Part shown: positions 1-64,000 of the stretch, piece by piece | Position numbering within the stretch: position 1 is the stretch's first letter | Layout of the letters: each line of letters begins with the position of its first letter | Assembly: GCA_011774835.1 (NCBI GenBank) | Contig: JAACAK010000113.1 | Span: 5,029-69,028 of the forward strand | Length of the DNA: 64,000 bases | DNA from: Candidatus Kutchimonas denitrificans | GTDB taxonomy: Bacteria > Gemmatimonadota > Gemmatimonadetes > Palauibacterales > KS3-K002 | Direction: 5' to 3' | Translations under genes and position numbers: made by a program | Notes under the pieces: generated by a model | What the model was told of the DNA's origin: nothing | Database searches by the model: none | Seen by the model: only the letters and a program-made list of their open reading frames with translations

Positions 1-687
1 GCCTTAGCCCGATCGCTCCCGCCGGAACTCGGCTCGCTGGCCCGGGCCAGCGAGTTGCGCAGCGCCGGGGCCGGCGCCCTCGCCTGGCGGTTGGGCTGGC
101 CGGAGCTCGACGAGCTGCTGGGCGGCGTGCCCCGGGGGCAGCTGAGCGAGTGGGCGGGCCCGCGGTCGGCGGGGAAGACGGCGGCGCTGCGGCGGCTGGT
201 GGCGACGGTTCTGGAGGCGGGGGCGGGCGCCGCCTACGTGGACGGGGCGGGGACGCTGACGCCAGCGGCCTGGATCCAGGGCCGCCTGGGCCCGGGTGCG
301 GGTGCGGCGCCATTCTGGGTGGTGCGGCCGCCGGAGCCGGCGGGCGTGCTCGCGGCGACGGACGAGCTGGTCCGGAGCGGCGCCTTCGGGCTGGTGATCG
401 CCGAGGGGGCCGACTGGTCACGCGTTCCCGCCGTCCGGCTGCAGCGCCTGGCCCGGGACACCGGGGCGGCACTGGTGGCGGTGGTGGCGCGAGCGGGGAA
501 GGTGCCGCTGGCCGGGCTCCGGGTGCAGTTCGCTTCCGAGCCCGGTTCCCGCGTCTACCGGGTCCGGGTCCGGGGTCAGCGGGCCCGGGAAGTCTCTTAC
601 GCGCAGGAGCTGCCTTACCGATTGCCCGGCGACTCCGGGTCAGCGGATCGTCGCGGTCTCGAGTCCGAGCCACGATACCGTCCGTAG
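1..687 (+). CDS. imuA: ImuA-like RecA-fold SOS-mutagenesis protein (5' end probably outside the window)
   Basis: The frame is open from nt 1, with no stop upstream of the listed start at 55. It has 'LDELLGGVPRGQLSEW', the P-loop-like 'GPRSAGKTAAL' and 'FGLVIAEG', typical of the ImuA/SulA-like family. An ImuB-like gene lies downstream on the same strand. Confidence 0.6.
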   Translation, partial: ALARSLPPELGSLARASELRSAGAGALAWRLGWPELDELLGGVPRGQLSEWAGPRSAGKTAALRRLVATVLEAGAGAAYVDGAGTLTPAAWIQGRLGPGAGAAPFWVVRPPEPAGVLAATDELVRSGAFGLVIAEGADWSRVPAVRLQRLARDTGAALVAVVARAGKVPLAGLRVQFASEPGSRVYRVRVRGQRAREVSYAQELPYRLPGDSGSADRRGLESEPRYRP

Positions 688-706
688 CGATCGGCCGTTC
701 GGTGAT

Positions 707-954
707 GGGAATCATCATTCCCGGAGGTCGGGATTCTGATTTCGGGAATATCCAGCTCTCTCCGAATTGTTGAAGCTGATTCGGGGAGTCGGGGCTTCGG
801 GGAATCGGGGAGGTAGGAGGTGACAGCCTGGCAGCCCTCGTCGCCAGCACTTCGTCTTTCCCCGAATCCCAGAATCCCCGAACCCGCTTCGGCAATTCGG
901 AGAGAACTCGAGCTTCCCCCAATCGGAATCCCGATATCCGATTTCGTGATTCCC
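707..954. repeat. Repeat family 1, copy A: ~248-bp imperfect long palindrome (MITE/REP-like)
   Basis: The left arm gggaatca...ttctctccgaattg...ttcgggg is the reverse complement of the right arm ccccgaa...caattcggagagaa...tgattccc. A second copy lies at 3392-3645. It starts 20 nt after the imuA stop. Confidence 0.85.
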
Positions 955-1101
955 ATCCCACAATTGCCGCGGCGGCTGTGAACCGGTAACATGCGCCTTC
1001 CGAGCGAGTTGTCGTCGTCCACCCGCCGGAGCATCGAACGAATCGCGAATGAGCAGCGCCCGCAGGTCGATCCAACCACTCGACACGGAGCCCCTCCCGC
1101 G

Positions 1102-3399
1102 ATGAGCCGCGACCCCATGTCCCGCTGGCACTGGGTGGCGATTATCGCCGTGGCGGCCATCGTGCTGACCATCCCGATCCACGCGGTGAAATGGATGGCC
1201 GACGATGATGATGAACGGTCGCGGGCCGGGCGTGATTCGGCGGCGACCTTCGTGGGACGCGAGTCGTGCGCCGAGTGCCACGAGGCGGCCACCGAGGCGT
1301 GGCGCGGGTCCGATCACGATCTGGCGATGGCGGTGGCCACGGACAGCACGGTTCTGGGCGATTTCGACGACGCGGTCTTCGAGTACGGCGACATCACGGC
1401 CCGCTTCTACCGTCGCGACGGCGGCTACTACGTCTATACCCAGGGCCCGGACGGCGAGCCGGCCGAGTTCGAGATCGCGTACACGTTCGGGCACGAGCCG
1501 CTGCAGGGTTATCTGATCCCGTTTCCCGGCGGCCGGCTCCAGTCGCTGACGATCGCCTGGGACGTCGAGCGCCGGGAGTGGTTCTATCTCTACCCCGGCG
1601 AGGAGATCCCGCCCGACGACTGGCTGCACTGGACGCGGGGCGCCCAGAACTGGAACGGCATGTGCGCCGAGTGCCATTCGACCAACCTGGTAAAGGGCTA
1701 CGACTTCGAGACGAAGACGTACGCGACCACGTGGTCGGAGATCGACGTGAGCTGCGAGGCGTGCCACGGACCCGGCTCGCGCCACGTCGACTGGGCGGAG
1801 GTCCCGCCGATGGCCCGGCCGGCGCTGGAGAACTACGGGCTCGTGATACCGACCGGCGGCATCAGCTCGCGCCAGCAGGTCGAGCTCTGCGCCCCCTGCC
1901 ACTCGCGGCGGTCGGTGCTGGGCGACTACGACCACACCCGGCCGGACCTTCTCGACAACATCGTGCCGACCGTGCTCGAGGAGGGGCTCTACCACGCCGA
2001 CGGCCAGATCCTGGACGAGGTGTACGTCTACGGCTCGTTCGTGCAGAGCAAGATGTTCCGGAACGACGTGCGCTGCAGCGATTGCCACGACGTTCACAGC
2101 CTGGAGCTTCACTTCGAGGGGAACGATCTGTGCGCCCAGTGCCACCTGGCCGACACCTACGACAGCTACGACCATCACTTCCACGAGGAGATCGTCGACG
2201 GCGAGCCGAGCGAGGCGGTGCTGTGCGTGAAGTGCCACATGCCGGAGCAGCCCTACATGGTCATCGACTGGCGCGCCGACCACAGCCTGCGGGTACCGCG
2301 CCCCGACCTCACCCTCGCGATCGGCGTCCCCAACGCCTGCGCGCAGAGCGGCTGCCACGACGACGAGACCGACGAATGGAACGCGAGACACTACGAGGAC
2401 TGGTACGGCAAGGCGCGGAAGCCGCACTACGGGACCGTGCTGGCCGCCGGGCGCCGCGCCGACCGGGCGGCCGAGCCGGACCTGGCTCGACTGGCCGGCG
2501 ACCCGCTCTACCCGGCGATCGTCCGCGCCACCGCCCTCACCCTGCTGGCCACCTACCCGGGGGACTCCAGCGCCTCGGCCTTCAACCGTGCGCTGCAGGA
2601 CGAGGAGGCGCTGGTCCGTTACGCCGCGGTCTCCAACATCAACCCGCCGGACGCCGAGCGGCGGGTCGAGCAGGTGGCGCCGCTCCTCTTCGATCCCGTG
2701 CTGGCCGTCCGTATCCATGCGGCGTCGCGGCTGGCCGGCACGCCGAGCGAGCTGCTGAAACCGTATCAGCGAGCGAGGCTGGACACGGCCCTCGCCGAGT
2801 ACGTGAGCGCGATGGAGTACTCCCTCGATTTCGCCTTCGCCGGCCACAACCTGGGCAACGTGTACGCCAGCCTCGGCGCGCCGGAAAAGGCCGAGACCTA
2901 TTACCGGGCGGCGATCGAGATCGACCACCTCTTCTATCCGGCGAAGGCGAACCTGGCCGTGGTCCTCAACTCGCAGGGGAGGAACGCCGAGGCCGAGTCG
3001 CTGCTGCGCCAGGTGCTGGAGGACTATCCCGACCAGCATGACGCGCAGTACTCGTTGGGGCTGCTGTTGGCCGAGATGGAGCGGATGGAAGAAGCCGCGG
3101 AGTTTCTGGGTCGGGCGGCGCGGGGGATGCCCGACCGGGCGCGGGTGCACTACAACCACGCGCTCGTGCTGCAGAGAGTCGGGCGCGATGACGAAGTGGA
3201 GGCGGCGCTGCTCCGGTCGCTGAACCTGGCGCCCGAGAACCTCGACTTCCTCTACGCCCTCGCCGACTTCTACGTGCAGCGCGGTCGGCTACGCGAAGCG
3301 CTGCCCATCGCCGAGCGCATGATCGAGGCGCACCCGGAAAACCCGGTCGGCCGCGAGGTGAGGGTCTATATCGAGAGGGAGCTTCGGGGAGGGGAATGA
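1102..3399 (+). CDS. Multihaem c-type cytochrome (7 CXXCH + 1 CX4CH) with C-terminal TPR repeats, membrane-anchored or secreted
   Basis: Haem motifs CAECH, CAECH, CEACH, CAPCH, CSDCH, CAQCH, CVKCH and CAQSGCH. N-terminal hydrophobic segment 'WHWVAIIAVAAIVLTIPIH'. TPR-like C-terminal part (YYRAAIEIDHLFYPAKANLA..., HYNHALVLQRVGR). Start chosen at the ATG at 1102 (MSRDPMSRW) rather than the ORF-track 991. Confidence 0.85.
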   Translation: MSRDPMSRWHWVAIIAVAAIVLTIPIHAVKWMADDDDERSRAGRDSAATFVGRESCAECHEAATEAWRGSDHDLAMAVATDSTVLGDFDDAVFEYGDITARFYRRDGGYYVYTQGPDGEPAEFEIAYTFGHEPLQGYLIPFPGGRLQSLTIAWDVERREWFYLYPGEEIPPDDWLHWTRGAQNWNGMCAECHSTNLVKGYDFETKTYATTWSEIDVSCEACHGPGSRHVDWAEVPPMARPALENYGLVIPTGGISSRQQVELCAPCHSRRSVLGDYDHTRPDLLDNIVPTVLEEGLYHADGQILDEVYVYGSFVQSKMFRNDVRCSDCHDVHSLELHFEGNDLCAQCHLADTYDSYDHHFHEEIVDGEPSEAVLCVKCHMPEQPYMVIDWRADHSLRVPRPDLTLAIGVPNACAQSGCHDDETDEWNARHYEDWYGKARKPHYGTVLAAGRRADRAAEPDLARLAGDPLYPAIVRATALTLLATYPGDSSASAFNRALQDEEALVRYAAVSNINPPDAERRVEQVAPLLFDPVLAVRIHAASRLAGTPSELLKPYQRARLDTALAEYVSAMEYSLDFAFAGHNLGNVYASLGAPEKAETYYRAAIEIDHLFYPAKANLAVVLNSQGRNAEAESLLRQVLEDYPDQHDAQYSLGLLLAEMERMEEAAEFLGRAARGMPDRARVHYNHALVLQRVGRDDEVEAALLRSLNLAPENLDFLYALADFYVQRGRLREALPIAERMIEAHPENPVGREVRVYIERELRGGE

Positions 3400-3645
3400 T
3401 GATTCTCAGAGGTCGGGAATCTGACTTCGGGAATCTTTAGTTCTCTCCGAATTGCCGAAGGCGATTCGGTGATTCGGGGATTCGGGGCATCGGGGAAAGA
3501 CGAAGTGCTCGCGAGGAGGACTACGCGCCTGTTACCTCCCACCTCCCCGACCCCCCGATTCACCGAATCTCGAATCCGCTTCAGCAATTCGGAGAGAACT
3601 CGACCTTCCCCAAATCAGAATCCCGATATCCAATTTCGGATTCCC
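3392..3645. repeat. Repeat family 1, copy B: ~254 bp, central segment inverted relative to copy A
   Basis: The arms align with copy A at about 75% by eye. The central ~50 bp (ggggaaagacgaagtgctcgcg...ctgttacctcccacctcc) is the reverse complement of the copy A centre. Its first bases overlap the cytochrome TGA (3397-3399) and its last base overlaps the stop of the convergent lipid-kinase gene (3645-3647). Confidence 0.85.
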
Positions 3646-4571
3646 TAACTCAAAGGGGCTGTCTCGGGCAGGTGAAACGCCAGCGCCTTCCCCAGCAGCT
3701 CGAACTCGAACTTCGTGTCCTTCAGCGGCTCGCCGTCCAGGTTGATGTACATCGACTCCGGCACCTCGATCGTCAGCGAGTCCGTCCGCCAGCTCTCCAT
3801 CTCGCTTTCGATTGCCCCTCGCCCTTCTCGCAGCAGCGCGACGATCCGCTCGACCCGCTGCTCCGCCGCCGGCGCGGGCAGCACCGAAACGTCCAGCTGA
3901 CCGTCGTCGAGGAGCGCGTCCGGACACAGCGGGATGCCGCCGCCGGCGAAGCGCCCGTTGCCCACCGCCAGCGCGATCAGCTCGCCCTCCCACGACAAGT
4001 CGGGGCCGCTCAGCTTCGCCTCCACCGGCTGGATGTCCAGGAAGCGCCGTAGCCCGGTGAGCAGGTAGGCGGCGCTGCCCAGCACCTTCTTCAGGTCCTC
4101 GTTCGTCTCGGCGATGATCTCGGTGCCGCTGCCGCCCGAGGCGAGGTTGACGAAGAGGCGGCCGTTGACCTTTCCCACATCGATCGGCACCGGCTCGGTG
4201 TCCGTTACGATCGTCAGCGCGGCGAACGGGTCTTCCAGCGGTATGCCGCAGGCTCGCGCGAAATCGTTGCCGGTCCCCAGGGGGAGCAGCCCCATCGCGC
4301 GGGGCGCGTCCTCTCGATCGGCCAGCAGCCCGGTCGCTACCTCGTTCAGCGTGCCGTCGCCGCCCCCCGCCACCATGACCTCCACCCCGGCCTCCGCCGC
4401 CTCCCGGGCGAAGCGTTCGGCGTCGCCCGGCTCCCAGGTCACCCGGACCTCGACCTCGTGCCCGGCCGCGCGAACCCCCTCCACTGCTTCGCGGACGGCC
4501 GGTTCCCGGGCCACCTTGCCGTGAAGGATGAGCCGCAACCAGCGTCCGTCGCTCTTCTTCTTGGTCGGCAT
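3645..4571 (-). CDS. Diacylglycerol-kinase-catalytic-domain lipid kinase (YegS/BmrU-like)
   Basis: 'VMVAGGGDGTLNEVATGL', 'LPLGTGNDFAR' and 'GGGIPLCPDALLDDGQLDV' are hallmark DAGK_cat / YegS-family motifs. Confidence 0.85.
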   Translation of the reverse strand: MPTKKKSDGRWLRLILHGKVAREPAVREAVEGVRAAGHEVEVRVTWEPGDAERFAREAAEAGVEVMVAGGGDGTLNEVATGLLADREDAPRAMGLLPLGTGNDFARACGIPLEDPFAALTIVTDTEPVPIDVGKVNGRLFVNLASGGSGTEIIAETNEDLKKVLGSAAYLLTGLRRFLDIQPVEAKLSGPDLSWEGELIALAVGNGRFAGGGIPLCPDALLDDGQLDVSVLPAPAAEQRVERIVALLREGRGAIESEMESWRTDSLTIEVPESMYINLDGEPLKDTKFEFELLGKALAFHLPETAPLS

Positions 4572-4755
4572 CGGTGTCCGTTCTCGGGTTCGCTGTTGGT
4601 GCGGCGATGATTGGGTGGAGGGATAATAGCGGGCGCCGTGCGAGGGGCAATCGCCGGTGCCTCCTGGGGGCGCGAGAGATGCTTGCCCGTCCGTTATTTT
4701 CGGTTTATCTTCGGGACCCCCGGGTCATGTCGCTAAACTTCCAACACGGATCGCC

Positions 4756-6366
4756 ATGTCACCCAGGACCCATCGCGTCGCTCATCTGCGGATCCCCGAT
4801 TTCCCCATCGTCGCCCACCTGCGAACGGAGGCCGGGGGGTCTGAGAGCCCGCCCGGAATCCCCGAATCACCTTCGCTGACTCCCAACATAGTCGTGAGAG
4901 GCGAGGGTGCCCGGGCCGAAGTGATGGCAGCCACGCCAGCGGCTCGGCAGGCCGGTATCGCTGTGGGAATGCGGGCCGCGGACGCCCGGGGCCTGATCGC
5001 GGACCTGCGGGAGTGGACCTGGTCGCCGGCGCTGTACGACGAGCTCGGCACCGAGCTGGCCGCAGCGCTCCTCGCCGCATCGCCGCTGGTGAGCCGGGCG
5101 GGCCCCGGCGCCTTCCGGCTGGACGCCGGCGGTTGGGACCGCCGGGGCGGAGAGGAGGCGTTCGTCGAGGCGGCGCGCGCGGCGGCGCTGGCGGCGGGCT
5201 ATCCCGAGGCCCGGGTGGGCGTGGCCGACACGCCAGTGGCGGCCCGGGCGGCGGCCTGGCTGCGGGAGCGCGCGGCGTACCGGGTGCCGCCGGGCGGGGA
5301 CGCGGACTTCCTGGCGAAGCGCCCGCTGTCGGTCCTGCCGGTCTCCGCCGATCTGCTGGAGCTGCTGGAGGCGCTGGGGCTGGAGACGGTGGGCGAGCTG
5401 GCGGCGCTGGAGGCGGGCGAGGTGGAATCGCGGCTGGGGCGGGAAGGGGCCCGAGCGCACCGCTGGGCCCGGGGGCTGGACGACGGCCGGGAGGGTCCGT
5501 TCCCCCGACGCCACCAGGAAGGGTGGGCGGCGGAGGTCGAGCTCCCCGGCCCCGTCGAGCGGCTCGAGCCGCTGCTCTTTCTGTTGAAGTCCTGCCTCGA
5601 CAACCTGTCGACCGCTCTGGCCGCCGAGGGGCTGTGCGCCCGGGGACTGCGGCTGACGATCGAGACCGAGGAGGGTTCGGCGCGGAAGCGGGTACGGCCC
5701 GCCCGGCCGACCCGTCAGGTGGCGATGCTTCTCTCCCTCAGCCGGGGCGTCCTGGGCGACCTGCGGCTCCCCGGCCGGGCGCTGGCGATCCGGGTCGAGG
5801 TGGAGGAGGCGGTCCCGGCGCTGGCCGAGCAGATCGATCTGTTCGAGGCGGCCCGGCCCGACCCGGACGCGTTAGCGACCGCCCTGACTCGGCTCCAGGG
5901 CCGCTGGGGGCCCGAATCGGTGGTGCGCCCGATCCCGTTCGCCAGCCATCGGCCGGAACGGCAGGGCCGCTGGGAACCGGTCGACCTGATGAAGGAGATC
6001 CGGCGCCGCGGTCCGTTGCTCGACGGCAACAGCGCTAAGGGTGAGGAGGCTGGTGAGGGTCCCGTCGCCCTGGCCCTGGTCCTGCGGCTCTGGCCGCGGC
6101 CGCGCCCCATCGAGGTGCGGATCGACGGCGGCCGACCGGGCGCGGTGGCCCTGGACGACGGCTGGCGGACGGTCCGCGCGCTGCAGGGACCCGAACGCCT
6201 CTCCGGCGACTGGTGGGAGGACGAGTACCGGCGCGAGTACTACCGGCTGAGCACCGAGGCCGGCGACCTGTTGTGGGTCTTCTGGGATCCTCGTACTCGA
6301 GTGCCACCGGCACTCCCCAGGACGCCCAATTCGTTGCCTCTTGGCGGTCTGAGTAGCATCTTTTGA
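4756..6366 (+). CDS. imuB: ImuB-like (catalytically inactive Y-family polymerase homologue)
   Basis: The N-terminus 'VAHLRIPDFPIVAHL' lacks the acidic catalytic motif of DinB. The C-terminus 'ERLSGDWWEDEYRREYYRLSTEAGDLLWVFWD' resembles the ImuB tail. Start at the ATG at 4756 (MSPRTHR). Confidence 0.7.
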   Translation: MSPRTHRVAHLRIPDFPIVAHLRTEAGGSESPPGIPESPSLTPNIVVRGEGARAEVMAATPAARQAGIAVGMRAADARGLIADLREWTWSPALYDELGTELAAALLAASPLVSRAGPGAFRLDAGGWDRRGGEEAFVEAARAAALAAGYPEARVGVADTPVAARAAAWLRERAAYRVPPGGDADFLAKRPLSVLPVSADLLELLEALGLETVGELAALEAGEVESRLGREGARAHRWARGLDDGREGPFPRRHQEGWAAEVELPGPVERLEPLLFLLKSCLDNLSTALAAEGLCARGLRLTIETEEGSARKRVRPARPTRQVAMLLSLSRGVLGDLRLPGRALAIRVEVEEAVPALAEQIDLFEAARPDPDALATALTRLQGRWGPESVVRPIPFASHRPERQGRWEPVDLMKEIRRRGPLLDGNSAKGEEAGEGPVALALVLRLWPRPRPIEVRIDGGRPGAVALDDGWRTVRALQGPERLSGDWWEDEYRREYYRLSTEAGDLLWVFWDPRTRVPPALPRTPNSLPLGGLSSIF

Positions 6367-6405
6367 GCGGCCCCACCATCAACCCAACTCCCGCTGGTCA
6401 TCGCG

Positions 6406-8475
6406 ATGTCCGGTCTCAGACGGCTAATCGTCGAAGCCCACCGCCGCTCGCTGTGGCAGGTGCTGCTGATCTACGTCGGTGCGGCCTGGGCCTGCTTCGA
6501 GCTGATCGACGCTGTGACCGAGCGGCTGGGGCTTCCTGCCTGGCTGCCCGGCCTCGCCATCGTGCTCTTCTTGCTCGGGCTGCCGTTCGTTGTCGCCACC
6601 GCGTGCGTGCGCGACGAGATCGGTCCGCTAACGGAGGAGCGGCCTAGCCCTGAGGCCGCGTCGGTAGAGGCCGAGCGAGAAGCAACACGTCGCCAGCGAA
6701 GACTCCTAACCTGGCGGAACGCGGCTGCCAGCTTCGTGGTGGCGCTGGCGGTGTGGGGTGTCGCGGCCTTCGGTTGGCTCGTGTTGGGCGAAGCCCGGAG
6801 CGAGCGAGGGGACGATGCGGGGGCGCGTCCTGCCGTGGCCGCTCTCCCGTTCGTCAACTTGAGCGGACGCGAAGAGGACGCCTACTTCACGGACGGTATC
6901 CACGGCGAGATCCTGACCCAGCTGCAGAAGATCGGCGGCCTCAAAGTCATCTCGCGGACTTCGGTGGTGGGGTATCGCGATAGCCCGAAGAACGCCCGTC
7001 AGATCGGTTCGGAGTTGAACGCCGGATACCTGCTGGAGGGCGAGATCCTGCGCGCCGCCGACCAGGTCCGGGTCAACGTCCAGCTGATCGACGCTCGAAC
7101 CGATGAGCACCTCTGGGCGGAAATCTACGATCACGAGATGTCGATCGAGAGCTTGCTTGACGTACAGGGCGAGATCGCGCGCCAGATCGCGCTGGCCCTC
7201 AGGACCGAGTTGACGCCGGAGGAGCGTGCCCGGATCGAGGCGCGACCCACGGACAACATGGAGGCATACCAAGCCTATCTCCGCGGTCAGTACTTCATGG
7301 ACTTGCCGCACTTCACCGAGGATGACCTGAATCGAGCACTGGAGGAGTTCGAGCGCGCCGTGGAGCTCGATTCCGCCTTCGCGCTGGCCCACGCCGAGCT
7401 GGCCCTGGCTCAGGCCCAAAAGGTCTACTACTGGGTCGACGCATCCCAGCGTCAACGCGATCTGGCTACGCGTACGGCGCAGCGGGCAGCACGTGTCGCG
7501 CCCGAGTCTCCCGACGTGCAGCTCGCGCTGGGCCTCTATCATCTCTGGCTCAACCGGGACCCGGAGCGGGCGCTGGAGGAGATCGACCGGGCCGCGGAGA
7601 ATTTGCCCGATAGGAAGCGGGTGCTGGTCGCTCGGACCGCCGTCTATGAGGTGCAGGGGAAGTTTGAAGAAGCGATGGATTTGTGTCGGGAGGCGCTGGA
7701 ACTGAGCCCGAGGGACGCGTCGATTCACACTTCCATCGCCTCTTACAACTGGCTGCTGAGGCGCTACGAGCAGGCGGAGGCCGAAGCCGAACAGGCGATG
7801 ACGCTGGCGCCGGACCAAATGTGGCCGAGGCTGTACAAGGCGTTCATCATCTGGAGCGACCGGGGGGCAGACGATGAGAGCGAAGCGATTCTGGATGCGC
7901 TGCCGCACGAGAACCCTTGGGTCCGGTGGGCGCGGTACTGGCAGCGGATGTCTCAGGATCGGTACACGGACGCTCTGGACGTGCTCTCGGAGAGCGAGTC
8001 CGAATGGATTCGCCTGAAGACGTGGGCACGACCCCACGCGCTGCTGGCGGCCTGGGCCTACCGGGCGATGGGCCAGGCGGACCGAGCGAGCCAGCTGTTC
8101 GAGGAGGCGCGACTGGCTTTGTTACGAGAACTGGAGACGCAGGCCGAAGACCCGCGATACCACAGCTCGCTGGGGCTGGCCTACGCTGAGTTAGGGCAGA
8201 CTGAGCGCGCGCTGCGCGAAGGCGAACGTGCGGTGGAACTTCTGCCCCGTTCGACCGACGCCTTTTACGGCATCCCGTATCTGCTGGACCAGGCTGCCAT
8301 CTCTGCGATGGTTGGTGACGAAGACATCGCCTTGGACCAGATCGAGCACCTTCTCACGATTCCTTCCTGGGTCTCCCGGATGTGGCTGGAGGGCGATTTC
8401 CGCTTCGACACGCTGCGGGAAAGCCCGCGCTTCCAGGCGCTGCTGGACCAGTACCCGCAGCCCGCCAGCAACTGA
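6406..8475 (+). CDS. Membrane-anchored TolB-N-like / TPR repeat protein
   Basis: N-terminal TM helices. 'ALPFVNLSGREEDAYFTDGIHGEILTQLQKIGGLKVISRTS' is the TolB_N-like module seen in BTAD/cyclase-associated TPR proteins. A long TPR region follows. Confidence 0.7.
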   Translation: MSGLRRLIVEAHRRSLWQVLLIYVGAAWACFELIDAVTERLGLPAWLPGLAIVLFLLGLPFVVATACVRDEIGPLTEERPSPEAASVEAEREATRRQRRLLTWRNAAASFVVALAVWGVAAFGWLVLGEARSERGDDAGARPAVAALPFVNLSGREEDAYFTDGIHGEILTQLQKIGGLKVISRTSVVGYRDSPKNARQIGSELNAGYLLEGEILRAADQVRVNVQLIDARTDEHLWAEIYDHEMSIESLLDVQGEIARQIALALRTELTPEERARIEARPTDNMEAYQAYLRGQYFMDLPHFTEDDLNRALEEFERAVELDSAFALAHAELALAQAQKVYYWVDASQRQRDLATRTAQRAARVAPESPDVQLALGLYHLWLNRDPERALEEIDRAAENLPDRKRVLVARTAVYEVQGKFEEAMDLCREALELSPRDASIHTSIASYNWLLRRYEQAEAEAEQAMTLAPDQMWPRLYKAFIIWSDRGADDESEAILDALPHENPWVRWARYWQRMSQDRYTDALDVLSESESEWIRLKTWARPHALLAAWAYRAMGQADRASQLFEEARLALLRELETQAEDPRYHSSLGLAYAELGQTERALREGERAVELLPRSTDAFYGIPYLLDQAAISAMVGDEDIALDQIEHLLTIPSWVSRMWLEGDFRFDTLRESPRFQALLDQYPQPASN

Positions 8476-8673
8476 CTGTCGGATAACCGCCAGCCCCGGA
8501 GACAGTCACGACGATGCGGTTGCCGTCCTCGGCATGAGTCGGCGTCCGCCCTCGTCATTTCGGTTCTGGGCATCGCATCCACATCGTACCTCCCCGCGGC
8601 TCGAGGGGCGTGCAGATTGTGTGGAGCACGATGTCGGCGTACCGTCATGGCAGCGGCAACGGGAAGGCAGCCG

Positions 8674-9159
8674 ATGGAACTAACGATCAACCGGGCCGAG
8701 CGAGGCCACCTGCTGGTGGCGAAGAGTCGCATCTCCCGGAGCGTCGAGGAGGTGTTCGACTTCTTCGGCAACGCCCACAACCTGGAGCGCGTCACGCCGC
8801 CCTTCCTGCGCTTCGAGATCCTGACGCCGGACCCTGTCATCATGCGGCAGGGCGCGCTGCTCGATTACCGGTTGAACCTGCGCGGGATACCGCTCCATTG
8901 GCGCAGCGAGATCACGGTCTGGGAGCCGGGTCGCCGCTTCGTCGATACGCAGCTGAAGGGGCCGTACCGCTGGTGGGTGCACGAGCACCGCTTCGAGCCG
9001 ACCGACAGCGGCACGCTGATGACCGATCGGGTGGAGTACGGCGTTCCTGGCGGCGCGCTGGTCAATTTCCTGCTGGTCGGGCCCGACCTACGCCGCATCT
9101 GGGAGTACCGGGAGCAGGAGATGCGCCGCGCCCTGGAGCCGCGGCAGGTGGGCGGTTGA
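8674..9159 (+). CDS. SRPBCC (START/polyketide-cyclase-like) family protein
   Basis: 'SVEEVFDFFGNAHNLERVTPPFLRFEI...GIPLHWRSEITVWEPGRRFVDTQLKGPYRWWVHEHRF' is a typical SRPBCC/COG4276 pattern. The ATG at 8674 is preceded by GGAAGG. Confidence 0.7.
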   Translation: MELTINRAERGHLLVAKSRISRSVEEVFDFFGNAHNLERVTPPFLRFEILTPDPVIMRQGALLDYRLNLRGIPLHWRSEITVWEPGRRFVDTQLKGPYRWWVHEHRFEPTDSGTLMTDRVEYGVPGGALVNFLLVGPDLRRIWEYREQEMRRALEPRQVGG

Positions 9160-9264
9160 GCAGGCGCCGCACGGATGATCCTGTACCGGCTGGTGGGACT
9201 GAGATGCAAGTCCTAACATTGCCTTTGACGCCCAGATACCTCCACCTGCTGACGAGCACCGCCC

Positions 9265-11181
9265 ATGAGCTTCGGTCCGCACATCACCCGACGCGATTTC
9301 CTCAACGGCGTGCTGCTCAGCCTGGGAGGCATGCTGCTCGGATGTCGGACCTCCCCGCGGGTCTCGCTGGACAACGGTTCATTAGCCAGCTGGTCCGTCC
9401 CTCCCGATTGGTACGGCTACGGCGGAGTCGGAGACTACCGTTTCTCCCACGGCAACACCCCGGAGGCGGTGGAGACGGCGCATCGGCTGCGGGACGGCGG
9501 GTTCCCCGCTGACTTCACCCAAGTCGAGGTCATCGAGGAGTATGACCTGGTGATCGTGGGCGCCGGCATCGCCGGGCTGGGCGCGGCGCTGGAATACTCG
9601 AAGAAGCGGAAGCCCGGCCAGAGCTGTCTGATGCTGGACAACCACCCGATCTTCGGCGGCGAGGCGAAGGAGAACGAGTTCGACGTGGGTGGGGTGAGGC
9701 TGTTCGGGCCCCAGGGCTCGAACGGTTTCTTCGTTCCCGAGGCGGTGAGCGATCCGGACGGTGCCTCCGGCGATCCTCGGTATTATGCAGAGCTGGGTGT
9801 GCCGCGGGAGTTCCGGTACCGCGATTGGCCAAGCGAGGAAAAACCGCTCGGTTTCTCTCCCGACAACTACGAGTACATGGTCCGGGGCCTCGAAGGTTAC
9901 ACGAGCGTCGGCCACTTCTTCGGCAGCGGCGTGTCCGGAGAAGGGCAGTGGGCGGTCGACATGTGGGAGCGGCAGCTGGCGAACACGCCCCTCTCCGAGG
10001 CCACCCGCGAGACGTTGCTCCGCTGGCACGCGTCAGGCGCGACGCGTCGGTTCGGATCGGATGAGGAGGCGGCCCGTGCCCTCGACACGATGTCGTACGA
10101 GGAGTTCCTGGGTAGTGAGCTTCGACTGGGCGCGGAGGCGGCCCGCTACGCCGACCTCTTCCTGGCGTCCGCCTGCGGCCTGGGGAGCGATGCCGTCTCG
10201 GCCTACGCGGCCTATCGGCTCCCGATGCCGGGCCTCACCGAACCGGTGCCCCCGGACCTCAGAAGGGTGTCGTTCCCCGGCGGCAACTCGGGCTTCGTCC
10301 GCTATTTCGTGAAACGGCTGATCCCGGACGCCATCGCCGGGAGCGACAGCTTTGAGGAGATCATCACCGGCCGAATCGATTTCGGTGCCCTCGATCGGCG
10401 CCGGCAGCCGCTTCGCCTGCGTCTCCGCTCTACCGTCATCGGCGTCGAGCACGAGGGCCATCCCGCGTCCTCAGGCAGCGTGAAGGTCGTCTACGCGCGC
10501 GACGGCCGGCTCAGAGCGGTCCGGGCCCGGGCGGTGATCATGGCCACGGGCGGCTGGATGAACCGCTACGTGGTACGCGATCTGCCACCGGCCCATCGGG
10601 AGGCGTACATGCAGTTCATCCACGCGCCCTTCCTGGTGGCGAACGTCGCGCTCACCAACTGGCGCTTCCTTTACCGGCTTGGGATCACCGCCGCGATCTG
10701 GGATCGGGAGGAGGGCGATTTCGGGTACACTTGCAACCTCAGGAAGCCGATGCTGGTGGGCGACTACCGGCCTCCGCTGGACCCGGATCAGCCCACGGTC
10801 CTCTCGTTCTACACGCCCTTCCATCGTCCGGGACTGCCGCTGCGAACGCAGGCCACCCTGGGCCGCACCGAGCTCCTGCGCACCTCCTATCCGGAGTACG
10901 AAGGGCAGATCTACGGGCAGATGATGAAGCTGTTCGCCGCGTCCGGATTCGATCCCGGGCGGGACGTGGCCGGGCTCATCCTGAACCGCTGGGGACACGC
11001 GTACTCGGTCCCCTTCCCGGGCTTCTTCGGCGGCGCGTCGGGCCGGGCGCCGCGGGACGTCATCCGGACCCGCCACGGGCGGATCGCCTTCGCTCACTCG
11101 GAGCTGGACGGCCTCCAGCATTGGGGGCCGGCAGCGGACGAGGGACGCCGGGCGTTCAACCAGCTCGCGGACGCGATTTAG
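9265..11181 (+). CDS. Tat-exported FAD/NAD(P)-binding oxidoreductase (amine-oxidase / spermidine-dehydrogenase-like)
   Basis: Twin-arginine signal 'ITRRDFLNGVLLSLGG'. Rossmann dinucleotide motif 'YDLVIVGAGIAGLGAA'. Confidence 0.7.
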   Translation: MSFGPHITRRDFLNGVLLSLGGMLLGCRTSPRVSLDNGSLASWSVPPDWYGYGGVGDYRFSHGNTPEAVETAHRLRDGGFPADFTQVEVIEEYDLVIVGAGIAGLGAALEYSKKRKPGQSCLMLDNHPIFGGEAKENEFDVGGVRLFGPQGSNGFFVPEAVSDPDGASGDPRYYAELGVPREFRYRDWPSEEKPLGFSPDNYEYMVRGLEGYTSVGHFFGSGVSGEGQWAVDMWERQLANTPLSEATRETLLRWHASGATRRFGSDEEAARALDTMSYEEFLGSELRLGAEAARYADLFLASACGLGSDAVSAYAAYRLPMPGLTEPVPPDLRRVSFPGGNSGFVRYFVKRLIPDAIAGSDSFEEIITGRIDFGALDRRRQPLRLRLRSTVIGVEHEGHPASSGSVKVVYARDGRLRAVRARAVIMATGGWMNRYVVRDLPPAHREAYMQFIHAPFLVANVALTNWRFLYRLGITAAIWDREEGDFGYTCNLRKPMLVGDYRPPLDPDQPTVLSFYTPFHRPGLPLRTQATLGRTELLRTSYPEYEGQIYGQMMKLFAASGFDPGRDVAGLILNRWGHAYSVPFPGFFGGASGRAPRDVIRTRHGRIAFAHSELDGLQHWGPAADEGRRAFNQLADAI

Positions 11182-11273
11182 GACGGCGGACGCACCCCGC
11201 GTCGCTGGCCGGCGTACCCGGAGCGGTCGTGCTCGATCGGGGCTGTAGGTCTCTGACGCACCCCTGCACATAC

Positions 11274-11304
11274 GATGAGCGGCGGGCGATGCCCGCCGCT
11301 CATC
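11274..11304. terminator. Perfect 14-bp stem hairpin between convergent genes (putative bidirectional terminator)
   Basis: gatgagcggcgggc-gat-gcccgccgctcatc. It lies between the oxidoreductase stop (11181) and the TonB-receptor stop (11371). There is no U-tract. Confidence 0.5.
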
Positions 11305-11370
11305 AGGCCGTCTGGCATGGTTGGGGTTCACACCCCCGGGGCGCCAGCGCGGCCGAGGGCAAACCGCGAC

Positions 11371-14016
11371 TCAGTAATGGAAGCGGAGCGAGACCCCGAA
11401 CGTTCGCGGCTGGTTGGTCAGGTAACCCACGCGGGCGAGGGTTCCCCGCTCCCGGTCCAGCGCCAGGAAGGCTCGCTCGTCCGTCACGTTGTTCGCGAAG
11501 ATCGCCGCCTCCCAATTCCCGCGGAGCAAGCCGACGCGCAGGTTGACGAGGTTGTACGCCGGCAACAACGGATCGAAGGTAAACGTGGTCTCCGTCAGCG
11601 GCCCACCTAGGGTGTTCGGTTCGAACGCGGTCAAGTCCACGGTACCGATGCCCGGCCGGTGGTCGCCGATCTCCGTGAAGCGCGAGCCGATGTGGTGGTA
11701 GGTCCCGGTGACGAAAGCCCGGGTCCCCCGACTCACCGGCCACTGATACGTGGCGGCGGCGGTCACCTGGATCTCCGGCACGCTGGGCAGGCGGTTCCCC
11801 TCCTCGATGCCCGATACCACGTTCCCGGCCCCGTCTAAGAAGGTCGAGCGCAGTTCGGAGTCGTTGAAGGCGGCCGCGACGGAAAAGTCGAAGTTATCGG
11901 TGGGGTTGGCCGTGACCTCTAACTCCACGCCCTGGCTGCGTGCGCTCTCCACGTTCAAGACCTTCCGGGAGGAGCACGTTCCCGCGGTCACGGTCAACTG
12001 GAGGTCGCTGATGTCCATGTAGAACGCGGACACGTTGAGCGAGGCGCGGCCGCCCAGCAGCCTCGACTTGGCTCCCACCTCGTAGTTCCACGCCGTCTCG
12101 TCTTCCCAAGTTTCCAGCGGGCTGAAAATCTCCAGATCCTCGGGCGTGCACAGCGGAACGTTGAGGGGATCGTTGATCCCGCCCAACCGGAACCCCCGCG
12201 ACGCCTGGGCGTTGAGGGTGAGATCCTCCGTCGCCTGGTAGCTGGCGATGAAGCGCGGTGCCAGGCCGTCGGCGTCGGTGGAGCCGGGCTGCGACACCAG
12301 CGAGTCTCCGGTGCCGTCGTTGCCGAAGATTCCGTCGAAGATCTGGTCGCGGTTCTCGTCGAAGTTGTAGTAGCGCAGTCCGCCGGTGAGCCTGAGCTGC
12401 TCGACCGGGGTCACGGTCGCCTCGCCGAAGACGGCGAACTGCTCCAGGTCGTAGTTCAGGTCGGAGAAGAACAGCTCGTCCTCCTGGGCCTGGAGCCCCT
12501 CGGTAAAGCCAGGCGGGGCGCCAAGCTCCGGCGCTGCCATCTCGTCAAACCCGAAGACGATTAGGCTCTGGCCGTATTCGCGTTTGTTGTTGCTGTAGAA
12601 GCCGCCGACCAGCCACTGGAGCCACTCGTTGCTGCCCGACAGCCGCACCTCCTGGGTGAACACCTTGCTGATCGTGGCGTCGTCCAGCGGTGAGTCGAGC
12701 GTGTAGATCGGCTCCGAGAGGCCGAGAGAGCCGCCGGTTATGCTGGAGGTCAGGGCGCCGGCGTCGCGCACCACCAGGATGTCGCGGTAGGTGTAGGACG
12801 TGACCGAGGTCAGGCTCGCCGGTCCGAAGTTGTACTCCAGGTTCAGATCGGTGAGCAGGAAATCATCGGTGAAGGGCTCCCCGATCTGGGTGAAGAGCTC
12901 GCGTTCGCCCAGGTTCACCGCGGGCCGTGTAGTGGTGAACGGGTTGGCCAGGATGTTGTAGTCGTCGATGCGGTTCCAGCCGTCCATCTTCACCCTCTGA
13001 TAGACGACTCGCGGAGTGATCGAGAAGCGTTCGTTCGGGACGATCCGAAACGCGGCACGCACGCCGGTCCGGTCGCCGCCGTTGACGTTCTCGTTGACAT
13101 CCAGGTTGGGCTGCACCGCGTCCATATAGCCGCCGATCCGGCTGCTGTAGCCCGCCACCCGAAAGGCCGCCTTGTCGCCCAGTGGCACGTTGGCGCCGAT
13201 CTTCGCGCTGTTGCCCGGGTCCCCCCCGTCGATCCAGTTGGCGCCCACCTCCCCGAAGACGCTGTACACGCCGAGCTCGGGCTGGTTGGTGATGTAGCGG
13301 ACGGTGCCGGACAGCGAGCCGGAGCCGAACAGGGTACCCTGCGGGCCGCGCAGCACCTCCACGCGGGAGACGTCGAACAGGTCCAGGTCAGGTGTGTACA
13401 GGGAGAGCGAGATGGCCGCGTCGTCCAGATAGGCGCCCACCTGCTCTTTCACGCCCGGCTGGTCCCGGGCGATCTGGCCCGAGGAGGCCCCGCGCATGGC
13501 GACCTGGCTCTGGCCGGGGCCCAGGTTCTGCACGCTGAACCCGGCCACGTTGGCTGCAACGGCCTCGATGTCCTCAGCACCCCGCGCCCGCAGGACGTCC
13601 CCGGTCGGGGCGGCGATGGAGAAGGGGACGTCGGCCAGCTCCTGCTCGCGGAGCATGGCGGTGACGATGATCTCGTCGAGCACCACCGGCCCCAACTCGA
13701 AGTCTACCGTGACCGTCTCGCCAGCCGCGACCTGAACGTCCCTCTGCGTCCGTCGGATTCCGATCAACGACGCGGAGACGGTGTACACGCCCGGAGCCAG
13801 GTCGCTGAAGGTGTAAGTGCCGTCGGCGGACGTGGTCGTGGTTCTGGAAGCGTCGGTGGCCTGGTTGGTCACCTCGACGGTGGCTCCCAGCACTCCGGCA
13901 CCGTCGGGGTCGCGTACCGTACCGGTGATCCGGCCGGTTTGCGCGTACGCCGGGACGCCATGAAGGACGACGGCCAGGGCAGCAAAGGCCAATAGCCGGC
14001 TCACGGGGCTAACCAT
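11371..14016 (-). CDS. TonB-dependent receptor with N-terminal carboxypeptidase-regulatory-like domain
   Basis: Signal peptide 'RLLAFAALAVVLHGVPAYA'. 'GRITGTVRDPDGAGVLGATVEVTN...DGTYTFSDLAPGVYTV'. Plug and barrel motifs, with an aromatic C-terminus '...SLRFHY'. The ATG at 14016 is preceded by GGGAGGG. Confidence 0.9.
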   Translation of the reverse strand: MVSPVSRLLAFAALAVVLHGVPAYAQTGRITGTVRDPDGAGVLGATVEVTNQATDASRTTTTSADGTYTFSDLAPGVYTVSASLIGIRRTQRDVQVAAGETVTVDFELGPVVLDEIIVTAMLREQELADVPFSIAAPTGDVLRARGAEDIEAVAANVAGFSVQNLGPGQSQVAMRGASSGQIARDQPGVKEQVGAYLDDAAISLSLYTPDLDLFDVSRVEVLRGPQGTLFGSGSLSGTVRYITNQPELGVYSVFGEVGANWIDGGDPGNSAKIGANVPLGDKAAFRVAGYSSRIGGYMDAVQPNLDVNENVNGGDRTGVRAAFRIVPNERFSITPRVVYQRVKMDGWNRIDDYNILANPFTTTRPAVNLGERELFTQIGEPFTDDFLLTDLNLEYNFGPASLTSVTSYTYRDILVVRDAGALTSSITGGSLGLSEPIYTLDSPLDDATISKVFTQEVRLSGSNEWLQWLVGGFYSNNKREYGQSLIVFGFDEMAAPELGAPPGFTEGLQAQEDELFFSDLNYDLEQFAVFGEATVTPVEQLRLTGGLRYYNFDENRDQIFDGIFGNDGTGDSLVSQPGSTDADGLAPRFIASYQATEDLTLNAQASRGFRLGGINDPLNVPLCTPEDLEIFSPLETWEDETAWNYEVGAKSRLLGGRASLNVSAFYMDISDLQLTVTAGTCSSRKVLNVESARSQGVELEVTANPTDNFDFSVAAAFNDSELRSTFLDGAGNVVSGIEEGNRLPSVPEIQVTAAATYQWPVSRGTRAFVTGTYHHIGSRFTEIGDHRPGIGTVDLTAFEPNTLGGPLTETTFTFDPLLPAYNLVNLRVGLLRGNWEAAIFANNVTDERAFLALDRERGTLARVGYLTNQPRTFGVSLRFHY

Positions 14017-14104
14017 AAGTCCCTCCCGGTTGGAAGGTTGAGCTGTGGATCGAATGGTACTCAATATGGTTAATGAACAGACGTGTCAACCCCGCGGCAT
14101 GGTG

Positions 14105-14176
14105 CCGAGTAGGAGTACGATCACCAGTACGAGTAAGGGGCCTCGTACTCTTATTCTTTATCGTATTCGTACTCGG
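14105..14176. repeat. Repeat family 3, copy A: GAGTACGA/TCGTACTC-rich imperfect palindrome
   Basis: ccgagtaggagtacgatcaccagtacgag-taagggg-cctcgtactcttattctttatcgtattcgtactcgg. It shares motif vocabulary with 30275-30451 and overlaps the 3' end of the Nudix gene. Confidence 0.7.
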
Positions 14177-14735
14177 ACGCGGTCCGTAGCCAGAGCAGCC
14201 CGATGATCGTCTTCGCGTCAACTAGCTGGCCGGACAGAAAATTCTGCCACAGCTCATCGGGCGACCGCTCGATCACCTTGATGTCCTCCTCGCCCACCCC
14301 CATCCCCACCTCGCGCTCGGCCTCGCCCGACACCTCGCCGTAATAAAGGATCACGCGTTCCGAGGTGCCGCCCGGCGAGACGTAGAAGGTCGCGATCCGA
14401 TCGAGGCGCTCGACCTCGTAGCCGGTCTCCTCGCGAACCTCGCGGACCATCGTCTCGTCGGGCGGCTCGTCCTCGACGCTGCCGGCCACGATCTCGGCCA
14501 TCCAGCCGGGCCCCTTCTCGAGGGTCGGGTAGCGGAACTGCTCGACCAGGATCAGGTCGCCGGTCTCGCGGCGGCGCAGCAGGGCGGCCACCGAGTCGCC
14601 GCGCTCGAAGCTGAGCTGGCGGATCGGCTCGCTCCAGCTGCCGTCGTGCTTGCGATGTTGGAGCAGCGCCTCGTCGATCTTGAAGATGTCGTCGAACACG
14701 CGACGCTTCTCGACCACTCGCACGCGTTCCATCAC
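14151..14735 (-). CDS. Nudix hydrolase (ADP-ribose / nucleoside-diphosphate-sugar pyrophosphatase-like)
   Basis: Nudix box 'GSVEDEPPDETMVREVREETGY'. The overall layout resembles NudF/NudK. Confidence 0.85.
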   Translation of the reverse strand: MMERVRVVEKRRVFDDIFKIDEALLQHRKHDGSWSEPIRQLSFERGDSVAALLRRRETGDLILVEQFRYPTLEKGPGWMAEIVAGSVEDEPPDETMVREVREETGYEVERLDRIATFYVSPGGTSERVILYYGEVSGEAEREVGMGVGEEDIKVIERSPDELWQNFLSGQLVDAKTIIGLLWLRTASEYEYDKE

Positions 14736-14781
14736 GGGCTCCAGGGCGTTGGGATGGGTTTTAGGTAGAGGTCGGGTGCGG

Positions 14782-15090
14782 CTACGCCTTCAGGTAGTCG
14801 GGAAACTTGTCCCGGAATTCGGGGAAATAGCGGCTGATCACGCTCACGTCGAATTTGCCGAGGATCGACTCTTTGGGCTCGCGGTCGAGCAGGAAGCGGA
14901 AAGCGGCCTCGATGCACTCCTCGGGGCTGGTGTCGTTCCCGCCCAGCTTGTGGTAGTCGTCCGATCCCATCGTGACGCGGTGCTGCGACTCGCTGTCCTT
15001 CTCCTTGACGGTGACCTGGAATTCGAACGGGTCGTTCTGGCTCACGGTAGTGACGTCTATCACAGCTTTCTTCCTTTTGCGCTTGAGCAT
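14782..15090 (-). CDS. Conserved-looking hypothetical protein (~102 aa)
   Basis: G/C-rich third codon positions. AGGAG lies 12 nt upstream of the ATG at 15090 (MLKRKRKK). It sits 47 nt upstream of the Nudix gene on the same strand. No family recognised. Confidence 0.5.
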   Translation of the reverse strand: MLKRKRKKAVIDVTTVSQNDPFEFQVTVKEKDSESQHRVTMGSDDYHKLGGNDTSPEECIEAAFRFLLDREPKESILGKFDVSVISRYFPEFRDKFPDYLKA

Positions 15091-15298
15091 GGGTCCGTTC
15101 ACTCCTGAAAGTGTCGATCAAATCAGCATCGTCGATCCGTCGGGGTTTGTCAAATGGCGGCCGCTCGGGACCGACGTGGGCAACCGGGCGCGAGGCGACG
15201 TGGTTCCCGGGCTGTGTTTCGGCGAGGCCCGAACGGTTATAGTTTTTGGCTCCCCCCCGTGCGATGCGACGCGCTGTAAGAGAGAGGCCTCCTATTAG

Positions 15299-17374
15299 AT
15301 GAGCCAGGATCTCGAGCCCAAACAGTACGGAGTCCGTCCGCCGCCCGAGCTCAACCCGCGAACCGACCCTGTGCTCGACTTCCCCGACGCCGACTACGGC
15401 GAGCTCGAGCCCGAGGATTACCGGACCCTGGGGTTCATGTCGGGTCTCGAAGTCCATCAGCAGTTGCTCACGAGATCGAAGCTCTTCTGCCGTTGCCCGG
15501 CGGGCCGCTACGTGGACGAGTACGACGCCGAGGTGCTGCGCCACATGCGGCCGACGCTGAGCGAGCTGGGCGAGTACGACGGCACGGCGCTGATGGAGTT
15601 CAAGACGCGGAAGGAGATCGTCTACCAGCTGGAGCGGGGCTCGGTCTGCACCTACGAGATGGACGACACTCCGCCGTTCGAGATCGACGGAGAGGCGGTA
15701 CGGATCGCCATCGAGATCGCCGAACTCCTCGACCTCAACCTGGTCTCCGAGCTCCACGTGATGCGGAAGCAGTACCTGGACGGATCGATCCCGACCGGGT
15801 TCCAGCGAACCGCGATGGTCGGGCTGACCGGGACGATCCCGTTTCGGGTCCCGGAGCTGGGTGTGAACCGCGAGCTGCGCATCCGGCAGCTGTCGCTGGA
15901 GGAGGATGCTTGTCGGGAGATCGCCGACGTCGGGCACTACATCACGTTCCGCACCGATCGGCTGGGCATGCCGCTCACCGAGACGGTGACCGAGCCGGAT
16001 CTGGCGAACCCGCTCGAGGTGCAGGCCGCCGGTCGGCTGCTGGCCCGGGTGGTGCAGGCGACGGGGAAGGTGCGGCGCGGGCCGGGCGCGGCGCGGCAGG
16101 ACGTGAACGTGTCGGTGGCGGGCGGCCGGCGGATCGAGATCAAAGGGGTGGACAACCATCGTAACCTGCCGCGCCTGGTCCACGTCGAGGCGTACCGGCA
16201 GCTGAACCTGCTGCGGGTGCGGGCCGAATTGCAGAATCGAGGCGTCGATCCCGAGATGCTGACGGTTCCGGAGACCGGGCTGCCCTGGGAAGTCACCCCG
16301 CATGCCGTCGACGCGGCCTCGGCGGTCAGCCCGTGCGAGTACGCGCCGATCCGCGATGCGCTGGAACGCGAAGAGAAGGTGATCGGCGTGCGGCTGCCGG
16401 GATTCGGCGGCCTGCTGGGCCACCGGACCCAGCCGGGCGTGACCTTCGCCCGGGAGTTCGCCGATCGGATCCGCGTGATCGCTTGCCCGGTCCATCGGCC
16501 GTTCATCATCCATTCCGATTTGACCGACTACGGGCTCGACCCCCGACAGTGGCGGGCCCTGAGCAAACAGCTCCGGGTCGAGCAGGGCGACGTGATGGTG
16601 GTGGTCTGGATGCCGGAGTCCGACGCGGCCACCGCGGTGCGGGAGATCTTCATCCGGGCTCGGGAGGCGCTGGTCGGGATCCCGGCGGAAACGCGGCAGG
16701 CGTTCAGCGACGGGACCACGGGGTTCGAGCGGATCCTACCGGGCCCCGACCGCATGTACCCGGACACCGACACGCCGCCGGTGCGGATCCGCGACGAGCT
16801 GGTTCTCGAGGTCCGGGAGGGTCTGCCGGAGACGCCGTGGGCGCGTGAATCACGCTACGAGGCGCTGGGGCTCGACCCGGAGCCGGCGCGGCGTCTGGCT
16901 GCGGCACCCTGGGCGGAGCTGTTCGACGCCCTGGCGCCCGCGCCGGGTGCCCCGGCCCGCCGGTTCGCCGACGTGCTCGAGACACGGATCCCGCACCACC
17001 GCCGGAACGGCGCCATCGACTATCTGCCGTCGGCGCAACGTCTCGACCCGCTGGTCCGTGCGGTGGAGAGCGGCGCGATTCGCCCGGAGGCGATGGAGCG
17101 GGCCCTAGACGATCTGATCGACGCGCCCGATCGGTCGGTCGATAAAGTGCTGGCACCGTATCGCCCGGGGCCGGATGACGACGCCGAGCTCGAGCGTGCG
17201 GTCGCGGACGCCGCCGCTCGTGCCGAGGCGCTGGCGGGCAAGCCGGCGGAGGCGGTGTTGCGCTGGGCGATGGGCGAGGTGATGCCCCGATTTCTGGGCC
17301 GGGTCGATCCGTCCCGGGTGCGGCAACGCTTGATCGCAGCGCTGCAGCTGGCCGGAACGGAGGTGGCCGGATGA
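15299..17374 (+). CDS. gatE: Archaeal-type Glu-tRNA(Gln) amidotransferase subunit E
   Basis: 'YRTLGFMSGLEVHQQLLTRSKLFCRCP' matches the GatE N-terminus. GatB/YqeY-like tail 'LRWAMGEVMPRFLGRVDP'. About 690 aa. The stop overlaps the gatD start (ATGA at 17371-17374). Confidence 0.8.
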   Translation: MSQDLEPKQYGVRPPPELNPRTDPVLDFPDADYGELEPEDYRTLGFMSGLEVHQQLLTRSKLFCRCPAGRYVDEYDAEVLRHMRPTLSELGEYDGTALMEFKTRKEIVYQLERGSVCTYEMDDTPPFEIDGEAVRIAIEIAELLDLNLVSELHVMRKQYLDGSIPTGFQRTAMVGLTGTIPFRVPELGVNRELRIRQLSLEEDACREIADVGHYITFRTDRLGMPLTETVTEPDLANPLEVQAAGRLLARVVQATGKVRRGPGAARQDVNVSVAGGRRIEIKGVDNHRNLPRLVHVEAYRQLNLLRVRAELQNRGVDPEMLTVPETGLPWEVTPHAVDAASAVSPCEYAPIRDALEREEKVIGVRLPGFGGLLGHRTQPGVTFAREFADRIRVIACPVHRPFIIHSDLTDYGLDPRQWRALSKQLRVEQGDVMVVVWMPESDAATAVREIFIRAREALVGIPAETRQAFSDGTTGFERILPGPDRMYPDTDTPPVRIRDELVLEVREGLPETPWARESRYEALGLDPEPARRLAAAPWAELFDALAPAPGAPARRFADVLETRIPHHRRNGAIDYLPSAQRLDPLVRAVESGAIRPEAMERALDDLIDAPDRSVDKVLAPYRPGPDDDAELERAVADAAARAEALAGKPAEAVLRWAMGEVMPRFLGRVDPSRVRQRLIAALQLAGTEVAG

Positions 17375-18768
17375 CCGAGGCAACGCACGACCTGTACAAG
17401 GGCTACCGCGGTCCCTGCCTCGAGGTGATGAAGCGGTTCGGAATCACGGTCTGGTGCGAGGTGAGGGCGGAGACGACACGGGGCACGTTCGAGGGTCTGT
17501 TGTTGCCGCGCTCCGAGACCAGCGACGACCTCCATCTGGTTCTGAAACTGGGCAGCGGGTACAACATCGGAGTGCGGCATGACACGGTGCGCTCGCTGGA
17601 AAAGATCGGCTACCGGGAGGCCCACTATCAGATACCGGAGAAGGAGTTCCCCACCGATCCGGTGAAGCCCAGCGTGAAGCTCTTCGGCACCGGCGGCACC
17701 ATCGCCTCGCGCCTCGACTACCGGACCGGCGCGGTCATCCCGGCGTTCAGCCCGGGCGAGCTCTACGGGTCGGTCCCGGAGCTGGCGGAGATCTGCAACC
17801 TGGAGACCGAGAAGCTGTTCGGCGTCTTCTCGGAGAACATGGGCCCCGAGCAGTACCTGCGCCTGGCGGAAGAGGTGGGCGGAGCGATCCGCGAAGGGTA
17901 CGACGGGATCGTCATCGGGCACGGCACCGACACGATGCACCACACCGCCGCCGCGCTGAGCTTCATGGTGCAGCGGCCCCCCGTGCCCATCGTGATGGTG
18001 GGCAGCCAACGATCATCGGACCGGCCGTCGTCCGACGCGGCGCGGAACCTGATCAACGCCTGCTCGACCGCCGCCAGCGGACCCATCGCCGAGGTGATGG
18101 TCTGCATGTTCGGGCCGACCTCCGACCGGTACAACCTGCTGCACCGCGGGACCCGGGTCCGCAAGATGCACTCGTCGTACCGCAGCACCTTCCGCACGCT
18201 GGGCGACATACCGCTGGCGATGGTGCAGGACGGTGAGATCACGCCGCTGAAGCACGGCTATAGACCGCGCCGGGACGATCGCGAGGTCACCGTGCAGGCG
18301 GCCTTCGAGGAACGTGTAACCATAGCCTACTACTATCCCGGCATGCATCCGGATATGATCGACGCGCTGGTCGAGAAGGGGTACAAAGGGATCGTGATCG
18401 CGGGCACCGGGCTGGGCCACGTCAACCGCAGGATCTACCCGGCGCTGGAGCGGGCTCACGCCGCGGGCGTCCACATGTACATGACGCTCCAGACGCTGTG
18501 GGGCTTCGTGCAGATGCACGTGTACGAGACGGGGCGCGAGATCCTGCAGCTGGGCGTGGTACCGCTGGCCAACATGCTGCCCGAGGTCGCGTACATCAAA
18601 CTGGGTTGGGCGCTGGGCGTGCACCCCGACGAGCCCGACGCGGTCCGCGAGCTGATGACCGCGACGATCGCCGGCGAGATGACCGAGCGCGAGCCGCACG
18701 ACGGCTATCTGATATTTCAGGGCGGGGTTCCCGAGGTCCAGGAATTCCTCGAGAAGATCTGGCGATGA
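17371..18768 (+). CDS. gatD: Archaeal-type Glu-tRNA(Gln) amidotransferase subunit D (asparaginase-fold glutaminase)
   Basis: GatD-specific N-domain 'TFEGLLLPRSETSDDLHLVLKLGSGYNIGV'. Asparaginase catalytic motifs 'LFGTGGTIAS' and 'GHGTDTMHHTAAALSF'. Confidence 0.85.
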   Translation: MTEATHDLYKGYRGPCLEVMKRFGITVWCEVRAETTRGTFEGLLLPRSETSDDLHLVLKLGSGYNIGVRHDTVRSLEKIGYREAHYQIPEKEFPTDPVKPSVKLFGTGGTIASRLDYRTGAVIPAFSPGELYGSVPELAEICNLETEKLFGVFSENMGPEQYLRLAEEVGGAIREGYDGIVIGHGTDTMHHTAAALSFMVQRPPVPIVMVGSQRSSDRPSSDAARNLINACSTAASGPIAEVMVCMFGPTSDRYNLLHRGTRVRKMHSSYRSTFRTLGDIPLAMVQDGEITPLKHGYRPRRDDREVTVQAAFEERVTIAYYYPGMHPDMIDALVEKGYKGIVIAGTGLGHVNRRIYPALERAHAAGVHMYMTLQTLWGFVQMHVYETGREILQLGVVPLANMLPEVAYIKLGWALGVHPDEPDAVRELMTATIAGEMTEREPHDGYLIFQGGVPEVQEFLEKIWR

Positions 18769-20165
18769 ACATGACGCGCAGGAGCGACACACCACCGCGG
18801 CCGGGCGGCCGGTTCGAAGAAGAGCTGGGGAAGCCGCGTTCCGAATGGACCCTGGACGACGTGCTCGAGCTGGCGGACCGGCATCGGATCGTGCTGCTCA
18901 GCCTGATGCACGTGGGGGGCGACGGCTGGCTCAAGGCGCTGGATTTCGTGCCCGGCGGCCGCGACCACCTGCGAGACATCGTTCAGGGCGGCGAGCGCGC
19001 CGACGGCTCCAGCCTGTTCCCGGATACGGGAATCCCGACCGGCGCTTCCGACATCGTGCTGCGCCCCCGGCTCGACACCGGCTTCATCGATCCGTTCGCC
19101 CCGCGCCCGACGCTGGTCCTCATGTGCGGTCACGCCGACCGGGACGGCGCGCCCCTGCCGCAATCGCCCGACACGATCGTGCGGCGCGCGTTCGCTCGTC
19201 TGAAGGAAGAGACGGGCATCGAGCTGTGGGGGCTGGGCGAAGTCGAGTACTTCCTGGGCAAGCGCTGGGACGAGACCGACATCTACGGCGCCGACGATCG
19301 CGGCTACCACGCCACCGCGCCCTTCGTTTTCGGTGAGGAACTGCGCCGGGAAGCGATGGGGCTGCTGCGTGATATCGGTGTCCCGGTGAAGTACGGCCAC
19401 AGCGAGGTCGGCTACATCGAGGCGCGGGAGACCGAAGGCGTGATCTGGGAGCAGCACGAGATCGAGCTCGGCCTGGCGCCGCTGCCCGCCGCCGCCGACG
19501 CCATCCTGCTGGCCCAGTGGGTTCTCCGCAATCTGGCGCAACGGAACGGGATGCGCTGCAGCACCGATCCGATGATGCTGGAGGGTCACGCCGGTAACGG
19601 CCTCCACTTCCACTTCGCGCCGATGCAGAACGGCAGAAACGTGCCGATCCGCGAGGGCGATTCCAAGCTCTCCGACCCGGCACGCTGGCTCATCGGCGGC
19701 CTGGTCGAGATGGGTGAAGCGCTGATGGCCTTCGGCAACCGGGTGGAGGGATCGTTCGCGCGACTGAACCAGGCGAAGGAGGCGCCGAACCGGATCTCCT
19801 GGGGCGAGTTCGACCGCAACGCGCTCGTCCGCTTGCCGATCACCGCGACCGATCAGGCCGGGCGACAGGTCACCATGCCCACGATCGAGTTCCGTTTGCC
19901 CGACGGCTCGGCGTTGCCACACCTGCTGATGGCCGGTGTGGCCGTGGCGATGCTGCAGAGCCGAAAGAGCGGCGATCTGGACGAGCTCCTGCAGCGCACA
20001 TCGGCCTCGGCGGCAGCGGCGGCGAGGGACGGCGTGTCGCGGGTCCCTCGCAGCTTCGCCGAGGTGGCGGAGGCGCTGACGCGACACCGGGCCAGCCTCG
20101 AGGCGAGCGGTGCGTTTCCGGCCACGCTCCTGGACCGCACGATCGCGCGACTGACGAACGGTTAA
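18765..20165 (+). CDS. Glutamine-synthetase-family (GS catalytic domain) protein, ~466 aa
   Basis: 'KYGHSEVGYIE...WEQHEIEL', 'GNGLHFHFAP' and 'IEFRLPDGSALPHLLMAG' correspond to GS catalytic motifs. The ATG at 18765 overlaps the gatD stop (ATGA). Confidence 0.75.
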   Translation: MNMTRRSDTPPRPGGRFEEELGKPRSEWTLDDVLELADRHRIVLLSLMHVGGDGWLKALDFVPGGRDHLRDIVQGGERADGSSLFPDTGIPTGASDIVLRPRLDTGFIDPFAPRPTLVLMCGHADRDGAPLPQSPDTIVRRAFARLKEETGIELWGLGEVEYFLGKRWDETDIYGADDRGYHATAPFVFGEELRREAMGLLRDIGVPVKYGHSEVGYIEARETEGVIWEQHEIELGLAPLPAAADAILLAQWVLRNLAQRNGMRCSTDPMMLEGHAGNGLHFHFAPMQNGRNVPIREGDSKLSDPARWLIGGLVEMGEALMAFGNRVEGSFARLNQAKEAPNRISWGEFDRNALVRLPITATDQAGRQVTMPTIEFRLPDGSALPHLLMAGVAVAMLQSRKSGDLDELLQRTSASAAAAARDGVSRVPRSFAEVAEALTRHRASLEASGAFPATLLDRTIARLTNG

Positions 20166-20247
20166 CGCGGAACCGCGGGTTGACTCTCGGGTAACAGAGT
20201 CTCCCGTCCCGGAGCCTCCCCGTAATCTCATCCCACGCGTAGCTCCC

Positions 20248-23200
20248 ATGCTTCGAGAGACCGTCTCGTTCGTCGTTTTGCTCCTGCCCGCGCTCTACAC
20301 CTGGTGGCACGGTCGCCGGTTGGTTCGGCGGATCGACGATCCGGCGTTCCCGGAACTGAGAATGGCCGGGAGTCAGCGGCTGTTCCTGGTGGTCTTCGTG
20401 TCGGCCGCGGTGGCGCTGGTCATCAGCTGGCGGTTCCCCGCGGCGAAGGTCGCGGTTCTCGCGATCTCGTTGATCGTCGCCCGCTTCCCGGCTCGACGCC
20501 AGATCTACAACGAGACGTGGGGGCTGGCGGGATACGCGGCACACGTGATCCGACTGGTCGTGGCCTTCTTCGGGGTGTGGCTCGTCCTGGCGGCCGCTCC
20601 GGCCATCGTCCGCGGGTCGGGATCCGCCGGTCTGCCGGTCGCGTTGGGCGTGGCGGTCCTGCTCGTCGCCTGGAATCACTTCGGCTCCGAACTGATCCCC
20701 CGGGTCCTGGGGGCCGAGCCGCTGCGTGACGCAGCGCTCGAGCGGGAGTTCGAAGCGGTCCAGAGCGAGCTGCGCTGTCCGCGACCGCGCCTGCTGAGGC
20801 TCGATACCGGCGGCGGCTATTGGGTCAACGCGCTGGCGCTGCCCGACTACCGGCGTCCGGCCGTCCTGTTCACCGATGATCTGCTGAGGGCGCTGACGCC
20901 TGCCGAGACCACGGCGATCTACGCGCACGAAGCGGCGCACCTCGAGTACTTCAATCGACGGCGGCTTCTCTTACGCGAGCTGATCGTGGTGATCCTCGCC
21001 GGCTTTTCGGCGCTCGCGGCGTTCGTGCCGGGGATCGATTCGGCGTTCTTCGGCTCGCTCGTGTGGGCTTGGCCGCTGGCGGTCCTGCTGGCACTGTTCG
21101 TCCTGGCGGCGGGGAACCAGGCTCGCGAGCACGACTGCGATGTGCGGGCCGCCCAGCTGACCGGCGACGCGGAAGCCGTGGTCTCTGGGCTAACGCGCAT
21201 CCACGATCTGATGCGGATGCCGCGCCGCTGGCGGTCGGGCAGCGAGAGGAGGGTCTCGCACCCGAGCCTGGCCAACCGAATTCGCGCGATCCGCGATGCG
21301 GCCGGCCTGGGCCCGGCTGAAGAAAAGAATCGTGAAGTCGTCCGAACGGAGCTGACCGTCCGCTCCGCCGTCGATCCCAGCGAAGCGGTGATGCTGGGGA
21401 CGGATCGGATCCACTTCCTCCGCGGCCTCGATCCGGAAAGCGATCTGGATCCGGCGCGAGTCTTGGACGAAGCGGCGGAAAGCCGGTCGATTCGATACAG
21501 CGACCTGACGGACGTTCGCCTCGAGGTCAGCGGCCCGCGCGACCGGTACCTGACCGCGGTCGACCGCGACGGCCGCAAGCAGAGGTTGGCGCTTCGGTCG
21601 GAGGACGTGGCCCGGGTCAAGGCGCATCTGGAGCAGATCGATCTCGAGGTGTCCGGCACCGCGCCGGCCCGAGCGCGCGAGCTGGCGCGAGAGGCGGCGG
21701 CACGGGGTCGCGGCAGGCTGGCGGCGGCCATCGTGGCGCTGTTCAACCTCTACCCGTTCTCCTTCGTGGCGCTGCTGATATCGAGCCTGGCCGTCTGGCG
21801 GCCGACCCGGGCCACCCTGGCGGCCTGCGGAGCGATGGCGTTCGTCGGCGGCCTGATCGGGTACCGCACCGGTGGCGGCTTCCTTTTCGGACAGGAAGGA
21901 GTCGCGCTGGTCGCCGCGATCGAGGCCCTCGCCGGGATCGTTCTGCTTCACGGGGCCGTGAGGTTGCGCGGCCAGGAGATGGACGAGGGTGGGGCGTGGA
22001 AGCTGACCGTCACGGCGCTCCTGGGAATGAGCGTTCTCTATTCCCTCGGCGCACTCGCGCGCCTGGCGGGCCCGAACGTGATCACTCAACTCCACCTGTG
22101 GGCGCGACACGAACAGGGTCTGACGCTGGCGCTGGTGGGACTCAGCGCGGCGCTCCTGGGCCTCGGTAAGCGAAAGGCCCGAGTGCCGGCGCTCGTCACT
22201 TCCGCCGTCGCCCTCCTGACCCTCGCGGTCGGCAGCCTGGCGTTTCAGGCCCGGTTCGGTGACGATCCGCTGTCGGTCGAACGGCCGGTGCGACCCGGGC
22301 AACCACTCACCCCGGCTCGCACCCGCCTGCTGGAATGGGAAGAAGGCGTCGCGGGGCTTCGCCTCTCACCGTCGGGGAATCGGCTGGCCGTTCTGAGTTA
22401 CCCGTTCAATGCGAGCTACGAGGGGCGGTTCGGCGGCTATCGGGTGGAGCTGGACGATGGCAGCTTCCGCTCGATCGACGCGGTCGACCTCGCGTTCCTG
22501 GACGACGATCGGGTGGCGGCGCTGGCCCACGATGAGATCGGGAGACTATCGCTCCGGATTATCCGGTTGAATCCGTCGCCGGCCACCGAGCGGGAGATCC
22601 TGCTGCGGCTTGTACCGGATCCCGTGCTGCGGGTGAGTCCGGAGCTGAACCGGTGGCAGGTGTCGAGCGAGGACGTCCGGGCCGGCGGGGCCACGCTGCA
22701 GTTCGGCGCCCTCGATGGCGGCGAGGTGGAGAGCGTGGAGTGGAAGTACCCAGAGACCTCTGAATCCGTGGTGATCGGTTTAACACCGAGCGCGATGGGG
22801 ACTGCGCTGGCGATCGGGAGCCGCTATTCCTACGGTGGGTTGAGCTACTTCGCCGCCTGGCTCGGCATGTTCGGCGTTTACGCGATGCCCATCGAGCTTT
22901 GGGCGGTGAGCGATTCTTCCGCCACTTCCCTCGCCGTGACCGTTCAATCGGTCTGGTGCGTCGACGCTCCCCCCGATCGGGCCGACATCATCTGCGGATC
23001 GAACCTGCGCGACATCGCGACGCGGATATGGTCGATCGAGCCGGATGCGAGCGCGATGAGGCTGGTGGCCGCGGTCCCCGGCTTTTATCGCGCCGGCGAA
23101 CTGGGAAGCGGCGATCGGCTGCTGCTGAGCGGGTACAACGTTCCACCGCTGCTGACCGACCTTGCCACCGGAGACGTACACCCGTTGTTCCTGGAGTTGG

Positions 23201-23391
23201 AAATGGAGCACGCGGCGCACGACGAGACAGCTGCGGACGGCGGTGCGGCATCGCCTCTCGGTTTGCTGTTCGAATCGGCTCCCTCGATCCCCTATTTCCA
23301 GGCGTTTGCCGTTGCGAAGGAGCACATCGCGGTTGCAGCCTGGCGCGACTCGGGATCCACCCTCGCCGTATACCGGCTAACCGATAGGTAA
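20248..23391 (+). CDS. Polytopic-membrane M48-family zinc metalloprotease fused to a large C-terminal extracytoplasmic domain (1047 aa)
   Basis: HEXXH 'IYAHEAAHLEY' with downstream 'NQAREHDCDVRAAQLTGD' (M48 pattern). There are many hydrophobic helices on both sides. The C-terminal ~400 aa are non-membrane and unassigned. Confidence 0.65.
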   Translation: MLRETVSFVVLLLPALYTWWHGRRLVRRIDDPAFPELRMAGSQRLFLVVFVSAAVALVISWRFPAAKVAVLAISLIVARFPARRQIYNETWGLAGYAAHVIRLVVAFFGVWLVLAAAPAIVRGSGSAGLPVALGVAVLLVAWNHFGSELIPRVLGAEPLRDAALEREFEAVQSELRCPRPRLLRLDTGGGYWVNALALPDYRRPAVLFTDDLLRALTPAETTAIYAHEAAHLEYFNRRRLLLRELIVVILAGFSALAAFVPGIDSAFFGSLVWAWPLAVLLALFVLAAGNQAREHDCDVRAAQLTGDAEAVVSGLTRIHDLMRMPRRWRSGSERRVSHPSLANRIRAIRDAAGLGPAEEKNREVVRTELTVRSAVDPSEAVMLGTDRIHFLRGLDPESDLDPARVLDEAAESRSIRYSDLTDVRLEVSGPRDRYLTAVDRDGRKQRLALRSEDVARVKAHLEQIDLEVSGTAPARARELAREAAARGRGRLAAAIVALFNLYPFSFVALLISSLAVWRPTRATLAACGAMAFVGGLIGYRTGGGFLFGQEGVALVAAIEALAGIVLLHGAVRLRGQEMDEGGAWKLTVTALLGMSVLYSLGALARLAGPNVITQLHLWARHEQGLTLALVGLSAALLGLGKRKARVPALVTSAVALLTLAVGSLAFQARFGDDPLSVERPVRPGQPLTPARTRLLEWEEGVAGLRLSPSGNRLAVLSYPFNASYEGRFGGYRVELDDGSFRSIDAVDLAFLDDDRVAALAHDEIGRLSLRIIRLNPSPATEREILLRLVPDPVLRVSPELNRWQVSSEDVRAGGATLQFGALDGGEVESVEWKYPETSESVVIGLTPSAMGTALAIGSRYSYGGLSYFAAWLGMFGVYAMPIELWAVSDSSATSLAVTVQSVWCVDAPPDRADIICGSNLRDIATRIWSIEPDASAMRLVAAVPGFYRAGELGSGDRLLLSGYNVPPLLTDLATGDVHPLFLELEMEHAAHDETAADGGAASPLGLLFESAPSIPYFQAFAVAKEHIAVAAWRDSGSTLAVYRLTDR

Positions 23392-23719
23392 ACAAACTGC
23401 TTGCACCGGCTTTACCTGAAGAATACGACACGGAGCGCGTCCGGGCGTTCGTTGACGGCGAGCTCCTTCATTCGACGCCATACCAGGTCGTGGTGTCCAG
23501 TGAAAATGATCAACTCATCAAGATGTTGTATGGAACGGACGCTTCCACATGGTCCGGAGATCCCGGCGGTGAGTGAGCAGATCGTGATCCCATTGCCGGC
23601 CGACTCTCTGCTGCTGCGCAACCCCGCCTGCACGGCCTGCTACGAGGACTGGCGGTTCACCGCAGTCCAGCAATAGTCACTGCGATGGACAGCTGAGAAA
23701 CGGGCTGATGTCGAGGCGG

Positions 23720-26700
23720 CTAGGCGCTCGGCTCGGATGGGGCTGGACGGGCCAGCTGACGAACGCGGACTGCCCGGTCCTTGGCGTAGCGGGAAAGAAC
23801 ACGTTCCGCCTCGGGGTCCTCGATCTGCCTGAGTGCCATGGCGGCGGTCGCCCGGACCTGGTCGTCCCAGCGCCGGCGGAAGAACGGAGGCGAGCGCTTG
23901 CCGAGGACCCTGCCCAACACATCGATGCCGGCCGGGCTGCCGATCTCGCCCAGGGCCTGACAGCAGGCGATCGCGACTTTCGGCTCTTCGGTCTCGTCGA
24001 GGATCTTGCCGAGCTCCTCCACGGCCGTTGCGGACCGCAGGTGGGCGATGCTGCGAATCGCGCCTTTGGCGACGGACGCGTCCTGGTCCCGGGCCAGCGG
24101 GAGGATCGTGTCGATCAGGTCGTCCTGGTGCAGCCGCTCGAACAGCCGGAAGGCGGCCCGGCGGATCTTGGCGCTGCTATCGCCGAAGCTGTAGATCAGC
24201 TCATCGCGAAGATCGCGAGTGACCGTGTCGATGACCTCGAGGATCCGGAACCGCTGCTCGACTGTGACCTCGGTCGCCACGGCGCGCTTGATGCCTCGCG
24301 CGGCTTCCTGCCCGTGTTCGGCGAGCAGCGACGCCGCCACCTGCCGGACCCGGAAGTCCTTCTCGTCCTTGATGACCTGGATCAGCAAGGGGATGCTGGA
24401 CCGCCCCAGGCTGCCAAACACCTGAGCTGCCCGTTCCTGGCGGTCGGCGCGCCCCGAGCTGAGATCGTCCTTGAGCAGCTCCAGCGCCGTCGGGTCGAGC
24501 CTCCGGTCGAGGAGACGGGCGAGTCCCCCGCGACCGTCGCTCGACCGCTCCAGCCCCTCCTGGCGCTCCTTCAGCTCCATCAGGATTCGACTCGCCGTCT
24601 GATAGTCGGCGAAGTACAGGCAGGAGCCCGACATGGCGTAAAGGACGGCGGCGAGCTCCTGAAGAACTCGCGGCTCGTTCTCCTCGGCCAGCGCCCGGAG
24701 CAGCGGCTGCGCGGCCAGTTCGGTGAACTTGTGCTGGAGACCGAGGATCAAGCCGTCGAGCAGAGCGCGGCAGGCGAGCACGGTCAGCTCGCGATCGGCG
24801 GGATCGTCTCTCTGGAAATCGCCGAACAGTTGCTTCAGCAGCCGCTCGAGCAGCCCGTGCTCGCCCTTGACCAGCAGCTCCTTTCCGAAGCGGGGCAGGG
24901 CATCGCGCAGCGCGTCCTCGGGCTCCTCCACCATCTGCGCGGCCAACCGCGCCGCCGCGTCGTCCTCGACGGGTTCCTCTTCGACCTCGACCTCGATGGC
25001 GCTGAGCATGGTCTGCACGACGCCGGCAGCGTACTGCCGCTGGTTGAAGGCGATATAGTCGAGGCCCTTCTCGCGTACCAACGAGTCCCAGAAGTCGGCC
25101 TCGTACCCCGTATCCGGCGGATCGTGTAGCGCCCCAACGACGGAGAGCAGTTCGCCCTTGGGCAGCCCGGCAGAGAAGGTGAGGCTGCTGAGCCCGACCG
25201 ATTCCATGAGATCCACCACGGCGACGGCCAGCGGGGCGAAGCCGGTGGTGTCGATGCGCGAACCGTTGACCAGCAGGAGCCGGTCCGCGCGGGCGAGCGT
25301 CAGCGCCGGCTGATGGCCGAGAACGTTCATCAACGCGTCGTACAGCTGATCGACGGAGCGAGAGACCTGATTGCTCTCCAGCGGATAGAGCCGGGCGTTT
25401 TGCGCGGTGCCCTGAAGGTGGCGAAGGATCCGGGGGATCTCGGCCAGCTCCTCCGGCCCCAGCTCCTCCTCCTCGATGACCGGCTGCCGGATCGTGGCCC
25501 GCGCTTTCTTGCGGCGCAGACGGGAGTAGCGGACCTGGCGGAGCTCGATGTGCTCGAGGGCGTGCTGCTCGGCGAAGCTGCGCCAGTATCCCTGCTCGAT
25601 CGCGCCGAACTTCAGCTTGCCGAGGGCCATCAGCAGGGCACGGATCTCCTCCCGTGTGACGCCCCTTCTGAAGATGATCCCCTGCAACTCGGCCCGGGTG
25701 AGCAACCCGATGAACGACTTGGCGAGCATGCTGTAGCGAGAAACCTCGAGCCGCTGGCCGTTGGCCAGCAGCGCCCTCTGGGCATGTGACAGATGCAGCT
25801 CGTCGTTCTTCTCCAGGATGATGTCGACGGCATCGTGCACGTCGCGGAGCGCGTCGGCGATGGTCCGGCTCTCCGGCGGATACAGTTGGATGTTGCGGAC
25901 CGCCGACATGAAGGTGCGGAGCACGTAGGGTACCCGTGGGACGCTGTCGGGGGTTAGACGGCGCTCCGCCTCGGTCTCGACCTCGACGAGTTCCTCGGTG
26001 TACACGGCGGCCTCGTTGGGATCGAAGACGTTGTCGCTGAATCGTGTCTGGATCTGTTCGTAACGCCGGGCCTTCTCCTGGTTCGCCGAGCGCCTGAAGT
26101 GATAGGCGAGCAGTGAGGCGGAGGGAAGCAGACGCTGCTGGTACAGGTTCTCCTGGTAATCGCCGATCTGCCGGTGCAGCTCCTGGCGCCGCGAGCTGTC
26201 TATGTTGCCGTACGTGATGTCGAGCACTCGCTTGCCGAGGAACCGCATCACCTCGTCGTTGACCTGGAAATCGAGGCTGACCAGGCCGAGCGTCTCTGCC
26301 CGATCGAGGAATTCCAGCACCCGGTTCTCATCCAGTTCGGAGGCGCCGGCCAGCAGGCTGAGCGAGACGCCCTCGCCGAGGGTCGACGCGTGCTCGAGCA
26401 GGGAACGTTCCTGTTCGTCGAGCGCCGCGATCTTCTGCTTGACGATCTCTTCCAGCGAGCGCGGCAGATAGCCGTCCTCCAGCGGCTCGATCACCCACTC
26501 CTGGCCGACCAGGCTCACCTTGCCATCGTGGACCAGCTTGCGGATGATCTCGCCGAGGAACAGCGGGTTGCCCTGGGTGATGTCTGCCAGGTCGTCCTCG
26601 AACGAATCCGGCGTGCGGAGACGTGGAAAGACCGCCTTGAGGTACTCGCTGATGCCGCCTACGGTGAGGGGCTTCAGCTTCACGCGCCGGATCGCGAGGT

Positions 26701-28021
26701 CTTCGCGGCGTGCGGCGCAGAAGCGCTCGAGCGGCGGCGCCTCCTCCTCACCGCTCAAGCGCAGCGTCTCCACCGAGGTCCCGCAGATCAGGACGGAGAT
26801 ATCCGGCGACTGCATCAGCACACCCAGGAGGAGCAGGGTCGCCTCATCGGCGAACTGGAGATCGTCGATCAGCAGGACGAGGGGCCGGTAATCGGCGGCC
26901 CGGGGAAGCACGCGGGCCAACGTCGAGAAGATGGCGCGCCGGCGACCCGTGTCGTCGGGGATCGGCCGTCCCTCGCCGGCCCCCAGCTGGGGCAGGATGT
27001 AGCCGAGGTTGTCGATCTCCTCGCCGGTCAGCTCCTCCACTAGCGCGGCGCCGCGGTCCTCGCGCTGGTTGAACAGCGCGAGGAGGATGCCCGTGCTCAG
27101 GTAGTAGGGGCGGTAACCCTCCTGCGAGTCGCCGGAGGCGCGAGCCACGCAAAAGGTGTCATCCCCGACCAGGTTGCGGCGAACGGCTTCCAAGAAGGTC
27201 GTCTTACCCATTCCGGGTGCCGCCTCGACGAGGAGAAACTCGCTCTGTCCTCGGGTCAGCGACTCGAGCGTGTCGGAGACGACGGCCATCTCCTCGTCGC
27301 GGCCGGCGATCCCCGTCGCCTTCAGGCGGTAGAGCGCGGTCTTCGGAAAGACCGTGGCGGGGTCGACTTCCGAGAAGGCCGCCGCCTGGTTCTTTCCCGC
27401 GTGCTTGGCGTGGAATAACGCCGTGTCCGCGGCCTGGAAGAGCTCCTTGCTGCTGGAGGCGTCTTGGGGGGCCGTGGCGAACCCGATGCTCAGGCTGATT
27501 GGTACGCTGACGTCGGCGTCGCGCAGCCTGAACGGCCGGTCCTTGGTCCTTTGCAGCAGGCGATCCGCCATCTCACGGGACGCGTCGGTGCCGGCCTTCG
27601 GCAGGAGCAGGATAAACTCGTCGCCGCCGTAGCGTATCGGCAGAGCGTGCTCTCCCCCGACCTCTCTGAGCAGAGTGGCCATCCAGAGCAGCGCCTGGTC
27701 GCCGGTCTCGTGCCCGTGGGTATCGTTGATCTCTTTGAAGTGGTCGAGGTCGATCATGAGCAGCGACAGAGGGAAGTCGTCGTCGCGCTCCCAGCGTATC
27801 CTGTGTTCGAGGTAGCTCAGGAAGAAGCGCCGGTTGTGGATCCCGGTAAGCTCGTCCTCGAAGATGAGACGCGAGGGGTCTTTCCCCACGTGCTCGAGGA
27901 GATCTATGAGGTCCGTGTGCTGCATGCGGCTACGCCATGCCGAAACATCCAGCGGATTAGCGGAATAAATGGCTGTCCCCCGGGCCCGAATGTACGTCAT
28001 CCGCGGCAAGAGGGAGGGCAT
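23720..28021 (-). CDS. Giant signalling protein: GGDEF diguanylate cyclase + AAA/STAND-type NTPase + long helical region + C-terminal HEAT repeats
   Basis: 'DELTGIHNRRFF...LLMIDLDHFKEINDTHGHETGDQAL...IRYGGDEFILLLP'. Walker A 'LVEAAPGMGKTTFLEAV'. HEAT/PBS-lyase-like 'ACCQALGEIGSPAGIDVLGRVL'. An alternative start is the ATG at 27925 (MQHTDLI). Confidence 0.85.
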   Translation of the reverse strand: MPSLLPRMTYIRARGTAIYSANPLDVSAWRSRMQHTDLIDLLEHVGKDPSRLIFEDELTGIHNRRFFLSYLEHRIRWERDDDFPLSLLMIDLDHFKEINDTHGHETGDQALLWMATLLREVGGEHALPIRYGGDEFILLLPKAGTDASREMADRLLQRTKDRPFRLRDADVSVPISLSIGFATAPQDASSSKELFQAADTALFHAKHAGKNQAAAFSEVDPATVFPKTALYRLKATGIAGRDEEMAVVSDTLESLTRGQSEFLLVEAAPGMGKTTFLEAVRRNLVGDDTFCVARASGDSQEGYRPYYLSTGILLALFNQREDRGAALVEELTGEEIDNLGYILPQLGAGEGRPIPDDTGRRRAIFSTLARVLPRAADYRPLVLLIDDLQFADEATLLLLGVLMQSPDISVLICGTSVETLRLSGEEEAPPLERFCAARREDLAIRRVKLKPLTVGGISEYLKAVFPRLRTPDSFEDDLADITQGNPLFLGEIIRKLVHDGKVSLVGQEWVIEPLEDGYLPRSLEEIVKQKIAALDEQERSLLEHASTLGEGVSLSLLAGASELDENRVLEFLDRAETLGLVSLDFQVNDEVMRFLGKRVLDITYGNIDSSRRQELHRQIGDYQENLYQQRLLPSASLLAYHFRRSANQEKARRYEQIQTRFSDNVFDPNEAAVYTEELVEVETEAERRLTPDSVPRVPYVLRTFMSAVRNIQLYPPESRTIADALRDVHDAVDIILEKNDELHLSHAQRALLANGQRLEVSRYSMLAKSFIGLLTRAELQGIIFRRGVTREEIRALLMALGKLKFGAIEQGYWRSFAEQHALEHIELRQVRYSRLRRKKARATIRQPVIEEEELGPEELAEIPRILRHLQGTAQNARLYPLESNQVSRSVDQLYDALMNVLGHQPALTLARADRLLLVNGSRIDTTGFAPLAVAVVDLMESVGLSSLTFSAGLPKGELLSVVGALHDPPDTGYEADFWDSLVREKGLDYIAFNQRQYAAGVVQTMLSAIEVEVEEEPVEDDAAARLAAQMVEEPEDALRDALPRFGKELLVKGEHGLLERLLKQLFGDFQRDDPADRELTVLACRALLDGLILGLQHKFTELAAQPLLRALAEENEPRVLQELAAVLYAMSGSCLYFADYQTASRILMELKERQEGLERSSDGRGGLARLLDRRLDPTALELLKDDLSSGRADRQERAAQVFGSLGRSSIPLLIQVIKDEKDFRVRQVAASLLAEHGQEAARGIKRAVATEVTVEQRFRILEVIDTVTRDLRDELIYSFGDSSAKIRRAAFRLFERLHQDDLIDTILPLARDQDASVAKGAIRSIAHLRSATAVEELGKILDETEEPKVAIACCQALGEIGSPAGIDVLGRVLGKRSPPFFRRRWDDQVRATAAMALRQIEDPEAERVLSRYAKDRAVRVRQLARPAPSEPSA

Positions 28022-28320
28022 GGACGCCGGGGGGCCCAGCAGTGGCCGGGCTCAAAAGATAGAAGTTCGGCAGTATGAGGGCAATCTCGGGGTGTTCGCC
28101 GATCCGGCCGCCGCGGTTTCGGCAGCTGTTCGGGTCCGAACCGATGCGGTACTCGCCTCGATGCACGGACCGAGACGCCGCCCAGACCTTCCCGAGGTTC
28201 GGCGATTCTCCTAATTTCTTGCCACCGAACGGTGGAGCTCGCCTCGTGGCTCCGAAACTCCGTCGTGGCGGTGGACATTGTCGAAGGACGACTGGCCGAC
28301 CGAAGTCGAGGGGGGATGAC

Positions 28321-29325
28321 ATGGCGCTTGACCTGAAAGGGCGAAGTTTCCTCAAGCTCGAAGACTACAGCCCGGGCGAAATCCGGTACCTGCTGGAGCT
28401 GTCGGCGTCGCTCGAGTCGGCGAAGAAGGCCGGCCGCGAGGTCCGGCGTCTGGAGGGGAAGAACATCGCGCTGATCTTCGAGAAGACATCGACGCGCACG
28501 CGCTGCGCCTTCGAGGTGGCGGCGTACGATCAGGGCGCTCAGGTCACCTACCTGGACCCGAGCGGCTCACAGATCGGCCATAAAGAATCGATGAAAGACA
28601 CCGCCCGGGTGTTGGGGCGTATGTACGACGGCATCGAGTATCGGGGATTCGGGCAGGCCCGCATCGAGGAGCTGGCGGAGTACGCGGGCGTTCCGGTCTG
28701 GAATGGACTCACCGACGAGTGGCATCCGACTCAAGCGCTGGCCGACGTGATGACGATGTTGGAGCACTGCGACAAGGAGCCGGATGCCATCGCCTTCTGC
28801 TATCTGGGCGATACGCGCAACAACGTAGCCAACTCGCTGCTGATGATCGGCGCGAAACTGGGGATGGACGTGCGGCTGGCCGGTCCTAAGTCGCTATGGC
28901 CCGATGCCGAGCTGGTGAAGCGGTGTGAGGCGCTGGCGAAGGTGGCCGACGGCCGGGTGCGGGTCACGGAGAGCGTGGAGGACGGGGTGTCGGGCGCGGA
29001 CTTCCTGTACACCGATGTCTGGCTGTCGATGGGCGAGCCGCCGGAACGTTGGGGCGAACGGATCGAGCTCCTGCGATCGTATCAGATCAACCGCCAGGTG
29101 GTCGACCAGACGGGGGTTCCGGCGGTCAAGCTGCTCCACTGCCTGCCGGCGTTTCACAACCGGGAGACGAAGGTAGGCGAAGAGATTTACCAGAAGCACG
29201 GTCTGGACGGGATGGAGATGACCGACGAGGTCTTCGAGTCGGAACACTCGGTCGTGTTCGATCAGGCCGAGAATCGAATGCACTCGATCAAGGCGATCAT
29301 GGTCGCGACGCTCGCTGAGTCGTGA
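28321..29325 (+). CDS. arcB: Ornithine carbamoyltransferase (catabolic-type by sequence and context)
   Basis: '[16 protein letters not shown]', 'HPTQALAD', 'DVWLSMGE' and 'LLHCLPAFH'. ATG at 28321 ([16 protein letters not shown]); the upstream part of the listed ORF is rejected. Confidence 0.92.
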
Positions 29326-29365
29326 CGGGCCGTTTGAACGCGATGATGATGAGGTGGCCGTCGGT

Positions 29366-30280
29366 ATGAGAGTGGTCGTGGCGTTGGGTGGAAACGCGCT
29401 GCTGCGGCGCGGTGAGCCGCTGACCGCCGAGCGGCAGCGAGAGAACGTGCGGATCGCGGCGCAGGCGCTGGCCCCGATCGCCCGCGAGCACCAGCTGGCG
29501 ATCACCCACGGCAACGGACCGCAGGTCGGACTGCTCGCCCTGCAGGCGGCGTCGTTCGATCAGGTCGAGCCGTACCCGCTGGACGTCCTGGGCGCCCAGA
29601 CCGAGGGGATGATCGGCTACATGATCGAGCAGGAGCTGGGCAACCTGCTACCGTTCGAGCAGCCGTTCGCCACCATCCTGACCATGGTCGAGGTCGACCG
29701 GAACGATCCCGCGTTCGAGAATCCGACCAAGCCGATCGGTCCGCTTTACGGTGAGGAAGAGGCGAAGCGACTCGCCGAACAACGCGGCTGGGCCGTGGCG
29801 CCCGACGGCGACGGCTGGCGCCGGGTCGTGCCGTCGCCGCTGCCGAAGCGAGTGTTCGAGATCCGTCCGGTCCGCTGGCTCCTCGATCGCGGCACGATCG
29901 TCATCTGCACCGGGGGCGGCGGAATCCCCACCATGTACCGCGACGACGGCACGCTGCAGGGGGCCGAGGTCGTGATCGACAAGGACCGGGCCAGCGCCCT
30001 GCTGGCCGCCGAGCTGGAAGCGGACATCCTGGTCATGGCTACCGATGTCGACGGCGTCTATCTCGATTGGGGCAGCCCGGGTCAGCGCAAGATCGAGGAT
30101 GCGGCGCCGGAAGAGATGCGCTCCCACGACTTCGAGTCCGGCTCGATGGGTCCCAAGGTGGAGGCGGCCTGCGCCTTCGTCGATACCTCGCATGGCTGGG
30201 CCGCGATCGGCGCCCTCGCCGACCTCGAAAAGATGGTCCGCCGGAAAGCCGGGACGATCATTCGGAGAAAGACCCAGTAG
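29366..30280 (+). CDS. arcC: Carbamate kinase
   Basis: '[13 protein letters not shown]...[10 protein letters not shown]...GGGGIP...[12 protein letters not shown]...[10 protein letters not shown]'. GAGGTGG lies 9 nt upstream of the ATG at 29366. Confidence 0.92.
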
Positions 30281-30451
30281 GAGCAGGGCGACGATAAGGG
30301 GAGTGCAACAACAGTACGAGGCCGCGTCGGTTGTTGACATCCAGATGATAGTCGAACGTCATCCTGGTCCTCGTCTCGTACTCCTACTGTTTATCGTACT
30401 CGTTATCGCACTCCTACTCTTTATCGTACTCCTTATGGTACTCGTACTCGG
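30275..30451. repeat. Repeat family 3, copy B: palindrome plus a tandem array of degenerate TTATCGTACTC units
   Basis: cagtaggag (30275-30283) pairs with ctcctactg (30381-30389). The right side reads ctcgtactcctactg / tttatcgtactcg / ttatcgcactcctactc / tttatcgtactcc / ttatggtactcgtactcgg. It overlaps the arcC TAG and lies upstream of pckA. Confidence 0.7.
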
Positions 30452-30543
30452 CTCCATGTTGCGGCATGCTGGATGCGGCCCCGTTGCGTCGAGTCCGGGG
30501 AATGGGCATCCTAGCCGTCACAGAAGGGAAACCGGGAGGATCG

Positions 30544-32154
30544 ATGAAAGAGCAGGGACGGATCGAGGGACAGCAGAGCCTGAACCGGCTCGGCATCCGC
30601 AATGTGAATACGGTCTGGTGGAATCTCAATACGCCTACCCTTTACGAGCACGCATTGCAGCGACACGAGGCCTTGCTCGCCCAGAACGGACCGCTGGTTG
30701 TGCGCACTGGCCAGTACACGGGTCGCTCGCCCAAGGACAAGTACGTCGTAAGGGAACCGTCCACCGAGGACACCATATGGTGGGGTCCGGTTAACCAGGA
30801 GTTCGACGAGAAGCGATACCAGGCGCTGCGCGCACGGCTCTGCGCCTACCTGCAGGGCAAGGATCTTTACGTCGAGGATTGCTACGTGGGGGCGGAGCTC
30901 GAGACGCAGCTGCCGATCCGGGTGATCACCGAGAGCGCGTGGCACAAGCTGTTCGCCCGCAACATGTTCCTGACCGAGCGCGACCCGCAGAAGCTGGCGG
31001 AGCACGAGCCGAGCTTTCACGTGATTCACGCGCCGGGCTTCAACGCCGACCCGGACCTCGACGGAACCCGGTCCGAGGTGTTCGTGCTCGTGCACTTCGG
31101 TCGAAACGAGGTGATCATCGGCGGCACGGCGTACGCCGGGGAGATAAAGAAGTCGATGTTCACCGTGATGAACTATTTCCTCCCTCGGAGTGGCGTGCTG
31201 TCGATGCATTGCTCGGCCAACTACGGGAAGGACGAGAACGACGTCGCGTTGTTCTTCGGCCTGTCGGGCACCGGCAAGACGACACTATCGGCGGATCCGA
31301 ATCGAACGCTGATCGGCGATGACGAGCATGGCTGGAGCGACAACGGTGTGTTCAACTTCGAGGGCGGTTGTTACGCTAAGGTAATCCGCCTGGACCCGAA
31401 GACCGAACCGGAGATCTACAACACGACCCGGATGTTCGGGACGATCCTGGAGAACGTGGCGATAGCGGCACGCACCCGCATCCTGGATCTGGACAGCGAT
31501 GCCCTGACCGAGAACACCCGGGCCTCGTATCCGCTCCGCGCCATACCGAACGCCTCCGAGACCGGTCGCGCGGGGCACCCGAACAAGATCATCATGCTGA
31601 CCTGCGACGCTTTCGGCGTTCTTCCGCCGGTAGCGAGGCTGGACAGCGACCAGGCGATGTACCATTTCCTCTCCGGTTACACCGCCAAGGTGGCCGGCAC
31701 GGAGCGCGGGGTGACCGAGCCGCAGGCGACGTTCAGCGCCTGCTTCGGCGCGCCGTTTCTCGCACTGCATCCTGGCATCTACGCGAAACTGCTGGGCGAA
31801 AGGATCAAGAAGCACAAGGTCGACGCCTGGCTGATCAACACGGGTTGGAGCGGCGGCCCGTTCGGCGTCGGGTCACGGATCGATCTGCCTCATACGCGGG
31901 CGATGGTGCGGGCGGTACTGGAAGGGAAGCTGGAGGACGCGCCGACGAAGAAGGATCCGATCTTCGGCGTGCAGGTTCCCGAGTCGGTACCCGACGTGCC
32001 GTCGGGGGTCTTGCAGCCGCGTGACACGTGGGAGGATGGCGCCGCCTATGACGATCAGGCCCGGAAGCTGGCGGGCATGTTCATCGACAACTTCAAGAAG
32101 TTCGAGGAAGAGGTCTCGGGCGGGGTGAAGAAGGCCGGTCCGCGGGCCGGCTGA
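30544..32154 (+). CDS. pckA: Phosphoenolpyruvate carboxykinase (ATP)
   Basis: 'RTGQYTGRSPKDKYVV', 'GLSGTGKTTLS' and 'IGDDEHGW'. GGGAGG precedes the ATG at 30544. Confidence 0.95.
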   Translation: MKEQGRIEGQQSLNRLGIRNVNTVWWNLNTPTLYEHALQRHEALLAQNGPLVVRTGQYTGRSPKDKYVVREPSTEDTIWWGPVNQEFDEKRYQALRARLCAYLQGKDLYVEDCYVGAELETQLPIRVITESAWHKLFARNMFLTERDPQKLAEHEPSFHVIHAPGFNADPDLDGTRSEVFVLVHFGRNEVIIGGTAYAGEIKKSMFTVMNYFLPRSGVLSMHCSANYGKDENDVALFFGLSGTGKTTLSADPNRTLIGDDEHGWSDNGVFNFEGGCYAKVIRLDPKTEPEIYNTTRMFGTILENVAIAARTRILDLDSDALTENTRASYPLRAIPNASETGRAGHPNKIIMLTCDAFGVLPPVARLDSDQAMYHFLSGYTAKVAGTERGVTEPQATFSACFGAPFLALHPGIYAKLLGERIKKHKVDAWLINTGWSGGPFGVGSRIDLPHTRAMVRAVLEGKLEDAPTKKDPIFGVQVPESVPDVPSGVLQPRDTWEDGAAYDDQARKLAGMFIDNFKKFEEEVSGGVKKAGPRAG

Positions 32155-32201
32155 GACGGGCGTAAGCCGCCGCCACCCAATTCGAGGGAGGGGAGAGCCG
32201 C

Positions 32202-32555
32202 ATGTCGATACGATCCGCTATCGATCAGATCCTCATCGTCGCCGGCGTCGTCGTCATCGTCACTCCCGTCGCGATAATAGAAGAGGAGTCATGGACCCCG
32301 CTCATCATCGTTCTGTTCGGCATCCTGCTGGTGGGCCTCGGGGTTTACAGCATCGGGCATCGCCTGTTGCCGGACCGGCGGGTCTATATCGGGTTGCGAG
32401 CGGAGGTCGAGTACTTCATCCAGCTGGTCAGGCGGGTCAACACCCACGCCCTGCGGAACGAGGCCGATGCCATCGAGCTGCTGCGAACCGAAATGAAGGA
32501 ATCGGTGGACCGGATGATCTCGCTGGCGGGGAAGCCGGGCGAGCTGGGCCGATAG
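32202..32555 (+). CDS. Small two-TM membrane protein, unknown function
   Basis: Strong SD (GGGAGGGGAG) before the ATG. There are two hydrophobic helices followed by an amphipathic tail. No family recognised. Confidence 0.55.
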   Translation: MSIRSAIDQILIVAGVVVIVTPVAIIEEESWTPLIIVLFGILLVGLGVYSIGHRLLPDRRVYIGLRAEVEYFIQLVRRVNTHALRNEADAIELLRTEMKESVDRMISLAGKPGELGR

Positions 32556-32568
32556 CGGGCCGCCGGGC

Positions 32569-36222
<3,654 letters not shown>

Positions 36223-36376
36223 CGCCTGGATCTTTCTGGTTTCTGGTCGTGAGCCGTCCCGGTGGTCGGGCCTCACGACGAGGACGAGTGTCTGGAAACG
36301 CTATTAATAAGGATAAGGATTAAAGCGCCGCCAGCGAAGGGGACGATCCGGTGGGTCGGCGCGATGGGCAAAAGCG

Positions 36377-36409
36377 AGCGGGGCGCATCGCGTCGCGACA
36401 CGCCCCGCT
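36377..36409 (-). terminator. GC-rich hairpin just downstream of the tricorn-like protease gene
   Basis: agcggggcg-N15-cgccccgct, 23 nt after the stop at 36432. There is no U-tract. Confidence 0.4.
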
Positions 36410-36431
36410 GCCAGGATGATACGCCGGGTTC

Positions 36432-39400
36432 CTACCGATTGCCGTTGGTGCGGCGATCGGCGCTTTGCGGCGTGCGATCCTCGTACGGCGGCCGGTCGGC
36501 GGTGACCGGCGGGTTCATTTCGAGCCTGCGCATCACTTCCTGGATGGCGCGCTCGAGCTGTGGGTCGGTGCCACGCGCCAGCGCCGTCGGATCTTCGGGT
36601 ACCGGGATATCGGGCTCGACTCCGTGGCCCTCGGCGAACCAGTGACCGTCGGTGCTGTACATTCGGAACGTCGGCACGGTGACGCCGCCGCCGTCGATCA
36701 GTGACGGTGCCCCGCTGATGCCGATCAGACCGCCCCAGGTGCGGCTACCGATCAGCGGCCCGACGCCGTATTCCCGGAAGTAGTACGGGAAGGCGTCACC
36801 ACCCGAACCGCTCCAGCCGTTGATCAGCATGACCTTCGGCCCGAAGTGGGCGACCGGCGGCCAGGGCCAGTCACGACCGCTCCGCACGGCCCAGAAGCTG
36901 AGCGGCGGTCGGTTGAGCAGCTCGACGAAGCGGTCGGGGATCTGGCCGCCGCTGTTGAAGCGCTCGTCGACGATCAGGCCGTCCTTGTCGAACTGGGCGG
37001 CGAACTGGCGGACCAGCTCGGTCTGGCCGTCGCTTCCCGTGCTGCGCACGTAGATGTAGCCGACACGCCCGTCGGTGGCCTCCTCGACTCGGCTGCGGTT
37101 AGACTCGATCCAGGCCAGGTGACGCAAGCGGATCTCATCTCCCGTATCGAGGGTCTCGACGATCACCTCGCGGGCGCCCTGCATGTCGGGCCGATCGTTG
37201 ACGGTGAGCGCCACCGTGCTGGAGCCGAGTCCCTGAAAGGCGGCCCAGGGATCCTTCGACACGTCGATTGGGACACCATTGACCGCCAGCACGTAGTCAC
37301 CGGCGCTGACGTCGACCCCCGGACGGGCGAAAGGCGAGCGGACCTCGGAATCCCAGGGCGCGCCGTCGATGATGCGGGCGATACGGTAGGCGCCGTTATC
37401 CAGCTCCCAATCGACTCCCAGCATGCCAACGCCGCGCCGCTCGGCGGACTCGGTGTCGCCCCCGCCTCGATAGGTGTGCGAGGCGTTGAGCTCCGCGATC
37501 AGCTCGCCGAGCACGTAATTGACATCCCAGCGCGTGACCGCGTCATCGATCAAACGGCCGTACCGCTCGCGCATCGCGTCCCAATCGACGCCGTGCATGT
37601 TCGGATCGTAGAAGAAATCCCGCTCGAACCGCCAGGCATCGGCAAATATCTGACGCCATTCGGCCCGCGGATCGACCGTTGCCTCCAATTCGTTCGTGCG
37701 AAGCGGCTTCTCCATCTTCTGGCCCGGCGCCACATCGACGATGGCGAGCCGACGGTCATTGGCGACAAGCATCTTCTTGCCGTCCGCCGAGACCAGAAAT
37801 CCGTCCGCTTCACCTATGACCGTCTTCTCCTCACGTTCCTCGAGATCGTAGAAGAGGATCGGGCTGTCCTCTTCCGCCGAGCCCGTGTTGGGGAAGCGCC
37901 GGTAGAGCACCTTTCCCGACACGGCCTGCAGCTCGGTGTAATTGCCAGCCCGCGGCGGAAGCACGACCAGCCGATGCTCGAAATCGCGCGGCTCGATGAC
38001 TACCGCATCCGATCCCTCTTCGTCCTCGTCGCCGTTATCGGCCGACTCATCGACGCTCTCCTCGTCGTTGCGCGGCGCCAGCGGCGATGGCACGTCGGGA
38101 CGCAGTGAGACGGCAACGATGTTCGTCGTGTTCGGGTAGATCCACGTGTTGTCGACGTCGCCGTAAGCGGGGCGGAACGTGCGGTTGGAGAGGAAAAACA
38201 GATAGTTGCCATCCGGATCGAAGGTCGGCTGGAAATCGGCGTAGTAGCCGGACGTCACCTGGTGGAGCTGCCCGCTGTCGGTGTCGTACAGGAACACGGC
38301 GCCGGCCCGGTTCTCGAGGCCTCTTGAATAGGCCAACCAGCGGCTGTCCGCCGACCAGCTGACCCGGAAATTGTTGAGGCCGCCGTGGGTCATCCACATG
38401 TCCTGATCGACCTCCGTGGCCCGGCGACTCTCGAGGTCGTATATCCAGATCGTCTTGCCGTCGTCCACGAACGCGATCTTCTTACTGTCGGGCGACCAGT
38501 ACGGCCGATAGCGGAACCCGTCAGCGAACGACGTCAGCTGCTGCTCGGCGCCGGAGCCGTCCGCGGCTCGGAGGGTGAGCTGGTACTCACCGGAGCGATC
38601 GCTCCAATAGGCGACATATCTGCCGTCGGGTGACCAGGCGGGACTGCGCTCGGCTACTCCAGAACTGGCGGTCAAATTGATGACCGGGCCGTGCTCGGCG
38701 GGGAGCGTGAAAAGGTCACCGCGTGCCTCGACGACTGCCCGCTTGCCGCTGGGCGAGATCCGGGCGTTGGTGACGAGGTTGGCGACGTTTTCGGAACGCG
38801 GTTTGAGCGTCGCCAGGTCGGTCACCACGTCGATCTCGACTTCACTGTATTCCTCGGTCGCGAGGTCGAGAAGATAAAGACGCCCACCAGCCTCGAAGAC
38901 GATGTCCGATGGTCCGATCGCCGGGAAGTGGATGTCGAACTCCTCGAACTGCGTCACCTGACGCAGATCCCCAGAATCGAGATCGTAGGCCCAGATGTTG
39001 AACCGCTGGTTCGGGCTGCGGTCGGACAGCATGTAGAGGGTTCGACCATGCCACATCGGCTGGGACTCGTTGGCATCGCTGTTCGTGATGTTCCGCGAGG
39101 AATAGTCCTCGAGGTTGAACAGCCAGATATCGGGTGCCCAGCCGCCGCGGTAACGCTTCCAGGTCCGGAAGTCACGGCTCTTCGGCATGTAGGCGAGCCA
39201 CTCGCCGTCGGGTGATATGGCGCCGAACTCGCCATAAGGAACGGGTAGCTTCTCGGGCAGGCCGCCCTGGCGTGGTGCGTAATAGAACTGGCTGAAGCGC
39301 TGGCGGCCGCTCTGCATCGACGAGGCGTAGAGCACCCGTTCCCCGTCGGGGTGCCACTCGAGGGTACGGTCGCCCATCGGATTGTGCGTCAGCCGCGTCG

Positions 39401-39698
39401 GCGTGCCCCCGAGGGCGGGTATGGTGTAGACGTCGACGTTGCCGTCGTAGTTGCCGCTGAAGGCGATGGTGGAGCCGTCCGGTGAGAATCGAGGGAACGA
39501 CTCTTCGCCGTTGGGCGACGACAGGCGTTGGGCGACGCCACCCGTCTTAGCCACGACCCAGATGTCGCCAGCGTAGACGAAAGTGATCTGCGTGTCCGAG
39601 ACGTCGGGCTGGCGTAGCATCCGGGCGTCGACTTGTGCCTCGAGCGTCGTGGCGAAGCCGACGAGGAGCGCCGCGCCCAGAATGGTAGCGATTCGCAT
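36432..39698 (-). CDS. Tricorn-protease-homologue / S41-family peptidase with beta-propeller and PDZ domains
   Basis: Signal peptide, then 'DTQITFVYAGDIWVV...RLSSPNGEESFPRFSPDGSTIAFSGNYDGNVDVYTIPALGG'. C-terminal S41 core 'FNSGGQIPDRF...NGWSGSGGDAF'. Confidence 0.9.
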   Translation of the reverse strand: MRIATILGAALLVGFATTLEAQVDARMLRQPDVSDTQITFVYAGDIWVVAKTGGVAQRLSSPNGEESFPRFSPDGSTIAFSGNYDGNVDVYTIPALGGTPTRLTHNPMGDRTLEWHPDGERVLYASSMQSGRQRFSQFYYAPRQGGLPEKLPVPYGEFGAISPDGEWLAYMPKSRDFRTWKRYRGGWAPDIWLFNLEDYSSRNITNSDANESQPMWHGRTLYMLSDRSPNQRFNIWAYDLDSGDLRQVTQFEEFDIHFPAIGPSDIVFEAGGRLYLLDLATEEYSEVEIDVVTDLATLKPRSENVANLVTNARISPSGKRAVVEARGDLFTLPAEHGPVINLTASSGVAERSPAWSPDGRYVAYWSDRSGEYQLTLRAADGSGAEQQLTSFADGFRYRPYWSPDSKKIAFVDDGKTIWIYDLESRRATEVDQDMWMTHGGLNNFRVSWSADSRWLAYSRGLENRAGAVFLYDTDSGQLHQVTSGYYADFQPTFDPDGNYLFFLSNRTFRPAYGDVDNTWIYPNTTNIVAVSLRPDVPSPLAPRNDEESVDESADNGDEDEEGSDAVVIEPRDFEHRLVVLPPRAGNYTELQAVSGKVLYRRFPNTGSAEEDSPILFYDLEEREEKTVIGEADGFLVSADGKKMLVANDRRLAIVDVAPGQKMEKPLRTNELEATVDPRAEWRQIFADAWRFERDFFYDPNMHGVDWDAMRERYGRLIDDAVTRWDVNYVLGELIAELNASHTYRGGGDTESAERRGVGMLGVDWELDNGAYRIARIIDGAPWDSEVRSPFARPGVDVSAGDYVLAVNGVPIDVSKDPWAAFQGLGSSTVALTVNDRPDMQGAREVIVETLDTGDEIRLRHLAWIESNRSRVEEATDGRVGYIYVRSTGSDGQTELVRQFAAQFDKDGLIVDERFNSGGQIPDRFVELLNRPPLSFWAVRSGRDWPWPPVAHFGPKVMLINGWSGSGGDAFPYYFREYGVGPLIGSRTWGGLIGISGAPSLIDGGGVTVPTFRMYSTDGHWFAEGHGVEPDIPVPEDPTALARGTDPQLERAIQEVMRRLEMNPPVTADRPPYEDRTPQSADRRTNGNR

Positions 39699-39803
39699 GC
39701 TGTCACCTCACGTGTGGGGTGTGGATGAAGTCCATCGGGCTGTCTGTCGTGGTCTGGGGGCGTCCGGTCCCTATCTCGTCGGCCTGGGTCGACCGAGAGG
39801 CCG

Positions 39804-40772
39804 TTAAGCCGATTCGTTGGCCAGCCGCCGGAGGTCGGCTTCAGCGGCGATATATCCGAACGCTGCCCATTGGGATCCACGCAACACCGTACGATAGATC
39901 TCGATCGCCTGTTTCGGTTGGTCGTTGTACAGATACCAGTTCCCGACGCCGTAGCCGATCGTCGCGTTCTCGATCGCATCCGCGGTCGAGATCTGCTCGA
40001 GCAGAGCCTCGGGTGACAGCTCGCCCCGGTACATGAGAAGCAGGCGGTGGTAGCTGTGGTTCTCGATCACGTCCATCTCGGAGTGGATCGGCTCGAGGAC
40101 GGCCGCCGCCTCGGCGTCGCGGTCGAGCCGGCGGAGCGTCATGTAGAGCCAGTGGCTGGTCGCGACCAGCATGTCGGGGTTGTTGGAGACCTTCAGGCAT
40201 TCGCGATAGGCGCGGAGCGTGCTTCGGAAGTCACCGCTCAGGTAGTAGGCCAGGCCGAGGTGATACCAGATGTTGGAATGCAGCGTGCTGGTGGGAATGT
40301 TACGAGCGTTCGGCAGGCCGTCTGGCTCCACCTCGTCGGCGGTGCCCTCTATGAGCTGCGCCGCACGCTCGAGGTCAGCGATGGCGCGGCCGAACTCGCG
40401 GACGGTGATGAAGCGATGTCCGCGATGGCGATACATGCGCGGGTCGTCCGGGTGCTTCTCGATCCCCTCGCTGTAAATGGCGATGGCGCGGCGGTAGTCG
40501 CCCAGGTACGCGGTTCGGCGACCGTACCAGATAATCGCCTCGGCATCGTCGGGATGCCGTTCGTAATCGGCACGAGCCTCCACCAACTTCCGCTCCCAAT
40601 CCAGGCGGACGGAGTCTGGCAGCGGGGGAGGGAAGAGGGCTTCGCCGAACAGTGATATCGCCTGTAGCTGGCTTTGCGATTCTGCGTCGCGGGCGGCGGA
40701 CCGCTGGCCGGGGTCGCTGCAGCCGGCGAGAATGAGAACGGCGATGAAAGCGATCGGCACCCTGGCAGGCAT
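39804..40772 (-). CDS. TPR-repeat lipoprotein
   Basis: Lipobox 'AVLILAGCS'. Several TPR-like repeats follow (AIIWYGRRTAYLGDYRRAIAIYSEGIEKHPDDP...). Confidence 0.7.
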   Translation of the reverse strand: MPARVPIAFIAVLILAGCSDPGQRSAARDAESQSQLQAISLFGEALFPPPLPDSVRLDWERKLVEARADYERHPDDAEAIIWYGRRTAYLGDYRRAIAIYSEGIEKHPDDPRMYRHRGHRFITVREFGRAIADLERAAQLIEGTADEVEPDGLPNARNIPTSTLHSNIWYHLGLAYYLSGDFRSTLRAYRECLKVSNNPDMLVATSHWLYMTLRRLDRDAEAAAVLEPIHSEMDVIENHSYHRLLLMYRGELSPEALLEQISTADAIENATIGYGVGNWYLYNDQPKQAIEIYRTVLRGSQWAAFGYIAAEADLRRLANESA

Positions 40773-40775
40773 GGC

Positions 40776-41654
40776 TCAGTCGCGTGCCGATGCGGTTTCG
40801 GCGGCGTCCGACGCGGTGTCGGGCCTCACGTGTCTGGCGAGCTCGGGCGGATAGGCTTGCTGCTTCAGGTTTTTGTCCTTGCTGGCGTAGTGCGCGATCC
40901 GCATCTGTCTCAGCTCGCGGTGCTGGGCGCGGATGATCTCCATCACCTTGTCCACCAGCGCCTGGGCCGTCTCGCGCGTGCGCGGCTTGTCCAGGAACTC
41001 GCTGTAGTCGACCGGCTTTCCGAACTTGATCCAGATCCGCTTGCCGATCCGGGGTATCGTCTTCCCGATGGGCAGCACGTCCTGCATCCCGTCGATAGCC
41101 ACCGGGATGACCGTCGGCCGCGTAGCCAGGATCAAGAGCCCGGGTCCGGCTCTGCCGCGTTTGACGTAGCCCGTGCGGCTGCGTGTGCCTTCGGGGAATA
41201 TCGACATCGTGCCGTAGGGCAGGACGTCGATCATGCGATAGAGCGCCTTTAGATCCCGTCGGCCGGGCTTTACCGGGATACAGCGGAAGTGAAACGAGAT
41301 CCAGGCCAGCGTGGGATGCTTGAAGAAGTTCTCGGAGGCCGCCGGGTGCCACGGTATCACGTAAGGCTTGATCAGCGACTTGGGATAGAAGGCCGAGACG
41401 CCGATCGGCATGCTGTCGATCATCGATTGGTGATTCGACAGCAACAGCGTGTTCGGGGCTTCTCCCACGTTCTCCCGGCCGATCACGGTCGCCCGGTTAA
41501 GGATGAACCAGAAAGGCCAGCTCAGCGTCACCGACACGTTCACCACGACCCAGCTCACGAAGTGCCAGATGACGTTCGACACCCGACCTTTGCGCGCCCG
41601 GGGCTGCTTGAGAATGCTGCGAGCGAACCTCTTCAACCCGAGAAAGTCTTTCAT
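40776..41654 (-). CDS. plsC: 1-acyl-sn-glycerol-3-phosphate acyltransferase (PlsC/LPLAT family)
   Basis: 'LLLSNHQSMIDS' (HX4D) and 'IFPEGTRSRTG'. The ORF-track start at 41777 would overlap the divergent EamA start codon, so the ATG at 41654 (MKDFLGLK), which follows an AT-richer stretch, is preferred. Confidence 0.8.
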   Translation of the reverse strand: MKDFLGLKRFARSILKQPRARKGRVSNVIWHFVSWVVVNVSVTLSWPFWFILNRATVIGRENVGEAPNTLLLSNHQSMIDSMPIGVSAFYPKSLIKPYVIPWHPAASENFFKHPTLAWISFHFRCIPVKPGRRDLKALYRMIDVLPYGTMSIFPEGTRSRTGYVKRGRAGPGLLILATRPTVIPVAIDGMQDVLPIGKTIPRIGKRIWIKFGKPVDYSEFLDKPRTRETAQALVDKVMEIIRAQHRELRQMRIAHYASKDKNLKQQAYPPELARHVRPDTASDAAETASARD

Positions 41655-41775
41655 CAGCAACGGGAAAAGTACAAAGACGCCTGGGTCCGGGACAGGGCCC
41701 GAGCCGGTCCGGCGGGTGCCCGGCGGCACCCTGCGGGGTCCTTCCGCGTGGCGGCTGGCCCGATAGGTTGAGGGC

Positions 41776-42771
41776 ATGTCGCGGGGCGAGGAACGCGGTG
41801 GCGACGGTGGCGACGGTGGCGACGGGGGCGGCGGCGAGCTGACGGCTGGCGTTCGCTACATGCTGGCCAGCGCCTTCTTTTTCAGCCTGATGAGCCTGCA
41901 GGTCAAGCTGGCTGGCCGGGGGCTGCCGAGCCAGGAGGTGGTGTTGGCCCGCGGCGTGGTGACGCTGGTTCTCAGCTACGGGCTCGTGAGGCGGGCCGGC
42001 CTGTATCCCTGGGGCCGCCGCCGCTGGATCCTCATCCTTCGCGGCGCCCTCGGCTTCGGGGCCCTTTCCTGCTTCTATTTCGCCCTCACCCGGCTGCCGA
42101 TCGCCGAGGCGACGGTCCTGCACTTCACCAACCCGTTGTGGACCGCGCTCCTGGCCGCGCTCTTTCTGGGCGAGCGGCTCCACCGCTGGGTCGTGGGTCC
42201 CATCCTCGTGAGCTTCGCGGGCGTGCTGCTGATCACGCGCCCGGGGCTGCTGTTCGGGGGCGCGGCGGCGGCGATCGATCCGCTGGGTGTGGGGGTGGCC
42301 CTGGTGGGCGCCCTGCTGAGCGCGGGCGCCTACGTGGCGGTCCGGGAGGCGGTGAAGACCGAGCACCCGCTGGTGGTCGTCTTCTTCTTTCCCCTGGTCA
42401 CGGTCCCCGCGACGCTGCCCTTCGTTTCGAACTTCGTCTGGCCCACCGGGCTGGAGTGGCTGTGGCTGATCGGGGTCGGGGTGAGCACGCAGATCGCACA
42501 GGTGTATCTGACGCGCGGGCTGAGCCTGGTCCCCGCCGGCCGGGCGATGGCGATCGGCTATTCGCAGATCGTGTTCGTGACCGTCTGGGGTCTTCTATTC
42601 CTGGGGGAGTACCTGAGCGTCTGGAGCGTGGCGGGATCGCTGCTGGTGGTGGCCGGGACGCTGGCGGTAGCGATGCGACGCCGCATGGCGTTGCCGGGGG
42701 CGGCGCACACCGAACATCCGGGCTACACCGACTCGGACGAACGCGACGCGCGGCCCGCCGCGACGGACTGA
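41776..42771 (+). CDS. EamA/DMT-superfamily transporter
   Basis: About 10 TM helices with duplicated EamA pattern. Gly/Asp-rich N-terminal tail; the start is uncertain. Confidence 0.75.
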   Translation: MSRGEERGGDGGDGGDGGGGELTAGVRYMLASAFFFSLMSLQVKLAGRGLPSQEVVLARGVVTLVLSYGLVRRAGLYPWGRRRWILILRGALGFGALSCFYFALTRLPIAEATVLHFTNPLWTALLAALFLGERLHRWVVGPILVSFAGVLLITRPGLLFGGAAAAIDPLGVGVALVGALLSAGAYVAVREAVKTEHPLVVVFFFPLVTVPATLPFVSNFVWPTGLEWLWLIGVGVSTQIAQVYLTRGLSLVPAGRAMAIGYSQIVFVTVWGLLFLGEYLSVWSVAGSLLVVAGTLAVAMRRRMALPGAAHTEHPGYTDSDERDARPAATD

Positions 42772-42783
42772 GAGAGCTCTGGT

Positions 42784-43575
42784 TTATTCCGCGTCCGGCT
42801 TCAGCGCGGTCATCATCACCGCCTTGACCCCGAAAGCCTCGGCGGAATTCTGTGTCGACTCCTTGCGGAACCGAAAGCCCGGCACGGGCGCCGAGCGGAC
42901 ACGGGTGAAGCCAGCTTCTTCCAGCAGCCGGAACATCTCTCCTTCCAGGAGAGCGCCGCCGATTCAGCTGGCCCAGAGCTTGGGGTCGTTGACGATCGAC
43001 TGCGAGAGCTGCTTGGCGCTCACGATGTCGGTGATCGAGATCCGGCCGCCCGGCTTCAGGACGCGGAACATCTCCTCGATCACGCGGCGCTTGCGGAACG
43101 AAAGATTGATGACGCCGTTCGAGATCACCACATCGACGGAGGCGTCAGGGAGCGGGATGTCCTCCATGCGGCCTTCGTGGCATTCCATCGACGTGCCCGT
43201 CGTGGCCGCGTGAGCCTGCGCCTTGAGGCACATGGCAGGATTCAGGTCGATCCCGATCACCTTGCCGGTCGGACCCACGCTCCGGGAAGCGATGATCGGG
43301 TCCAGGCCGGCCCCGCTACCCAGGTCGAGCACGGTCTCGCCCGCTTGCAGGTTCGCCCGCTCGTGCGGGTTCCCGACCCCGGCGAACGACTCCACGGCGC
43401 CGGGGGGCGCCTCATCGAGCCATTCGGGCCTGTACTCGAAGAGCTCCGCCGCCTCCCGGCCGTGGAAGAAGTGGAACTCGGCGTCCGGGTTGTCCGCGAC
43501 CTCCTGGTACATGCGGACGATCTCGTCCTTGAGCTGGGCCTCCAGAGAGGCCTGAGCCTCGACGGCGTCGGTCAT
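42784..43575 (-). CDS. ArsM/UbiE-like SAM-dependent methyltransferase with in-frame TGA (42964-42966) read as selenocysteine (candidate selenoprotein)
   Basis: SAM motif 'VLDLGSGAGLD'. '...DPKLWAS[TGA]IGGALLEGEMFRLLEEAGF...' aligns with 'EAWSGCLAGALHEDEYRTKLAGAGF' of the ArsM gene at 54678. The frame stays open with coding-like codon bias to the TAA at 42784-42786. The start is the ATG at 43575 or 43587; the ORF-track version (42964..43689) is truncated at the TGA. Confidence 0.65.
42937..42953 (-). promoter_or_regulatory. SECIS-like hairpin 10 nt downstream of the in-frame UGA
   Basis: The mRNA reads CUCUCCU-GGA-AGGAGAG, a 7-bp perfect stem with a G-containing apical loop. The loop starts about 21 nt from the U of the UGA. 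Confidence 0.45.
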
Positions 43576-43729
43576 GGCTATCCCCATAACGAGAGTTTGA
43601 TTTGCCACCGAGCTAGTGGGTGGGACGGTGGCATCCGGCCGCGGTGCGGCGGTCAGCCAGCCGGGCCGAGCGGACCGGAGCGCAAACAACTTACCCGGTA
43701 AATGGCGGTTGGCAAGAACCCCGCGCCGC

Positions 43730-44239
43730 TCACCGGGACGGCACCGGTGCCCAGTTGCGCAGGGCGCTCGTCAACAAGCACAGGGCTGCGAGGAGGAGGA
43801 CCGGGGCGGAGTAAGTGCCGGGAACCACTCTGCCGAAATAGAGCGAGCCCAGAACATGCCCCGCTGCGTTCAATATCATGAGGATCGACAGAAAAAGCGC
43901 CGCGGGTCTGAGCCAGGACGCGCGACGGAAGGCGAACGGGGAAAGCGCGAACAGCAGTAGCAGGCCGAGGATGAGACCGGTGAGCCAGACGCCGGTCGAG
44001 AATGCGGGGAGAGGCAGGAACGGCAGGCGGCCGCGTACGGCGACAGCGATCGGATTCCACGTCGCGAGGAAATCGTGCAGCGCCTCATCGACGACGTGGA
44101 GCGCGAGGGCCGAAGCGAGAAAGACCCACGCGGGTCCCGGATCCGTCAGACGGGCGAGCCAGGGCGATCGCATCTCAGGCGACATGCACTCAGCGAGACG
44201 GGCTTTTGGTCGACCGGCAAACGGATGCCCGAGGGCCAC
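43730..44239 (-). CDS. Integral membrane protein (HXXEE-like 'HVVDEALHDF'), unknown function
   Basis: Four or five hydrophobic helices. Same strand as the cupin gene, 23 nt downstream of it. Start uncertain. Confidence 0.5.
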   Translation of the reverse strand: MALGHPFAGRPKARLAECMSPEMRSPWLARLTDPGPAWVFLASALALHVVDEALHDFLATWNPIAVAVRGRLPFLPLPAFSTGVWLTGLILGLLLLFALSPFAFRRASWLRPAALFLSILMILNAAGHVLGSLYFGRVVPGTYSAPVLLLAALCLLTSALRNWAPVPSR

Positions 44240-44262
44240 CGTTTGCCGGTCACGAGCGTTCG

Positions 44263-44625
44263 CTAGATCCGTTCCGGGTCAGGAACCGTTCGTTCGTTCT
44301 TCAGATTGCCGGTATTGAGGGTCGAGCCCGGCTCGAACAGCAGAACGTGCACTTCTTCCGGCGCCACCGGCAGGTGCTCCACCCCCCGTGGGATGACCAC
44401 GAGCTCTCCCTCGTCGAGCCAGATGTCCCGGTCGCGCAGCTTGATGCAGAGCCGACCTTTGACGACCAGGAAGAGCTCGTCCTCGTCATCGTGATGGTGC
44501 CATTCGAACTCACCCTCCAGCTTGGCGAGCTTCACCTGGTAGTCGCCGATGTCGCCGACGACCTTGGGGCTCCAGCGCTCGTCAAACGCGGCGAACTTCT
44601 CCGCCAGGTTCACCTTACCGATCAC
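44263..44625 (-). CDS. Cupin-domain protein
   Basis: 'EFEWHHHDDEDELFLVVKGRLCI...GELVVIPRGVEH' contains the cupin motifs. The GTG at 44625 is preceded by GGAG and overlaps the rhodanese gene end by 11 nt. Confidence 0.75.
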   Translation of the reverse strand: MIGKVNLAEKFAAFDERWSPKVVGDIGDYQVKLAKLEGEFEWHHHDDEDELFLVVKGRLCIKLRDRDIWLDEGELVVIPRGVEHLPVAPEEVHVLLFEPGSTLNTGNLKNERTVPDPERI

Positions 44626-46390
44626 GGTCGCTCCGTTGTGAGGCGGCCACCTCGATCGGCAGCGATTCGATCGCCGACCAGTCGGTCCACGAGGGGAAGT
44701 AGACATCCACGTTGGCGTAGCCGAGCAGGTTCCGCAACGCGAAGTAGACGTGGCTCGCTTCGGTGCCGGTGTTGCAGTACAGGATGACGTGCTTGTCCGG
44801 TGTGATCCCCTGCGCCTCGTAGCTGGCGCGCAGCTCGTCCAGCGGCTTCCAGATCCGGGTCGACCCGCTCGCCATCAGATCGCTGCTCCAGACGTGGTTC
44901 ACCGCGCCGGGGATGTGTCCGCGGCGCATCTGATGGCCCGCGCGACCGGCGTACTGAGCTTCGGGCCTAACGTCGACGATGACCATCCGGTCTTCGTCCA
45001 GCGAATACTCGACCAGCCGCCGGGTCGCCCGGTCGGGGCGGAACCCGTCGGCGGCGAACGACGTCTCTTCGATCGCCGGGTAGGCCCTGGCCGTCGGCCG
45101 ATCTTCGGCGAGCCACTTCTCGTAGCCGCCGTCCAGCAGGTAGACCTCGGTGTGGCCGAAGCCGTTGAGGATCCAGGCGAGAAACGTGGCGTCGAAGTTC
45201 GCGCCGGCGGCGTTCGAGTAGATCACGACCGGCCGCTCCAGCGAGAGGCCGTTCCGTGAGAAGAGGGCCGCGTACGACTCGGCGGACAGGATGTCCGCCG
45301 GCACGCCGCGGTTAGTTGCCCGGAGGTTCTCGTAGTGCAGGTAGATGGCGCCGGGAATGTGCCCCTCGAGATACCCGACGAAGTCGGACCGCAGGTCGAC
45401 GATGCTGACGGCCTCGTCGCCGGCCAGCAGTGCGGCCAGCTCGTTGGTGGAGATCAGCCTGGAAAAGTCCTCGACCGCGGGGCGTGCCACCGCCAGTTGC
45501 GGCCGGTTGCTCCACTCCTGGAACGAGCCGTCGTACACCCGGGCATCGTAGCCCAGCAGCCGTGCGGCGAACCAGACGAGGGTCGCCTGCTGACCGATAT
45601 GGCAGTAGGTGACCACTTGGTCGCCGCGATTGGCGCCGGCGGCGATGAACATCCCGCGCAGCGTCTCGAGGTCCTTGAACCTGTCCGTCTCCTCGTCGAC
45701 GATGGTGACGTACGGGATGTTGGCGGCGCCGGGGATGTGCCCGGCCCGGGGCATGCCGTGGCCGCCGCGGGTGCCGCGGTAGTAGTGGGACGTTCGGGCG
45801 TCGATGACAGCCACGCCGTCGTCGTCCAGACGGTCGGCCAGCCAGTCGGCCTGGGCGATCAGTGCCGGTCGGGGGCGCGGCGTGATGGAGCCGCGGGACG
45901 CGGCCGTCGGGACGTCGCGGCTAACCGGGTGACCCGCCGCCCGCCAGGCATCGATGCCGCCGTCGAGAACGGAAGTGCGAGCGCCGAGACCGAGGTACTC
46001 GAGCGTCAGGTACACGCGGGTCGTGAGGGTAACCCAGCCATCGGCGAAGTAGAGGACGATGCGGGAGTCGTCGGATACCCCGAGCTCCTCGAACGCCGAC
46101 CGCAGCTGGTCGACGGGCGGCATCTCGAGTCTGAGACCCTCGTCGGATGATTGGGAGATCGCCGAATACAGGACGTAGCGCGCTCCCGGGATGTGCGCTC
46201 CCTCGTAGCGTTCCCGGTTGCCGAGGTGCAGCAGGACGAGGTTCTCGTCGTCGAGGTGCTCGGCCAGCCAGTCGACGCTCACGACCATATCGGCACGACC
46301 CTCATCGACCTGCGCGCCTGCGGCCGAAGGGCCGACGAGGATCGCGAGGGAGAGTCCGAGCACGATGGCGGGGATAGGATGCTTACGCAT
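44615..46390 (-). CDS. Exported four-domain rhodanese-like sulfurtransferase (two inactive+active tandems)
   Basis: Signal peptide 'AIVLGLSLAILVGPSAAGAQ'. Active-site loops 'YCHIGQQAT' and 'YCNTGTEAS'. The two other domains have non-Cys loops ('YFADGWVT', 'YSNAAGAN'). Confidence 0.85.
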   Translation of the reverse strand: MRKHPIPAIVLGLSLAILVGPSAAGAQVDEGRADMVVSVDWLAEHLDDENLVLLHLGNRERYEGAHIPGARYVLYSAISQSSDEGLRLEMPPVDQLRSAFEELGVSDDSRIVLYFADGWVTLTTRVYLTLEYLGLGARTSVLDGGIDAWRAAGHPVSRDVPTAASRGSITPRPRPALIAQADWLADRLDDDGVAVIDARTSHYYRGTRGGHGMPRAGHIPGAANIPYVTIVDEETDRFKDLETLRGMFIAAGANRGDQVVTYCHIGQQATLVWFAARLLGYDARVYDGSFQEWSNRPQLAVARPAVEDFSRLISTNELAALLAGDEAVSIVDLRSDFVGYLEGHIPGAIYLHYENLRATNRGVPADILSAESYAALFSRNGLSLERPVVIYSNAAGANFDATFLAWILNGFGHTEVYLLDGGYEKWLAEDRPTARAYPAIEETSFAADGFRPDRATRRLVEYSLDEDRMVIVDVRPEAQYAGRAGHQMRRGHIPGAVNHVWSSDLMASGSTRIWKPLDELRASYEAQGITPDKHVILYCNTGTEASHVYFALRNLLGYANVDVYFPSWTDWSAIESLPIEVAASQRSDRDR

Positions 46391-46417
46391 GGTTGGGGCT
46401 CCTTCGGCTGTCGTTGT

Positions 46418-49096
46418 TCACTCGGTTCTGAGTGTCATCATGGGATCGATGGCGGTGATGCGCCGGGCCGGCACGTAGCAGGCGGCCAACGCGACGACCA
46501 CTGCCAGGCCCGCCACGAAGATCAGCGTCAGCGGGTCCTGCGGCGGCGTCTGGAAGAGCATGTCGGAGAGAAATCGGCTCAAGACGAGGGCCGCCGGCAC
46601 GCCAATGCCGAGCCCGATGGCGATCAAGATCAGCGCCCGGCGCAGCACCAGCCACAGGATGGTCTCGCGGCGGGCGCCCAGCGCGATGCGGATCCCCAGC
46701 TCGTGGGTGCGCTGGCCGACGGCGTAGGCGATCACGCCGGCGATACCGGTGGCGGTGATCACCAGCGCGATGACCGCGAACACGCCCATGAGCAGCATGG
46801 TGATCCTTGGCGCCGCCATCGACTCGCGCCGGGCGCTGGCCAGGGTTCGCACGTCGACCACGGCTTGCGTGGGATCGATCGCGTGAACGAGGGCGTGGAT
46901 CGTGTCGGCCAATTGGGTGGGATCCCAGCGATTGCGTGCGACGAGCCTGAAGTCACGCCAGCCGGTAGTCTCGAACGGGAGATAGACGACCTCCGGTGCC
47001 TCGCTGTCGAGCCCGTAGTGTCGCACGTCGCCCGCGATTCCCACGATGTCCAGCCAATGCACGCAGACCGCGTTTTCCCAATCCCAGCAGATCTGGCGGC
47101 CGATGGCTTCCTGGTCGCCGAAGTGGCGCTCGGCCAGCGTCTGGCTGACGACCGCCTCCTCGGGCTCCTCGTCGGGGCGCTGTCGATTGAACAGGCGCCC
47201 ATGGACCAGCGGGACGCCGATCGTCTGCAGGTAACCGCGGCTGACGGCCTGAAAGTCGACGCGGGGGAGCGAGTTGAAGCTCACAGCCTCCGGCCATGCT
47301 TCCACCTGGAGCGGGAAGCGAGTGGGTCCTTGCCCCGAAAGGGGAACCTTGTTGCCCACGCCGGCCGCCGTGACGCCCGGCAGGGCCTCGACGCGCCGCA
47401 GCAGACTGTCGGCGAACGCGCCGACTCGTGCGTCCTCTCGGTAGTTCGACCAGTCGAGGCTGATCCGCGCCGCCAGCACGTTCTCGGCCCGGAACCCGGG
47501 ATCGACCTGCTGCAGCCTGACGAAGCTGCGGATCAGCAGGCCGGCCCCGACGAGCAGCACGATGGAGACGGCCAGCTGCCCCACCACCAGCGTGCTGCGC
47601 GTGCGGAGGCCGCCCCGCTGGCTGGCGACGCCGCCGTCGCGCAGACGATCCATCGGCCGCGCCCGATCGGGCAGCGCGGGCAGGAGGCCGAGGACGAGGG
47701 CAGTGGCGAGCGAGACCCCGAGGGTGAACAGGAGCACGGTGCTGTCGATGCGGATCTCCGCCGCCCGGGTGGTGAAGCGGGCCACGAACGACACGAGCAG
47801 GCCCAGCGTCGCCCAGGCCAGGAGGACGGCGAGGGCGCCGCCGCTGATCGCCAGGGTCGTGCCCTCGGCCAGCAGCTGGCGAAAGAGCCGGCCGCGCCAG
47901 GCGCCCAGCGCCGTACGGATCGCCATCTCGCGGCCGCGTCCGGCCAGACGCGCCAGCCCCAGGTTGGCCACGTTCGCGCAGACGATCAGCAGCAGAAATC
48001 CCGTGATGCCGATGAGCACCAGGAGCCGCGTCCGCGCGCCGCTGACCAGTCGCTCCCGCAGCGGAACCGCTTCGCTTCGGACCAGACCGGAAACTTCGTA
48101 GAGGTCGGGGTGGCTCTGTTGGATGCGTGCGGTGCTTTTCGAGAGGTCTTCCCGCGCGGTTTCCAGGCTGGTGGATTCCTCGAGGCGGGCGAAGAGGTCG
48201 ATGCCGCGCTGGTCGCGATCCTCGGCCCAGTCGACGTCGGTGCGGAAGGGGCACGACGAGACGGGCATGTAGACATCGTTCTCCACCGGATACTGGGGGA
48301 CCGGCGGCAGGACGCCCACGACCGTGTGCGTGCGGTCGTTCATCTCCAGCTCGCGCCCGACCACGCCCGGGTTTCCGTCGAACTCCCTTTGCCAGAAGTC
48401 GTGGCTCAGGACCAGCACCGGGTCGGCGCCTATTTCATCCTCGCCAAGCAGGAAGGTGCGACCCAACAGCGGCTCGATACCGAACAGGTCGAAGTAGTTG
48501 TCCGAGACGACGCCGGTGGACACCCGCTTCGGTCGTTCGAGGCCCAGCAGCGTGAAGGACATCGAGTGATACTCGACCATCCCCTGAAAGGAGTCGTCCA
48601 ACCGCCGATAGTCCTCGATCTCGGGCGGCGAGAATCCGGCCGAGATGGGTGTCGAATCGCCGGTGATCTGGTCCAGGTGCACTAGCCGGTCGCCGTCCTC
48701 GTACGGCAGCGGGCGAATGAGCACCCCGTTCACCAGGCTGAAGGTGGCCGTGTTGGCCCCGATGCCCAGCGCCAGGGAGATGAGCACCGCCGCCGTGTAG
48801 CCCGGGCTCTTGCGCAGCGAGCGGACGGCGAAACGGAGGTCCTGGCCTAGGTCCCGGAGCGCATCGGCGGCCCGCAAGACGAGGGCGCGCCGCCGACGAA
48901 TCTGGCGGCACTCGGACGCGATCTCGTCCACGTCGCCGAACGCCGCCCGCGCCGCCTGCATCGCCTCGGCCGGCGGAAGCCCTTCACGCTCGAACTCCTC
49001 CGCTCGCATCTCCAGATGGAAGCGGATCTCGGCGTCGACGTCGCGTGTAACGCCGACCTTGCCGAAGCTGAGCCGCAATATCCGCTTCATCTCCAT
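46418..49096 (-). CDS. ADOP-family duplicated FtsX/MacB-type ABC permease
   Basis: N-terminal 'EIRFHLEMRAEEFEREGLPPAEAMQAARAAFGDV...LRFAVRSLRKSPGYTA', followed by two MacB_PCD+FtsX halves. It lies downstream of padR, the usual arrangement. Confidence 0.9.
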   Translation of the reverse strand: MEMKRILRLSFGKVGVTRDVDAEIRFHLEMRAEEFEREGLPPAEAMQAARAAFGDVDEIASECRQIRRRRALVLRAADALRDLGQDLRFAVRSLRKSPGYTAAVLISLALGIGANTATFSLVNGVLIRPLPYEDGDRLVHLDQITGDSTPISAGFSPPEIEDYRRLDDSFQGMVEYHSMSFTLLGLERPKRVSTGVVSDNYFDLFGIEPLLGRTFLLGEDEIGADPVLVLSHDFWQREFDGNPGVVGRELEMNDRTHTVVGVLPPVPQYPVENDVYMPVSSCPFRTDVDWAEDRDQRGIDLFARLEESTSLETAREDLSKSTARIQQSHPDLYEVSGLVRSEAVPLRERLVSGARTRLLVLIGITGFLLLIVCANVANLGLARLAGRGREMAIRTALGAWRGRLFRQLLAEGTTLAISGGALAVLLAWATLGLLVSFVARFTTRAAEIRIDSTVLLFTLGVSLATALVLGLLPALPDRARPMDRLRDGGVASQRGGLRTRSTLVVGQLAVSIVLLVGAGLLIRSFVRLQQVDPGFRAENVLAARISLDWSNYREDARVGAFADSLLRRVEALPGVTAAGVGNKVPLSGQGPTRFPLQVEAWPEAVSFNSLPRVDFQAVSRGYLQTIGVPLVHGRLFNRQRPDEEPEEAVVSQTLAERHFGDQEAIGRQICWDWENAVCVHWLDIVGIAGDVRHYGLDSEAPEVVYLPFETTGWRDFRLVARNRWDPTQLADTIHALVHAIDPTQAVVDVRTLASARRESMAAPRITMLLMGVFAVIALVITATGIAGVIAYAVGQRTHELGIRIALGARRETILWLVLRRALILIAIGLGIGVPAALVLSRFLSDMLFQTPPQDPLTLIFVAGLAVVVALAACYVPARRITAIDPMMTLRTE

Positions 49097-49115
49097 CGCT
49101 GTCGTCTCTCGCTCC

Positions 49116-49448
49116 TCACGCCGACGACGCGCTCAGCACGGCCGTCACCGCCTGGGAGTACTTCTTCCAACGAACGATCTCCGCCTTGAGCTGCCGCCGG
49201 CCCGCCGCCGTCAGCTTGTAGAACTTCGCCTTTCGGTTCGTCTCGGTGACGCCCCACTCCTCCGACAAGAGCCCCTTCTTCTCCAGCCGGTGAAGGGCCG
49301 GGTAGAGCGCGCCCTCGTTGATCTCCAGCGCGTCGTCGGAGTTCTGCCGGATCCAGCGGCCGATGCCGTACCCGTGCATGGCCCCCCAGCTCACCGCTTT
49401 GAGGATCATCGTGTCCAGCGTTCCGGTATACAGATCGCTCCCAGCCAA
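49116..49448 (-). CDS. PadR-family transcriptional regulator
   Basis: 'GTLDTMILKAVSWGAMHGYGIGRWI...EGALYPALHRLEKKGLL...KFYKLTAAGR'. The TTG at 49448 with AAGAGGAG 8 nt upstream is preferred, because the 23 codons upstream have low GC3. The ORF-track start is 49517. Confidence 0.85.
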   Translation of the reverse strand: MAGSDLYTGTLDTMILKAVSWGAMHGYGIGRWIRQNSDDALEINEGALYPALHRLEKKGLLSEEWGVTETNRKAKFYKLTAAGRRQLKAEIVRWKKYSQAVTAVLSASSA

Positions 49449-49549
49449 AACCGTTTCTCCTCTTGCTGAACCTGCCCCAGTCCCTGCGTACGAATGACGG
49501 ACAAGATAGGGAGTCATACCTCAGTGGTCAAGGTATTGCTGGTTTAGGC

Positions 49550-49700
49550 AAAGCGAACTTGGAAGTTGGGCGATGGACGTTGAGCACTCGACTTGACCAT
49601 TCAGGTCTGGCCATTGGGCATTCGGAATGGGCAATGTCAAACACCCAATCGTCAAGGCGAGCCTTCAACGCCCATCGCCCAACTTTCAACTTCCAGGTTT
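49550..49700. repeat. Repeat family 2, copy A: ~150-bp imperfect palindrome
   Basis: ggaagttgggcgatggacgttgag..ctcgacttgac ... gtcaaggcgagccttcaacgcccatcgcccaactttcaacttcc. Conserved core gggcatt..gcaatgtcaaac.ccc.aatcgtcaag. A second copy lies at 53187-53341. Confidence 0.85.
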
Positions 49701-49809
49701 CGTTGGAGGAGAGACGGCCGGAGAGATGTGCGGCGCTAGACCAAAGGTGTCCGCTAGGTTATTTTGCGTGCCGCCCCGTACCAGAATCTACGAATCAGGA
49801 GGCCGAATC

Positions 49810-52800
49810 ATGCTCCGTCGTCTAGCGTCCACGAGCTTGCCGGCGCTGTTCGTCACAGCACTGGCCACACCCGTGCAGGCACAAATCGACCCCGAGCTGC
49901 TGGCCGGGATGTCCGCCCGATCGATCGGGCCGGCCGGGATGAGCGGCCGGATCGCGGTGGTGACCGCGGTGGAAACGAACCCCGACATCATCTACGTGGG
50001 AGCCGCGACCGGCGGCGTGTGGAAGTCGACGAACGGTGGGCTCAACTTCGAGCCGCTGTTCGACGATCAGCCGGTGGCGGCGATCGGTGCGATCGCTATC
50101 AACCAGTCGAGTCCCGACATCGTGTGGGTGGGGACCGGTGAAGGGAACACGCGGAACAGCGTATCGGTGGGGAACGGTGTCTACCGGTCGCTGGACGGCG
50201 GCCGCAGCTGGACTCACCTGGGTCTCGAGGGGGCCGAGCGGATCCATCGCATCCTCCTGCACCCGGACGATCCGGACGTGGCGTACGTGGCGGCGATGGG
50301 CGCGCTGTGGGGCGAGAACCCGGAGCGCGGCGTCTACAAGACGGTCGATGGCGGTGCCACGTGGCAGAAGGTCCTCTACGTCGATGAGCGGACCGGTGTC
50401 GCCGACCTGGTGATGGACCCGAGGAACCCGAACAAGCTGTTCGCGGCGATGTGGGAGTACCGGCGCTGGCCGTGGTTCTTCCGCTCCGGCGGTCCCGGCT
50501 CGGGGCTGTACCTGACGGTGGACGGCGGCCGGAACTGGAAGGAGCTGACACCCGAGGACGGCCTGCCGGAAGGCGACCTGGGCCGCATGGGCCTGGGGAT
50601 CGCGGCGTCGGACCCGGACATCGTCTACGCCTACGTCGAGGCGGAGGACCACAACGCGATCTACCGGTCGAACGACGGCGGCTTCAGCTGGAGGAAAACC
50701 GACAGCGAAGGCCCGGTGGGAAACCGGCCGTTCTACTATGCCGACATCCGGGTCGACCCGCAGGACCCGAATCGAGTTTACAGCCTCTGGTCGAGGCTGA
50801 GCGTGTCGATCGACGGCGGCGAGTCGTTCGAGATGCTGGGCTCGTTCCGCGACGCGCCGCACCCGGACCATCACGCGATGTGGATCAACCCGAACGATCC
50901 CACGCACATCATCGAGGGGAACGACGGCGGCGTCTACATGAGCCGCGACCGGGGTGAGACGTGGCGGTTCGTCTCCAACCTGCCGCTGGCCCAGTACTAC
51001 CACATCAACGTCGATATGGATCAGCCGTACCACGTGTTGGGCGGCATGCAGGACAACGGGTCGTGGCGCGGCCCGGCCTACGTGCTGGAGAACGGCGGCA
51101 TCCGCAACCACCATTGGGAGGAGGTCGGTTTCGGCGATGGCTTCGCGGTGCTGGCCGTGCCCGAGGATCCGACCGTCGGCTACTCGATGAGCCAGGAAGG
51201 CAACCTGATGCGCTGGGACGTGAAGACGGGCGAGCGCAAGAGCATCCGGCCGGTGCATCCGGAAGGCGTCGAGCTCCGCTTCAACTGGAACGCGGCCATC
51301 GCCATCGATCCGTTCGATCCCAACACCGTCTACTACGGCAGCCAGTTCGTCCACAGGTCCACCGACCGGGGCGATTCGTGGGAGATCATCAGCCCCGACC
51401 TGACGACCGACAACCCGGAATGGCAGAGGCAGGGAGAGAGCGGCGGCCTGACGCTGGACGTCACCGGGGCAGAGAACTTCACGACGATAATCACTATAGC
51501 GCCCAGCCCGCTGGAGCGCGGCGTGATCTGGGTGGGCACCGATGACGGCCGGGTCCACGTCACTCGCGACGGCGGCGGCAGGTGGACCAGCCTGGAGGAC
51601 CGGATCAGGGACGTGCCCGAAAACACCTGGGTGCCCCACATCGAGCCCTCCAGATTCGATCCGGCCGAGGCCTTCGTGGTCTTCGACAACCACCGACGCT
51701 CCGACTGGACGCCTTACGTTTACGTGACCGGCGATTACGGCCGCAGCTGGCGCAGCCTGGCCACCGACGACCTCCGGGGCTATGCGCTGGCCGTCGAGCA
51801 GGACCCCGTCAAACGGGACCTGCTCTTCCTGGGCACCGAGTTCGGACTCTGGTTCACCCTGGACGGCGGCCGCCAGTGGCACAAGTGGACCCATGGGTTC
51901 CCGACGGTCGCCGCCAGGGCGCTGGTCATCCACCCGCGCGAGCACGACCTGGTCGTTGGCACCCACGGCCGCGCGGCCTACATCATCGACGACATTCGCC
52001 CCCTGCGTTCCGTCGAACCGCAGCTGCTGGCCGCGCCGCTCCACCTGTTCGAAATCCCCGACGCGATCCAGTACAACATCGGCCAGACGGGCGCCTCGCG
52101 CTTCCCCGGCTCCGGCGAGTTCCGCGGCGAGAACCGTGAGTACGGCGCCGTGATCACCTTCTCCCTCAGCGACGAGAAGTTGCCTCACCCGAACGAGGAG
52201 ATCGAGCGTCAGCGCAAGGCGGCCGAGCGGCAGCACCAGGCCGAGGCGGCGGAGGAGGAGGAAGCCGAGGAGGAGGCGTCCGGCCCGACCGCGCGCGGCC
52301 GCGATCGCGGTCCGCAGGTCGAGGTCGAGATCAGCGACGCCGACGGCGAAGTCGTCAACAGCTTCGAGCGGCCGGTGAAGCTGGGCGTGAACCGGATCGC
52401 CTGGAACCTGCGGCACGACGGGTTCGAGCGGCCCCAGGCCGGCCGCGAAGAGGGCGGCGGCGGCTTCTTCTTCGGCGGCGGCTTCGGCCCCGCAGTCGTG
52501 CCCGGCATCTACACGGTGACGCTGAAGTACGGCGAGCACGAGGCGAGCGGCACCGTGAACGTCTTGCAGGACCCGCGGTTCAACCTCACGCTGGCCCAGC
52601 GGCAGGCCAAGCTCGATGCCCTGATGCACGCCGGTGCGGTTCAGGAAGTCCTGGCGGAAGCGGTGAGCCGTCTGCGCGATACCCGGGACGAGATCGACAA
52701 GGTCCTGGGCATGGTGAGCGAGCCGCCGGAGACGGAGGCCACCGACGGCGAAGAGGGTCAGACGGAGGTGGCCGAAGCCCCTTCGGCTCGCGGACAGGCC

Positions 52801-53160
52801 GTCCGGGCCGGCGGCGCCAACCGGGAGCTGATGCGCGAGGCGCGGAACCTGAAGCGCAAGCTCACCGAGCTGGAAGAGCGACTATGGGAGCCGCCCAGCC
52901 AGGGGAAGAGCGAGATCACGGCGGACACCACGATCTACTCGCGGGTGCGCAGCGCCTACTTCTCGATGAGCTCCTCGTGGGATGAGCCGACCGAGGCGCA
53001 GACCTGGTTGTTGGAGCATGCCGAGACGCGTCTGCAGGAGGCGCTGGACGAGATCAACCGGACCTTCGCAGAGGATGTCGCGGCGTTCAGGGAGAGCGTC
53101 ATGGCCGCCGGATTGACGTTCCTCGAAGCGGAGGATCCGCTGGAGCTTCCGGTCCGGTAG
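49810..53160 (+). CDS. Secreted sortilin/VPS10-BNR-repeat beta-propeller protein (glycosyl-hydrolase-like) with acidic or coiled C-terminal region
   Basis: Signal peptide 'LPALFVTALATPVQAQ'. Repeated 'S.DGG.SW' BNR motifs (YRSLDGGRSWTH, KTVDGGATWQK, LTVDGGRNWKE, SNDGGFSWRK, SRDRGETWRF, STDRGDSWEI, TRDGGGRWTS). CAGGAGG precedes the ATG at 49810. Confidence 0.85.
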   Translation: MLRRLASTSLPALFVTALATPVQAQIDPELLAGMSARSIGPAGMSGRIAVVTAVETNPDIIYVGAATGGVWKSTNGGLNFEPLFDDQPVAAIGAIAINQSSPDIVWVGTGEGNTRNSVSVGNGVYRSLDGGRSWTHLGLEGAERIHRILLHPDDPDVAYVAAMGALWGENPERGVYKTVDGGATWQKVLYVDERTGVADLVMDPRNPNKLFAAMWEYRRWPWFFRSGGPGSGLYLTVDGGRNWKELTPEDGLPEGDLGRMGLGIAASDPDIVYAYVEAEDHNAIYRSNDGGFSWRKTDSEGPVGNRPFYYADIRVDPQDPNRVYSLWSRLSVSIDGGESFEMLGSFRDAPHPDHHAMWINPNDPTHIIEGNDGGVYMSRDRGETWRFVSNLPLAQYYHINVDMDQPYHVLGGMQDNGSWRGPAYVLENGGIRNHHWEEVGFGDGFAVLAVPEDPTVGYSMSQEGNLMRWDVKTGERKSIRPVHPEGVELRFNWNAAIAIDPFDPNTVYYGSQFVHRSTDRGDSWEIISPDLTTDNPEWQRQGESGGLTLDVTGAENFTTIITIAPSPLERGVIWVGTDDGRVHVTRDGGGRWTSLEDRIRDVPENTWVPHIEPSRFDPAEAFVVFDNHRRSDWTPYVYVTGDYGRSWRSLATDDLRGYALAVEQDPVKRDLLFLGTEFGLWFTLDGGRQWHKWTHGFPTVAARALVIHPREHDLVVGTHGRAAYIIDDIRPLRSVEPQLLAAPLHLFEIPDAIQYNIGQTGASRFPGSGEFRGENREYGAVITFSLSDEKLPHPNEEIERQRKAAERQHQAEAAEEEEAEEEASGPTARGRDRGPQVEVEISDADGEVVNSFERPVKLGVNRIAWNLRHDGFERPQAGREEGGGGFFFGGGFGPAVVPGIYTVTLKYGEHEASGTVNVLQDPRFNLTLAQRQAKLDALMHAGAVQEVLAEAVSRLRDTRDEIDKVLGMVSEPPETEATDGEEGQTEVAEAPSARGQAVRAGGANRELMREARNLKRKLTELEERLWEPPSQGKSEITADTTIYSRVRSAYFSMSSSWDEPTEAQTWLLEHAETRLQEALDEINRTFAEDVAAFRESVMAAGLTFLEAEDPLELPVR

Positions 53161-53186
53161 CGGGGATCTCTCGCTCAGGAAAATCT

Positions 53187-53341
53187 GGAAGTGGGAAGTT
53201 GGATGATGAACGTTGAAGGTTCGACTTGGTGATCCACCGTTGACGGTTGTGCGTTGGGCATTTGGTTCGTGCAATGTCAAACGCCCCAATCGTCAAGTCG
53301 ATCGGCCAACGTTCATCGTCCAACTTCCTACTTCCAGGTTT
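53187..53341. repeat. Repeat family 2, copy B (same orientation as copy A)
   Basis: ggaagtgggaagttggatgatgaacgttgaagg...gggcatttggttcgtgcaatgtcaaacgccccaatcgtcaag...ccaacgttcatcgtccaacttcctacttccaggttt. It overlaps the TAA of the convergent OMP gene (53340-53342). Confidence 0.85.
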
Positions 53342-53828
53342 AGTTGCCGGCCCAAAGGTTGAAGAGCAGCCCACCCGCCAACACGAACTGGTCGCCGCCG
53401 CCCAGCTCCACACGTAACTCCCCGAACGGAACGACCGGACCGGCCACGTACTTGACGCCGGCCAACAGGTTGGCGCCGACATCGGTCTGCGATGCACTGT
53501 CGATCGTACTTCGGGCGATGTTGACACCCGCCCCGGCGTACGGTGAGAGCGAGGGGTGATCGATCGGGATCCTGTAGACCGCGTTCAGGTTGACCTCCCA
53601 GTACTCCACGTCCTCGGTCGACGGAGGCTTCTCGGGGAAAAAGTAGTCGAACGATCCGCTAAACTCGATCGCCGGGTCTACCCACGGCGAGTTGGCCGTG
53701 AGCCGAGCGCCGAACGCGAAGTCGGCCTCGTCTCCCCAGCCGATATGCGCGCCCAGATTCACCTGGGCCGCCGCGGCGGCCGGGACCAGTAGCAGGGTCG
53801 GGACCACGCCCAGCAACAGCCTCTTCAT
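53340..53828 (-). CDS. Small outer-membrane beta-barrel protein
   Basis: Signal peptide 'LLLGVVPTLLLVPAAAAAQ'. Alternating beta-strand pattern with an aromatic-rich C-terminus. GGAGG precedes the ATG at 53828. Confidence 0.7.
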   Translation of the reverse strand: MKRLLLGVVPTLLLVPAAAAAQVNLGAHIGWGDEADFAFGARLTANSPWVDPAIEFSGSFDYFFPEKPPSTEDVEYWEVNLNAVYRIPIDHPSLSPYAGAGVNIARSTIDSASQTDVGANLLAGVKYVAGPVVPFGELRVELGGGDQFVLAGGLLFNLWAGN

Positions 53829-53952
53829 CGACGTCCTCCGGCAGATGCGTTTGGAGAGCAACGAACCGGGCGAAGATGGGCCGGGTGCGGGCGGCGCGTC
53901 AATGCTGAGAGGGCGGGGAGGCGGGGGGTTGACAGAGGGGCGAGCGGGGGAT

Positions 53953-53973
53953 ATAGTTGTCACCAACAACTAT
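53953..53973. promoter_or_regulatory. Perfect 8-bp inverted repeat ATAGTTGT-N5-ACAACTAT in the marR promoter region (putative MarR operator)
   Basis: It lies 14 nt upstream of the marR ATG, in an AT-richer patch containing TATA-like hexamers, between divergent genes. Confidence 0.5.
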
Positions 53974-53986
53974 TAACGGAGCCCGT

Positions 53987-54502
53987 ATGAGCATCCTTCA
54001 GCAAACCACGACTCGACATGATCCCAATTCCTCGCTGGAAGCCGACGCACTCGCCCTACACCGGGTGCTGATCGAGCTGAAGCGGGCCTATCAGTTCCGG
54101 GACCGGGAATGCATCTGCTGCTACGACGTGTCGGTCACCCAGTGCTGGGCGCTGGAGGCGCTGGTCCGGTGCGAGGTCCTGACGCTGAACGAGCTGGCGG
54201 CGGAGCTCTACCTGGAGAAGAGCACGGCGAGCCGGGTGGTGAGCGCGCTGGAGCGGAAGGGTTACGTGGAGCGTGCCCGGCATCCGGAAGACGGACGGGC
54301 GCTGGCGTTGCGGGCGACGGAGGGGGGGCGACGTCTGTACCGTGACATCGAGCGGGACCTGCTGGCGCAGGAGCGCGAGCTCCTGGAGGAGTTCGATCCG
54401 CAAGTGAGGGGGGCGATGGTCGAGCTGCTGGGAGGGCTGGCCGAGGCGGCGAATTCGAGGCTGATCGCGGAGGATGGAAAATGTTGCAGCTTGCCCAGAT
54501 GA
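53987..54502 (+). CDS. MarR-family transcriptional regulator
   Basis: Winged-helix 'LTLNELAAELYLEKSTASRVVSALERKGYVERARHPEDGRALAL'. ATG at 53987 with GGAG upstream. Confidence 0.85.
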   Translation: MSILQQTTTRHDPNSSLEADALALHRVLIELKRAYQFRDRECICCYDVSVTQCWALEALVRCEVLTLNELAAELYLEKSTASRVVSALERKGYVERARHPEDGRALALRATEGGRRLYRDIERDLLAQERELLEEFDPQVRGAMVELLGGLAEAANSRLIAEDGKCCSLPR

Positions 54503-54675
54503 ATTCGAGACCGGAGTTGTGCTGCGCGACAGGCAGCGGTACGGTAAGCGATTCGGCGGAAGCCGCTGACTCGTTGCTGGAACGGGCTGTGGACAGGTTG
54601 CGGAACACGATCTTCGGCTACCGCTATCTGTTGTTGAAGAGCCGGTACAAACGTGAACGTGAAAGTGAACGGTAG
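54499..54675 (+). CDS. Possible small CC-motif protein (58 aa) between marR and arsM
   Basis: The ATG overlaps the marR TGA (ATGA at 54499-54502) and the ORF ends 2 nt before the arsM ATG. 'ELCCATGSG' echoes the ArsM N-terminal 'SCCAGSG'. However GC3 is only moderate and no family is recognised. Confidence 0.25.
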   Translation: MNSRPELCCATGSGTVSDSAEAADSLLERAVDRLRNTIFGYRYLLLKSRYKRERESER

Positions 54676-54677
54676 CG

Positions 54678-55511
54678 ATGAAAAAGATAGAAGACATCCG
54701 TGAGGCGGTGCGCGAGCGCTACGCCACGGCAGCCAAGCGAGCGGCGGGGGCGGAGCGAGCGAGTTGCTGCGGCCCTGGAGAATCCAGCTGCTGCGCCGGT
54801 TCCGGCGAGGAGGACGTGATCACCCGGGACCTGTACACGACTGAGGAACTGGCGCAGGTAACCGATTCGGCAGCGCTGGCATCGCTGGGCTGTGGAAACC
54901 CGACGGCGCTGGCCGAGCTTAGTGAAGGCGAGGTGGTGCTCGATCTGGGTTCGGGCGGTGGGATCGATGTGCTCCTGTCCGCGCAACGTGTGGGCCCAAC
55001 GGGCAAGGCCTATGGCCTGGACATGACGGACGAGATGCTGGAGCTGGGGCGCCGCAACCAGCGGGAGCTGGGGATAGATAATGCCGAGTTCCTGAAGGGC
55101 ACGATAGAGGAGATCCCGCTACCCGATGAGAGCGTGGACGTCATCATCTCGAATTGCGTGATCAACCTATCGACGGACAAGGATCGGGTGCTGGGAGAGG
55201 CGTACCGAGTGTTGCGTCCGGGGGGACGGCTCGCGGTATCGGATGTCGTCTTTCAGGGGGAGGTGCCCGCGGCGGTGAAGGAAAGCATCGAGGCATGGAG
55301 TGGATGTCTGGCCGGTGCGCTACACGAGGACGAGTATCGTACGAAACTCGCCGGAGCCGGGTTCGTAGATATCGATGTGGAGATCACTCGAGCTTACGGT
55401 GCCGAGGAGCTTCGACTTCTCGGCCGCGAGTTCGGCGTCGAGCTGGAGGACGCCTGGCTGGAGCAGGGGCGGTTTTCGTCGGCGTTCGTGCGGGGACGAC
55501 GACCGGAGTGA
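54678..55511 (+). CDS. arsM: Arsenite S-adenosylmethionine methyltransferase (canonical all-Cys form)
   Basis: 'VLDLGSGGGID' plus the conserved cysteines 'SCCGPGESSCCAGSG', 'LGCGNP', 'ISNCVINL' and 'WSGCLAGAL'. Confidence 0.88.
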   Translation: MKKIEDIREAVRERYATAAKRAAGAERASCCGPGESSCCAGSGEEDVITRDLYTTEELAQVTDSAALASLGCGNPTALAELSEGEVVLDLGSGGGIDVLLSAQRVGPTGKAYGLDMTDEMLELGRRNQRELGIDNAEFLKGTIEEIPLPDESVDVIISNCVINLSTDKDRVLGEAYRVLRPGGRLAVSDVVFQGEVPAAVKESIEAWSGCLAGALHEDEYRTKLAGAGFVDIDVEITRAYGAEELRLLGREFGVELEDAWLEQGRFSSAFVRGRRPE

Positions 55512-55590
55512 CGTCGACCCACCGTAGCCGCCGACCGGTGTGGACTATTGCGACCCGGGGCGAGGGCTGAGTAATCTCCCCGGGTTTGCC

Positions 55591-57666
55591 ATGGATAATT
55601 CCTATATGATTGCAGGTGTGCTCGAGCGCGCCGCCCGCAGCTTGCTGCGTCTGCCCGCGCTCTTCTTTTGGGTCGGCTGGGTCGCCGCGGCGCCGGCCGC
55701 GGCGCAGGAGCCGCAGGACACGACCGCACGCGACACGCTTCCCCTCGACACGGTCTACGTCGAGGAGATCAAGGTGACTGTGGCGCGGCCGGTGACGACG
55801 GCGGGCGGTGCGGCGGCCGTGGCGGTGGCCCTGGACTCGGTGCGCTCCGGGCCGTCGCCCACGCTGGCCGAAGTTCTGCGAGACCTGCCGTTGATCCAGG
55901 TGCGGGAGAACAGTCGTGGCGAAGTGCAGCCGTCGGTGCGCGGGATGGAATCGCGGCGCGTGGCGGTACTGGTGGATGGTGTGCCGATCACGTTGGGTTG
56001 GGACGCCCGTACCGACCTGTCGGTGGTGCCGCTGACGGCGGCGCGGCGCCTGACGCTGGTGCGGGGTCTGTCGTCGGTGCTGTACGGACCGAACGCGCTG
56101 GGCGGAGCGGTGCTGGTGGAGATCGGGGAAGGGGAGGGTCGCATCCTCGGGCCGACGCCGCTGCAGATGAGCGCCGGGGTCGACGACGAGGGCAACAACG
56201 CCGTGGCCCTCGGCCTGTCCACCCTGGTCGAGACCAACTCCGGCGAGCTGCTGTTGCGGGGCGGCGGCGGCTACCGCAAGCGCTCTCACTGGCCGGCCCC
56301 GTCGGGAGTGTCGATCCCGGGCGGCGCTTCGACCATCCTCAACAGCGACCTGGAGCACGGCAACGGGTACGTGTCGGCCCGCTACCAGACCGACGGGGGC
56401 GCCTGGTACGCCCTGTCGTCTTTCGGGTTCGTGGCGGAGAAGGGTGTGCCGCCGGAGCTCCATGTGGCCGAGCCGCGGCTGTGGCGGTATCCGAACACGT
56501 GGCGTTGGGTCACCGCGCTGTCGGCGGGAACCGGCTGGAAAGAAACGCCCTGGGGGGAGGGCGATCTTGAGGCCAGCATCGGCATCGATTTCGGCGAAAC
56601 GGAGATCGACACCTACGAGACTCTGGCCTACGACTCGATCACCGGGGGCGAGCGAGGAGACGACCGAACCCTGTCGCTCCGTCTGCTGGCCGATCATTCC
56701 CTGGGCGCCGGCATTCTCCGCAGCGCCCTGACGCTGGCCGAGTCGCGTCACATCGAGATCATCGACGACGGCGACCCCAACAGGTATCGCCAGAGGTTCC
56801 TGAGCTTCGGGCTCGAGGCCGAGCAGCCGATCATGAGTGACGCCGACGGACGTAGGGCCCGGCTCTCGGTCGGATTCAGCGTGGATGGGTCCGACACGCC
56901 GGAGACGGGCCCGGCCGAGCCCCGCGACGCCATCTGGGCCTGGGGCGCCCGCGCCGGCGGCACGCTGGTGCTGGCCCGTGGCGACCTGTTGCTGAACGGC
57001 GGCGTGAGCCGCCGCGTGCGTTTCCCGGCGCTGCGCGAGCTCTACTCCGGTGCCCTGGGGCGCTTCGTGGTCAACCCGACGCTCGATCCCGAGGTCCTGG
57101 CCGTGGCCGAGCTGGGAGCCACCTTCCGGTTCGGAGCGCTCGAGGCGCAGACGGTCACTTTCTATCAGCGGCTCAGCGACGCGATCGTTCGGGTCAGCCT
57201 GGGTGACGGCAGGCTCCAGCGCCAGAACCGCGATCGAATCACGAGCGCCGGACTCGAGGTGCTGCTGGATCTGACCGTTGGCCGGGCTTCCATCACCGGA
57301 AACACGACGATTCAGAACGTGGATCTGACGGATCCGACCGCCCCGCAGGAGCAGCGCCGCCCCGAGTACCAGCCGTGGTTCATCGGTGGGGTGGGCACCT
57401 CGCTGCGTCTGGGGAACGGCTTCTGGACGGCGGTCAACCTCGAACACATGGCGCCGCAGTTCTGCGTCCACCCCGACCTGGGTCGCGAAGTGAGGTTGGC
57501 CGCGAGCACGTGGCTCGACCTGCAGCTCGGCAAGACCCTGATCGTTGGCGGTCGGCGATCCGAGGCGACCCTGGCCGTCAACAACGTCACCGATTCGTCC
57601 GTCTTCGATCAGTGCGGCCTGCCGCAGCCCGGCCGGGTCTTCAGGTTGCAGCTCCGTCTATTTTGA
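55591..57666 (+). CDS. TonB-dependent receptor
   Basis: Signal-like N-terminus and a plug region ('LIQVRENSRGEVQPSVRGMESRRVAVLVDGVPI'). The barrel ends '...VFRLQLRLF'. Start uncertain (55540 or 55591). Confidence 0.85.
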   Translation: MDNSYMIAGVLERAARSLLRLPALFFWVGWVAAAPAAAQEPQDTTARDTLPLDTVYVEEIKVTVARPVTTAGGAAAVAVALDSVRSGPSPTLAEVLRDLPLIQVRENSRGEVQPSVRGMESRRVAVLVDGVPITLGWDARTDLSVVPLTAARRLTLVRGLSSVLYGPNALGGAVLVEIGEGEGRILGPTPLQMSAGVDDEGNNAVALGLSTLVETNSGELLLRGGGGYRKRSHWPAPSGVSIPGGASTILNSDLEHGNGYVSARYQTDGGAWYALSSFGFVAEKGVPPELHVAEPRLWRYPNTWRWVTALSAGTGWKETPWGEGDLEASIGIDFGETEIDTYETLAYDSITGGERGDDRTLSLRLLADHSLGAGILRSALTLAESRHIEIIDDGDPNRYRQRFLSFGLEAEQPIMSDADGRRARLSVGFSVDGSDTPETGPAEPRDAIWAWGARAGGTLVLARGDLLLNGGVSRRVRFPALRELYSGALGRFVVNPTLDPEVLAVAELGATFRFGALEAQTVTFYQRLSDAIVRVSLGDGRLQRQNRDRITSAGLEVLLDLTVGRASITGNTTIQNVDLTDPTAPQEQRRPEYQPWFIGGVGTSLRLGNGFWTAVNLEHMAPQFCVHPDLGREVRLAASTWLDLQLGKTLIVGGRRSEATLAVNNVTDSSVFDQCGLPQPGRVFRLQLRLF

Positions 57667-57710
57667 TCTGCCGGTCACGGTCTCTACTCATGGGTTTGGA
57701 GAGAAAGGAC

Positions 57711-58880
57711 ATGATGGCGCTGGCGGTTTCGCTTCTGAGCTCGCTCATCCTCGTCGGCTGCCCGGACTCCAGCACGCCGACGAACGGCGGTGACGGGGAA
57801 GACAACGGCGATCCGCCACCGGATTTCCAGCTGGCTGTCCAGGTCGTCGCCAGCGGTCTGGCGAGCCCGCTCTATCTGACGGCGCCGCCGGGTGACCCGC
57901 GGCTCTTCGTCGTCGAGCAGGCGGGCCGGGTGCTGATCGTCCAGGACGGGCAGCTGCTTTCGACACCGTTTCTCGACATCCGCGACAGCGTGCGCAGCGG
58001 CGGCGAGCGGGGGCTGTTGAGCATCGCGTTCCATCCGGATTACGCGAGCAACGGTCTGTTCTTCGTCAGCTACACCTCCGAGCCGGACGGCGATACACGC
58101 GTTGCCCGCTACAGCGTGAGCGCCGATCCGAACCGCGCCGATCTCGAGTCGGCCCGGGTCATCCTCGAGCGAACGCAGCCGTTCGGGAACCACAACGGCG
58201 GCCTCATCGTCTTCGGGCCTGACGGGAAGCTCTACATCGGTCTGGGCGACGGCGGCGGCGGCGGCGATCCACAGGGGAACGGGCAGAACACGGAGACGCT
58301 GCTCGGGGCGCTGCTGCGAATCGATGTCGATGCGGGCGATCCGTACATGAGCCCCGCCGACAACCCGTTTGTCGGTGTGCCCGGCAGGGATGAGATCTGG
58401 GTCTACGGTCTCCGCAATCCCTGGCGGTTCGCCTTCGACCCGGAGGTCGGGGACCTCTATATCGCCGACGTAGGTCAGAACGATTGGGAAGAGGTGAACG
58501 CGGTCTCAGCCAACCAGGCGGGGCTCAACTTCGGTTGGAACATCATGGAGGGCCGCCATTGCTTCCAGGTGGACTCGTGCGAGATGGCGGGCCTGGTCCT
58601 GCCCGTGCTGGAGTACGGCCGCTCGCAAGGGTGCTCGGTGACAGGTGGCTACGTGTATCGCGGGGCGGCCATCCCCGAGATCCAGGGGCATTACTTCTAT
58701 TCCGACTTTTGCAACGGCTTCCTTCGAAGCTTCAGGTACACGGGGAGCGGGATCGCCGACGAGCGGTCGTGGGACGTGGGCGAGCTGGGCTCGGTGCTCT
58801 CGTTCGGTGAGGACGCGATCGGCGAGCTCTACATTCTCTCGGCGAACGGGAGGGTGTACCGTCTGGTTCGTGTGGACTGA
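57711..58880 (+). CDS. PQQ-dependent sugar (glucose/sorbosone) dehydrogenase-like beta-propeller lipoprotein
   Basis: Lipobox 'LSSLILVGCP'. 'GERGLLSIAFHPDY', 'HNGGLIVFGPDGKLYIGLGDGG' and 'IWVYGLRNPWRFAFD' are typical of the SGDH family. Confidence 0.85.
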   Translation: MMALAVSLLSSLILVGCPDSSTPTNGGDGEDNGDPPPDFQLAVQVVASGLASPLYLTAPPGDPRLFVVEQAGRVLIVQDGQLLSTPFLDIRDSVRSGGERGLLSIAFHPDYASNGLFFVSYTSEPDGDTRVARYSVSADPNRADLESARVILERTQPFGNHNGGLIVFGPDGKLYIGLGDGGGGGDPQGNGQNTETLLGALLRIDVDAGDPYMSPADNPFVGVPGRDEIWVYGLRNPWRFAFDPEVGDLYIADVGQNDWEEVNAVSANQAGLNFGWNIMEGRHCFQVDSCEMAGLVLPVLEYGRSQGCSVTGGYVYRGAAIPEIQGHYFYSDFCNGFLRSFRYTGSGIADERSWDVGELGSVLSFGEDAIGELYILSANGRVYRLVRVD

Positions 58881-58933
58881 ACCGTCTGGACGTTGAACGC
58901 CGTTTCTTGAAATCTATCGCTCGCTGACGCCGA

Positions 58934-59587
58934 TCAGCGGTGAGCGTAACCGACCACCACTTGAATCGCGCGGTTCATCACGTCGCCGACACCCCCGTCG
59001 TTAATGTTGGCGAGACCGACGTCATAGCGGACGTCGAGAGTGAGCCCACTGCGATCTCTACCGGCGAGGTCGACACCGGCTCCGATCACGATCCCGTAGT
59101 CGACCGACTTCAGCAACACGGCTTCGGCCTCTGGGCCCGCTTCGCAGTCCGAGCTCACCGGCGTCCCGGCTGCATCGTCGACTTCCTTGCTGCAAGCCAC
59201 CTCGATGGCGCCGTACGGGCCCCCGTAGAGGCGCAGCGTGAGTCCGCTTGGACCCAGGTCCGGGTAAAGGGCCAGGGGGAGCTGGAGCTCGAGGTACGAG
59301 ATCTTGATCCTGCGCTCGCGGACCGGAATCTGGATGGCGATGTCCTTGGCGCCTTTCTGCTGGTAGGACAACTCGGCCTGTACTGACCAAAACTTGCCCA
59401 GCTGGAGACCGCCGAAAACACCGACGCCGAAACCGACTCGGGAATCGAAGTTCAGGTCTCCGGCCAGATCGGAGAAGTTGGGGCCCCCGCGGGCGCCGAC
59501 GACGAAGCCGCCGTCGTCCTGTGCGAGCCCGGTCGACGGCAGCGTGGCAGCCAGCAGGACGACGGCCGCGAGCGGCATTGCTTTCAT
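58934..59587 (-). CDS. Outer-membrane beta-barrel protein (OMP_b-brl/porin-like)
   Basis: Signal peptide 'AAVVLLAATLPSTGLAQ'. Alternating-strand pattern with C-terminal '...VVVGYAHR'. Confidence 0.7.
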   Translation of the reverse strand: MKAMPLAAVVLLAATLPSTGLAQDDGGFVVGARGGPNFSDLAGDLNFDSRVGFGVGVFGGLQLGKFWSVQAELSYQQKGAKDIAIQIPVRERRIKISYLELQLPLALYPDLGPSGLTLRLYGGPYGAIEVACSKEVDDAAGTPVSSDCEAGPEAEAVLLKSVDYGIVIGAGVDLAGRDRSGLTLDVRYDVGLANINDGGVGDVMNRAIQVVVGYAHR

Positions 59588-59689
59588 GGGTTTGCGCTCC
59601 TGATCTTGTGATGGGGCCGATAATGTGGGGGTTGCGCGATCCAGTCAAGGGCAGAATCGCCGCGAATGTCCAGATCTTCGCGTTCGTCA

Positions 59690-60934
59690 TTACTCGTAGC
59701 GAAGCGACTCCACGGGGTCTACCTTCGCCGCCCGCCGGGCCGGTAGCACGCCGGCGATGAGGCCGATGGCGATGAGAATCACGACGCAGAGCAGGGCGAT
59801 GGGGGGAGATAGCTTCGGGTTCGCCAGGTAGACGGCGGCGCCGTCCTCGGCGGGCAGGCTGTCGACCAGCAGGACAACGGCGGTGGAGAAGCCAAGCCCG
59901 ACTCCGCCGCCGACACAGGTGAGGGCGAGGGCCTCGAAAACGAACTGGTTCATGATGTGGCGCTTCTTGGCGCCGATGGCCAGCTTGATGCCGATCTCTT
60001 TGGTGCGCTCGCGGACGACGACGTACATGATGTTGGCGACGCCGACGCCGGCGACGAGGAGCGTGAACATCCCCACCAGACCGAGGAAGATCTCGATGCC
60101 CAGGGCGATCTGGTTGCTCATCTTCTCGTCTTCGATGAAGTCCCACATCGGCAGGGCGCGCTCGTCATCCGGGTCGAACTTGTAGCGGGCGCCGAGTACG
60201 GTAAACAGCCGCTGTTTAACGAACTCGGCACGGGCGGGGTTACGTGGCCGCAGCAACAGGTGGTTCACGTAGCGATTGCCGTAGACGGCCGAAAAAGTGG
60301 AGGCGGGGATGATGGCGCGGCGCGAGTCGGGCCCGTTGTTCATGCTGTCCTGGAACTTCTTCTGCATGACGCCGATGACGACGAACGGCAGGTCGTCGAG
60401 CATGACGATCTGCCCGACGGGGTCCTCGGCGCCGAACAGCTCCTCGGCGATCTCGTTGCCCAGAAAGAGGACCCGCCGCCGGTCGTCGAGGTCGCGCTGA
60501 TTGATGAAGCGGCTGTCGGCCCGGGGATACATGCGACGCATCTCCTCGAACGCGGGGTAGACTCCCTCCATGTACGTGGTCGTCTTGTTGTCGCCGTACT
60601 CGAGGGTGGTGCCCCAGCGACCGTAGGAGGGGCTGACCAGGTCGATCTCTTCGATCGAGCGGGTGATCAGGTCGAGGTCCTCCTCGCTGAGCCGAATGCG
60701 GCGGCCGCGGGGAAGTCCCTCGAACTCCTGCGATGTGGTGCCGCCGTACACCATGAAGATCCGCTCGCCGGCGTTGAGGAGTCCCTTGACGATGGCCTGG
60801 CGGAGCCCTTCGCCGAAGGCGAGCAGCAGCACCACGGCGATGGTGCCCCAGGTGATGGCGAACATGGTGAGCAGGACGCGAGTCTTCTGCTCACGCAGGT
60901 CGCCGATGAACTCACCCAGCAGGATCCGCCACAT
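59690..60934 (-). CDS. ABC-transporter permease, MacB_PCD + FtsX family
   Basis: 'LREQKTRVLLTMFAITWGTIAVVLLLAFGEG' and a C-terminal FtsX 4-TM block ending 'PARRAAKVDPVESLRYE'. Confidence 0.9.
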   Translation of the reverse strand: MWRILLGEFIGDLREQKTRVLLTMFAITWGTIAVVLLLAFGEGLRQAIVKGLLNAGERIFMVYGGTTSQEFEGLPRGRRIRLSEEDLDLITRSIEEIDLVSPSYGRWGTTLEYGDNKTTTYMEGVYPAFEEMRRMYPRADSRFINQRDLDDRRRVLFLGNEIAEELFGAEDPVGQIVMLDDLPFVVIGVMQKKFQDSMNNGPDSRRAIIPASTFSAVYGNRYVNHLLLRPRNPARAEFVKQRLFTVLGARYKFDPDDERALPMWDFIEDEKMSNQIALGIEIFLGLVGMFTLLVAGVGVANIMYVVVRERTKEIGIKLAIGAKKRHIMNQFVFEALALTCVGGGVGLGFSTAVVLLVDSLPAEDGAAVYLANPKLSPPIALLCVVILIAIGLIAGVLPARRAAKVDPVESLRYE

Positions 60935-60952
60935 GCTTATCCGTCCATTCGT

Positions 60953-62212
60953 CTAGTAGCGGAGGCACTCGACGGGGTCGAGGTTCGCCGCGCGCCGCGC
61001 CGGGAAGTAGCCGGCGGCGAGGGCGACGAGGGTCAGCAGCGAGACCGTAGCGATGGCGACCGCCGGCGAGATGGTCGGAACGCCGATGTACTCCTTGAGC
61101 GGCATCCACTGACCCAGCTTGACCAGCCCCAGCGAGAGCAGGAACCCGAGGAGCGCGCCGCTGCCGACGACCACGAAGGTCTGGCCGAGGAACTGGAGCA
61201 TGATGTCGCGCCTGCGTGCGCCGATCGAGCGGCGGATGCCGATCTCGCGGGTCCGCTCCCGGACCACGATGTACATGATGTTCGCGACGCCGATGCCGCC
61301 CACCGTGAGGGTGAACGCGCCGACGACGCCAAGAAAGATGTTCATCCCGAGAAATATCGCCGTGAGCATCTCCTCGAAGGCACTGGTGTCCCACTCCCAG
61401 ATCGCGTCTTCATCGGTGGGATCGAACCGGTACTTGCGGCCCAGGACCTCGTTCACCCGGACCTCGACGGCATCGACCAGATGGGGGCTGCGGGTCCGGT
61501 AGATGATGTTGCTGATGTACCGGTCGCCGAAGATCGCCCGATAGGTGCTGGACGGTATGAAGATCCGGTCCCGGTCGCGGGAGTTGTACGACGAGTTCTG
61601 CTGCTTCTCCTTGAGCACGCCGATGACGATGAACGGGACGTCGCCGACAAACACGGGTTTGCCGATCGGATCTTCGTTCTCGAACAGCAGGTTACGCAGC
61701 TCGTTGCCGAGGAAGGCGACGCGGCGCCGCTGGTCGACGTCGGCCTGGTTGATGAAGCGGCCGCCCCAGTCGGCGATGACGTTGCGCATCTCGCCGTAGA
61801 CCGGATAGACGCCGGTGATGTTGGGGAAGGCGCTGTTGCGGCCACGGCGCACGGGGACGCGCCGCGTGCTGTACTCGGGGCTGATCTCCTCGATTCCTGG
61901 GATCTCACGGGCCAGCAGGTGGACGTCATCCTCCTGGAAGCGGATGTAGCGTCCTTCCGGGAAGCCGGCGAACGGCTTGGTGGTGCGGTTACCGAACAGG
62001 ATGACGATGCGCTCGCCGAGGCCGTGCATCCGCTTGCGGGTCTGCTTCTCCATGCCGACGCCGAAGGCGAGCAGCACGACCACGGCCACGGTGCCCCAGG
62101 TGATGCCCATGATGGTGAGGGCCGTACGCAGCCGCTGCGTGCGGATGTCGTTGAAGAAGTCCTTGAAGCTCCCGAATAGTCGCATGCTCAATCCGGCCGG
62201 CGTACGGGTCAC
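60953..62212 (-). CDS. ABC-transporter permease, MacB_PCD + FtsX family (paralogue)
   Basis: 'IRTQRLRTALTIMGITWGTVAVVVLLAFG' ... 'PARRAANLDPVECLRY'. Start at the GTG at 62212 or the ATG at 62185. Confidence 0.9.
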   Translation of the reverse strand: MTRTPAGLSMRLFGSFKDFFNDIRTQRLRTALTIMGITWGTVAVVVLLAFGVGMEKQTRKRMHGLGERIVILFGNRTTKPFAGFPEGRYIRFQEDDVHLLAREIPGIEEISPEYSTRRVPVRRGRNSAFPNITGVYPVYGEMRNVIADWGGRFINQADVDQRRRVAFLGNELRNLLFENEDPIGKPVFVGDVPFIVIGVLKEKQQNSSYNSRDRDRIFIPSSTYRAIFGDRYISNIIYRTRSPHLVDAVEVRVNEVLGRKYRFDPTDEDAIWEWDTSAFEEMLTAIFLGMNIFLGVVGAFTLTVGGIGVANIMYIVVRERTREIGIRRSIGARRRDIMLQFLGQTFVVVGSGALLGFLLSLGLVKLGQWMPLKEYIGVPTISPAVAIATVSLLTLVALAAGYFPARRAANLDPVECLRY

Positions 62213-62222
62213 CGATCACCGG

Positions 62223-63317
62223 TCACTCGATCTCCCGTGGCGGCGGCTCGACGACCTTCTCGCCCTCCTCGAGGCCGTCGATGATCTCGATGTTGATGGC
62301 GTCGGACAGGCCTGTCGTGATGGTCCGTTCCTCGCGCTCGCCGCTCGGCAGCAGCACCGTGACCCGGGCGGTGTCGCCGCTCGTGTCGATGAGCCGCTCG
62401 GGAATCATCAGCACGTCCTCGCGCCGGTCGATGATGATGTCCGCGTTGGCGGAGTAGCCGGCACGGAGTACGACGTCGTTGGAGCGATCGAGTTCGATCT
62501 CGATGGGGAAGACCGTCGAGTTGTCGTCGGTACGAGCTTTCAGAGAGATCTTCGACAGCCTGCCGGTGACCTTCGAGCCCGGGAGGGCGCCGATCTTGAT
62601 CTCGACGGGCATGCCCTCGCGGAGGCGACCGACGTCGATCTCGTCGACGGTGCCCCGGAAGATGAGCGCGTTCATCTCCGCCATCGACATGATGACGGTC
62701 CCTTCCTGGTAGGGATTCAGGGGCACGACCGGGTCGCCGATCTCGACGTTCTTCTCGAGGATGAAGCCGTTGATCGGGGACTTGACGATCGCGTCGACGC
62801 TCTGGTCCGAGATCGTGACCTTGCCCTCCTCGAGCAAGGCCAGTCGCTCCTGGGCGAGCTTGAGGTTGAGCTCGGCTTCGCCGTAGGCACGCTCGGCCAG
62901 GTCGTACTCGTTCTGTGAGATGAGACCCTGCTCGAGGAGGCTTCGCTTGCGGTTCAGCTCCTTGCCCAGGTTGTCGAGCTCCAGCTGGCGAAGCTCCAGC
63001 TGGCGCCGCGACTCGACCAGCTCGAGGGGCGTGGGCGTCGGTTTGATCTCGAGCAACGGGTCGCCAGCCCGAACGAAGTCGCCGACATCGGCGAACTCGC
63101 GGCTCACGACGCCGGATATCTTGGATTTCACGCTGATCTCGACTTCGGGCTCGATCCGCCCGACGGCCAGCGCTTTGTCGAGGATCGCCCCGTGCTCGAC
63201 CTCGACGGTGCGGACATCCTCGTCGCTGGAATCGCCGTTGCGCACGGCTGCTGCCGCGGCGCTGCCCACGGCCACCACCGCGACGACCGCGATGGTTAAC
63301 TTGGTCCGTCGTCTCAT
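62223..63317 (-). CDS. Efflux periplasmic adaptor (MacA/HlyD membrane-fusion family)
   Basis: N-terminal anchor 'KLTIAVVAVVAVGSAAAA'. Lipoyl, coiled-coil and beta-barrel layout ('GDPLLEIKPTP...ELRQLELDNL...'). The ATG at 63317 has GGAG upstream. Confidence 0.88.
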   Translation of the reverse strand: MRRRTKLTIAVVAVVAVGSAAAAAVRNGDSSDEDVRTVEVEHGAILDKALAVGRIEPEVEISVKSKISGVVSREFADVGDFVRAGDPLLEIKPTPTPLELVESRRQLELRQLELDNLGKELNRKRSLLEQGLISQNEYDLAERAYGEAELNLKLAQERLALLEEGKVTISDQSVDAIVKSPINGFILEKNVEIGDPVVPLNPYQEGTVIMSMAEMNALIFRGTVDEIDVGRLREGMPVEIKIGALPGSKVTGRLSKISLKARTDDNSTVFPIEIELDRSNDVVLRAGYSANADIIIDRREDVLMIPERLIDTSGDTARVTVLLPSGEREERTITTGLSDAINIEIIDGLEEGEKVVEPPPREIE

Positions 63318-63538
63318 GGTGCTGCTCCGTCCGATCTGTCCCGGCTGACCCGAACTCGTCGTTTGGCTTGGGTGCCCGCTTTCCCCTCTCTGAAACCTCG
63401 GCAAGAGAGTCCGCTCCCGATGTGAGGGAGCAGTCAGGCTGGGGGTTGCAGAGGGGTATCCGGGTTACACTACGGACGACCATTCGGCAGGTTTCAACTG
63501 CCGGTCGAGGCTGGCCTCGGGGAGGGGCCCGTCCGCGA

Positions 63539-64000
63539 TCAGAGCAGACCGCGGACGAAGCCTCCGTCGATCTGCAGGGTGGTGCCGGTGATGTAGGCCG
63601 CGCGTTCCGAGGCCAGGAAAGCGACCAGATCTCCCAGCTCCTTGGGGTCGCCCATGCGGCCGGCCGGGATGTTGGCCACCAGGTCGCCGGAGACCTTCTC
63701 CACCGACGTGCCGGCCTCCTCGGCGCGGTGGGCCATGAGCTCGCTGACCCGATCGGTGGCCATGTAGCCGGGGCAGACGACGTTGACGGTGATCCCGTTC
63801 TGGGCGAACTCCTCGGCGATCGTCTTCGCGTAGCCGACCACGCCGGGTCTGGCGGTGTTGGACAGGGCCATCCCGGGCAAGGGCGACTTCACCGAGACCG
63901 AGGTGACGCAGATAATCCGGCCCCAACTGCCGCGCCGCATGTAGGGGAGGGCGGCCTGGGCCAGCCTCACCGTGCTGAGCAAGTTGAGCTGCAGGGCCTC
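63539..64000 (-). CDS. Short-chain dehydrogenase/reductase (3-oxoacyl-ACP-reductase-like), N-terminus outside the window
   Basis: 'NTARPGVVGYAKTIAEEFAQNGITVNVVCPGYMATD...ASERAAYITGTTLQIDGG' is the C-terminal half of a classical SDR. The frame is open to the window edge. Confidence 0.85.
   Translation of the reverse strand, partial: EALQLNLLSTVRLAQAALPYMRRGSWGRIICVTSVSVKSPLPGMALSNTARPGVVGYAKTIAEEFAQNGITVNVVCPGYMATDRVSELMAHRAEEAGTSVEKVSGDLVANIPAGRMGDPKELGDLVAFLASERAAYITGTTLQIDGGFVRGLL

Follow-up and report, generated by a model that had tools for sequence, protein, structure and literature searches.

Much is known about the interspersed palindromic repeats of Proteobacteria, whereas in Gemmatimonadota such repeats have hardly been described at all. 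In enterobacteria, BIMEs and REP clusters act as mRNA stabilisers and transcription attenuators. Where a REP-RAYT system is present, the genome carries a cognate RAYT gene (Y1/HUH, IS200-like), which is typically flanked by the repeats. Bacterial MITEs include the Correia and ERIC elements, MITEAba12 and the Tn3-derived TIMEs. The foldback (FB) transposons are larger elements of eukaryotes that duplicate their target sites and have associated copies of their own with a transposase.

REPINs are REP doublets that form hairpins and are mobilised by RAYT transposases (PMC3116915, PMC3337134). REPIN doublets are more conserved than REP singlets, which are decayed remnants, and compensatory changes are common between the two sides of the hairpin (PMC3116915). 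REP palindromes are marked at one end by a conserved tetranucleotide, GTAG or CGTC (PMC3733652).

Here we describe a repeat family of Candidatus Kutchimonas denitrificans (Gemmatimonadota, Palauibacterales), an uncultured marine bacterium. The genome paper of the Kutchimonas lineage makes no mention of repeats. Two full members, copies A and B, lie in the window, by which we mean the whole 64-kb stretch of DNA that was analysed.

Two inverted copies of a long palindrome adjoin a cytochrome gene

Copies A and B flank a multihaem cytochrome c/TPR gene (1102 to 3399, + strand; TGA at 3397-3399), which is the single ORF between them, as a preliminary description of this DNA had stated. The frame is open from 991 and NCBI calls the start at 1102 or 1117. 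We found seven CXXCH motifs, one CX4CH motif and TPR repeats, in agreement with the earlier annotation as an 8-haem cytochrome. On the far side of copy A, an ImuA-like gene with a RecA fold (55 to 687, + strand) ends in a TAG at 685-687, and copy A begins just past it, after a gap of 18-19 nt. On the far side of copy B, a YegS-type lipid kinase gene (3645 to 4571, - strand; TAG at 3645-3647) is convergent with the cytochrome gene. Copy B does reach both convergent stops: the last codons and TGA of the cytochrome gene fall within its outer repeats, as does the kinase TAG. Compared with 29 homologues, the cytochrome ends a few residues early at its C-terminus, and together with the location of the last codons and stop within an outer repeat this was counted as a signature of insertion.

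The similarity of the two copies, originally estimated by eye, survived a proper alignment test. They are 75% identical in a global alignment (score 252, compared with -57 +/- 12 for shuffled B), and blastn of copy A against copy B gave E = 3e-48 in direct and 8e-50 in inverted orientation. Their opposite orientation was likewise confirmed: the centre of copy B is the reverse complement of that of copy A (786-882 and 3473-3569; 97 nt, 81%), with a local score of 77 for the reverse complement and 18 for the direct comparison. Each copy is, as proposed, a long hairpin with arms of ~100 bp; the copy A arms at 722-804 and 858-940 are 81% complementary. The folding energies called for in the preliminary description were -156.4 kcal/mol for copy A as RNA (MFE; z = -11.3) and -137.6 kcal/mol for copy B (z = -9.4). 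No third full copy was found in the window. An echo of the motif at 4852-4875, in frame inside an imuB-like CDS, was set aside as a chance resemblance.

Element ends were set by conservation within the family, whose full members run from (T)GGGAAT to ATTCCC(A). By this definition copy A occupies 706-955 (+ strand, on which its type-1 arm comes first; ends TGGGAATC...GATTCCCA). Copy B, inverted relative to A, occupies 3391-3647 (- strand, on which its type-1 arm comes first); its start moves to 3377 if the outermost degenerate 8-mer is included. Ends drawn from the folded extent of the element and its flanks were dropped because the G+C-rich flanks pair by chance.

The left arm of copy A (type 1; 706-822, + strand) has an outer TGGGAAT unit followed by the ATCGGGATTCTGATTTCGGGAA block, the core CTCTCCGAATTG (758-769, + strand), four GGGG-N4 units (770-812, + strand) and the inner end GGGGAGGTAGGAGGTG (807-822, + strand). 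Between it and the right arm (type 2; 848-955, read on the - strand) is a loop or spacer (823-847) that is unconserved within the family; the inner end CACTTCGTCTTTCCCC of the right arm lies at 848-863 and its core CAATTCGGAGAG at 893-904. Copy B consists of a left arm of type 2 (3391-3507, + strand), in which the core CTCTCCGAATTG occupies 3443-3454 and the inner end GGGGAAAGACGAAGTG 3492-3507, a loop or spacer (3508-3532) and a right arm of type 1 (3533-3647, read on the - strand), with its inner end TACCTCCCACCTCCCC at 3533-3548 and its core CAATTCGGAGAG at 3585-3596.

The family occupies at least 23 intergenic sites

The pattern CAATTCGGAGAGARCTNNNNNTTCCC matched 31 loci on ~20 contigs of JABAHQ01 and JABAHS01, both of which are Arabian Sea sediment assemblies. 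Merging of loci that represent the same site leaves 23 distinct sites, of which 12 are full hairpins and 11 single arms. The count comes from one pattern scan, and the family has at least 23 sites; the possibility, raised earlier, that the element is unique to the two loci of the window proved false. A sensitive nhmmer search of 389 kb detected no additional copies. The elements measure 248-343 bp and have a G+C content of ~58%, compared with 67% for the window. Local clustering of family members was seen on other contigs as well.

Two exact patterns each gave 0 matches among 185,579 species-representative genomes, a set that does not include the source MAG. There were likewise 0 matches in viral contigs, and blastn found none in plasmids or phages. 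An independent assembly that is 99.8% identical to the window shows the same arrangement. Near-identical assemblies have all sites in common, and no filled/empty polymorphism was seen between them. At one site the number of 8-nt units differs between two assemblies (L015 vs L022), which suggests that these sub-repeats are prone to slippage. In a sister assembly, scaffold gaps fall precisely at copy B.

All of the family sites lie between genes, as a rule 6-60 nt beyond a stop codon, and at the one locus with gene calls no ORF was called inside the elements. Convergent gene pairs are enriched (10 of 19 classifiable sites, p = 0.009). To look for target-site duplications, a check proposed in the preliminary description, we took the longest direct repeat flanking each element, allowing the termini to shift by +/-4 nt, and used flanks from different elements as the control. 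None was found above the control: direct repeats in an element's own flanks averaged 2.1 nt, compared with 2.3 +/- 1.6 nt for mismatched flanks.

In a distant syntenic relative the gene order is the same (imuA product 82% and cytochrome 75% identical in amino acids), and the cytochrome gene and imuA are oriented to each other as they are in the window. At the relative's orthologous gene ends, nhmmer gave no match to the element at E <= 10. Synteny with the relative breaks exactly at both copy A and copy B. The intergenic DNA is too diverged from that of the relative to define exact empty sites.

Conservation acts on arm sequence and not on base pairing

The building block of the family is a G-rich arm of ~105-130 nt. 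At its outer end the arm starts with (T)GGGAAT, after which come GGGARTTC 8-mers in varying number. The arm contains a conserved block, ATCGGGATTCTGATTTsGGGAA, and at its core a conserved imperfect hairpin of ~35 nt that is REP-like (CTCCGAATT-G-TCGAA-GCGGA-TTCGG-G-GATTCGGGG), while the inner end is made up of GATTCGGG units, two to five in tandem, in which the 3' half of the core stem recurs. The arm consensus is GAGTTCTCTCCGAATTGyCGAAGCGGATTCGGGGATTCGGGG. A canonical four-tract G4 motif is present in the inner 8-mer array of 15 of 35 arms, and in some arms the motif occurs in the outer repeats as well. Arms are found singly, or as inverted pairs around an unconserved spacer of ~25-30 nt, in which case the pair makes a hairpin of ~250 bp.

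Arms are only 76-83% alike across the family, and the copies are therefore taken to be old or fast-evolving. The loops are at the random level (54.6%, compared with 51.7% for shuffled sequences). Arms within an element are 75.5% alike, compared with 77.8% between elements; because they are no more alike than unrelated arms, a snap-back inverted duplication was rejected as a recent origin of the doublets. Capture of native terminator hairpins as loops was also rejected (mean z = -0.6; significant in only 2 of 12). Among pattern-matching arms, compared only at positions outside the search pattern, identity was 79.7% between solo arms and 72.5% between paired arms (permutation p = 0.0012).

When the two arms of an element are paired, about 25% of the positions are mismatches. 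The base-pair covariation score was 0.092, compared with 0.087 +/- 0.006 for shuffled alignments, and 92 of 500 shuffles reached it; the RNAalifold covariation term was +0.47. Structure-preserving covariation, the absence of which the preliminary description had envisaged, is indeed not present. Conservation in this family acts on the sequence of the arms and not on their pairing.

Comparison with described repeat systems

The family is like REP and REPIN elements in being non-coding, extragenic, multi-copy, lineage-restricted and vertical in distribution, and free of target-site duplications. As in REPINs, its units stand alone or are paired in inverted orientation, with a less conserved spacer between them and a long hairpin in the 12 full copies, and as in REPs a short imperfect palindrome lies at the core of each arm. 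On the other hand, REP and REPIN units are ~20-40 nt long whereas these arms are ~100 nt, are built of 8-nt sub-repeats and leave a core-to-core gap of 107-133 nt. Unlike in REPINs, the singlets are better conserved than the doublet arms and compensatory changes are not above chance. Neither the family consensus nor its complement has next to the stem the GTAG or CGTC described for REP palindromes. No RAYT gene was found in the DNA available: for a RAYT-like ORF in 389 kb, tblastn with an approximate consensus probe gave no match better than E = 0.86.

Like bacterial MITEs, the elements are ~250 bp long and non-coding, have terminal inverted repeats and many dispersed intergenic copies, and can overlap gene ends and alter C-termini. 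They differ from classical MITEs in the absence of a target-site duplication, in inverted repeats that are not short termini but fill almost the whole element, and in having half-elements that form a homogeneous sub-population. The long inverted arms of variable-number tandem sub-repeats, the variable middle and the strong hairpin potential recall FB transposons; this likeness is architectural only and we do not claim homology. As with enterobacterial BIMEs, the elements lie just past stop codons and between convergent genes and would form stable stem-loops in read-through RNA. They are unrelated to BIMEs in sequence, their hairpins are ten-fold more stable and show no sign of selection on pairing, and any shared function would be by analogy.

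The preliminary description had recognised no transposase, and we found no transposase family among the ORFs of the window either. In 389 kb no transposase lies between paired arms, the layout expected of an autonomous copy. We also found no related insertion sequence that shares the family's ends. Of the three roles put forward for the two copies at the outset (MITE-like elements, large bidirectional terminators or insulators, and recombination substrates), the first, taken in a broad sense, is the best supported. What stands of it is a dispersed, non-coding family with inverted arms; neither a target-site duplication nor a parent transposase was found to complete it.

Origin and possible roles of the elements

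The best explanation, to which we assign a probability of about 0.6, is that copies A and B are independent members of a lineage-restricted, non-coding family of interspersed palindromic repeats that is REP/REPIN-like or foldback-MITE-like. The family is dispersed, is confined to intergenic DNA near gene 3' ends and lacks target-site duplications. From this dispersal we infer mobility: the family may owe its spread to an enzyme that acts in trans and has its gene elsewhere in the genome. Such an enzyme would have the arm sequence or the small hairpin as its recognition site and would leave no target duplication on insertion, in a manner resembling HUH/Y1 systems (IS200/IS605, RAYT). Copies would survive only where they are harmless, that is, downstream of genes. 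Copy A would have landed behind the imuA-like gene and copy B at the convergent cytochrome/yegS junction, where its outer repeats would now supply the last codons and the stops. The bracketing of the cytochrome gene would then be a by-product of two nearby insertions. It is best read as incidental, and nothing suggests a special tie between the elements and this gene. A read-through transcript would be predicted to fold very stably, and a passive side effect as a barrier or RNA stabiliser is plausible.

One possibility is that the elements are instead selected by the host as bidirectional, T-tract-independent transcription barriers, insulators or stabilisers of mRNA 3' ends between close-packed, especially convergent, genes, with their spread being secondary. 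The REP/BIME elements of enterobacteria have side functions of this type. The location beside stop codons, the enrichment at convergent gene pairs, the very stable hairpins and the greater conservation of arms than of loops are all consistent with this idea. However, no T tract or terminator-like site was found 3' of hairpin A or B, and the sole terminator-like match inside the elements, a 6-bp stem at 719-733, corresponds to a count at shuffle expectation. The chance-level covariation and the mismatched quarter of arm positions also argue against it, as do the single arms, which cannot make the large hairpin and yet are better conserved. Furthermore, the corresponding gene ends of the relative do without the element. 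We therefore regard host selection as possible but unlikely.

It could also be speculated that a host protein binds to the arms as DNA or RNA, with a role for example in nucleoid organisation, the GGGGATTC/GGGARTTC 8-mers and the core forming arrays of its sites, or that the arms are G-quadruplex modules on the G-rich strand. Conservation of sequence without pairing, variation in the number of sub-repeats, the homogeneous single arms and the G4 motifs would fit such a role, although no candidate protein is known and the G4 motif is missing from over half of the arms. The polarity of type-1 arms relative to genes in tandem contexts (4 vs 1, p = 0.19) and the RNA-strand asymmetry of G.T (G.U) and A.C mismatches (54 vs 38, p = 0.12) were not significant. 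Moreover, binding-site arrays are compatible with the best explanation, as a transposase would bind such sites too. As a separate account we consider this quite improbable.

A related proposal concerns the unit that spreads. The type 1 arm has a REP-like hairpin within arrays of GGGGATTC-type 8-mers, ends in GGGGAGGTrGGAGG and is often G-quadruplex-capable. This single G-rich arm of ~105-130 nt, always of type 1, could be the replicating or functional unit, with the full hairpins being older or derived doublets, and its non-duplicative spread by a putative enzyme would be distinct from both TIR-MITE and REPIN/RAYT mobility. We find this version quite improbable; if true, it would represent a bacterial sub-repeat or "foldback"-type element with non-duplicative spread.

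Use of copies A and B as recombination substrates, so that inversion of the cytochrome gene (or its deletion through direct matches) acts as a switch, is very improbable. The two copies are inverted and bracket exactly one gene, and the synteny breaks at both of them are compatible with a past rearrangement there. Inversion is nevertheless unsupported because, at 75% identity overall, exact matches between A and B reach only 22 nt (inverted) and 20 nt (direct). The gene has one orientation in the window, in the independent assembly and, relative to imuA, in the relative; no recombinase gene occurs among the neighbouring genes, and the other 21 sites of the family do not bracket genes in this way and have unrelated contexts. 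The notion that each copy is a structured ncRNA gene (an sRNA, a transposon-guide-like RNA or a riboregulator) is equally hard to credit: as RNA, the type-1-first strand folds somewhat more stably in 7 of 8 polar elements (by a mean of -7.3 kcal/mol), an asymmetry largely built into the definition of types 1 and 2, and the inner end of type-1 arms is similar to a doubled Shine-Dalgarno sequence (GGAGGTrGGAGGTG), but Rfam 15 searched over 400-5200 at E <= 1 matched only miRNA-precursor hairpin models (22-29 bits, compared with thresholds of 74-120), covariation is absent, the loops are random and no promoter-like site was found in A or B.

The family is thus a rather ordinary type of genomic repeat, though one not described before, and is no cytochrome-specific device. 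Its layout resembles that of REP/REPIN elements but is about three times as large as usual, with an internal architecture of sub-repeats. The better conservation of singlets than of doublets and the absence of compensatory change contradict the REPIN model, and the cognate enzyme, if one exists, may recognise something other than the known RAYT substrates. These elements break short-read assemblies, overlap stop codons and sit at synteny breakpoints, and they therefore affect MAG quality, the annotation of gene ends and the inference of rearrangements in this group.

Paired hairpins at the cytochrome locus

Copies A (706-955) and B (3391-3647), the ~250-bp elements on either side of the multihaem cytochrome gene (1102-3399, forward strand), were inspected by direct reading and by a repeat search of the window. 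The ORF between them encodes seven CXXCH motifs, one CX4CH motif and TPR repeats, and its neighbors encode an ImuA-like RecA-fold protein, a YegS-type lipid kinase and an ImuB-like Y-family protein. A preliminary description had put the similarity of the two copies at about 75%, and global alignment gave the same figure (75% identity, score 252 versus -57 +/- 12 for shuffled sequence); blastn matched A to B both directly (E = 3e-48) and in inverted orientation (E = 8e-50). Each copy is indeed a long imperfect hairpin: in A, the arms at 722-804 and 858-940 are 81% complementary. The minimum free energies of the RNAs were -156.4 kcal/mol for A (z = -11.3) and -137.6 kcal/mol for B (z = -9.4), values matched by 0 of 200 shuffles. 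The opposite orientation of the copies was borne out by the repeat search, the central part of B being the reverse complement of that of A. The observation of paired hairpins is real and statistically solid. No further full copy occurs within the 64-kb window. A 24-nt echo of the 8-mers at 4852-4875 (CCCGGAATCCCCGAATCACCTTCG), the only extra nhmmer match (E = 0.027), lies in frame within the imuB-like coding sequence (ATG at 4756), and we regard it as a chance resemblance.

The geometry of the elements relative to the stop codons had been described exactly. The outer repeat of copy B encodes the final cytochrome codons and the TGA, while the TAG of the convergent kinase gene is part of the terminal TAGGGAAT of the element. 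This arrangement is consistent with insertion at the very 3' end of each ORF. Compared to 29 homologues, the C-terminus of this cytochrome is shorter by a few residues.

Within 55-6366 the cytochrome and yegS kinase genes separate the imuA-like from the imuB-like gene, and the gene that follows the latter encodes a TPR protein, not dnaE2. The usual imuA-imuB-dnaE2 cassette is thus disrupted in this window. Matches to ImuA and ImuB fall well short of the curated cut-offs.

A dispersed family in one lineage

To find relatives of A and B we searched with a 26-nt pattern common to all four of their arms. Among metagenome contigs it identified 31 stretches, all from the sister assemblies JABAHQ01 and JABAHS01, both of them pooled metagenomes of deep sediment in the Gulfs of Kutch and Khambhat. 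With an arm HMM these were resolved as 36 elements, which occupy 23 distinct sites, 12 with full hairpins (an inverted arm pair around a spacer) and 11 with single arms; A and B are therefore not alone. Additional copies were not found in 389 kb with a rebuilt HMM of higher sensitivity. The pattern is thus present in most members, and the scan probably recovered most of the assembled copies. Local clustering was seen elsewhere: a single 68-kb stretch contains four sites, and in another (L026) two lie 2.5 kb from each other.

The 26-nt pattern had no match in 185,579 species-representative genomes, a zero that applies to other species, the source MAG not being among the representatives. A second, degenerate pattern from a different part of the arm likewise had none, again with respect to other species only. 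The 26-nt pattern was absent from viral contigs, and plasmid and phage collections held no match to the element. Four MAG protein accessions carry an identical cytochrome, and neither pattern recovered the genome of the window among the 185,579 species.

The host of the family is Candidatus Kutchimonas denitrificans (Gemmatimonadota, Palauibacterales); the paper naming this organism does not mention repeats. At 15299-18768 the window encodes adjacent GatE and GatD proteins that exceed the NCBIfam equivalog cut-offs (503.8 bits against 456, and 497 against 324, respectively). GatDE, the archaeal-type Glu-tRNA(Gln) amidotransferase, is regarded as an archaeal system, and its occurrence in a genome assigned to Gemmatimonadota reflects either bacterial acquisition or a binning issue.

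One JABAHQ contig (L001) is 99.8% identical to the window, with copy A intact and scaffold Ns exactly at copy B. The N runs (10990-11055 and 11486-11541) fall exactly over the center of copy B and in the part of the cytochrome gene that encodes the TPRs, and the gene caller placed an antisense ORF there. The hairpin disrupts short-read assembly and annotation. Immediately after the imuB-like gene the same contig carries an extra 7.8 kb (493-8278), as against 31 nt in the window (6294-6324); the extra DNA encodes a 23S_rRNA_IVP-family protein, two TPR/BTAD proteins and two hypothetical proteins. Past that junction, identity falls to 87%. No repeat arm is present at the junction.

Anatomy of the arms

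Anchored alignments of all 35 arms showed a common order of parts. From the outside inward, an arm consists of the end (T)GGGAAT; a variable number of degenerate GGGARTTC 8-mers; the block ATCGGGATTCTGATTTsGGGAA; the best conserved part, the core GAGTTCTCTCCGAATTGyCGAAGcG; two to five tandem GATTCGGG units; and an inner end that is either GGGGAGGTrGGAGGTG (type 1) or GGGGAAAGACGAAGTG (type 2). The core and the first 8-mers form a ~35-nt imperfect hairpin, the same in every single arm; its 3' half-stem is the unit repeated in the 8-mers. Since the arms also pair with each other, the element is truly nested, as had been proposed, with a REP-like hairpin inside each arm.

The order type 1, loop, type 2 was clear in 8 of 12 full copies, and all nine classifiable single arms were type 1. 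The loops (~25-30 nt) resemble one another at the level of shuffles (54.6% versus 51.7 +/- 7.1%) and have no consistent self-complementarity. At one genomic site present in both assemblies (L015 6709-6798 and L022 7287-7368), the inner arrays are unequal in length by a single 8-nt GGGGGTTC unit. Such microsatellite-like variation within the element indicates slippage. Directly after one single arm, at ~4740-4790 of another stretch (L028), lies a C-rich short tandem repeat (CACCCACTACCCATCACCCACTACCCATTACCCACTACC) different from the arm; beyond it are a TTGACT...TTAACT promoter-like pair and then the start of the next gene.

Comparison with the nearest relative

The nearest available relative (82% amino-acid identity for ImuA, 75% for the cytochrome) retains the order 414-aa gene, Tricorn-like gene, imuA, cytochrome. 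Between its imuA and multihaem cytochrome genes lie genes for cytochrome b and a Rieske protein (8056-9994 of its stretch), and the corresponding interval of the window (688-1101) is occupied by copy A; homologues of these two genes were not found in the window or L001. At the place of copy B it has other genes downstream of the cytochrome, and synteny ends there. As there is no trace of an element at this locus, the repeats are absent from the orthologous gene ends, and in the window synteny breaks where they lie.

The orientation of the cytochrome gene does not differ between the two genomes. The suggestion that the inverted copies might invert it is accordingly very improbable: the longest exact matches between A and B are 22 nt (inverted) and 20 nt (direct), too short for efficient RecA-dependent homologous recombination.

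Pairing, context and proposed mode of insertion

Within the conserved core, pairing was 95.9% compared to 95.5% when partners were shuffled among sequences, and covariation was not above chance (score attained by 92 of 500 shuffles; RNAalifold covariation term +0.47). The preliminary description had named uniqueness to the two loci, together with a lack of structure-preserving covariation, as evidence against its reading; the second holds and the first does not. Arms were 75.5% alike within one element and 77.8% between different elements. The hairpin thus exists because both arms retain the family sequence, not through maintained pairing. Nor are the singlets remnants of decayed doublets, as single arms were more alike than paired arms (79.7% versus 72.5%, p = 0.0012, ascertainment controlled).

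Every site lies between genes, usually 6-60 nt past a stop codon. Ten are convergent, seven tandem, two doubtfully divergent and four unknown. Convergent sites are over-represented (p = 0.009), and the polarity of the arms with respect to the genes was not significant. Elements so placed could be terminator or insulator modules selected by the host, but the usual signatures are lacking, there being no T-tract terminator in A or B, and we consider this unlikely. Somewhat less likely still are protein-binding or G-quadruplex arrays: a canonical G-quadruplex motif occurs in the inner 8-mer array of 15 of 35 arms, and such a role would be compatible with our preferred explanation below. A structured RNA gene is highly improbable, with no Rfam family and no promoter-like site for A or B, weak RNA-strand asymmetry and no excess covariation.

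Target-site duplications were not found at the family sites: flanking direct repeats averaged 2.1 nt versus 2.3 +/- 1.6 nt in a mismatched-flank control. Among the ORFs of the window there is no gene for a transposase, an integrase or an HUH protein, and tRNAs are likewise absent from it. A RAYT-like ORF was not detected in the 389 kb, a weak negative obtained with a consensus probe.

Relation to known repeats

Eukaryotic foldback elements have long arms built from short tandem sub-repeats, a likeness to this family that concerns architecture only. In function the closest likeness is to REPINs, in which doublets are more conserved than singlets (PMC3116915). Here the reverse holds; compensatory changes, common in REPINs, are not above chance; and the GTAG or CGTC tag is absent. 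The initial view of MITE-like elements was right in outline, in that the family is dispersed, non-coding and palindromic, but the target-site duplication expected of classical MITEs is missing. On these grounds the family is assigned to neither group, and we rate it as a kind of bacterial interspersed non-coding palindromic repeat.

The most likely explanation (probability about 0.6) is a family of repeats, selfish or neutral and restricted to this lineage, that work like REP/REPIN or foldback-MITE elements. The data establish the dispersal, the anatomy and the lack of both target-site duplication and covariation. We infer that a trans-acting enzyme encoded elsewhere would recognize the arm sequence or the small hairpin, that insertion would proceed without target duplication, and that copies would persist only downstream of genes. 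Given this reading and the clustering on other contigs, the bracketing of the cytochrome gene by A and B is probably incidental; there is no evidence for a special link to that gene, or for a new mechanism. The finding is of a previously undescribed repeat family, with some atypical properties, in a poorly studied phylum.

Follow-up and report, generated by a model that had tools for sequence, protein, structure and literature searches.

An archaeal-type GatDE pair coupled to a glutamine-synthetase-family gene in Gemmatimonadota, with a possible role in tRNA-dependent asparagine formation

A contig of a soil bacterium (Gemmatimonadota) carries gatE and gatD genes that, judged from their sequences, encode an intact tRNA-dependent amidotransferase of the archaeal type; they are coupled to a third gene, of the glutamine synthetase (GS) family. 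According to textbooks, GatDE is a tRNA-modifying enzyme found only in archaea. Tentatively, and with slightly less than even confidence, we read the bacterial trio as a functional amidotransferase that would be fed by a co-translated GS and that probably supplies Asn-tRNAAsn, and with it asparagine, rather than serving as the route to Gln-tRNAGln. The window referred to below is the whole 64-kb stretch of DNA that was analyzed. All three open reading frames lie exactly where a sequence-only reading had placed them, direct reading confirmed the two ATGA overlaps that it reported, and the GatE, GatD, and GS motifs that it quoted were all found in the translated proteins (Table 1). A GGAGG stands 9 nt 5′ of the gatE/gatD overlap. 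That reading knew of no described GatDE-GS module, and we likewise found none in the literature, nor any publication on bacterial GatDE.

Table 1. Coordinates of the trio, its overlaps, and its neighbors within the window
Feature	Position	Strand	Details
TonB-dependent receptor gene	11371-14064		upstream of the trio
NUDIX hydrolase (YffH/AdpP family)	14151..14735	-	TIGR00052, 103 bits
gatE	15299..17374	+	691 aa, open reading frame intact
GatE tail segment	17243..17311	+	residues 649-671; PAEAVLRWAMGEVMPRFLGRVDP
ATGA overlap, gatE stop/gatD start	17371..17374	+	read directly; ...GGCCGGATGACCGAG
gatD	17371..18768	+	465 aa, open reading frame intact
ATGA overlap, gatD stop/GS start	18765..18768	+	read directly; ...TGGCGATGAACATG
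GS-family gene	18765..20165	+	466 aa from the ATG at 18765, open reading frame intact
HtpX/M48-like membrane protein	20248..23391	+	1047 aa; weak HtpX matches and a HEAAH motif

As had been proposed, the first two genes encode genuine orthologues of GatE and GatD. GatE scored 503.8 bits against the NCBIfam equivalog NF003107 (cut-off 456) and 434.9 bits against TIGR00134 (cut-off 319.6), and GatD scored 497 bits against TIGR02153 (cut-off 324). Among proteins of known structure, GatE matched Pyrococcus abyssi GatE (1zq1_C) with 328 bits and Methanothermobacter thermautotrophicus GatE (2d6f_C) with 297 bits, while GatD matched 1zq1_A and 2d6f_A with 398 and 395 bits at 48-49% identity. Pfam assigned GatB_N to GatE, with GatB_Yqey (26.0 versus a cut-off of 27) and GAD (21.6 versus 23.4) borderline, and GatD_N, Asparaginase, and Asparaginase_C to GatD. 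An identity as GatB or as a plain asparaginase is excluded by the equivalog scores and by the similarity to the archaeal proteins.

GatE is the predicted tRNA-dependent kinase/transamidase subunit, composed of a cradle domain, an AspRS-like insertion, and a YqeY-like tail. Its conserved motifs with Mg ligands are GLEVHQQL (residues 49-56), LEEDA (200-204), and MPLTETVTEPD (224-234), whose residue roles are described in PMC2330236; FCRCP occupies residues 63-67. GatD is the asparaginase-type glutaminase subunit, with a GatD-specific N-terminal domain and the conserved motifs GTGGTIAS (106-113), HGTDTM (184-189), RSSDRPSSDA, and RVRKMH. Across many bacterial assemblies GatD is 76-86% and GatE 62-75% identical, a degree of sequence conservation that indicates strong purifying selection. 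Archaeal GatDE (M. thermautotrophicus, PDB 2D6F; P. abyssi, PDB 1ZQ1) likewise consists of two subunits whose domains follow the same order: in GatD an N-domain and a type I asparaginase fold with the Thr and Thr-Asp-Lys motifs, and in GatE a cradle with His/Glu/Glu Mg ligands, an AspRS-like insertion, a helical domain, and a YqeY-like tail. The bacterial pair differs in its hosts (Gemmatimonadota, Eisenbacteria, Acidobacteriota, and others); in the presence of GlnRS and AsnRS in relatives; in a 39-residue N-terminal extension of GatE; in the translational coupling of the genes with one another and, within one lineage, with GS as well; and in its in situ interchangeability with asnA.

The contig comes from a bacterium and is no chimera, in line with what the flanking genes had first suggested. 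Archaeal contamination or misassembly, for which we found nothing in favor, is practically refuted: G+C content is even across the window (0.62-0.73), the neighboring genes are bacterial, bacterial GlnRS and AsnRS genes lie near the trio in relatives, and a search of relatives found the gatE-gatD-GS order in dozens of independent assemblies from Gemmatimonadota, Eisenbacteria, Acidobacteriota, and further bacteria, closed chromosomes among them. The neighbors are themselves conserved. Upstream, the divergent NUDIX gene marks the left edge of the slot that holds gatED or asnA and is also present in L004, L005, L006, L012, L014, L016, L018, and other loci. Downstream, orthologues of the HtpX/M48-like gene lie 3′ of GS in L016, L020, L026, and L037; we regard this gene as context only.

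The third gene is, on the evidence of its ligand residues and modeled GSI fold, a catalytically complete but divergent type-I-like GS. It matches Pfam Gln-synt_C with 135 bits and Gln-synt_N weakly, and contains the motifs HSEVG, EQHEIE, GNGLHFHF, and IEFRLPD. Residues binding metal, ATP, glutamate, and ammonium are conserved at 16 of 17 checked positions, including the ammonium-site residues D50, S53, Y179, and E327; N264 is replaced by Ala throughout the family, and the adenylylation site Tyr397 is absent. An AlphaFold2 model (pLDDT 83) superposes on GSI subunits with TM scores of 0.76-0.81. The protein thus resembles type I enzymes (GlnA; GSI-alpha and GSI-beta) in its two domains, its fold, all metal ligands, the arginines for ATP and glutamate, the Glu327 flap, and D50/S53/Y179. 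Unlike them, it shares no more than 21-27% identity with solved GS structures, has an insertion of ~10 residues that separates the E212 motif from the E220 motif, and typically has gatD or asnA as its neighbor, not glnB or ntr genes. The suggestion that it might be a standard GlnA that sits beside unrelated genes in relatives is partly borne out: such neighbors do occur, but by HMM score the protein is not a standard GlnA, reaching 152 bits against the equivalog TIGR00653, below the cut-off of 429.

How tightly GS is tied to GatDE was read from 80 species-level loci of the GS family, in 69 of which the upstream gene was determinable. Directly upstream of GS stood gatD in 28/80 loci, asnA (aspartate-ammonia ligase) in 19/80 (14 co-directional and 5 divergent), and unrelated genes in 22/80. 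GS therefore occurs without gatDE in 41/69 loci, and gatE-gatD occurs without GS in L087, L088, L089, and L004. Because each partner is widespread without the other, the linkage is facultative: it represents a metabolic operon specific to a lineage rather than a machine that always requires all three proteins.

The alternation with asnA is sharpest among close relatives. Between L018 (asnA-GS) and L016/L012 (gatE-gatD-GS), both flanks share 84-91% DNA identity and the GS proteins are 93% identical; the cassette alone differs, measuring 1.56 kb with asnA versus 3.7 kb with gatE-gatD. In such near-isogenic genomes the slot upstream of GS holds one or the other, never both together. The two contexts are interleaved in the GS tree, and asnA was seen in the fetched flanks of none (0/30) of the loci scored as gatD-GS. 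The closed genome CP070815.1 has AsnA (the AsnA matches listed reach down to 80% identity) and is not among the GatE matches listed; exclusivity at the genome level thus refers to contig-level data and this one closed genome. Alternation in situ suggests equivalent function. Since asnA occupies the same spot in close relatives, the job of GatDE in bacteria may differ from its archaeal one.

The sequence-only reading had suggested a three-protein unit, here taken as an obligate physical assembly of GatD, GatE, and GS, in which glutamine or activated ammonia would be channeled from GS to GatD and transamidation would become ammonia-dependent. We consider this quite improbable, although the two ATGA overlaps speak for it. 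The end-equals-start geometry of gatD and GS is also kept in at least 12 loci (L005, L008, L012, L013, L016, L017, L020, L021, L024, L031, L034, and L040), and in CP070722.1 gatD and GS remain together beside a truncated gatE. Besides the separate occurrence of the partners, the near-identity of GS in asnA-type and gatED-type genomes argues that no partner-specific surface has evolved. Moreover, type I GS assembles into a large dodecamer whose active sites are buried.

By homology, GatE would phosphorylate the side-chain carboxylate of a mischarged aminoacyl-tRNA, and GatD would free ammonia from glutamine (or asparagine), which would pass to GatE for amide formation. The coupled GS would make glutamine for GatD alongside (Glu + NH3 + ATP -> Gln) and could give the pathway high-affinity access to ammonia. 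We infer that the bacterial enzyme probably has an Asn-tRNAAsn role, its physiological substrate probably being Asp-tRNAAsn, alone or besides Glu-tRNAGln. The cassette would then be a glutamine- and tRNA-dependent asparagine route, the counterpart of ammonia-dependent AsnA in the identical slot of sister genomes. Escherichia coli has non-homologous ammonia-dependent (AsnA) and glutamine-dependent (AsnB) asparagine synthetases. Gene context suggests that asnA and gatED plus GS may be similar alternatives, although, unlike AsnB, the glutamine-dependent arm would use aspartate attached to tRNA. A further parallel is the GatCAB of Thermus thermophilus, Deinococcus radiodurans, and Bdellovibrio bacteriovorus, which serves asparagine only and coexists with GlnRS and AsnRS (PMC4206432, abstract; PMC2330236). 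The proposed GatDE role, too, would be to form asparagine on tRNAAsn from the amide of glutamine; here, however, the enzyme has an asparaginase-type glutaminase, and its Asp-AdT activity is putative, as are an ND-AspRS and an absence of asnA and asnB.

Bona fide GlnRS genes, whose products score 739 bits with the glnS model and share 55-58% identity with the E. coli enzyme, lie 7-9 kb from the trio on four contigs (L024, L031, L034, and L040), and one genome, CP070823.1, has a bona fide AsnRS gene (552 bits) at a distance of 4.3 kb from gatE. Such synthetases were seen with the trio in some sub-clades only, and neither was seen within the 64-kb window, which counts against the asparagine reading. 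In bacteria with GlnRS studied so far, the amidotransferase serves asparagine and not glutamine, according to the abstract of PMC4206432. Together with the asnA alternation, the presence of GlnRS and AsnRS lends weight to the earlier suggestion of a substrate other than Glu-tRNAGln.

These observations bear on the canonical alternative, which we think rather unlikely: a Glu-tRNAGln amidotransferase acting with a non-discriminating GluRS, either as the chief source of Gln-tRNAGln or alongside GlnRS, with glutamine supplied by GS. It fits the equivalog-level scores and conserved catalytic residues, the glutamine theme that the adjoining GS lends to the operon, and the fact that GlnRS is known from relatives' contigs whereas none was seen in the window. 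It sits poorly with GlnRS on the trio's own contig in four relatives and with the asparagine role in studied GlnRS-bearing bacteria (PMC4206432, abstract), and leaves the replacement of gatED by asnA at an identical site in near-isogenic genomes unexplained.

GatE itself points both ways. In an alignment of 121 bacterial and two archaeal sequences, the archaeal tail motif GXXAXGX is replaced in 121/121 bacterial proteins, where x[ED]x[VL][LM]RW stands instead (R in 114/121, W in 119/121), and G[RK]xDP takes the place of archaeal GKADG. GXXAXGX has been implicated in telling Glu-tRNAGln from Asp-tRNAAsn and rejecting the latter (PMC2811023), a rejection made through tRNA features and not the amino acid (PMC2330236); its loss speaks against the canonical role. 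Conversely, all characterized GatDE enzymes are strictly Glu-tRNAGln amidotransferases (PMC2811023), which, like the equivalog scores and the GS neighbor, counts against the asparagine reading. So do two retained features that suit the canonical one. The presumed reader of the first base pair, a cradle loop, is conserved between archaea (KRGLG) and this clade (RRGPG), and the AspRS-like insertion is kept, which suits a GluRS transamidosome; modeling predicts that, in a transamidosome, this insertion would collide with a class II ND-AspRS (PMC2330236).

Finally, the substrate might lie outside translation, for example an aminoacyl-tRNA used in making the cell envelope or natural products, or a carboxylate that is not on a tRNA. 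The apparent redundancy of GatDE with GlnRS and AsnRS, the altered tRNA-binding tail, and the N264A replacement are consistent with such a role, but we judge it highly improbable. No conserved biosynthetic genes surround gatE-gatD, whose flanks vary among lineages; the full tRNA-binding architecture of cradle, insertion, helical domain, and tail is kept; and core metabolism typically shows such very high conservation between phyla.

In reviews, GatDE is an "archaeal signature protein": it is said to occur "exclusively in archaea" and to have Glu-tRNAGln as its only substrate (PMC2330236, PMC2811023). In its described form, it belongs to archaeal genomes that lack GlnRS, where it is the sole route to Gln-tRNAGln. 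The first two proteins of the trio are members of the same GatE and GatD families, but the bacterial system differs from the archaeal one in four respects: its host domain, its coexistence with GlnRS, the tail motif of GatE, and its genomic partners. GenBank already labels these bacterial genes GatE and GatD, and the window belongs with a bacterial GatDE clade, both large and highly conserved, whose annotation in databases is automatic. Our literature search found no paper on bacterial GatDE, on GatDE together with a glutamine-synthetase-family protein (GS), or on a relationship between GatDE and the aspartate-ammonia ligase gene asnA. It likewise found no described GatDE-GS module, in agreement with the sequence-only reading.

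The three open reading frames lie where that reading had placed them, and both ATGA stop/start overlaps, between gatE and gatD and between gatD and the GS gene, can be seen in the sequence. GGAGG stands 9 nt 5′ of the gatD start. The flanks, which had been called bacterial, are so: they encode a TonB-dependent receptor, a NUDIX hydrolase, and an HtpX/M48-like membrane protein, and further bacterial genes around the trio specify a GGDEF protein, PEPCK, and a tricorn-type protease. G+C is even throughout the window, and a 136,770-bp contig recorded as "Gemmatimonadetes bacterium" encodes identical proteins. Even composition and the recurrence of this gene order in closed bacterial chromosomes rule out an archaeal contaminant or chimera, as the earlier reading had expected, and the probability left to any such artefact is negligible. 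A search of 14000-20400, in which T-box and glutamine riboswitches upstream of gatE were considered, returned no Rfam family match at E ≤ 1, and no conserved leader emerged among 12 regions upstream of gatE that were compared. Promoter and terminator signals did not rise above chance. No tRNA gene turned up in the window or in any of 60 loci.

Coordinates of features in the window and in related loci fetched from other assemblies (L handles)
Sequence	Coordinates	Strand	Feature	Remarks
Window	14782-15102	-	106-aa ORF	Between NUDIX gene and gatE; high GC3 (0.87); no NCBIfam match
Window	15299-17374	+	gatE	691 aa
Window	17371-18768	+	gatD	465 aa
Window	18765-20165	+	GS gene	466 aa, from ATG at 18765
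Window	20248-23391	+	Multi-pass membrane protein	1047 aa; HEAAH (M48/HtpX-like) motif; only 33 bits to HtpX models
Window	23720-28021	-	GGDEF + AAA_16 + HEAT protein	1433 aa; next after the membrane protein
Window	28075-30280, then 30466-32154	+ (first interval)	OTCase-family protein, carbamate-kinase-like amino-acid kinase, PEPCK	In that order; OTCase-family protein with ~90-aa N-terminal extension
L011	8623-9840		asnA	Long form
L018	8676-9806		asnA	Long form
L018	8414-9970		asnA cassette	1.56 kb
L016	6333-10036		gatE-gatD cassette	3.7 kb
L040	19040-20782		GlnRS gene
L024	14437-16146		GlnRS gene
L001/L030	7627-11419		gatED locus	CP070722.1
L004	10001-13500		gatED locus	CP070722.1
L072	7-363	-	tmRNA gene	Near GS gene
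L080	8356-8714	-	tmRNA gene	Near GS gene

As had been proposed, the products of the first two genes exceed the curated NCBIfam cut-offs for the GatE and GatD equivalogs and are not GatB and asparaginase. GatE scores 503.8 bits on NF003107 (cut-off 456) and 434.9 on TIGR00134 (cut-off 319.6), against at most 151 bits on GatB models with cut-offs of at least 315. GatD scores 497 on TIGR02153 (cut-off 324) and 45.6 on Pfam GatD_N (cut-off 25.7), and the plain asparaginase models of NCBIfam remain far under their cut-offs. Pfam recognizes GatD_N, Asparaginase, and Asparaginase_C in GatD, and GatB_N in GatE, with GatB_Yqey and GAD borderline. The archaeal comparison consists of pairwise identities to two archaeal structures: GatD aligns with the solved proteins of P. 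abyssi (1ZQ1) and M. thermautotrophicus (2D6F) at 398 and 395 bits, with 49% and 48% identity, and these two archaeal proteins share 57% identity. GatE aligns over its whole length with the two solved GatE chains (328 and 297 bits). GatD carries GTGGTIAS, HGTDTM, RSSDRPSSDA, and RVRKMH in alignment with the catalytic motifs of the archaeal proteins, which hold the nucleophilic Thr and the Thr-Asp-Lys triad. The Mg-ligand motifs of GatE (GLEVHQQL, LEEDA, and PLTE; His15, Glu157, and Glu184 in M. thermautotrophicus numbering) are likewise present. The roles of these residues come from work on the archaeal enzyme, in which mutation of the Mg ligands of GatE kills activity (PMC2330236). Judged from its conserved residues, bacterial GatDE is intact.

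The third protein is a real, deeply divergent glutamine synthetase, predicted from residue conservation and a structural model to use ammonia. Its place is in the GS superfamily, close to type I (GlnA), with 135 bits on Pfam Gln-synt_C, a weak 26 bits on Gln-synt_N, and 152.3 on the GlnA equivalog TIGR00653, whose cut-off is 429.15. Identity to solved GS structures is only 21-27%. Its AlphaFold2 model (pLDDT 83.4, pTM 0.88) superimposes on GSI subunits with TM scores of 0.76-0.81. Sixteen of 17 positions that bind metal, ATP, glutamate, or ammonium are kept in the window protein and in nine family members: D50, S53, E129, E131, Y179, E212, E220, G265, H269, H271, R321, E327, R339, R344, E357, and R359. 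The E. coli GlnA reference used for this alignment is consistent with the PDB alignment. Every metal ligand is in this preserved set, together with the arginines, Glu327 of the flap, and D50, S53, and Y179 of the ammonium site. The one position not kept is N264 (E. coli numbering; residue 276 of the window GS), which lies in the GDNGSG loop of standard GS and is Ala or Pro family-wide. The family also carries an insertion of ~10 residues between the E212 and E220 motifs, and it lacks Tyr397, the adenylylation site of GSI-beta regulation, which is Ser in the window and variable over the family. The family stands apart, with 105 representatives at E ≤ 1e-30 in a 50% library and more than 1,000 relatives in 90% identity clusters. 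Within a central enzyme of nitrogen assimilation, it represents an uncharacterised branch that occurs in abundant soil phyla. Two giant proteins, P0251 (4424 aa) and P0291 (2757 aa), contain six and four separate stretches that match the GS family.

It is useful to ask how general the trio is. The best 120 GatE relatives listed are all 64-75% identical to the window protein, and those with a named source are Gemmatimonadota proteins already annotated "GatE". A scan for the GS over one genome per GTDB species yielded 80 loci, of which 46 are from Gemmatimonadota, 18 from Acidobacteriota, eight from Eisenbacteria, three from Planctomycetota, and the rest from a few others. The gene directly upstream of the GS gene, classified by tblastn with the window proteins and AsnA, is gatD at 28 of the 69 determinable loci. 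At 14 it is asnA in the same direction, at five a divergent asnA, and at 22 an unrelated gene; at 11 loci, the sequence is too short to classify. The usual neighbours of the family are gatD or asnA. Nearly all gatD-type loci with sufficient upstream sequence also have gatE, and at least 12 loci, where alignments reach the termini, repeat the overlap of gatD stop and GS start seen in the window. The gatE-gatD-GS order that the earlier reading had suggested seeking in related bacteria was found at many loci, beside other arrangements. The reverse separation also occurs: on three long contigs (L087, L088, and L089) and at L004, gatE-gatD is followed by something other than GS. In one set of lineages, then, the trio forms a genuine operon, conserved and translationally coupled, yet neither partner depends on the other. 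These facultative linkages bear on the proposal of a dedicated three-protein unit, which they do not support, as most determinable loci have GS without gatD upstream and L087-L089 and L004 have gatE-gatD without GS. An obligate complex of GatD, GatE, and GS that channels its intermediate would fit the overlapping genes, but given the loose linkage we regard it as improbable.

CP070722.1, a closed MAG chromosome, has two gatED loci. One holds a full gatE-gatD without GS, and the other a 5′-truncated gatE with gatD and GS. Over 266 residues, the truncated gatE is 88% identical in amino acids to the full one, and the gatD copies agree at 96% of amino acids and 92% of nucleotides, so the pair may have arisen by a recent duplication or may reflect redundant strains in the assembly. 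Masked N-runs border both of these loci and, on CP070792.1 as well, loci with truncated or missing gatE. We considered L004 and L030 of CP070722.1, together with L023, as natural cases of gatD-GS without gatE. That reading calls for caution on account of the adjoining N-runs and the 92% DNA identity of the gatD copies.

The commonest replacement of gatE-gatD upstream of GS is asnA. In Gemmatimonadota, both types of locus share the order NUDIX gene (minus strand), variable gene or genes, GS, M48-like gene, and GGDEF protein gene; in related members of the phylum, the membrane protein and the GGDEF protein listed in the table (clusters c27 and c4) remain syntenic with GS. One comparison involves L018, an asnA-type locus on the closed chromosome CP070812.1, and the gatED-type loci L016 and L012. 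Both flanks are 84-91% identical in DNA, the GS of L018 is 93% identical to those of L016 and L012, and the cassette alone differs. The same slot, between the NUDIX gene and GS, holds asnA in L011, L014, and L026 and gatE-gatD in L012 and L020. The exchange suggests that recombination swapped one cassette for the other. In a neighbour-joining tree of GS, gatD-type and asnA-type loci are repeatedly intermingled within Gemmatimonadota, as they are in Eisenbacteria, Acidobacteriota, and Planctomycetota. The flanks of all 30 loci scored as gatD-GS are free of asnA, and GatE and AsnA had no contig in common among the matches listed, which for AsnA extend down to 80% identity. The closed genome CP070815.1 has AsnA and no GatE among the matches listed. 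Repeated clean swapping at one site in near-isogenic backgrounds is a classic sign, though not proof, that the cassettes do equivalent jobs.

The AsnA of these loci (L011 and L018; proteins P0391-P0510) is unusually long, at 376 aa compared with 330 in the TIGR00669 model, and has an N-terminal extension of ~45 aa. It scores 292.2 bits on that model, just under the cut-off of 292.8. Among the matches listed, the long form is at least 79% identical across Gemmatimonadota, Zixibacteria, Glassbacteria, Planctomycetota, and Deltaproteobacteria, which suggests either strong constraint or recent spread. An apparent "Rosetta stone" fusion of AsnA and GS (P0242, 790 aa) was rejected, since its N-terminal 338 residues look like the product of a mis-called start in low-complexity, off-frame sequence.

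Relatives of the window bacterium carry direct synthetases beside the amidotransferase. On L024, L031, L034, and L040, a GlnRS gene (569-580 aa) stands 7-9 kb beyond the trio, on its downstream side; tblastn with E. coli GlnRS found these genes, whose products are 55-58% identical to the query and score 739 bits on the glnS equivalog. The best model for all four is the "GlnRS/YqeY fusion" NF011291 (950 bits); the match covers profile positions 13-568 of 769, and the protein is without a YqeY tail. On the closed chromosome CP070823.1 (L005/L017), an AsnRS gene (434 aa, 552 bits on NF003037) precedes gatE by 4.3 kb. At least some trio carriers, among the relatives, can thus make Gln-tRNAGln and Asn-tRNAAsn directly. 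With GlnRS and AsnRS present in such relatives, the enzyme cannot simply fill its archaeal role. Retention of an amidotransferase beside both synthetases has precedent in Thermus, Deinococcus, and Bdellovibrio, which are reported to keep it for asparagine synthesis on tRNAAsn (PMC4206432, PMC2330236). The fetched DNA of related loci holds no AspRS gene, and tblastn with GatE detected no GatB-like gene in 1.3 Mb of loci (±10 kb around hits), a sample that says little about whole genomes.

The question is then which tRNA the bacterial enzyme serves. The archaeal enzyme recognizes and excludes Asp-tRNAAsn through features of the tRNA, namely its 1-72 base pair and positions 19 and 20 of the D-loop, not through the amino acid (PMC2330236), and a motif conserved in the GatE tail, GXXAXGX, has been implicated in telling Glu-tRNAGln from Asp-tRNAAsn (PMC2811023). 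Where archaeal tails read GMGAMGL/P, the window GatE has PAEAVLRW. Of the 121 bacterial sequences, which were aligned with only two archaeal ones, 114 carry the R and 119 the W of the clade consensus, x[ED]x[VL][LM]RW; none of the G, A, and G positions of the motif is kept. The GKADG that follows becomes G[RK]xDP, and its proline also occurs in the GatB motif GKANP. This altered tail fits a changed tRNA specificity and is a candidate determinant of it. The positively charged first-base-pair loop of the GatE cradle is kept (KRGLG in archaea, RRGPG in the window), as the AspRS-like insertion appears to be, which reaches 21.6 bits on Pfam GAD, just below the cut-off of 23.4, and aligns lengthwise with that of 1zq1_C. 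Modelling predicts that the insertion would clash with class II AspRS in a transamidosome (PMC2330236), which counts against a role in asparagine synthesis. The conventional assignment, by which bacterial GatDE acts on Glu-tRNAGln only, draws on these retained elements and on the archaeal precedent. Set against GlnRS in relatives, the altered tail, and the exchange with asnA, it seems to us unlikely, if still a serious contender. A GatDE substrate outside translation is a quite improbable alternative: the presence of GlnRS and AsnRS among relatives might leave room for one, but the cradle loop and, it appears, the AspRS-like insertion are retained.

Our best explanation, which we hold tentatively, is that GS supplies glutamine to GatD and that the product is probably Asn-tRNAAsn. 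GS would make the glutamine that GatD hydrolyses, Asn-tRNAAsn would probably be the physiological product, and gatED with GS would then be the glutamine-dependent counterpart of ammonia-dependent AsnA. A wider and somewhat more tentative proposal covers Gemmatimonadota, Eisenbacteria, some Acidobacteriota, and others. Under it, the bacterial GatDE clade may have taken on a new role, amidating Asp-tRNAAsn with glutamine as donor, perhaps with dual specificity, and gatE-gatD and asnA may be interchangeable asparagine-supply alleles, swapped by recombination at one slot beside a dedicated GS family. The alternation with asnA yields a concrete and testable hypothesis, that of changed tRNA specificity in an amidotransferase. 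More broadly, it bears on the evolution and inter-domain spread of indirect amide aminoacyl-tRNA pathways, and on why such pathways persist beside direct synthetases.

Several minor features of these neighbourhoods also deserve mention. In Acidobacteriota, eight loci (L067-L069, L075, L077, L079, L084, and L086) have the GS family without gatD or asnA. There, GS is followed by a convergent gene for a CN-hydrolase of the nitrilase/amidase superfamily and by an MFS transporter gene (clusters c7 and c16), and the CN-hydrolase is another amide-metabolism neighbour. In the window, the OTCase-family and carbamate-kinase-like genes may form a carbamoyl-phosphate or ureide catabolic pair. Finally, the tmRNA genes at L072 and L080 both encode the tag peptide ANDNLALAA.

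Follow-up and report, generated by a model that had tools for sequence, protein, structure and literature searches.

A probable selenocysteine codon at the arsenic-binding Cys224 position in a Gemmatimonadota-centred clade of ArsM-like methyltransferases

Described relatives and layout of the locus

Two reviews (PMC13188914, PMC9312934) count a Sec-containing "arsenite methyltransferase" with a UxxG motif among the selenoprotein families of prokaryotes that have been verified by experiment, with reference to Fomenko et al. 2007 Science, and Peng et al. 2016 also give an arsenite methyltransferase selenoprotein family, present in 39 organisms. Since this family is published, the kind of selenoprotein considered below is already known. 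The first-pass annotation of the locus had mentioned Sec-containing methyltransferase families from marine surveys; such families are indeed on record in Peng et al. 2016 and the two reviews, but the GOS marine selenoprotein table does not list the arsenite methyltransferase family. Further relatives are the multi-Sec fusions modelled in NCBIfam, namely ArsM/AhpD (NF041537), methyltransferase/UXPK-star (NF047649), and ArsM/DUF2284 (NF041536), which PMC13188914 attributes to Haft & Tolstoy 2025 and for which it also reports UxxG as the Sec motif.

The gene described here lies on the minus strand of a 64-kb stretch of DNA with a GC content of 66.6% (hereafter, the window). Its features, with the evidence for each given in brackets, are as follows.

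42784..43575, minus strand: full-length CDS of a putative ArsM-like SAM methyltransferase selenoprotein, 263 aa including Sec204 (translation, homologue starts, conserved read-through)
43366..43389, minus strand: SFAGVGNP, equivalent of the ArsM "GCGNP" motif, with Val for CmArsM Cys72 (alignments to PDB ArsM chains and to the ArsM of the window)
43306..43332, minus strand: SAM-binding motif I, VLDLGSGAG, residues 82-90 (matches to Pfam Methyltransf_31/25/11; invariant in the clade)
43102..43125, minus strand: ISNGVINL, equivalent of the ArsM "ISNCVINL" motif, with Gly for CmArsM Cys174 (alignments to PDB ArsM chains and to the ArsM of the window)
42964..42966, minus strand: in-frame UGA, residue 204, in the motif U-I-G-G, i.e. 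UxxG (TGA conserved; aligns with CmArsM Cys224)
42787..42963, minus strand: 59-codon C-terminal extension, predicted helix/beta-6/helix/beta-7 of the class I methyltransferase fold (no stops, pN/pS, AF2)
42937..42953, minus strand: SECIS-type hairpin inside the ORF (RNAalifold, pairing, covariation, low third-position entropy)
42947..42953, minus strand: 5' arm of the hairpin, CUCUCCU
42944..42946, minus strand: loop of the hairpin, GGA
42937..42943, minus strand: 3' arm of the hairpin, AGGAGAG

In the minus-strand translation the frame passes through ...IVNDPKLWAS to the TGA at 42964-42966 and continues as IGGALLEGEMFRLLEEAGFTRVRSAPVPGFRFRKESTQNSAEAFGVKAVMMTALKPDAE to the TAA at 42784-42786. 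This agrees with the original observation that the ORF stops at the TGA and stays open beyond it for 59 more sense codons (IGGALLEGEMF...). Regarding the start, which had been placed at 43587, the homologues favour the second ATG at 43575 (MTDAVEA...), in agreement with more than 100 sequences of 203 aa, and a GGGGA Shine-Dalgarno-like motif is found 5 nt upstream of this ATG. Counted from 43575, 203 aa precede the UGA and the total length is 263 aa. The convergent EamA ORF ends at 42771, and read-through therefore reduces the gap between the two genes from 192 to 12 nt, as had been proposed.

The encoded protein resembles the published UxxG family in being an ArsM-like SAM methyltransferase with a single UGA in a U-x-x-G context and with Cys homologues at the same column; the published representative of that family is WP_011987699.1. 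The signatures SFAGxGNP and ISNGVxNL also occur in other clades truncated at the same column. What sets the window's clade apart from the published family is its occurrence mostly in Gemmatimonadota, Longimicrobiales, and Eisenbacteria, an identity of only ~40-45% to those other truncated clades, a pair of invariant cysteines peculiar to it, a score of 212 bits where NF008823 requires 263, and its uniform annotation as 203 aa. Similarity to the multi-Sec fusions is confined to homologous methyltransferase domains, with 179-208 bits over ~225-240 residues, and the scores compare with the cutoffs as 208/510 for NF041537, 183/460 for NF047649, and 179/575 for NF041536. Unlike these fusions, the window's protein has no AhpD or DUF2284 domain, contains a single UGA, and ends in ...LKPDAE-stop with no U-X-P-K-stop.

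According to NF008823 (ArsM), the read-through protein has 212.1 bits, below the cutoff of 263, while the canonical ArsM encoded in the same window reaches 340.8, and the read-through protein stays under the curated cutoff of every NCBIfam ArsM and ArsM-selenoprotein model. What is new here is thus a large, highly conserved, Gemmatimonadota-centred clade of a known selenoprotein kind that lies outside every curated model.

Conservation of the in-frame TGA and of the extension

Among the best 120 matches from a search of 5.8 billion predicted proteins, more than 100 are exactly 203 aa long, 82-100% identical, and all end in ...KLWAS. The NCBI record for the window's own gene (P0001) is likewise a "methyltransferase domain-containing protein" of 203 aa. 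The sole full-length protein among the top matches is P0002 (271 aa, 77% identical to the window's protein), which carries "W" at the UGA column; since its DNA has TGA, this "W" is a gene-calling artefact produced by a TGA=Trp code on a 989-bp contig. The selenoprotein family, although already known, is routinely truncated in databases.

The comparison covered 80 loci from 80 species-level genomes, mostly MAGs, with taxa that are mostly Gemmatimonadota, Gemmatimonadales, Longimicrobiales, and Candidatus Eisenbacteria, as well as 80 metagenome contigs, which together with the window's gene gives 161 sequences. Identity within the clade is 80-89% across MAGs. The column holds TGA in 81 of 81 sequences for the window and the genomes and in 80 of 80 metagenome contigs, and never TAA or TAG. 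Behind the TGA, all 160 loci have 55-67 in-frame sense codons with conserved protein sequence, and the extension is free of internal stops in the 81 sequences. The terminal stop of the orthologues varies among TGA, TAG, and TAA, with TGA used in about half. As for selection, the pairwise pN/pS ratio is 0.20 for the extension versus 0.18 for the 180 upstream codons. The extension is translated, and purifying selection acts on it just as it does on the sequence before the UGA; as read from these alignments, the comparative evidence for recoding of the UGA is very strong.

These data bear directly on two simpler readings of the site. An isolated in-frame stop in a contig from a MAG might reflect an error of sequencing or assembly, or it might mark a pseudogene, and one contig (L084) does have an in-frame deletion that removes this segment. 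The identical TGA, however, recurs in 160 loci that were assembled independently of one another, and both flanks of it are under purifying selection; by these comparative data the error or pseudogene reading is effectively refuted.

Alternatively, the TGA may be a genuine stop that yields a functional 203-aa product, with the downstream sequence being a regulatory element or a small gene, such as the 50-aa ORF that starts at ATG 42936 and spans 42784-42936. Both the existence of this ORF and the 203-aa length given by public annotation and by more than 100 database entries speak for such an arrangement. It does not account, however, for codons +1 to +9 (IGGALLEGE), which lie upstream of ATG 42936 and are nevertheless protein-conserved and in frame in 161 of 161 sequences, or for the codon never being TAA or TAG. 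Moreover, Cys homologues without any interruption have C-termini to which the extension aligns, and in the predicted structure the extension makes up beta-6 and beta-7 within a single continuous domain modelled with high confidence. True termination at this column had been named at the outset as an outcome that would count against selenocysteine; instead, TGA followed by conserved coding sequence was found in 160 of 160 loci, and we regard a genuine stop as highly improbable.

Use of TGA elsewhere in the window was assessed with a crude scan for in-frame TGAs that have coding-type codon-position GC on both flanks. The TGA at 42964-42966 is the sole site in the window with clean coding-type GC3 on both sides, in line with the G/C-rich third positions originally noted beyond it. 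A second site passing the filter, 16850-16852, is atypical in its GC by codon position and seems to be an off-frame artefact. As the scan yields the methyltransferase site and one weak candidate, TGA is no general sense codon in the window, where it otherwise acts as a normal stop, and an alternative genetic code for the window was rejected.

The downstream hairpin and selenocysteine decoding

In E. coli fdhF, the minimal SECIS is a 17-nt upper stem-loop located ~11 nt after the UGA, with a GGUC-type loop and a bulged U. The element proposed for the present gene, CUCUCCU-GGA-AGGAGAG, has 17 nt and a 7-bp stem and begins 10 nt after the UGA. Its size, its place inside the ORF, the distance that separates it from the UGA, and a loop that begins with G residues are typical of bacterial SECIS elements. 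The likeness to fdhF that had been suggested for it therefore holds for the length of 17 nt, the position inside the ORF, the spacing of 10-11 nt, and the G that starts the loop, but not for the 3-nt GGA loop, the absence of a bulged U, and the lower stem, of which no conserved form was found. A scan of the hairpin region against Rfam gave no match to a SECIS family.

Folding, which had been suggested as a check, gave different answers for one sequence and for many. Single-sequence folding of the hairpin region is no better than that of shuffles (z = -0.96), and the case for the hairpin is consequently a comparative one. In contrast, RNAalifold applied to the 81-sequence alignment returns the six inner pairs of the hairpin as the only consensus structure; the lower stem of the single-sequence fold is not conserved there. 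Standard pairs occupy 99.3% of the hairpin cells; shifting the partner by 1-3 columns lowers this value to 53-76%. At the pair that closes the loop, 54 sequences have U-A, 21 have C-G, and 5 have U-G, with no sequence unpaired. The change from U to C replaces Leu with Pro (CUG to CCG) and is always accompanied by a synonymous GAA-to-GAG change on the opposite arm. According to a neighbour-joining tree of the gene from which the hairpin codons were left out, the U-to-C change arose at least 5 times independently, with G opposite each time. Changes at the other three variable stem positions lead to G-U wobbles only. The 80 metagenome contigs have the same set of variants, and the C-A mismatch is absent from them.

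Synonymous variation is suppressed over the same segment. Codons +4 to +9 have a third-position entropy of 0.22 bits, the lowest of any six-codon window, against a gene mean of 1.14 bits. Two rare codons are fixed in this segment, GCT in all 81 sequences and GGA in 80 of them, and the two Gly codons just upstream of these use all four synonyms freely. Judged by this suppression of synonymous change and by the covariation, the hairpin first described at 42953-42937 is real. It also illustrates clearly how a SECIS-type RNA structure constrains a protein sequence: Leu gives way to Pro only where a synonymous change brings the base pair back.

Regarding the decoding machinery, ARAGORN found no tRNA-Sec in the 64-kb window or in the 80 genome loci, and tblastn with E. 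coli SelA, SelB, and SelD gave no match in the window or in the related loci (genomes, 1.1 Mb; metagenomes, 0.4 Mb). The search for Sec machinery covered ~1.5 Mb of flanking DNA, a sample in which about one match would be expected by chance and whose negative outcome is therefore uninformative. A literature search on Sec use in Gemmatimonadota returned nothing useful.

A Longimicrobiales MAG of the set (L045) contains, at 16603-17223 on the minus strand, a peroxiredoxin-like gene whose reading frame includes a TGA within the motif W-U-P-W-C. By its sequence this gene fits the known Prx-like UxxC selenoprotein type, and as a second candidate it lends indirect support to Sec decoding.

The UGA could also be read without selenium, either because the hairpin stimulates a near-cognate tRNA to insert a standard amino acid (Trp, Cys, or Arg) or because TGA is a sense codon. 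That no Sec machinery was found in the window and the ~1.5 Mb of loci DNA would be compatible with such a reading, bearing in mind that roughly one chance match was expected there, and one gene caller did assign Trp to the TGA of the orthologue P0002. That Trp, however, is the artefact of the 989-bp contig already mentioned, and homologues have Cys, not Trp, at the column. In addition, about half of the orthologues end in TGA as their true stop, the 64 kb contain one other filter-passing in-frame TGA, which is likely an off-frame artefact, and the same motif is found in an established selenoprotein family. Selenium-free read-through thus appears very unlikely, if somewhat less so than a genuine stop. 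In our judgement, comparative sequence data make it highly probable that the TGA at 42964-42966 encodes selenocysteine and that the gene is a selenoprotein gene with a 263-residue product. SelB carrying Sec-tRNA(Sec) would be recruited by the hairpin at 42937-42953 and would decode the UGA as Sec204.

Predicted fold, active site, and possible substrates

The window's protein can be compared with canonical ArsM and AS3MT enzymes of solved structure (CmArsM, PDB 4FR0, 4FSD, and 6CX6; human AS3MT, 8XT7), with which it has in common the fold (TM ~0.7), the SAM motifs, and the ArsM-type N-terminal region; Sec204 aligns with the As(III) ligand Cys224 of CmArsM. Unlike CmArsM, it has no C-terminal domain and a length of 263 aa versus ~380. 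The AF2 model was computed for the orthologue P0002 with an input alignment of Cys homologues and has a mean pLDDT of 93.7, with values above 90 across the extension. In this model the extension consists of H219-229, E232-238, H248-256, and E259-266, and its strands are beta-6 and beta-7, the last two of the class I methyltransferase sheet; a 203-aa product would therefore be without both. Among PDB entries the model comes closest to CmArsM, CrArsM, and human AS3MT (TM ~0.7), the top 13 fold matches are all ArsM or AS3MT structures, and Pfam Methyltransf_31 is matched as well.

In the alignment to solved ArsM structures, the UGA column lies opposite the Cys of "lygeCLGGAL", which is the As(III)-binding Cys224 of CmArsM. 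An exhaustive HMMER search of 1.84 billion cluster representatives gave two kinds of relative at ~40-45% identity. The first kind is full-length, and 21 of the 22 aligned homologues (~40% identity) have Cys at the UGA column, with C-termini that align with the extension. The claim that the TGA replaces a conserved C-terminal Cys is borne out by this pairing, and so is the expectation that homologues would have Cys at this column and run on past it. Relatives of the second kind, ~205 aa long and ending in ...DLWTG at this very column, probably represent other Sec clades. Both kinds share SFAG(V/T)GNP and ISNGVxNL and thus have no equivalents of CmArsM Cys72 and Cys174.

The same holds for the window's protein, in which the equivalents of CmArsM Cys72, Cys174, and Cys224 are Val, Gly, and Sec, respectively, so that only the third position is kept. 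The canonical ArsM of the window (54678-55511) retains all three As-binding cysteines, and the alignment to it across the site was reproduced, with LGCGNP, ISNCVINL, and WSGCLAGAL facing FAGVGNP, ISNGVINL, and WAS-TGA-IGGAL. The other ArsM cysteines are therefore missing, as first reported. The description of a "lone Sec" is accurate for the canonical As-binding positions, but two cysteines, Cys116 (NPxMC) and Cys132 (MEC), are invariant in the clade, neither of them at a canonical ArsM cysteine position.

With Val and Gly in place of Cys72 and Cys174, a two- or three-thiolate As(III) site cannot be formed from these positions. According to reports from the Rosen laboratory, known ArsMs need at least the equivalents of Cys174 and Cys224. 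Just one of these two is kept here, which makes canonical arsenite methylation doubtful. Judging from the sequence, canonical three-thiolate methylation of arsenite by this protein is unlikely, and the initial view that it is probably not a standard arsenite methyltransferase seems reasonable, given the missing Cys72 and Cys174 equivalents.

We infer instead that the 263-residue product would act as a class I SAM-dependent methyltransferase of the ArsM/AS3MT type. By analogy with the published ArsM structures, Sec204 would occupy the place of the substrate-binding Cys224, next to the methyl group of SAM. Since the other two As(III)-binding cysteines are Val and Gly, capture by a single selenolate is suggested: the selenolate would bind a substrate of the soft metalloid or chalcogen type, which might arrive as a thiol adduct, and would present it for methyl transfer. 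Failure of Sec insertion would leave a 203-residue product without beta-6 and beta-7, presumably inactive.

As for the substrate, the genes around the methyltransferase show no conserved neighbour across the 80 genome loci. The four-domain rhodanese, cupin, and EamA genes occur next to it in this window only, and ArsR-rhodanese and SQR-like genes are present in just 5-6 of the 80 loci. In consequence, the gene context gives no pointer to the substrate. The closest named Cys homologue is from Halomonas and suggested an identity with MddH, the H2S/methanethiol methyltransferase. This identity was rejected because MddH is a 24-kDa TMT1-like protein of the UbiE family without the ArsM-type N-terminal region. 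A paper on Actinomycetota related to MddH does not mention ArsM.

Tentatively, we suggest that the clade and its single-Cys relatives (SFAGVG/SNGV/LWAxC) may not be arsenite methyltransferases but may form a distinct enzyme, abundant in soils and sediments, that places one selenolate or thiolate beside SAM and acts on another substrate (e.g. selenide, tellurium species, sulfide or thiols, or a thiol-bound metalloid), with Cys116 and Cys132 in an auxiliary role. This is a possibility to which we give appreciable weight, though well short of that given to selenocysteine at the UGA.

The recoded site would imply that uncultured Gemmatimonadota, Longimicrobiales, and Eisenbacteria of soils and sediments decode selenocysteine. 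Public annotations of 203 aa would then miss the catalytic Sec, together with two strands of the fold, and, because no curated selenoprotein model captures the clade, annotation pipelines will go on truncating it. Finally, since two of the three arsenic ligands are missing from the active site, counting members of this clade as arsM in surveys of arsenic cycling may mislead.

RNA structure and protein sequence just downstream of the Sec codon

Two codons within the SECIS-type hairpin vary together:
Window 42946-42950 and 42941-42943: codons +6 and +7 after the UGA, Leu/Pro change and change of its hairpin partner

Among the 161 sequences compared (the window, 80 genome loci, and 80 metagenome contigs), the change from Leu to Pro (CUG to CCG) is seen only with the synonymous change from GAA to GAG, which restores the closing pair of the hairpin in the methyltransferase gene, and never alongside GAA. 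The combination of CCG and GAG is present in 48 of these sequences and has arisen at least 5 times. The protein substitutions allowed at codons +6 and +7 are dictated by RNA structure.

Spread and aberrant copies of the gene

Across the 80 genome loci (L001-L080), orthologues that are 80-88% identical are assigned to MAGs from more than one phylum (Gemmatimonadota, Candidatus Eisenbacteria, Acidobacteriota, Akkermansiaceae, and Acidimicrobiia), and the protein search matches include a Bipolaricaulota record. Since this high identity across phyla comes with no neighbourhood common to the 80 loci, horizontal transfer, mis-binning, or both are suggested. Two copies are aberrant:
L033, about 12,100-12,300, plus strand: second, partial copy in Gemmatimonadales MAG CAVPRU010000002.1
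L084:14-676: orthologue (protein P0110) on JGI contig Ga0452205_079796, with a clean in-frame 63-nt deletion

The L033 copy, which reads NSNGVINLSF...NDPKLWAC-TGA-TGG..., ends abruptly just past the TGA and is flanked by unrelated sequence on either side; it represents a fragment of the gene or a chimeric assembly. As for L084, ...KLWA is joined directly to KRVKSAVV..., with loss of the next helix as well as of the Sec codon and hairpin; this orthologue is either degenerate or an artefact of assembly.

Other features of the window

Window 44615-46390, minus strand: gene for a 591-aa protein that carries four rhodanese domains and, at its N-terminus, a signal-like sequence
Window 44263-44706: cupin gene adjoining the four-rhodanese gene
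Window 53957-54502: MarR-family regulator gene, just upstream of the canonical ArsM gene
Window 54678-55511, plus strand: canonical three-cysteine ArsM (340.8 bits versus the NF008823 cutoff of 263)
Window 55540-57666: TonB-dependent receptor gene, after the canonical ArsM gene
Window 16850-16852, minus strand: in-frame TGA

The three-cysteine ArsM means that the genome holds a standard arsM besides the Sec paralogue. The four-rhodanese gene, with the cupin gene beside it, is found 1 kb upstream of the selenoprotein gene; none of the 80 related genome loci conserves this association. Besides the Sec codon, the TGA at 16850-16852 (84 and 37 flanking codons) was the only one to pass a crude filter for in-frame TGAs with coding-type GC3 on each side; its codon-position GC of 0.90/0.58/0.83 resembles an off-frame artefact more than a gene.

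A second selenoprotein candidate and domain fusions

One genome bearing the methyltransferase likely has a second selenoprotein gene, with its in-frame TGA in a FYRGHW-TGA-PWC motif (UxxC):
L045:16603-17223, minus strand: peroxiredoxin/redoxin-like ORF in Longimicrobiales MAG CBDDEN010000008.1

A possible hairpin was also noted ~20 nt past this TGA.

Some single-Cys or Sec relatives (P0133, P0149, P0138, P0140, and P0122) carry fused domains, including TusA-like domains, membrane segments with an HMA-like metal-binding domain, and an AhpD domain with a second canonical ArsM domain. Such fusions are a hint that the wider family handles sulfur or metals.
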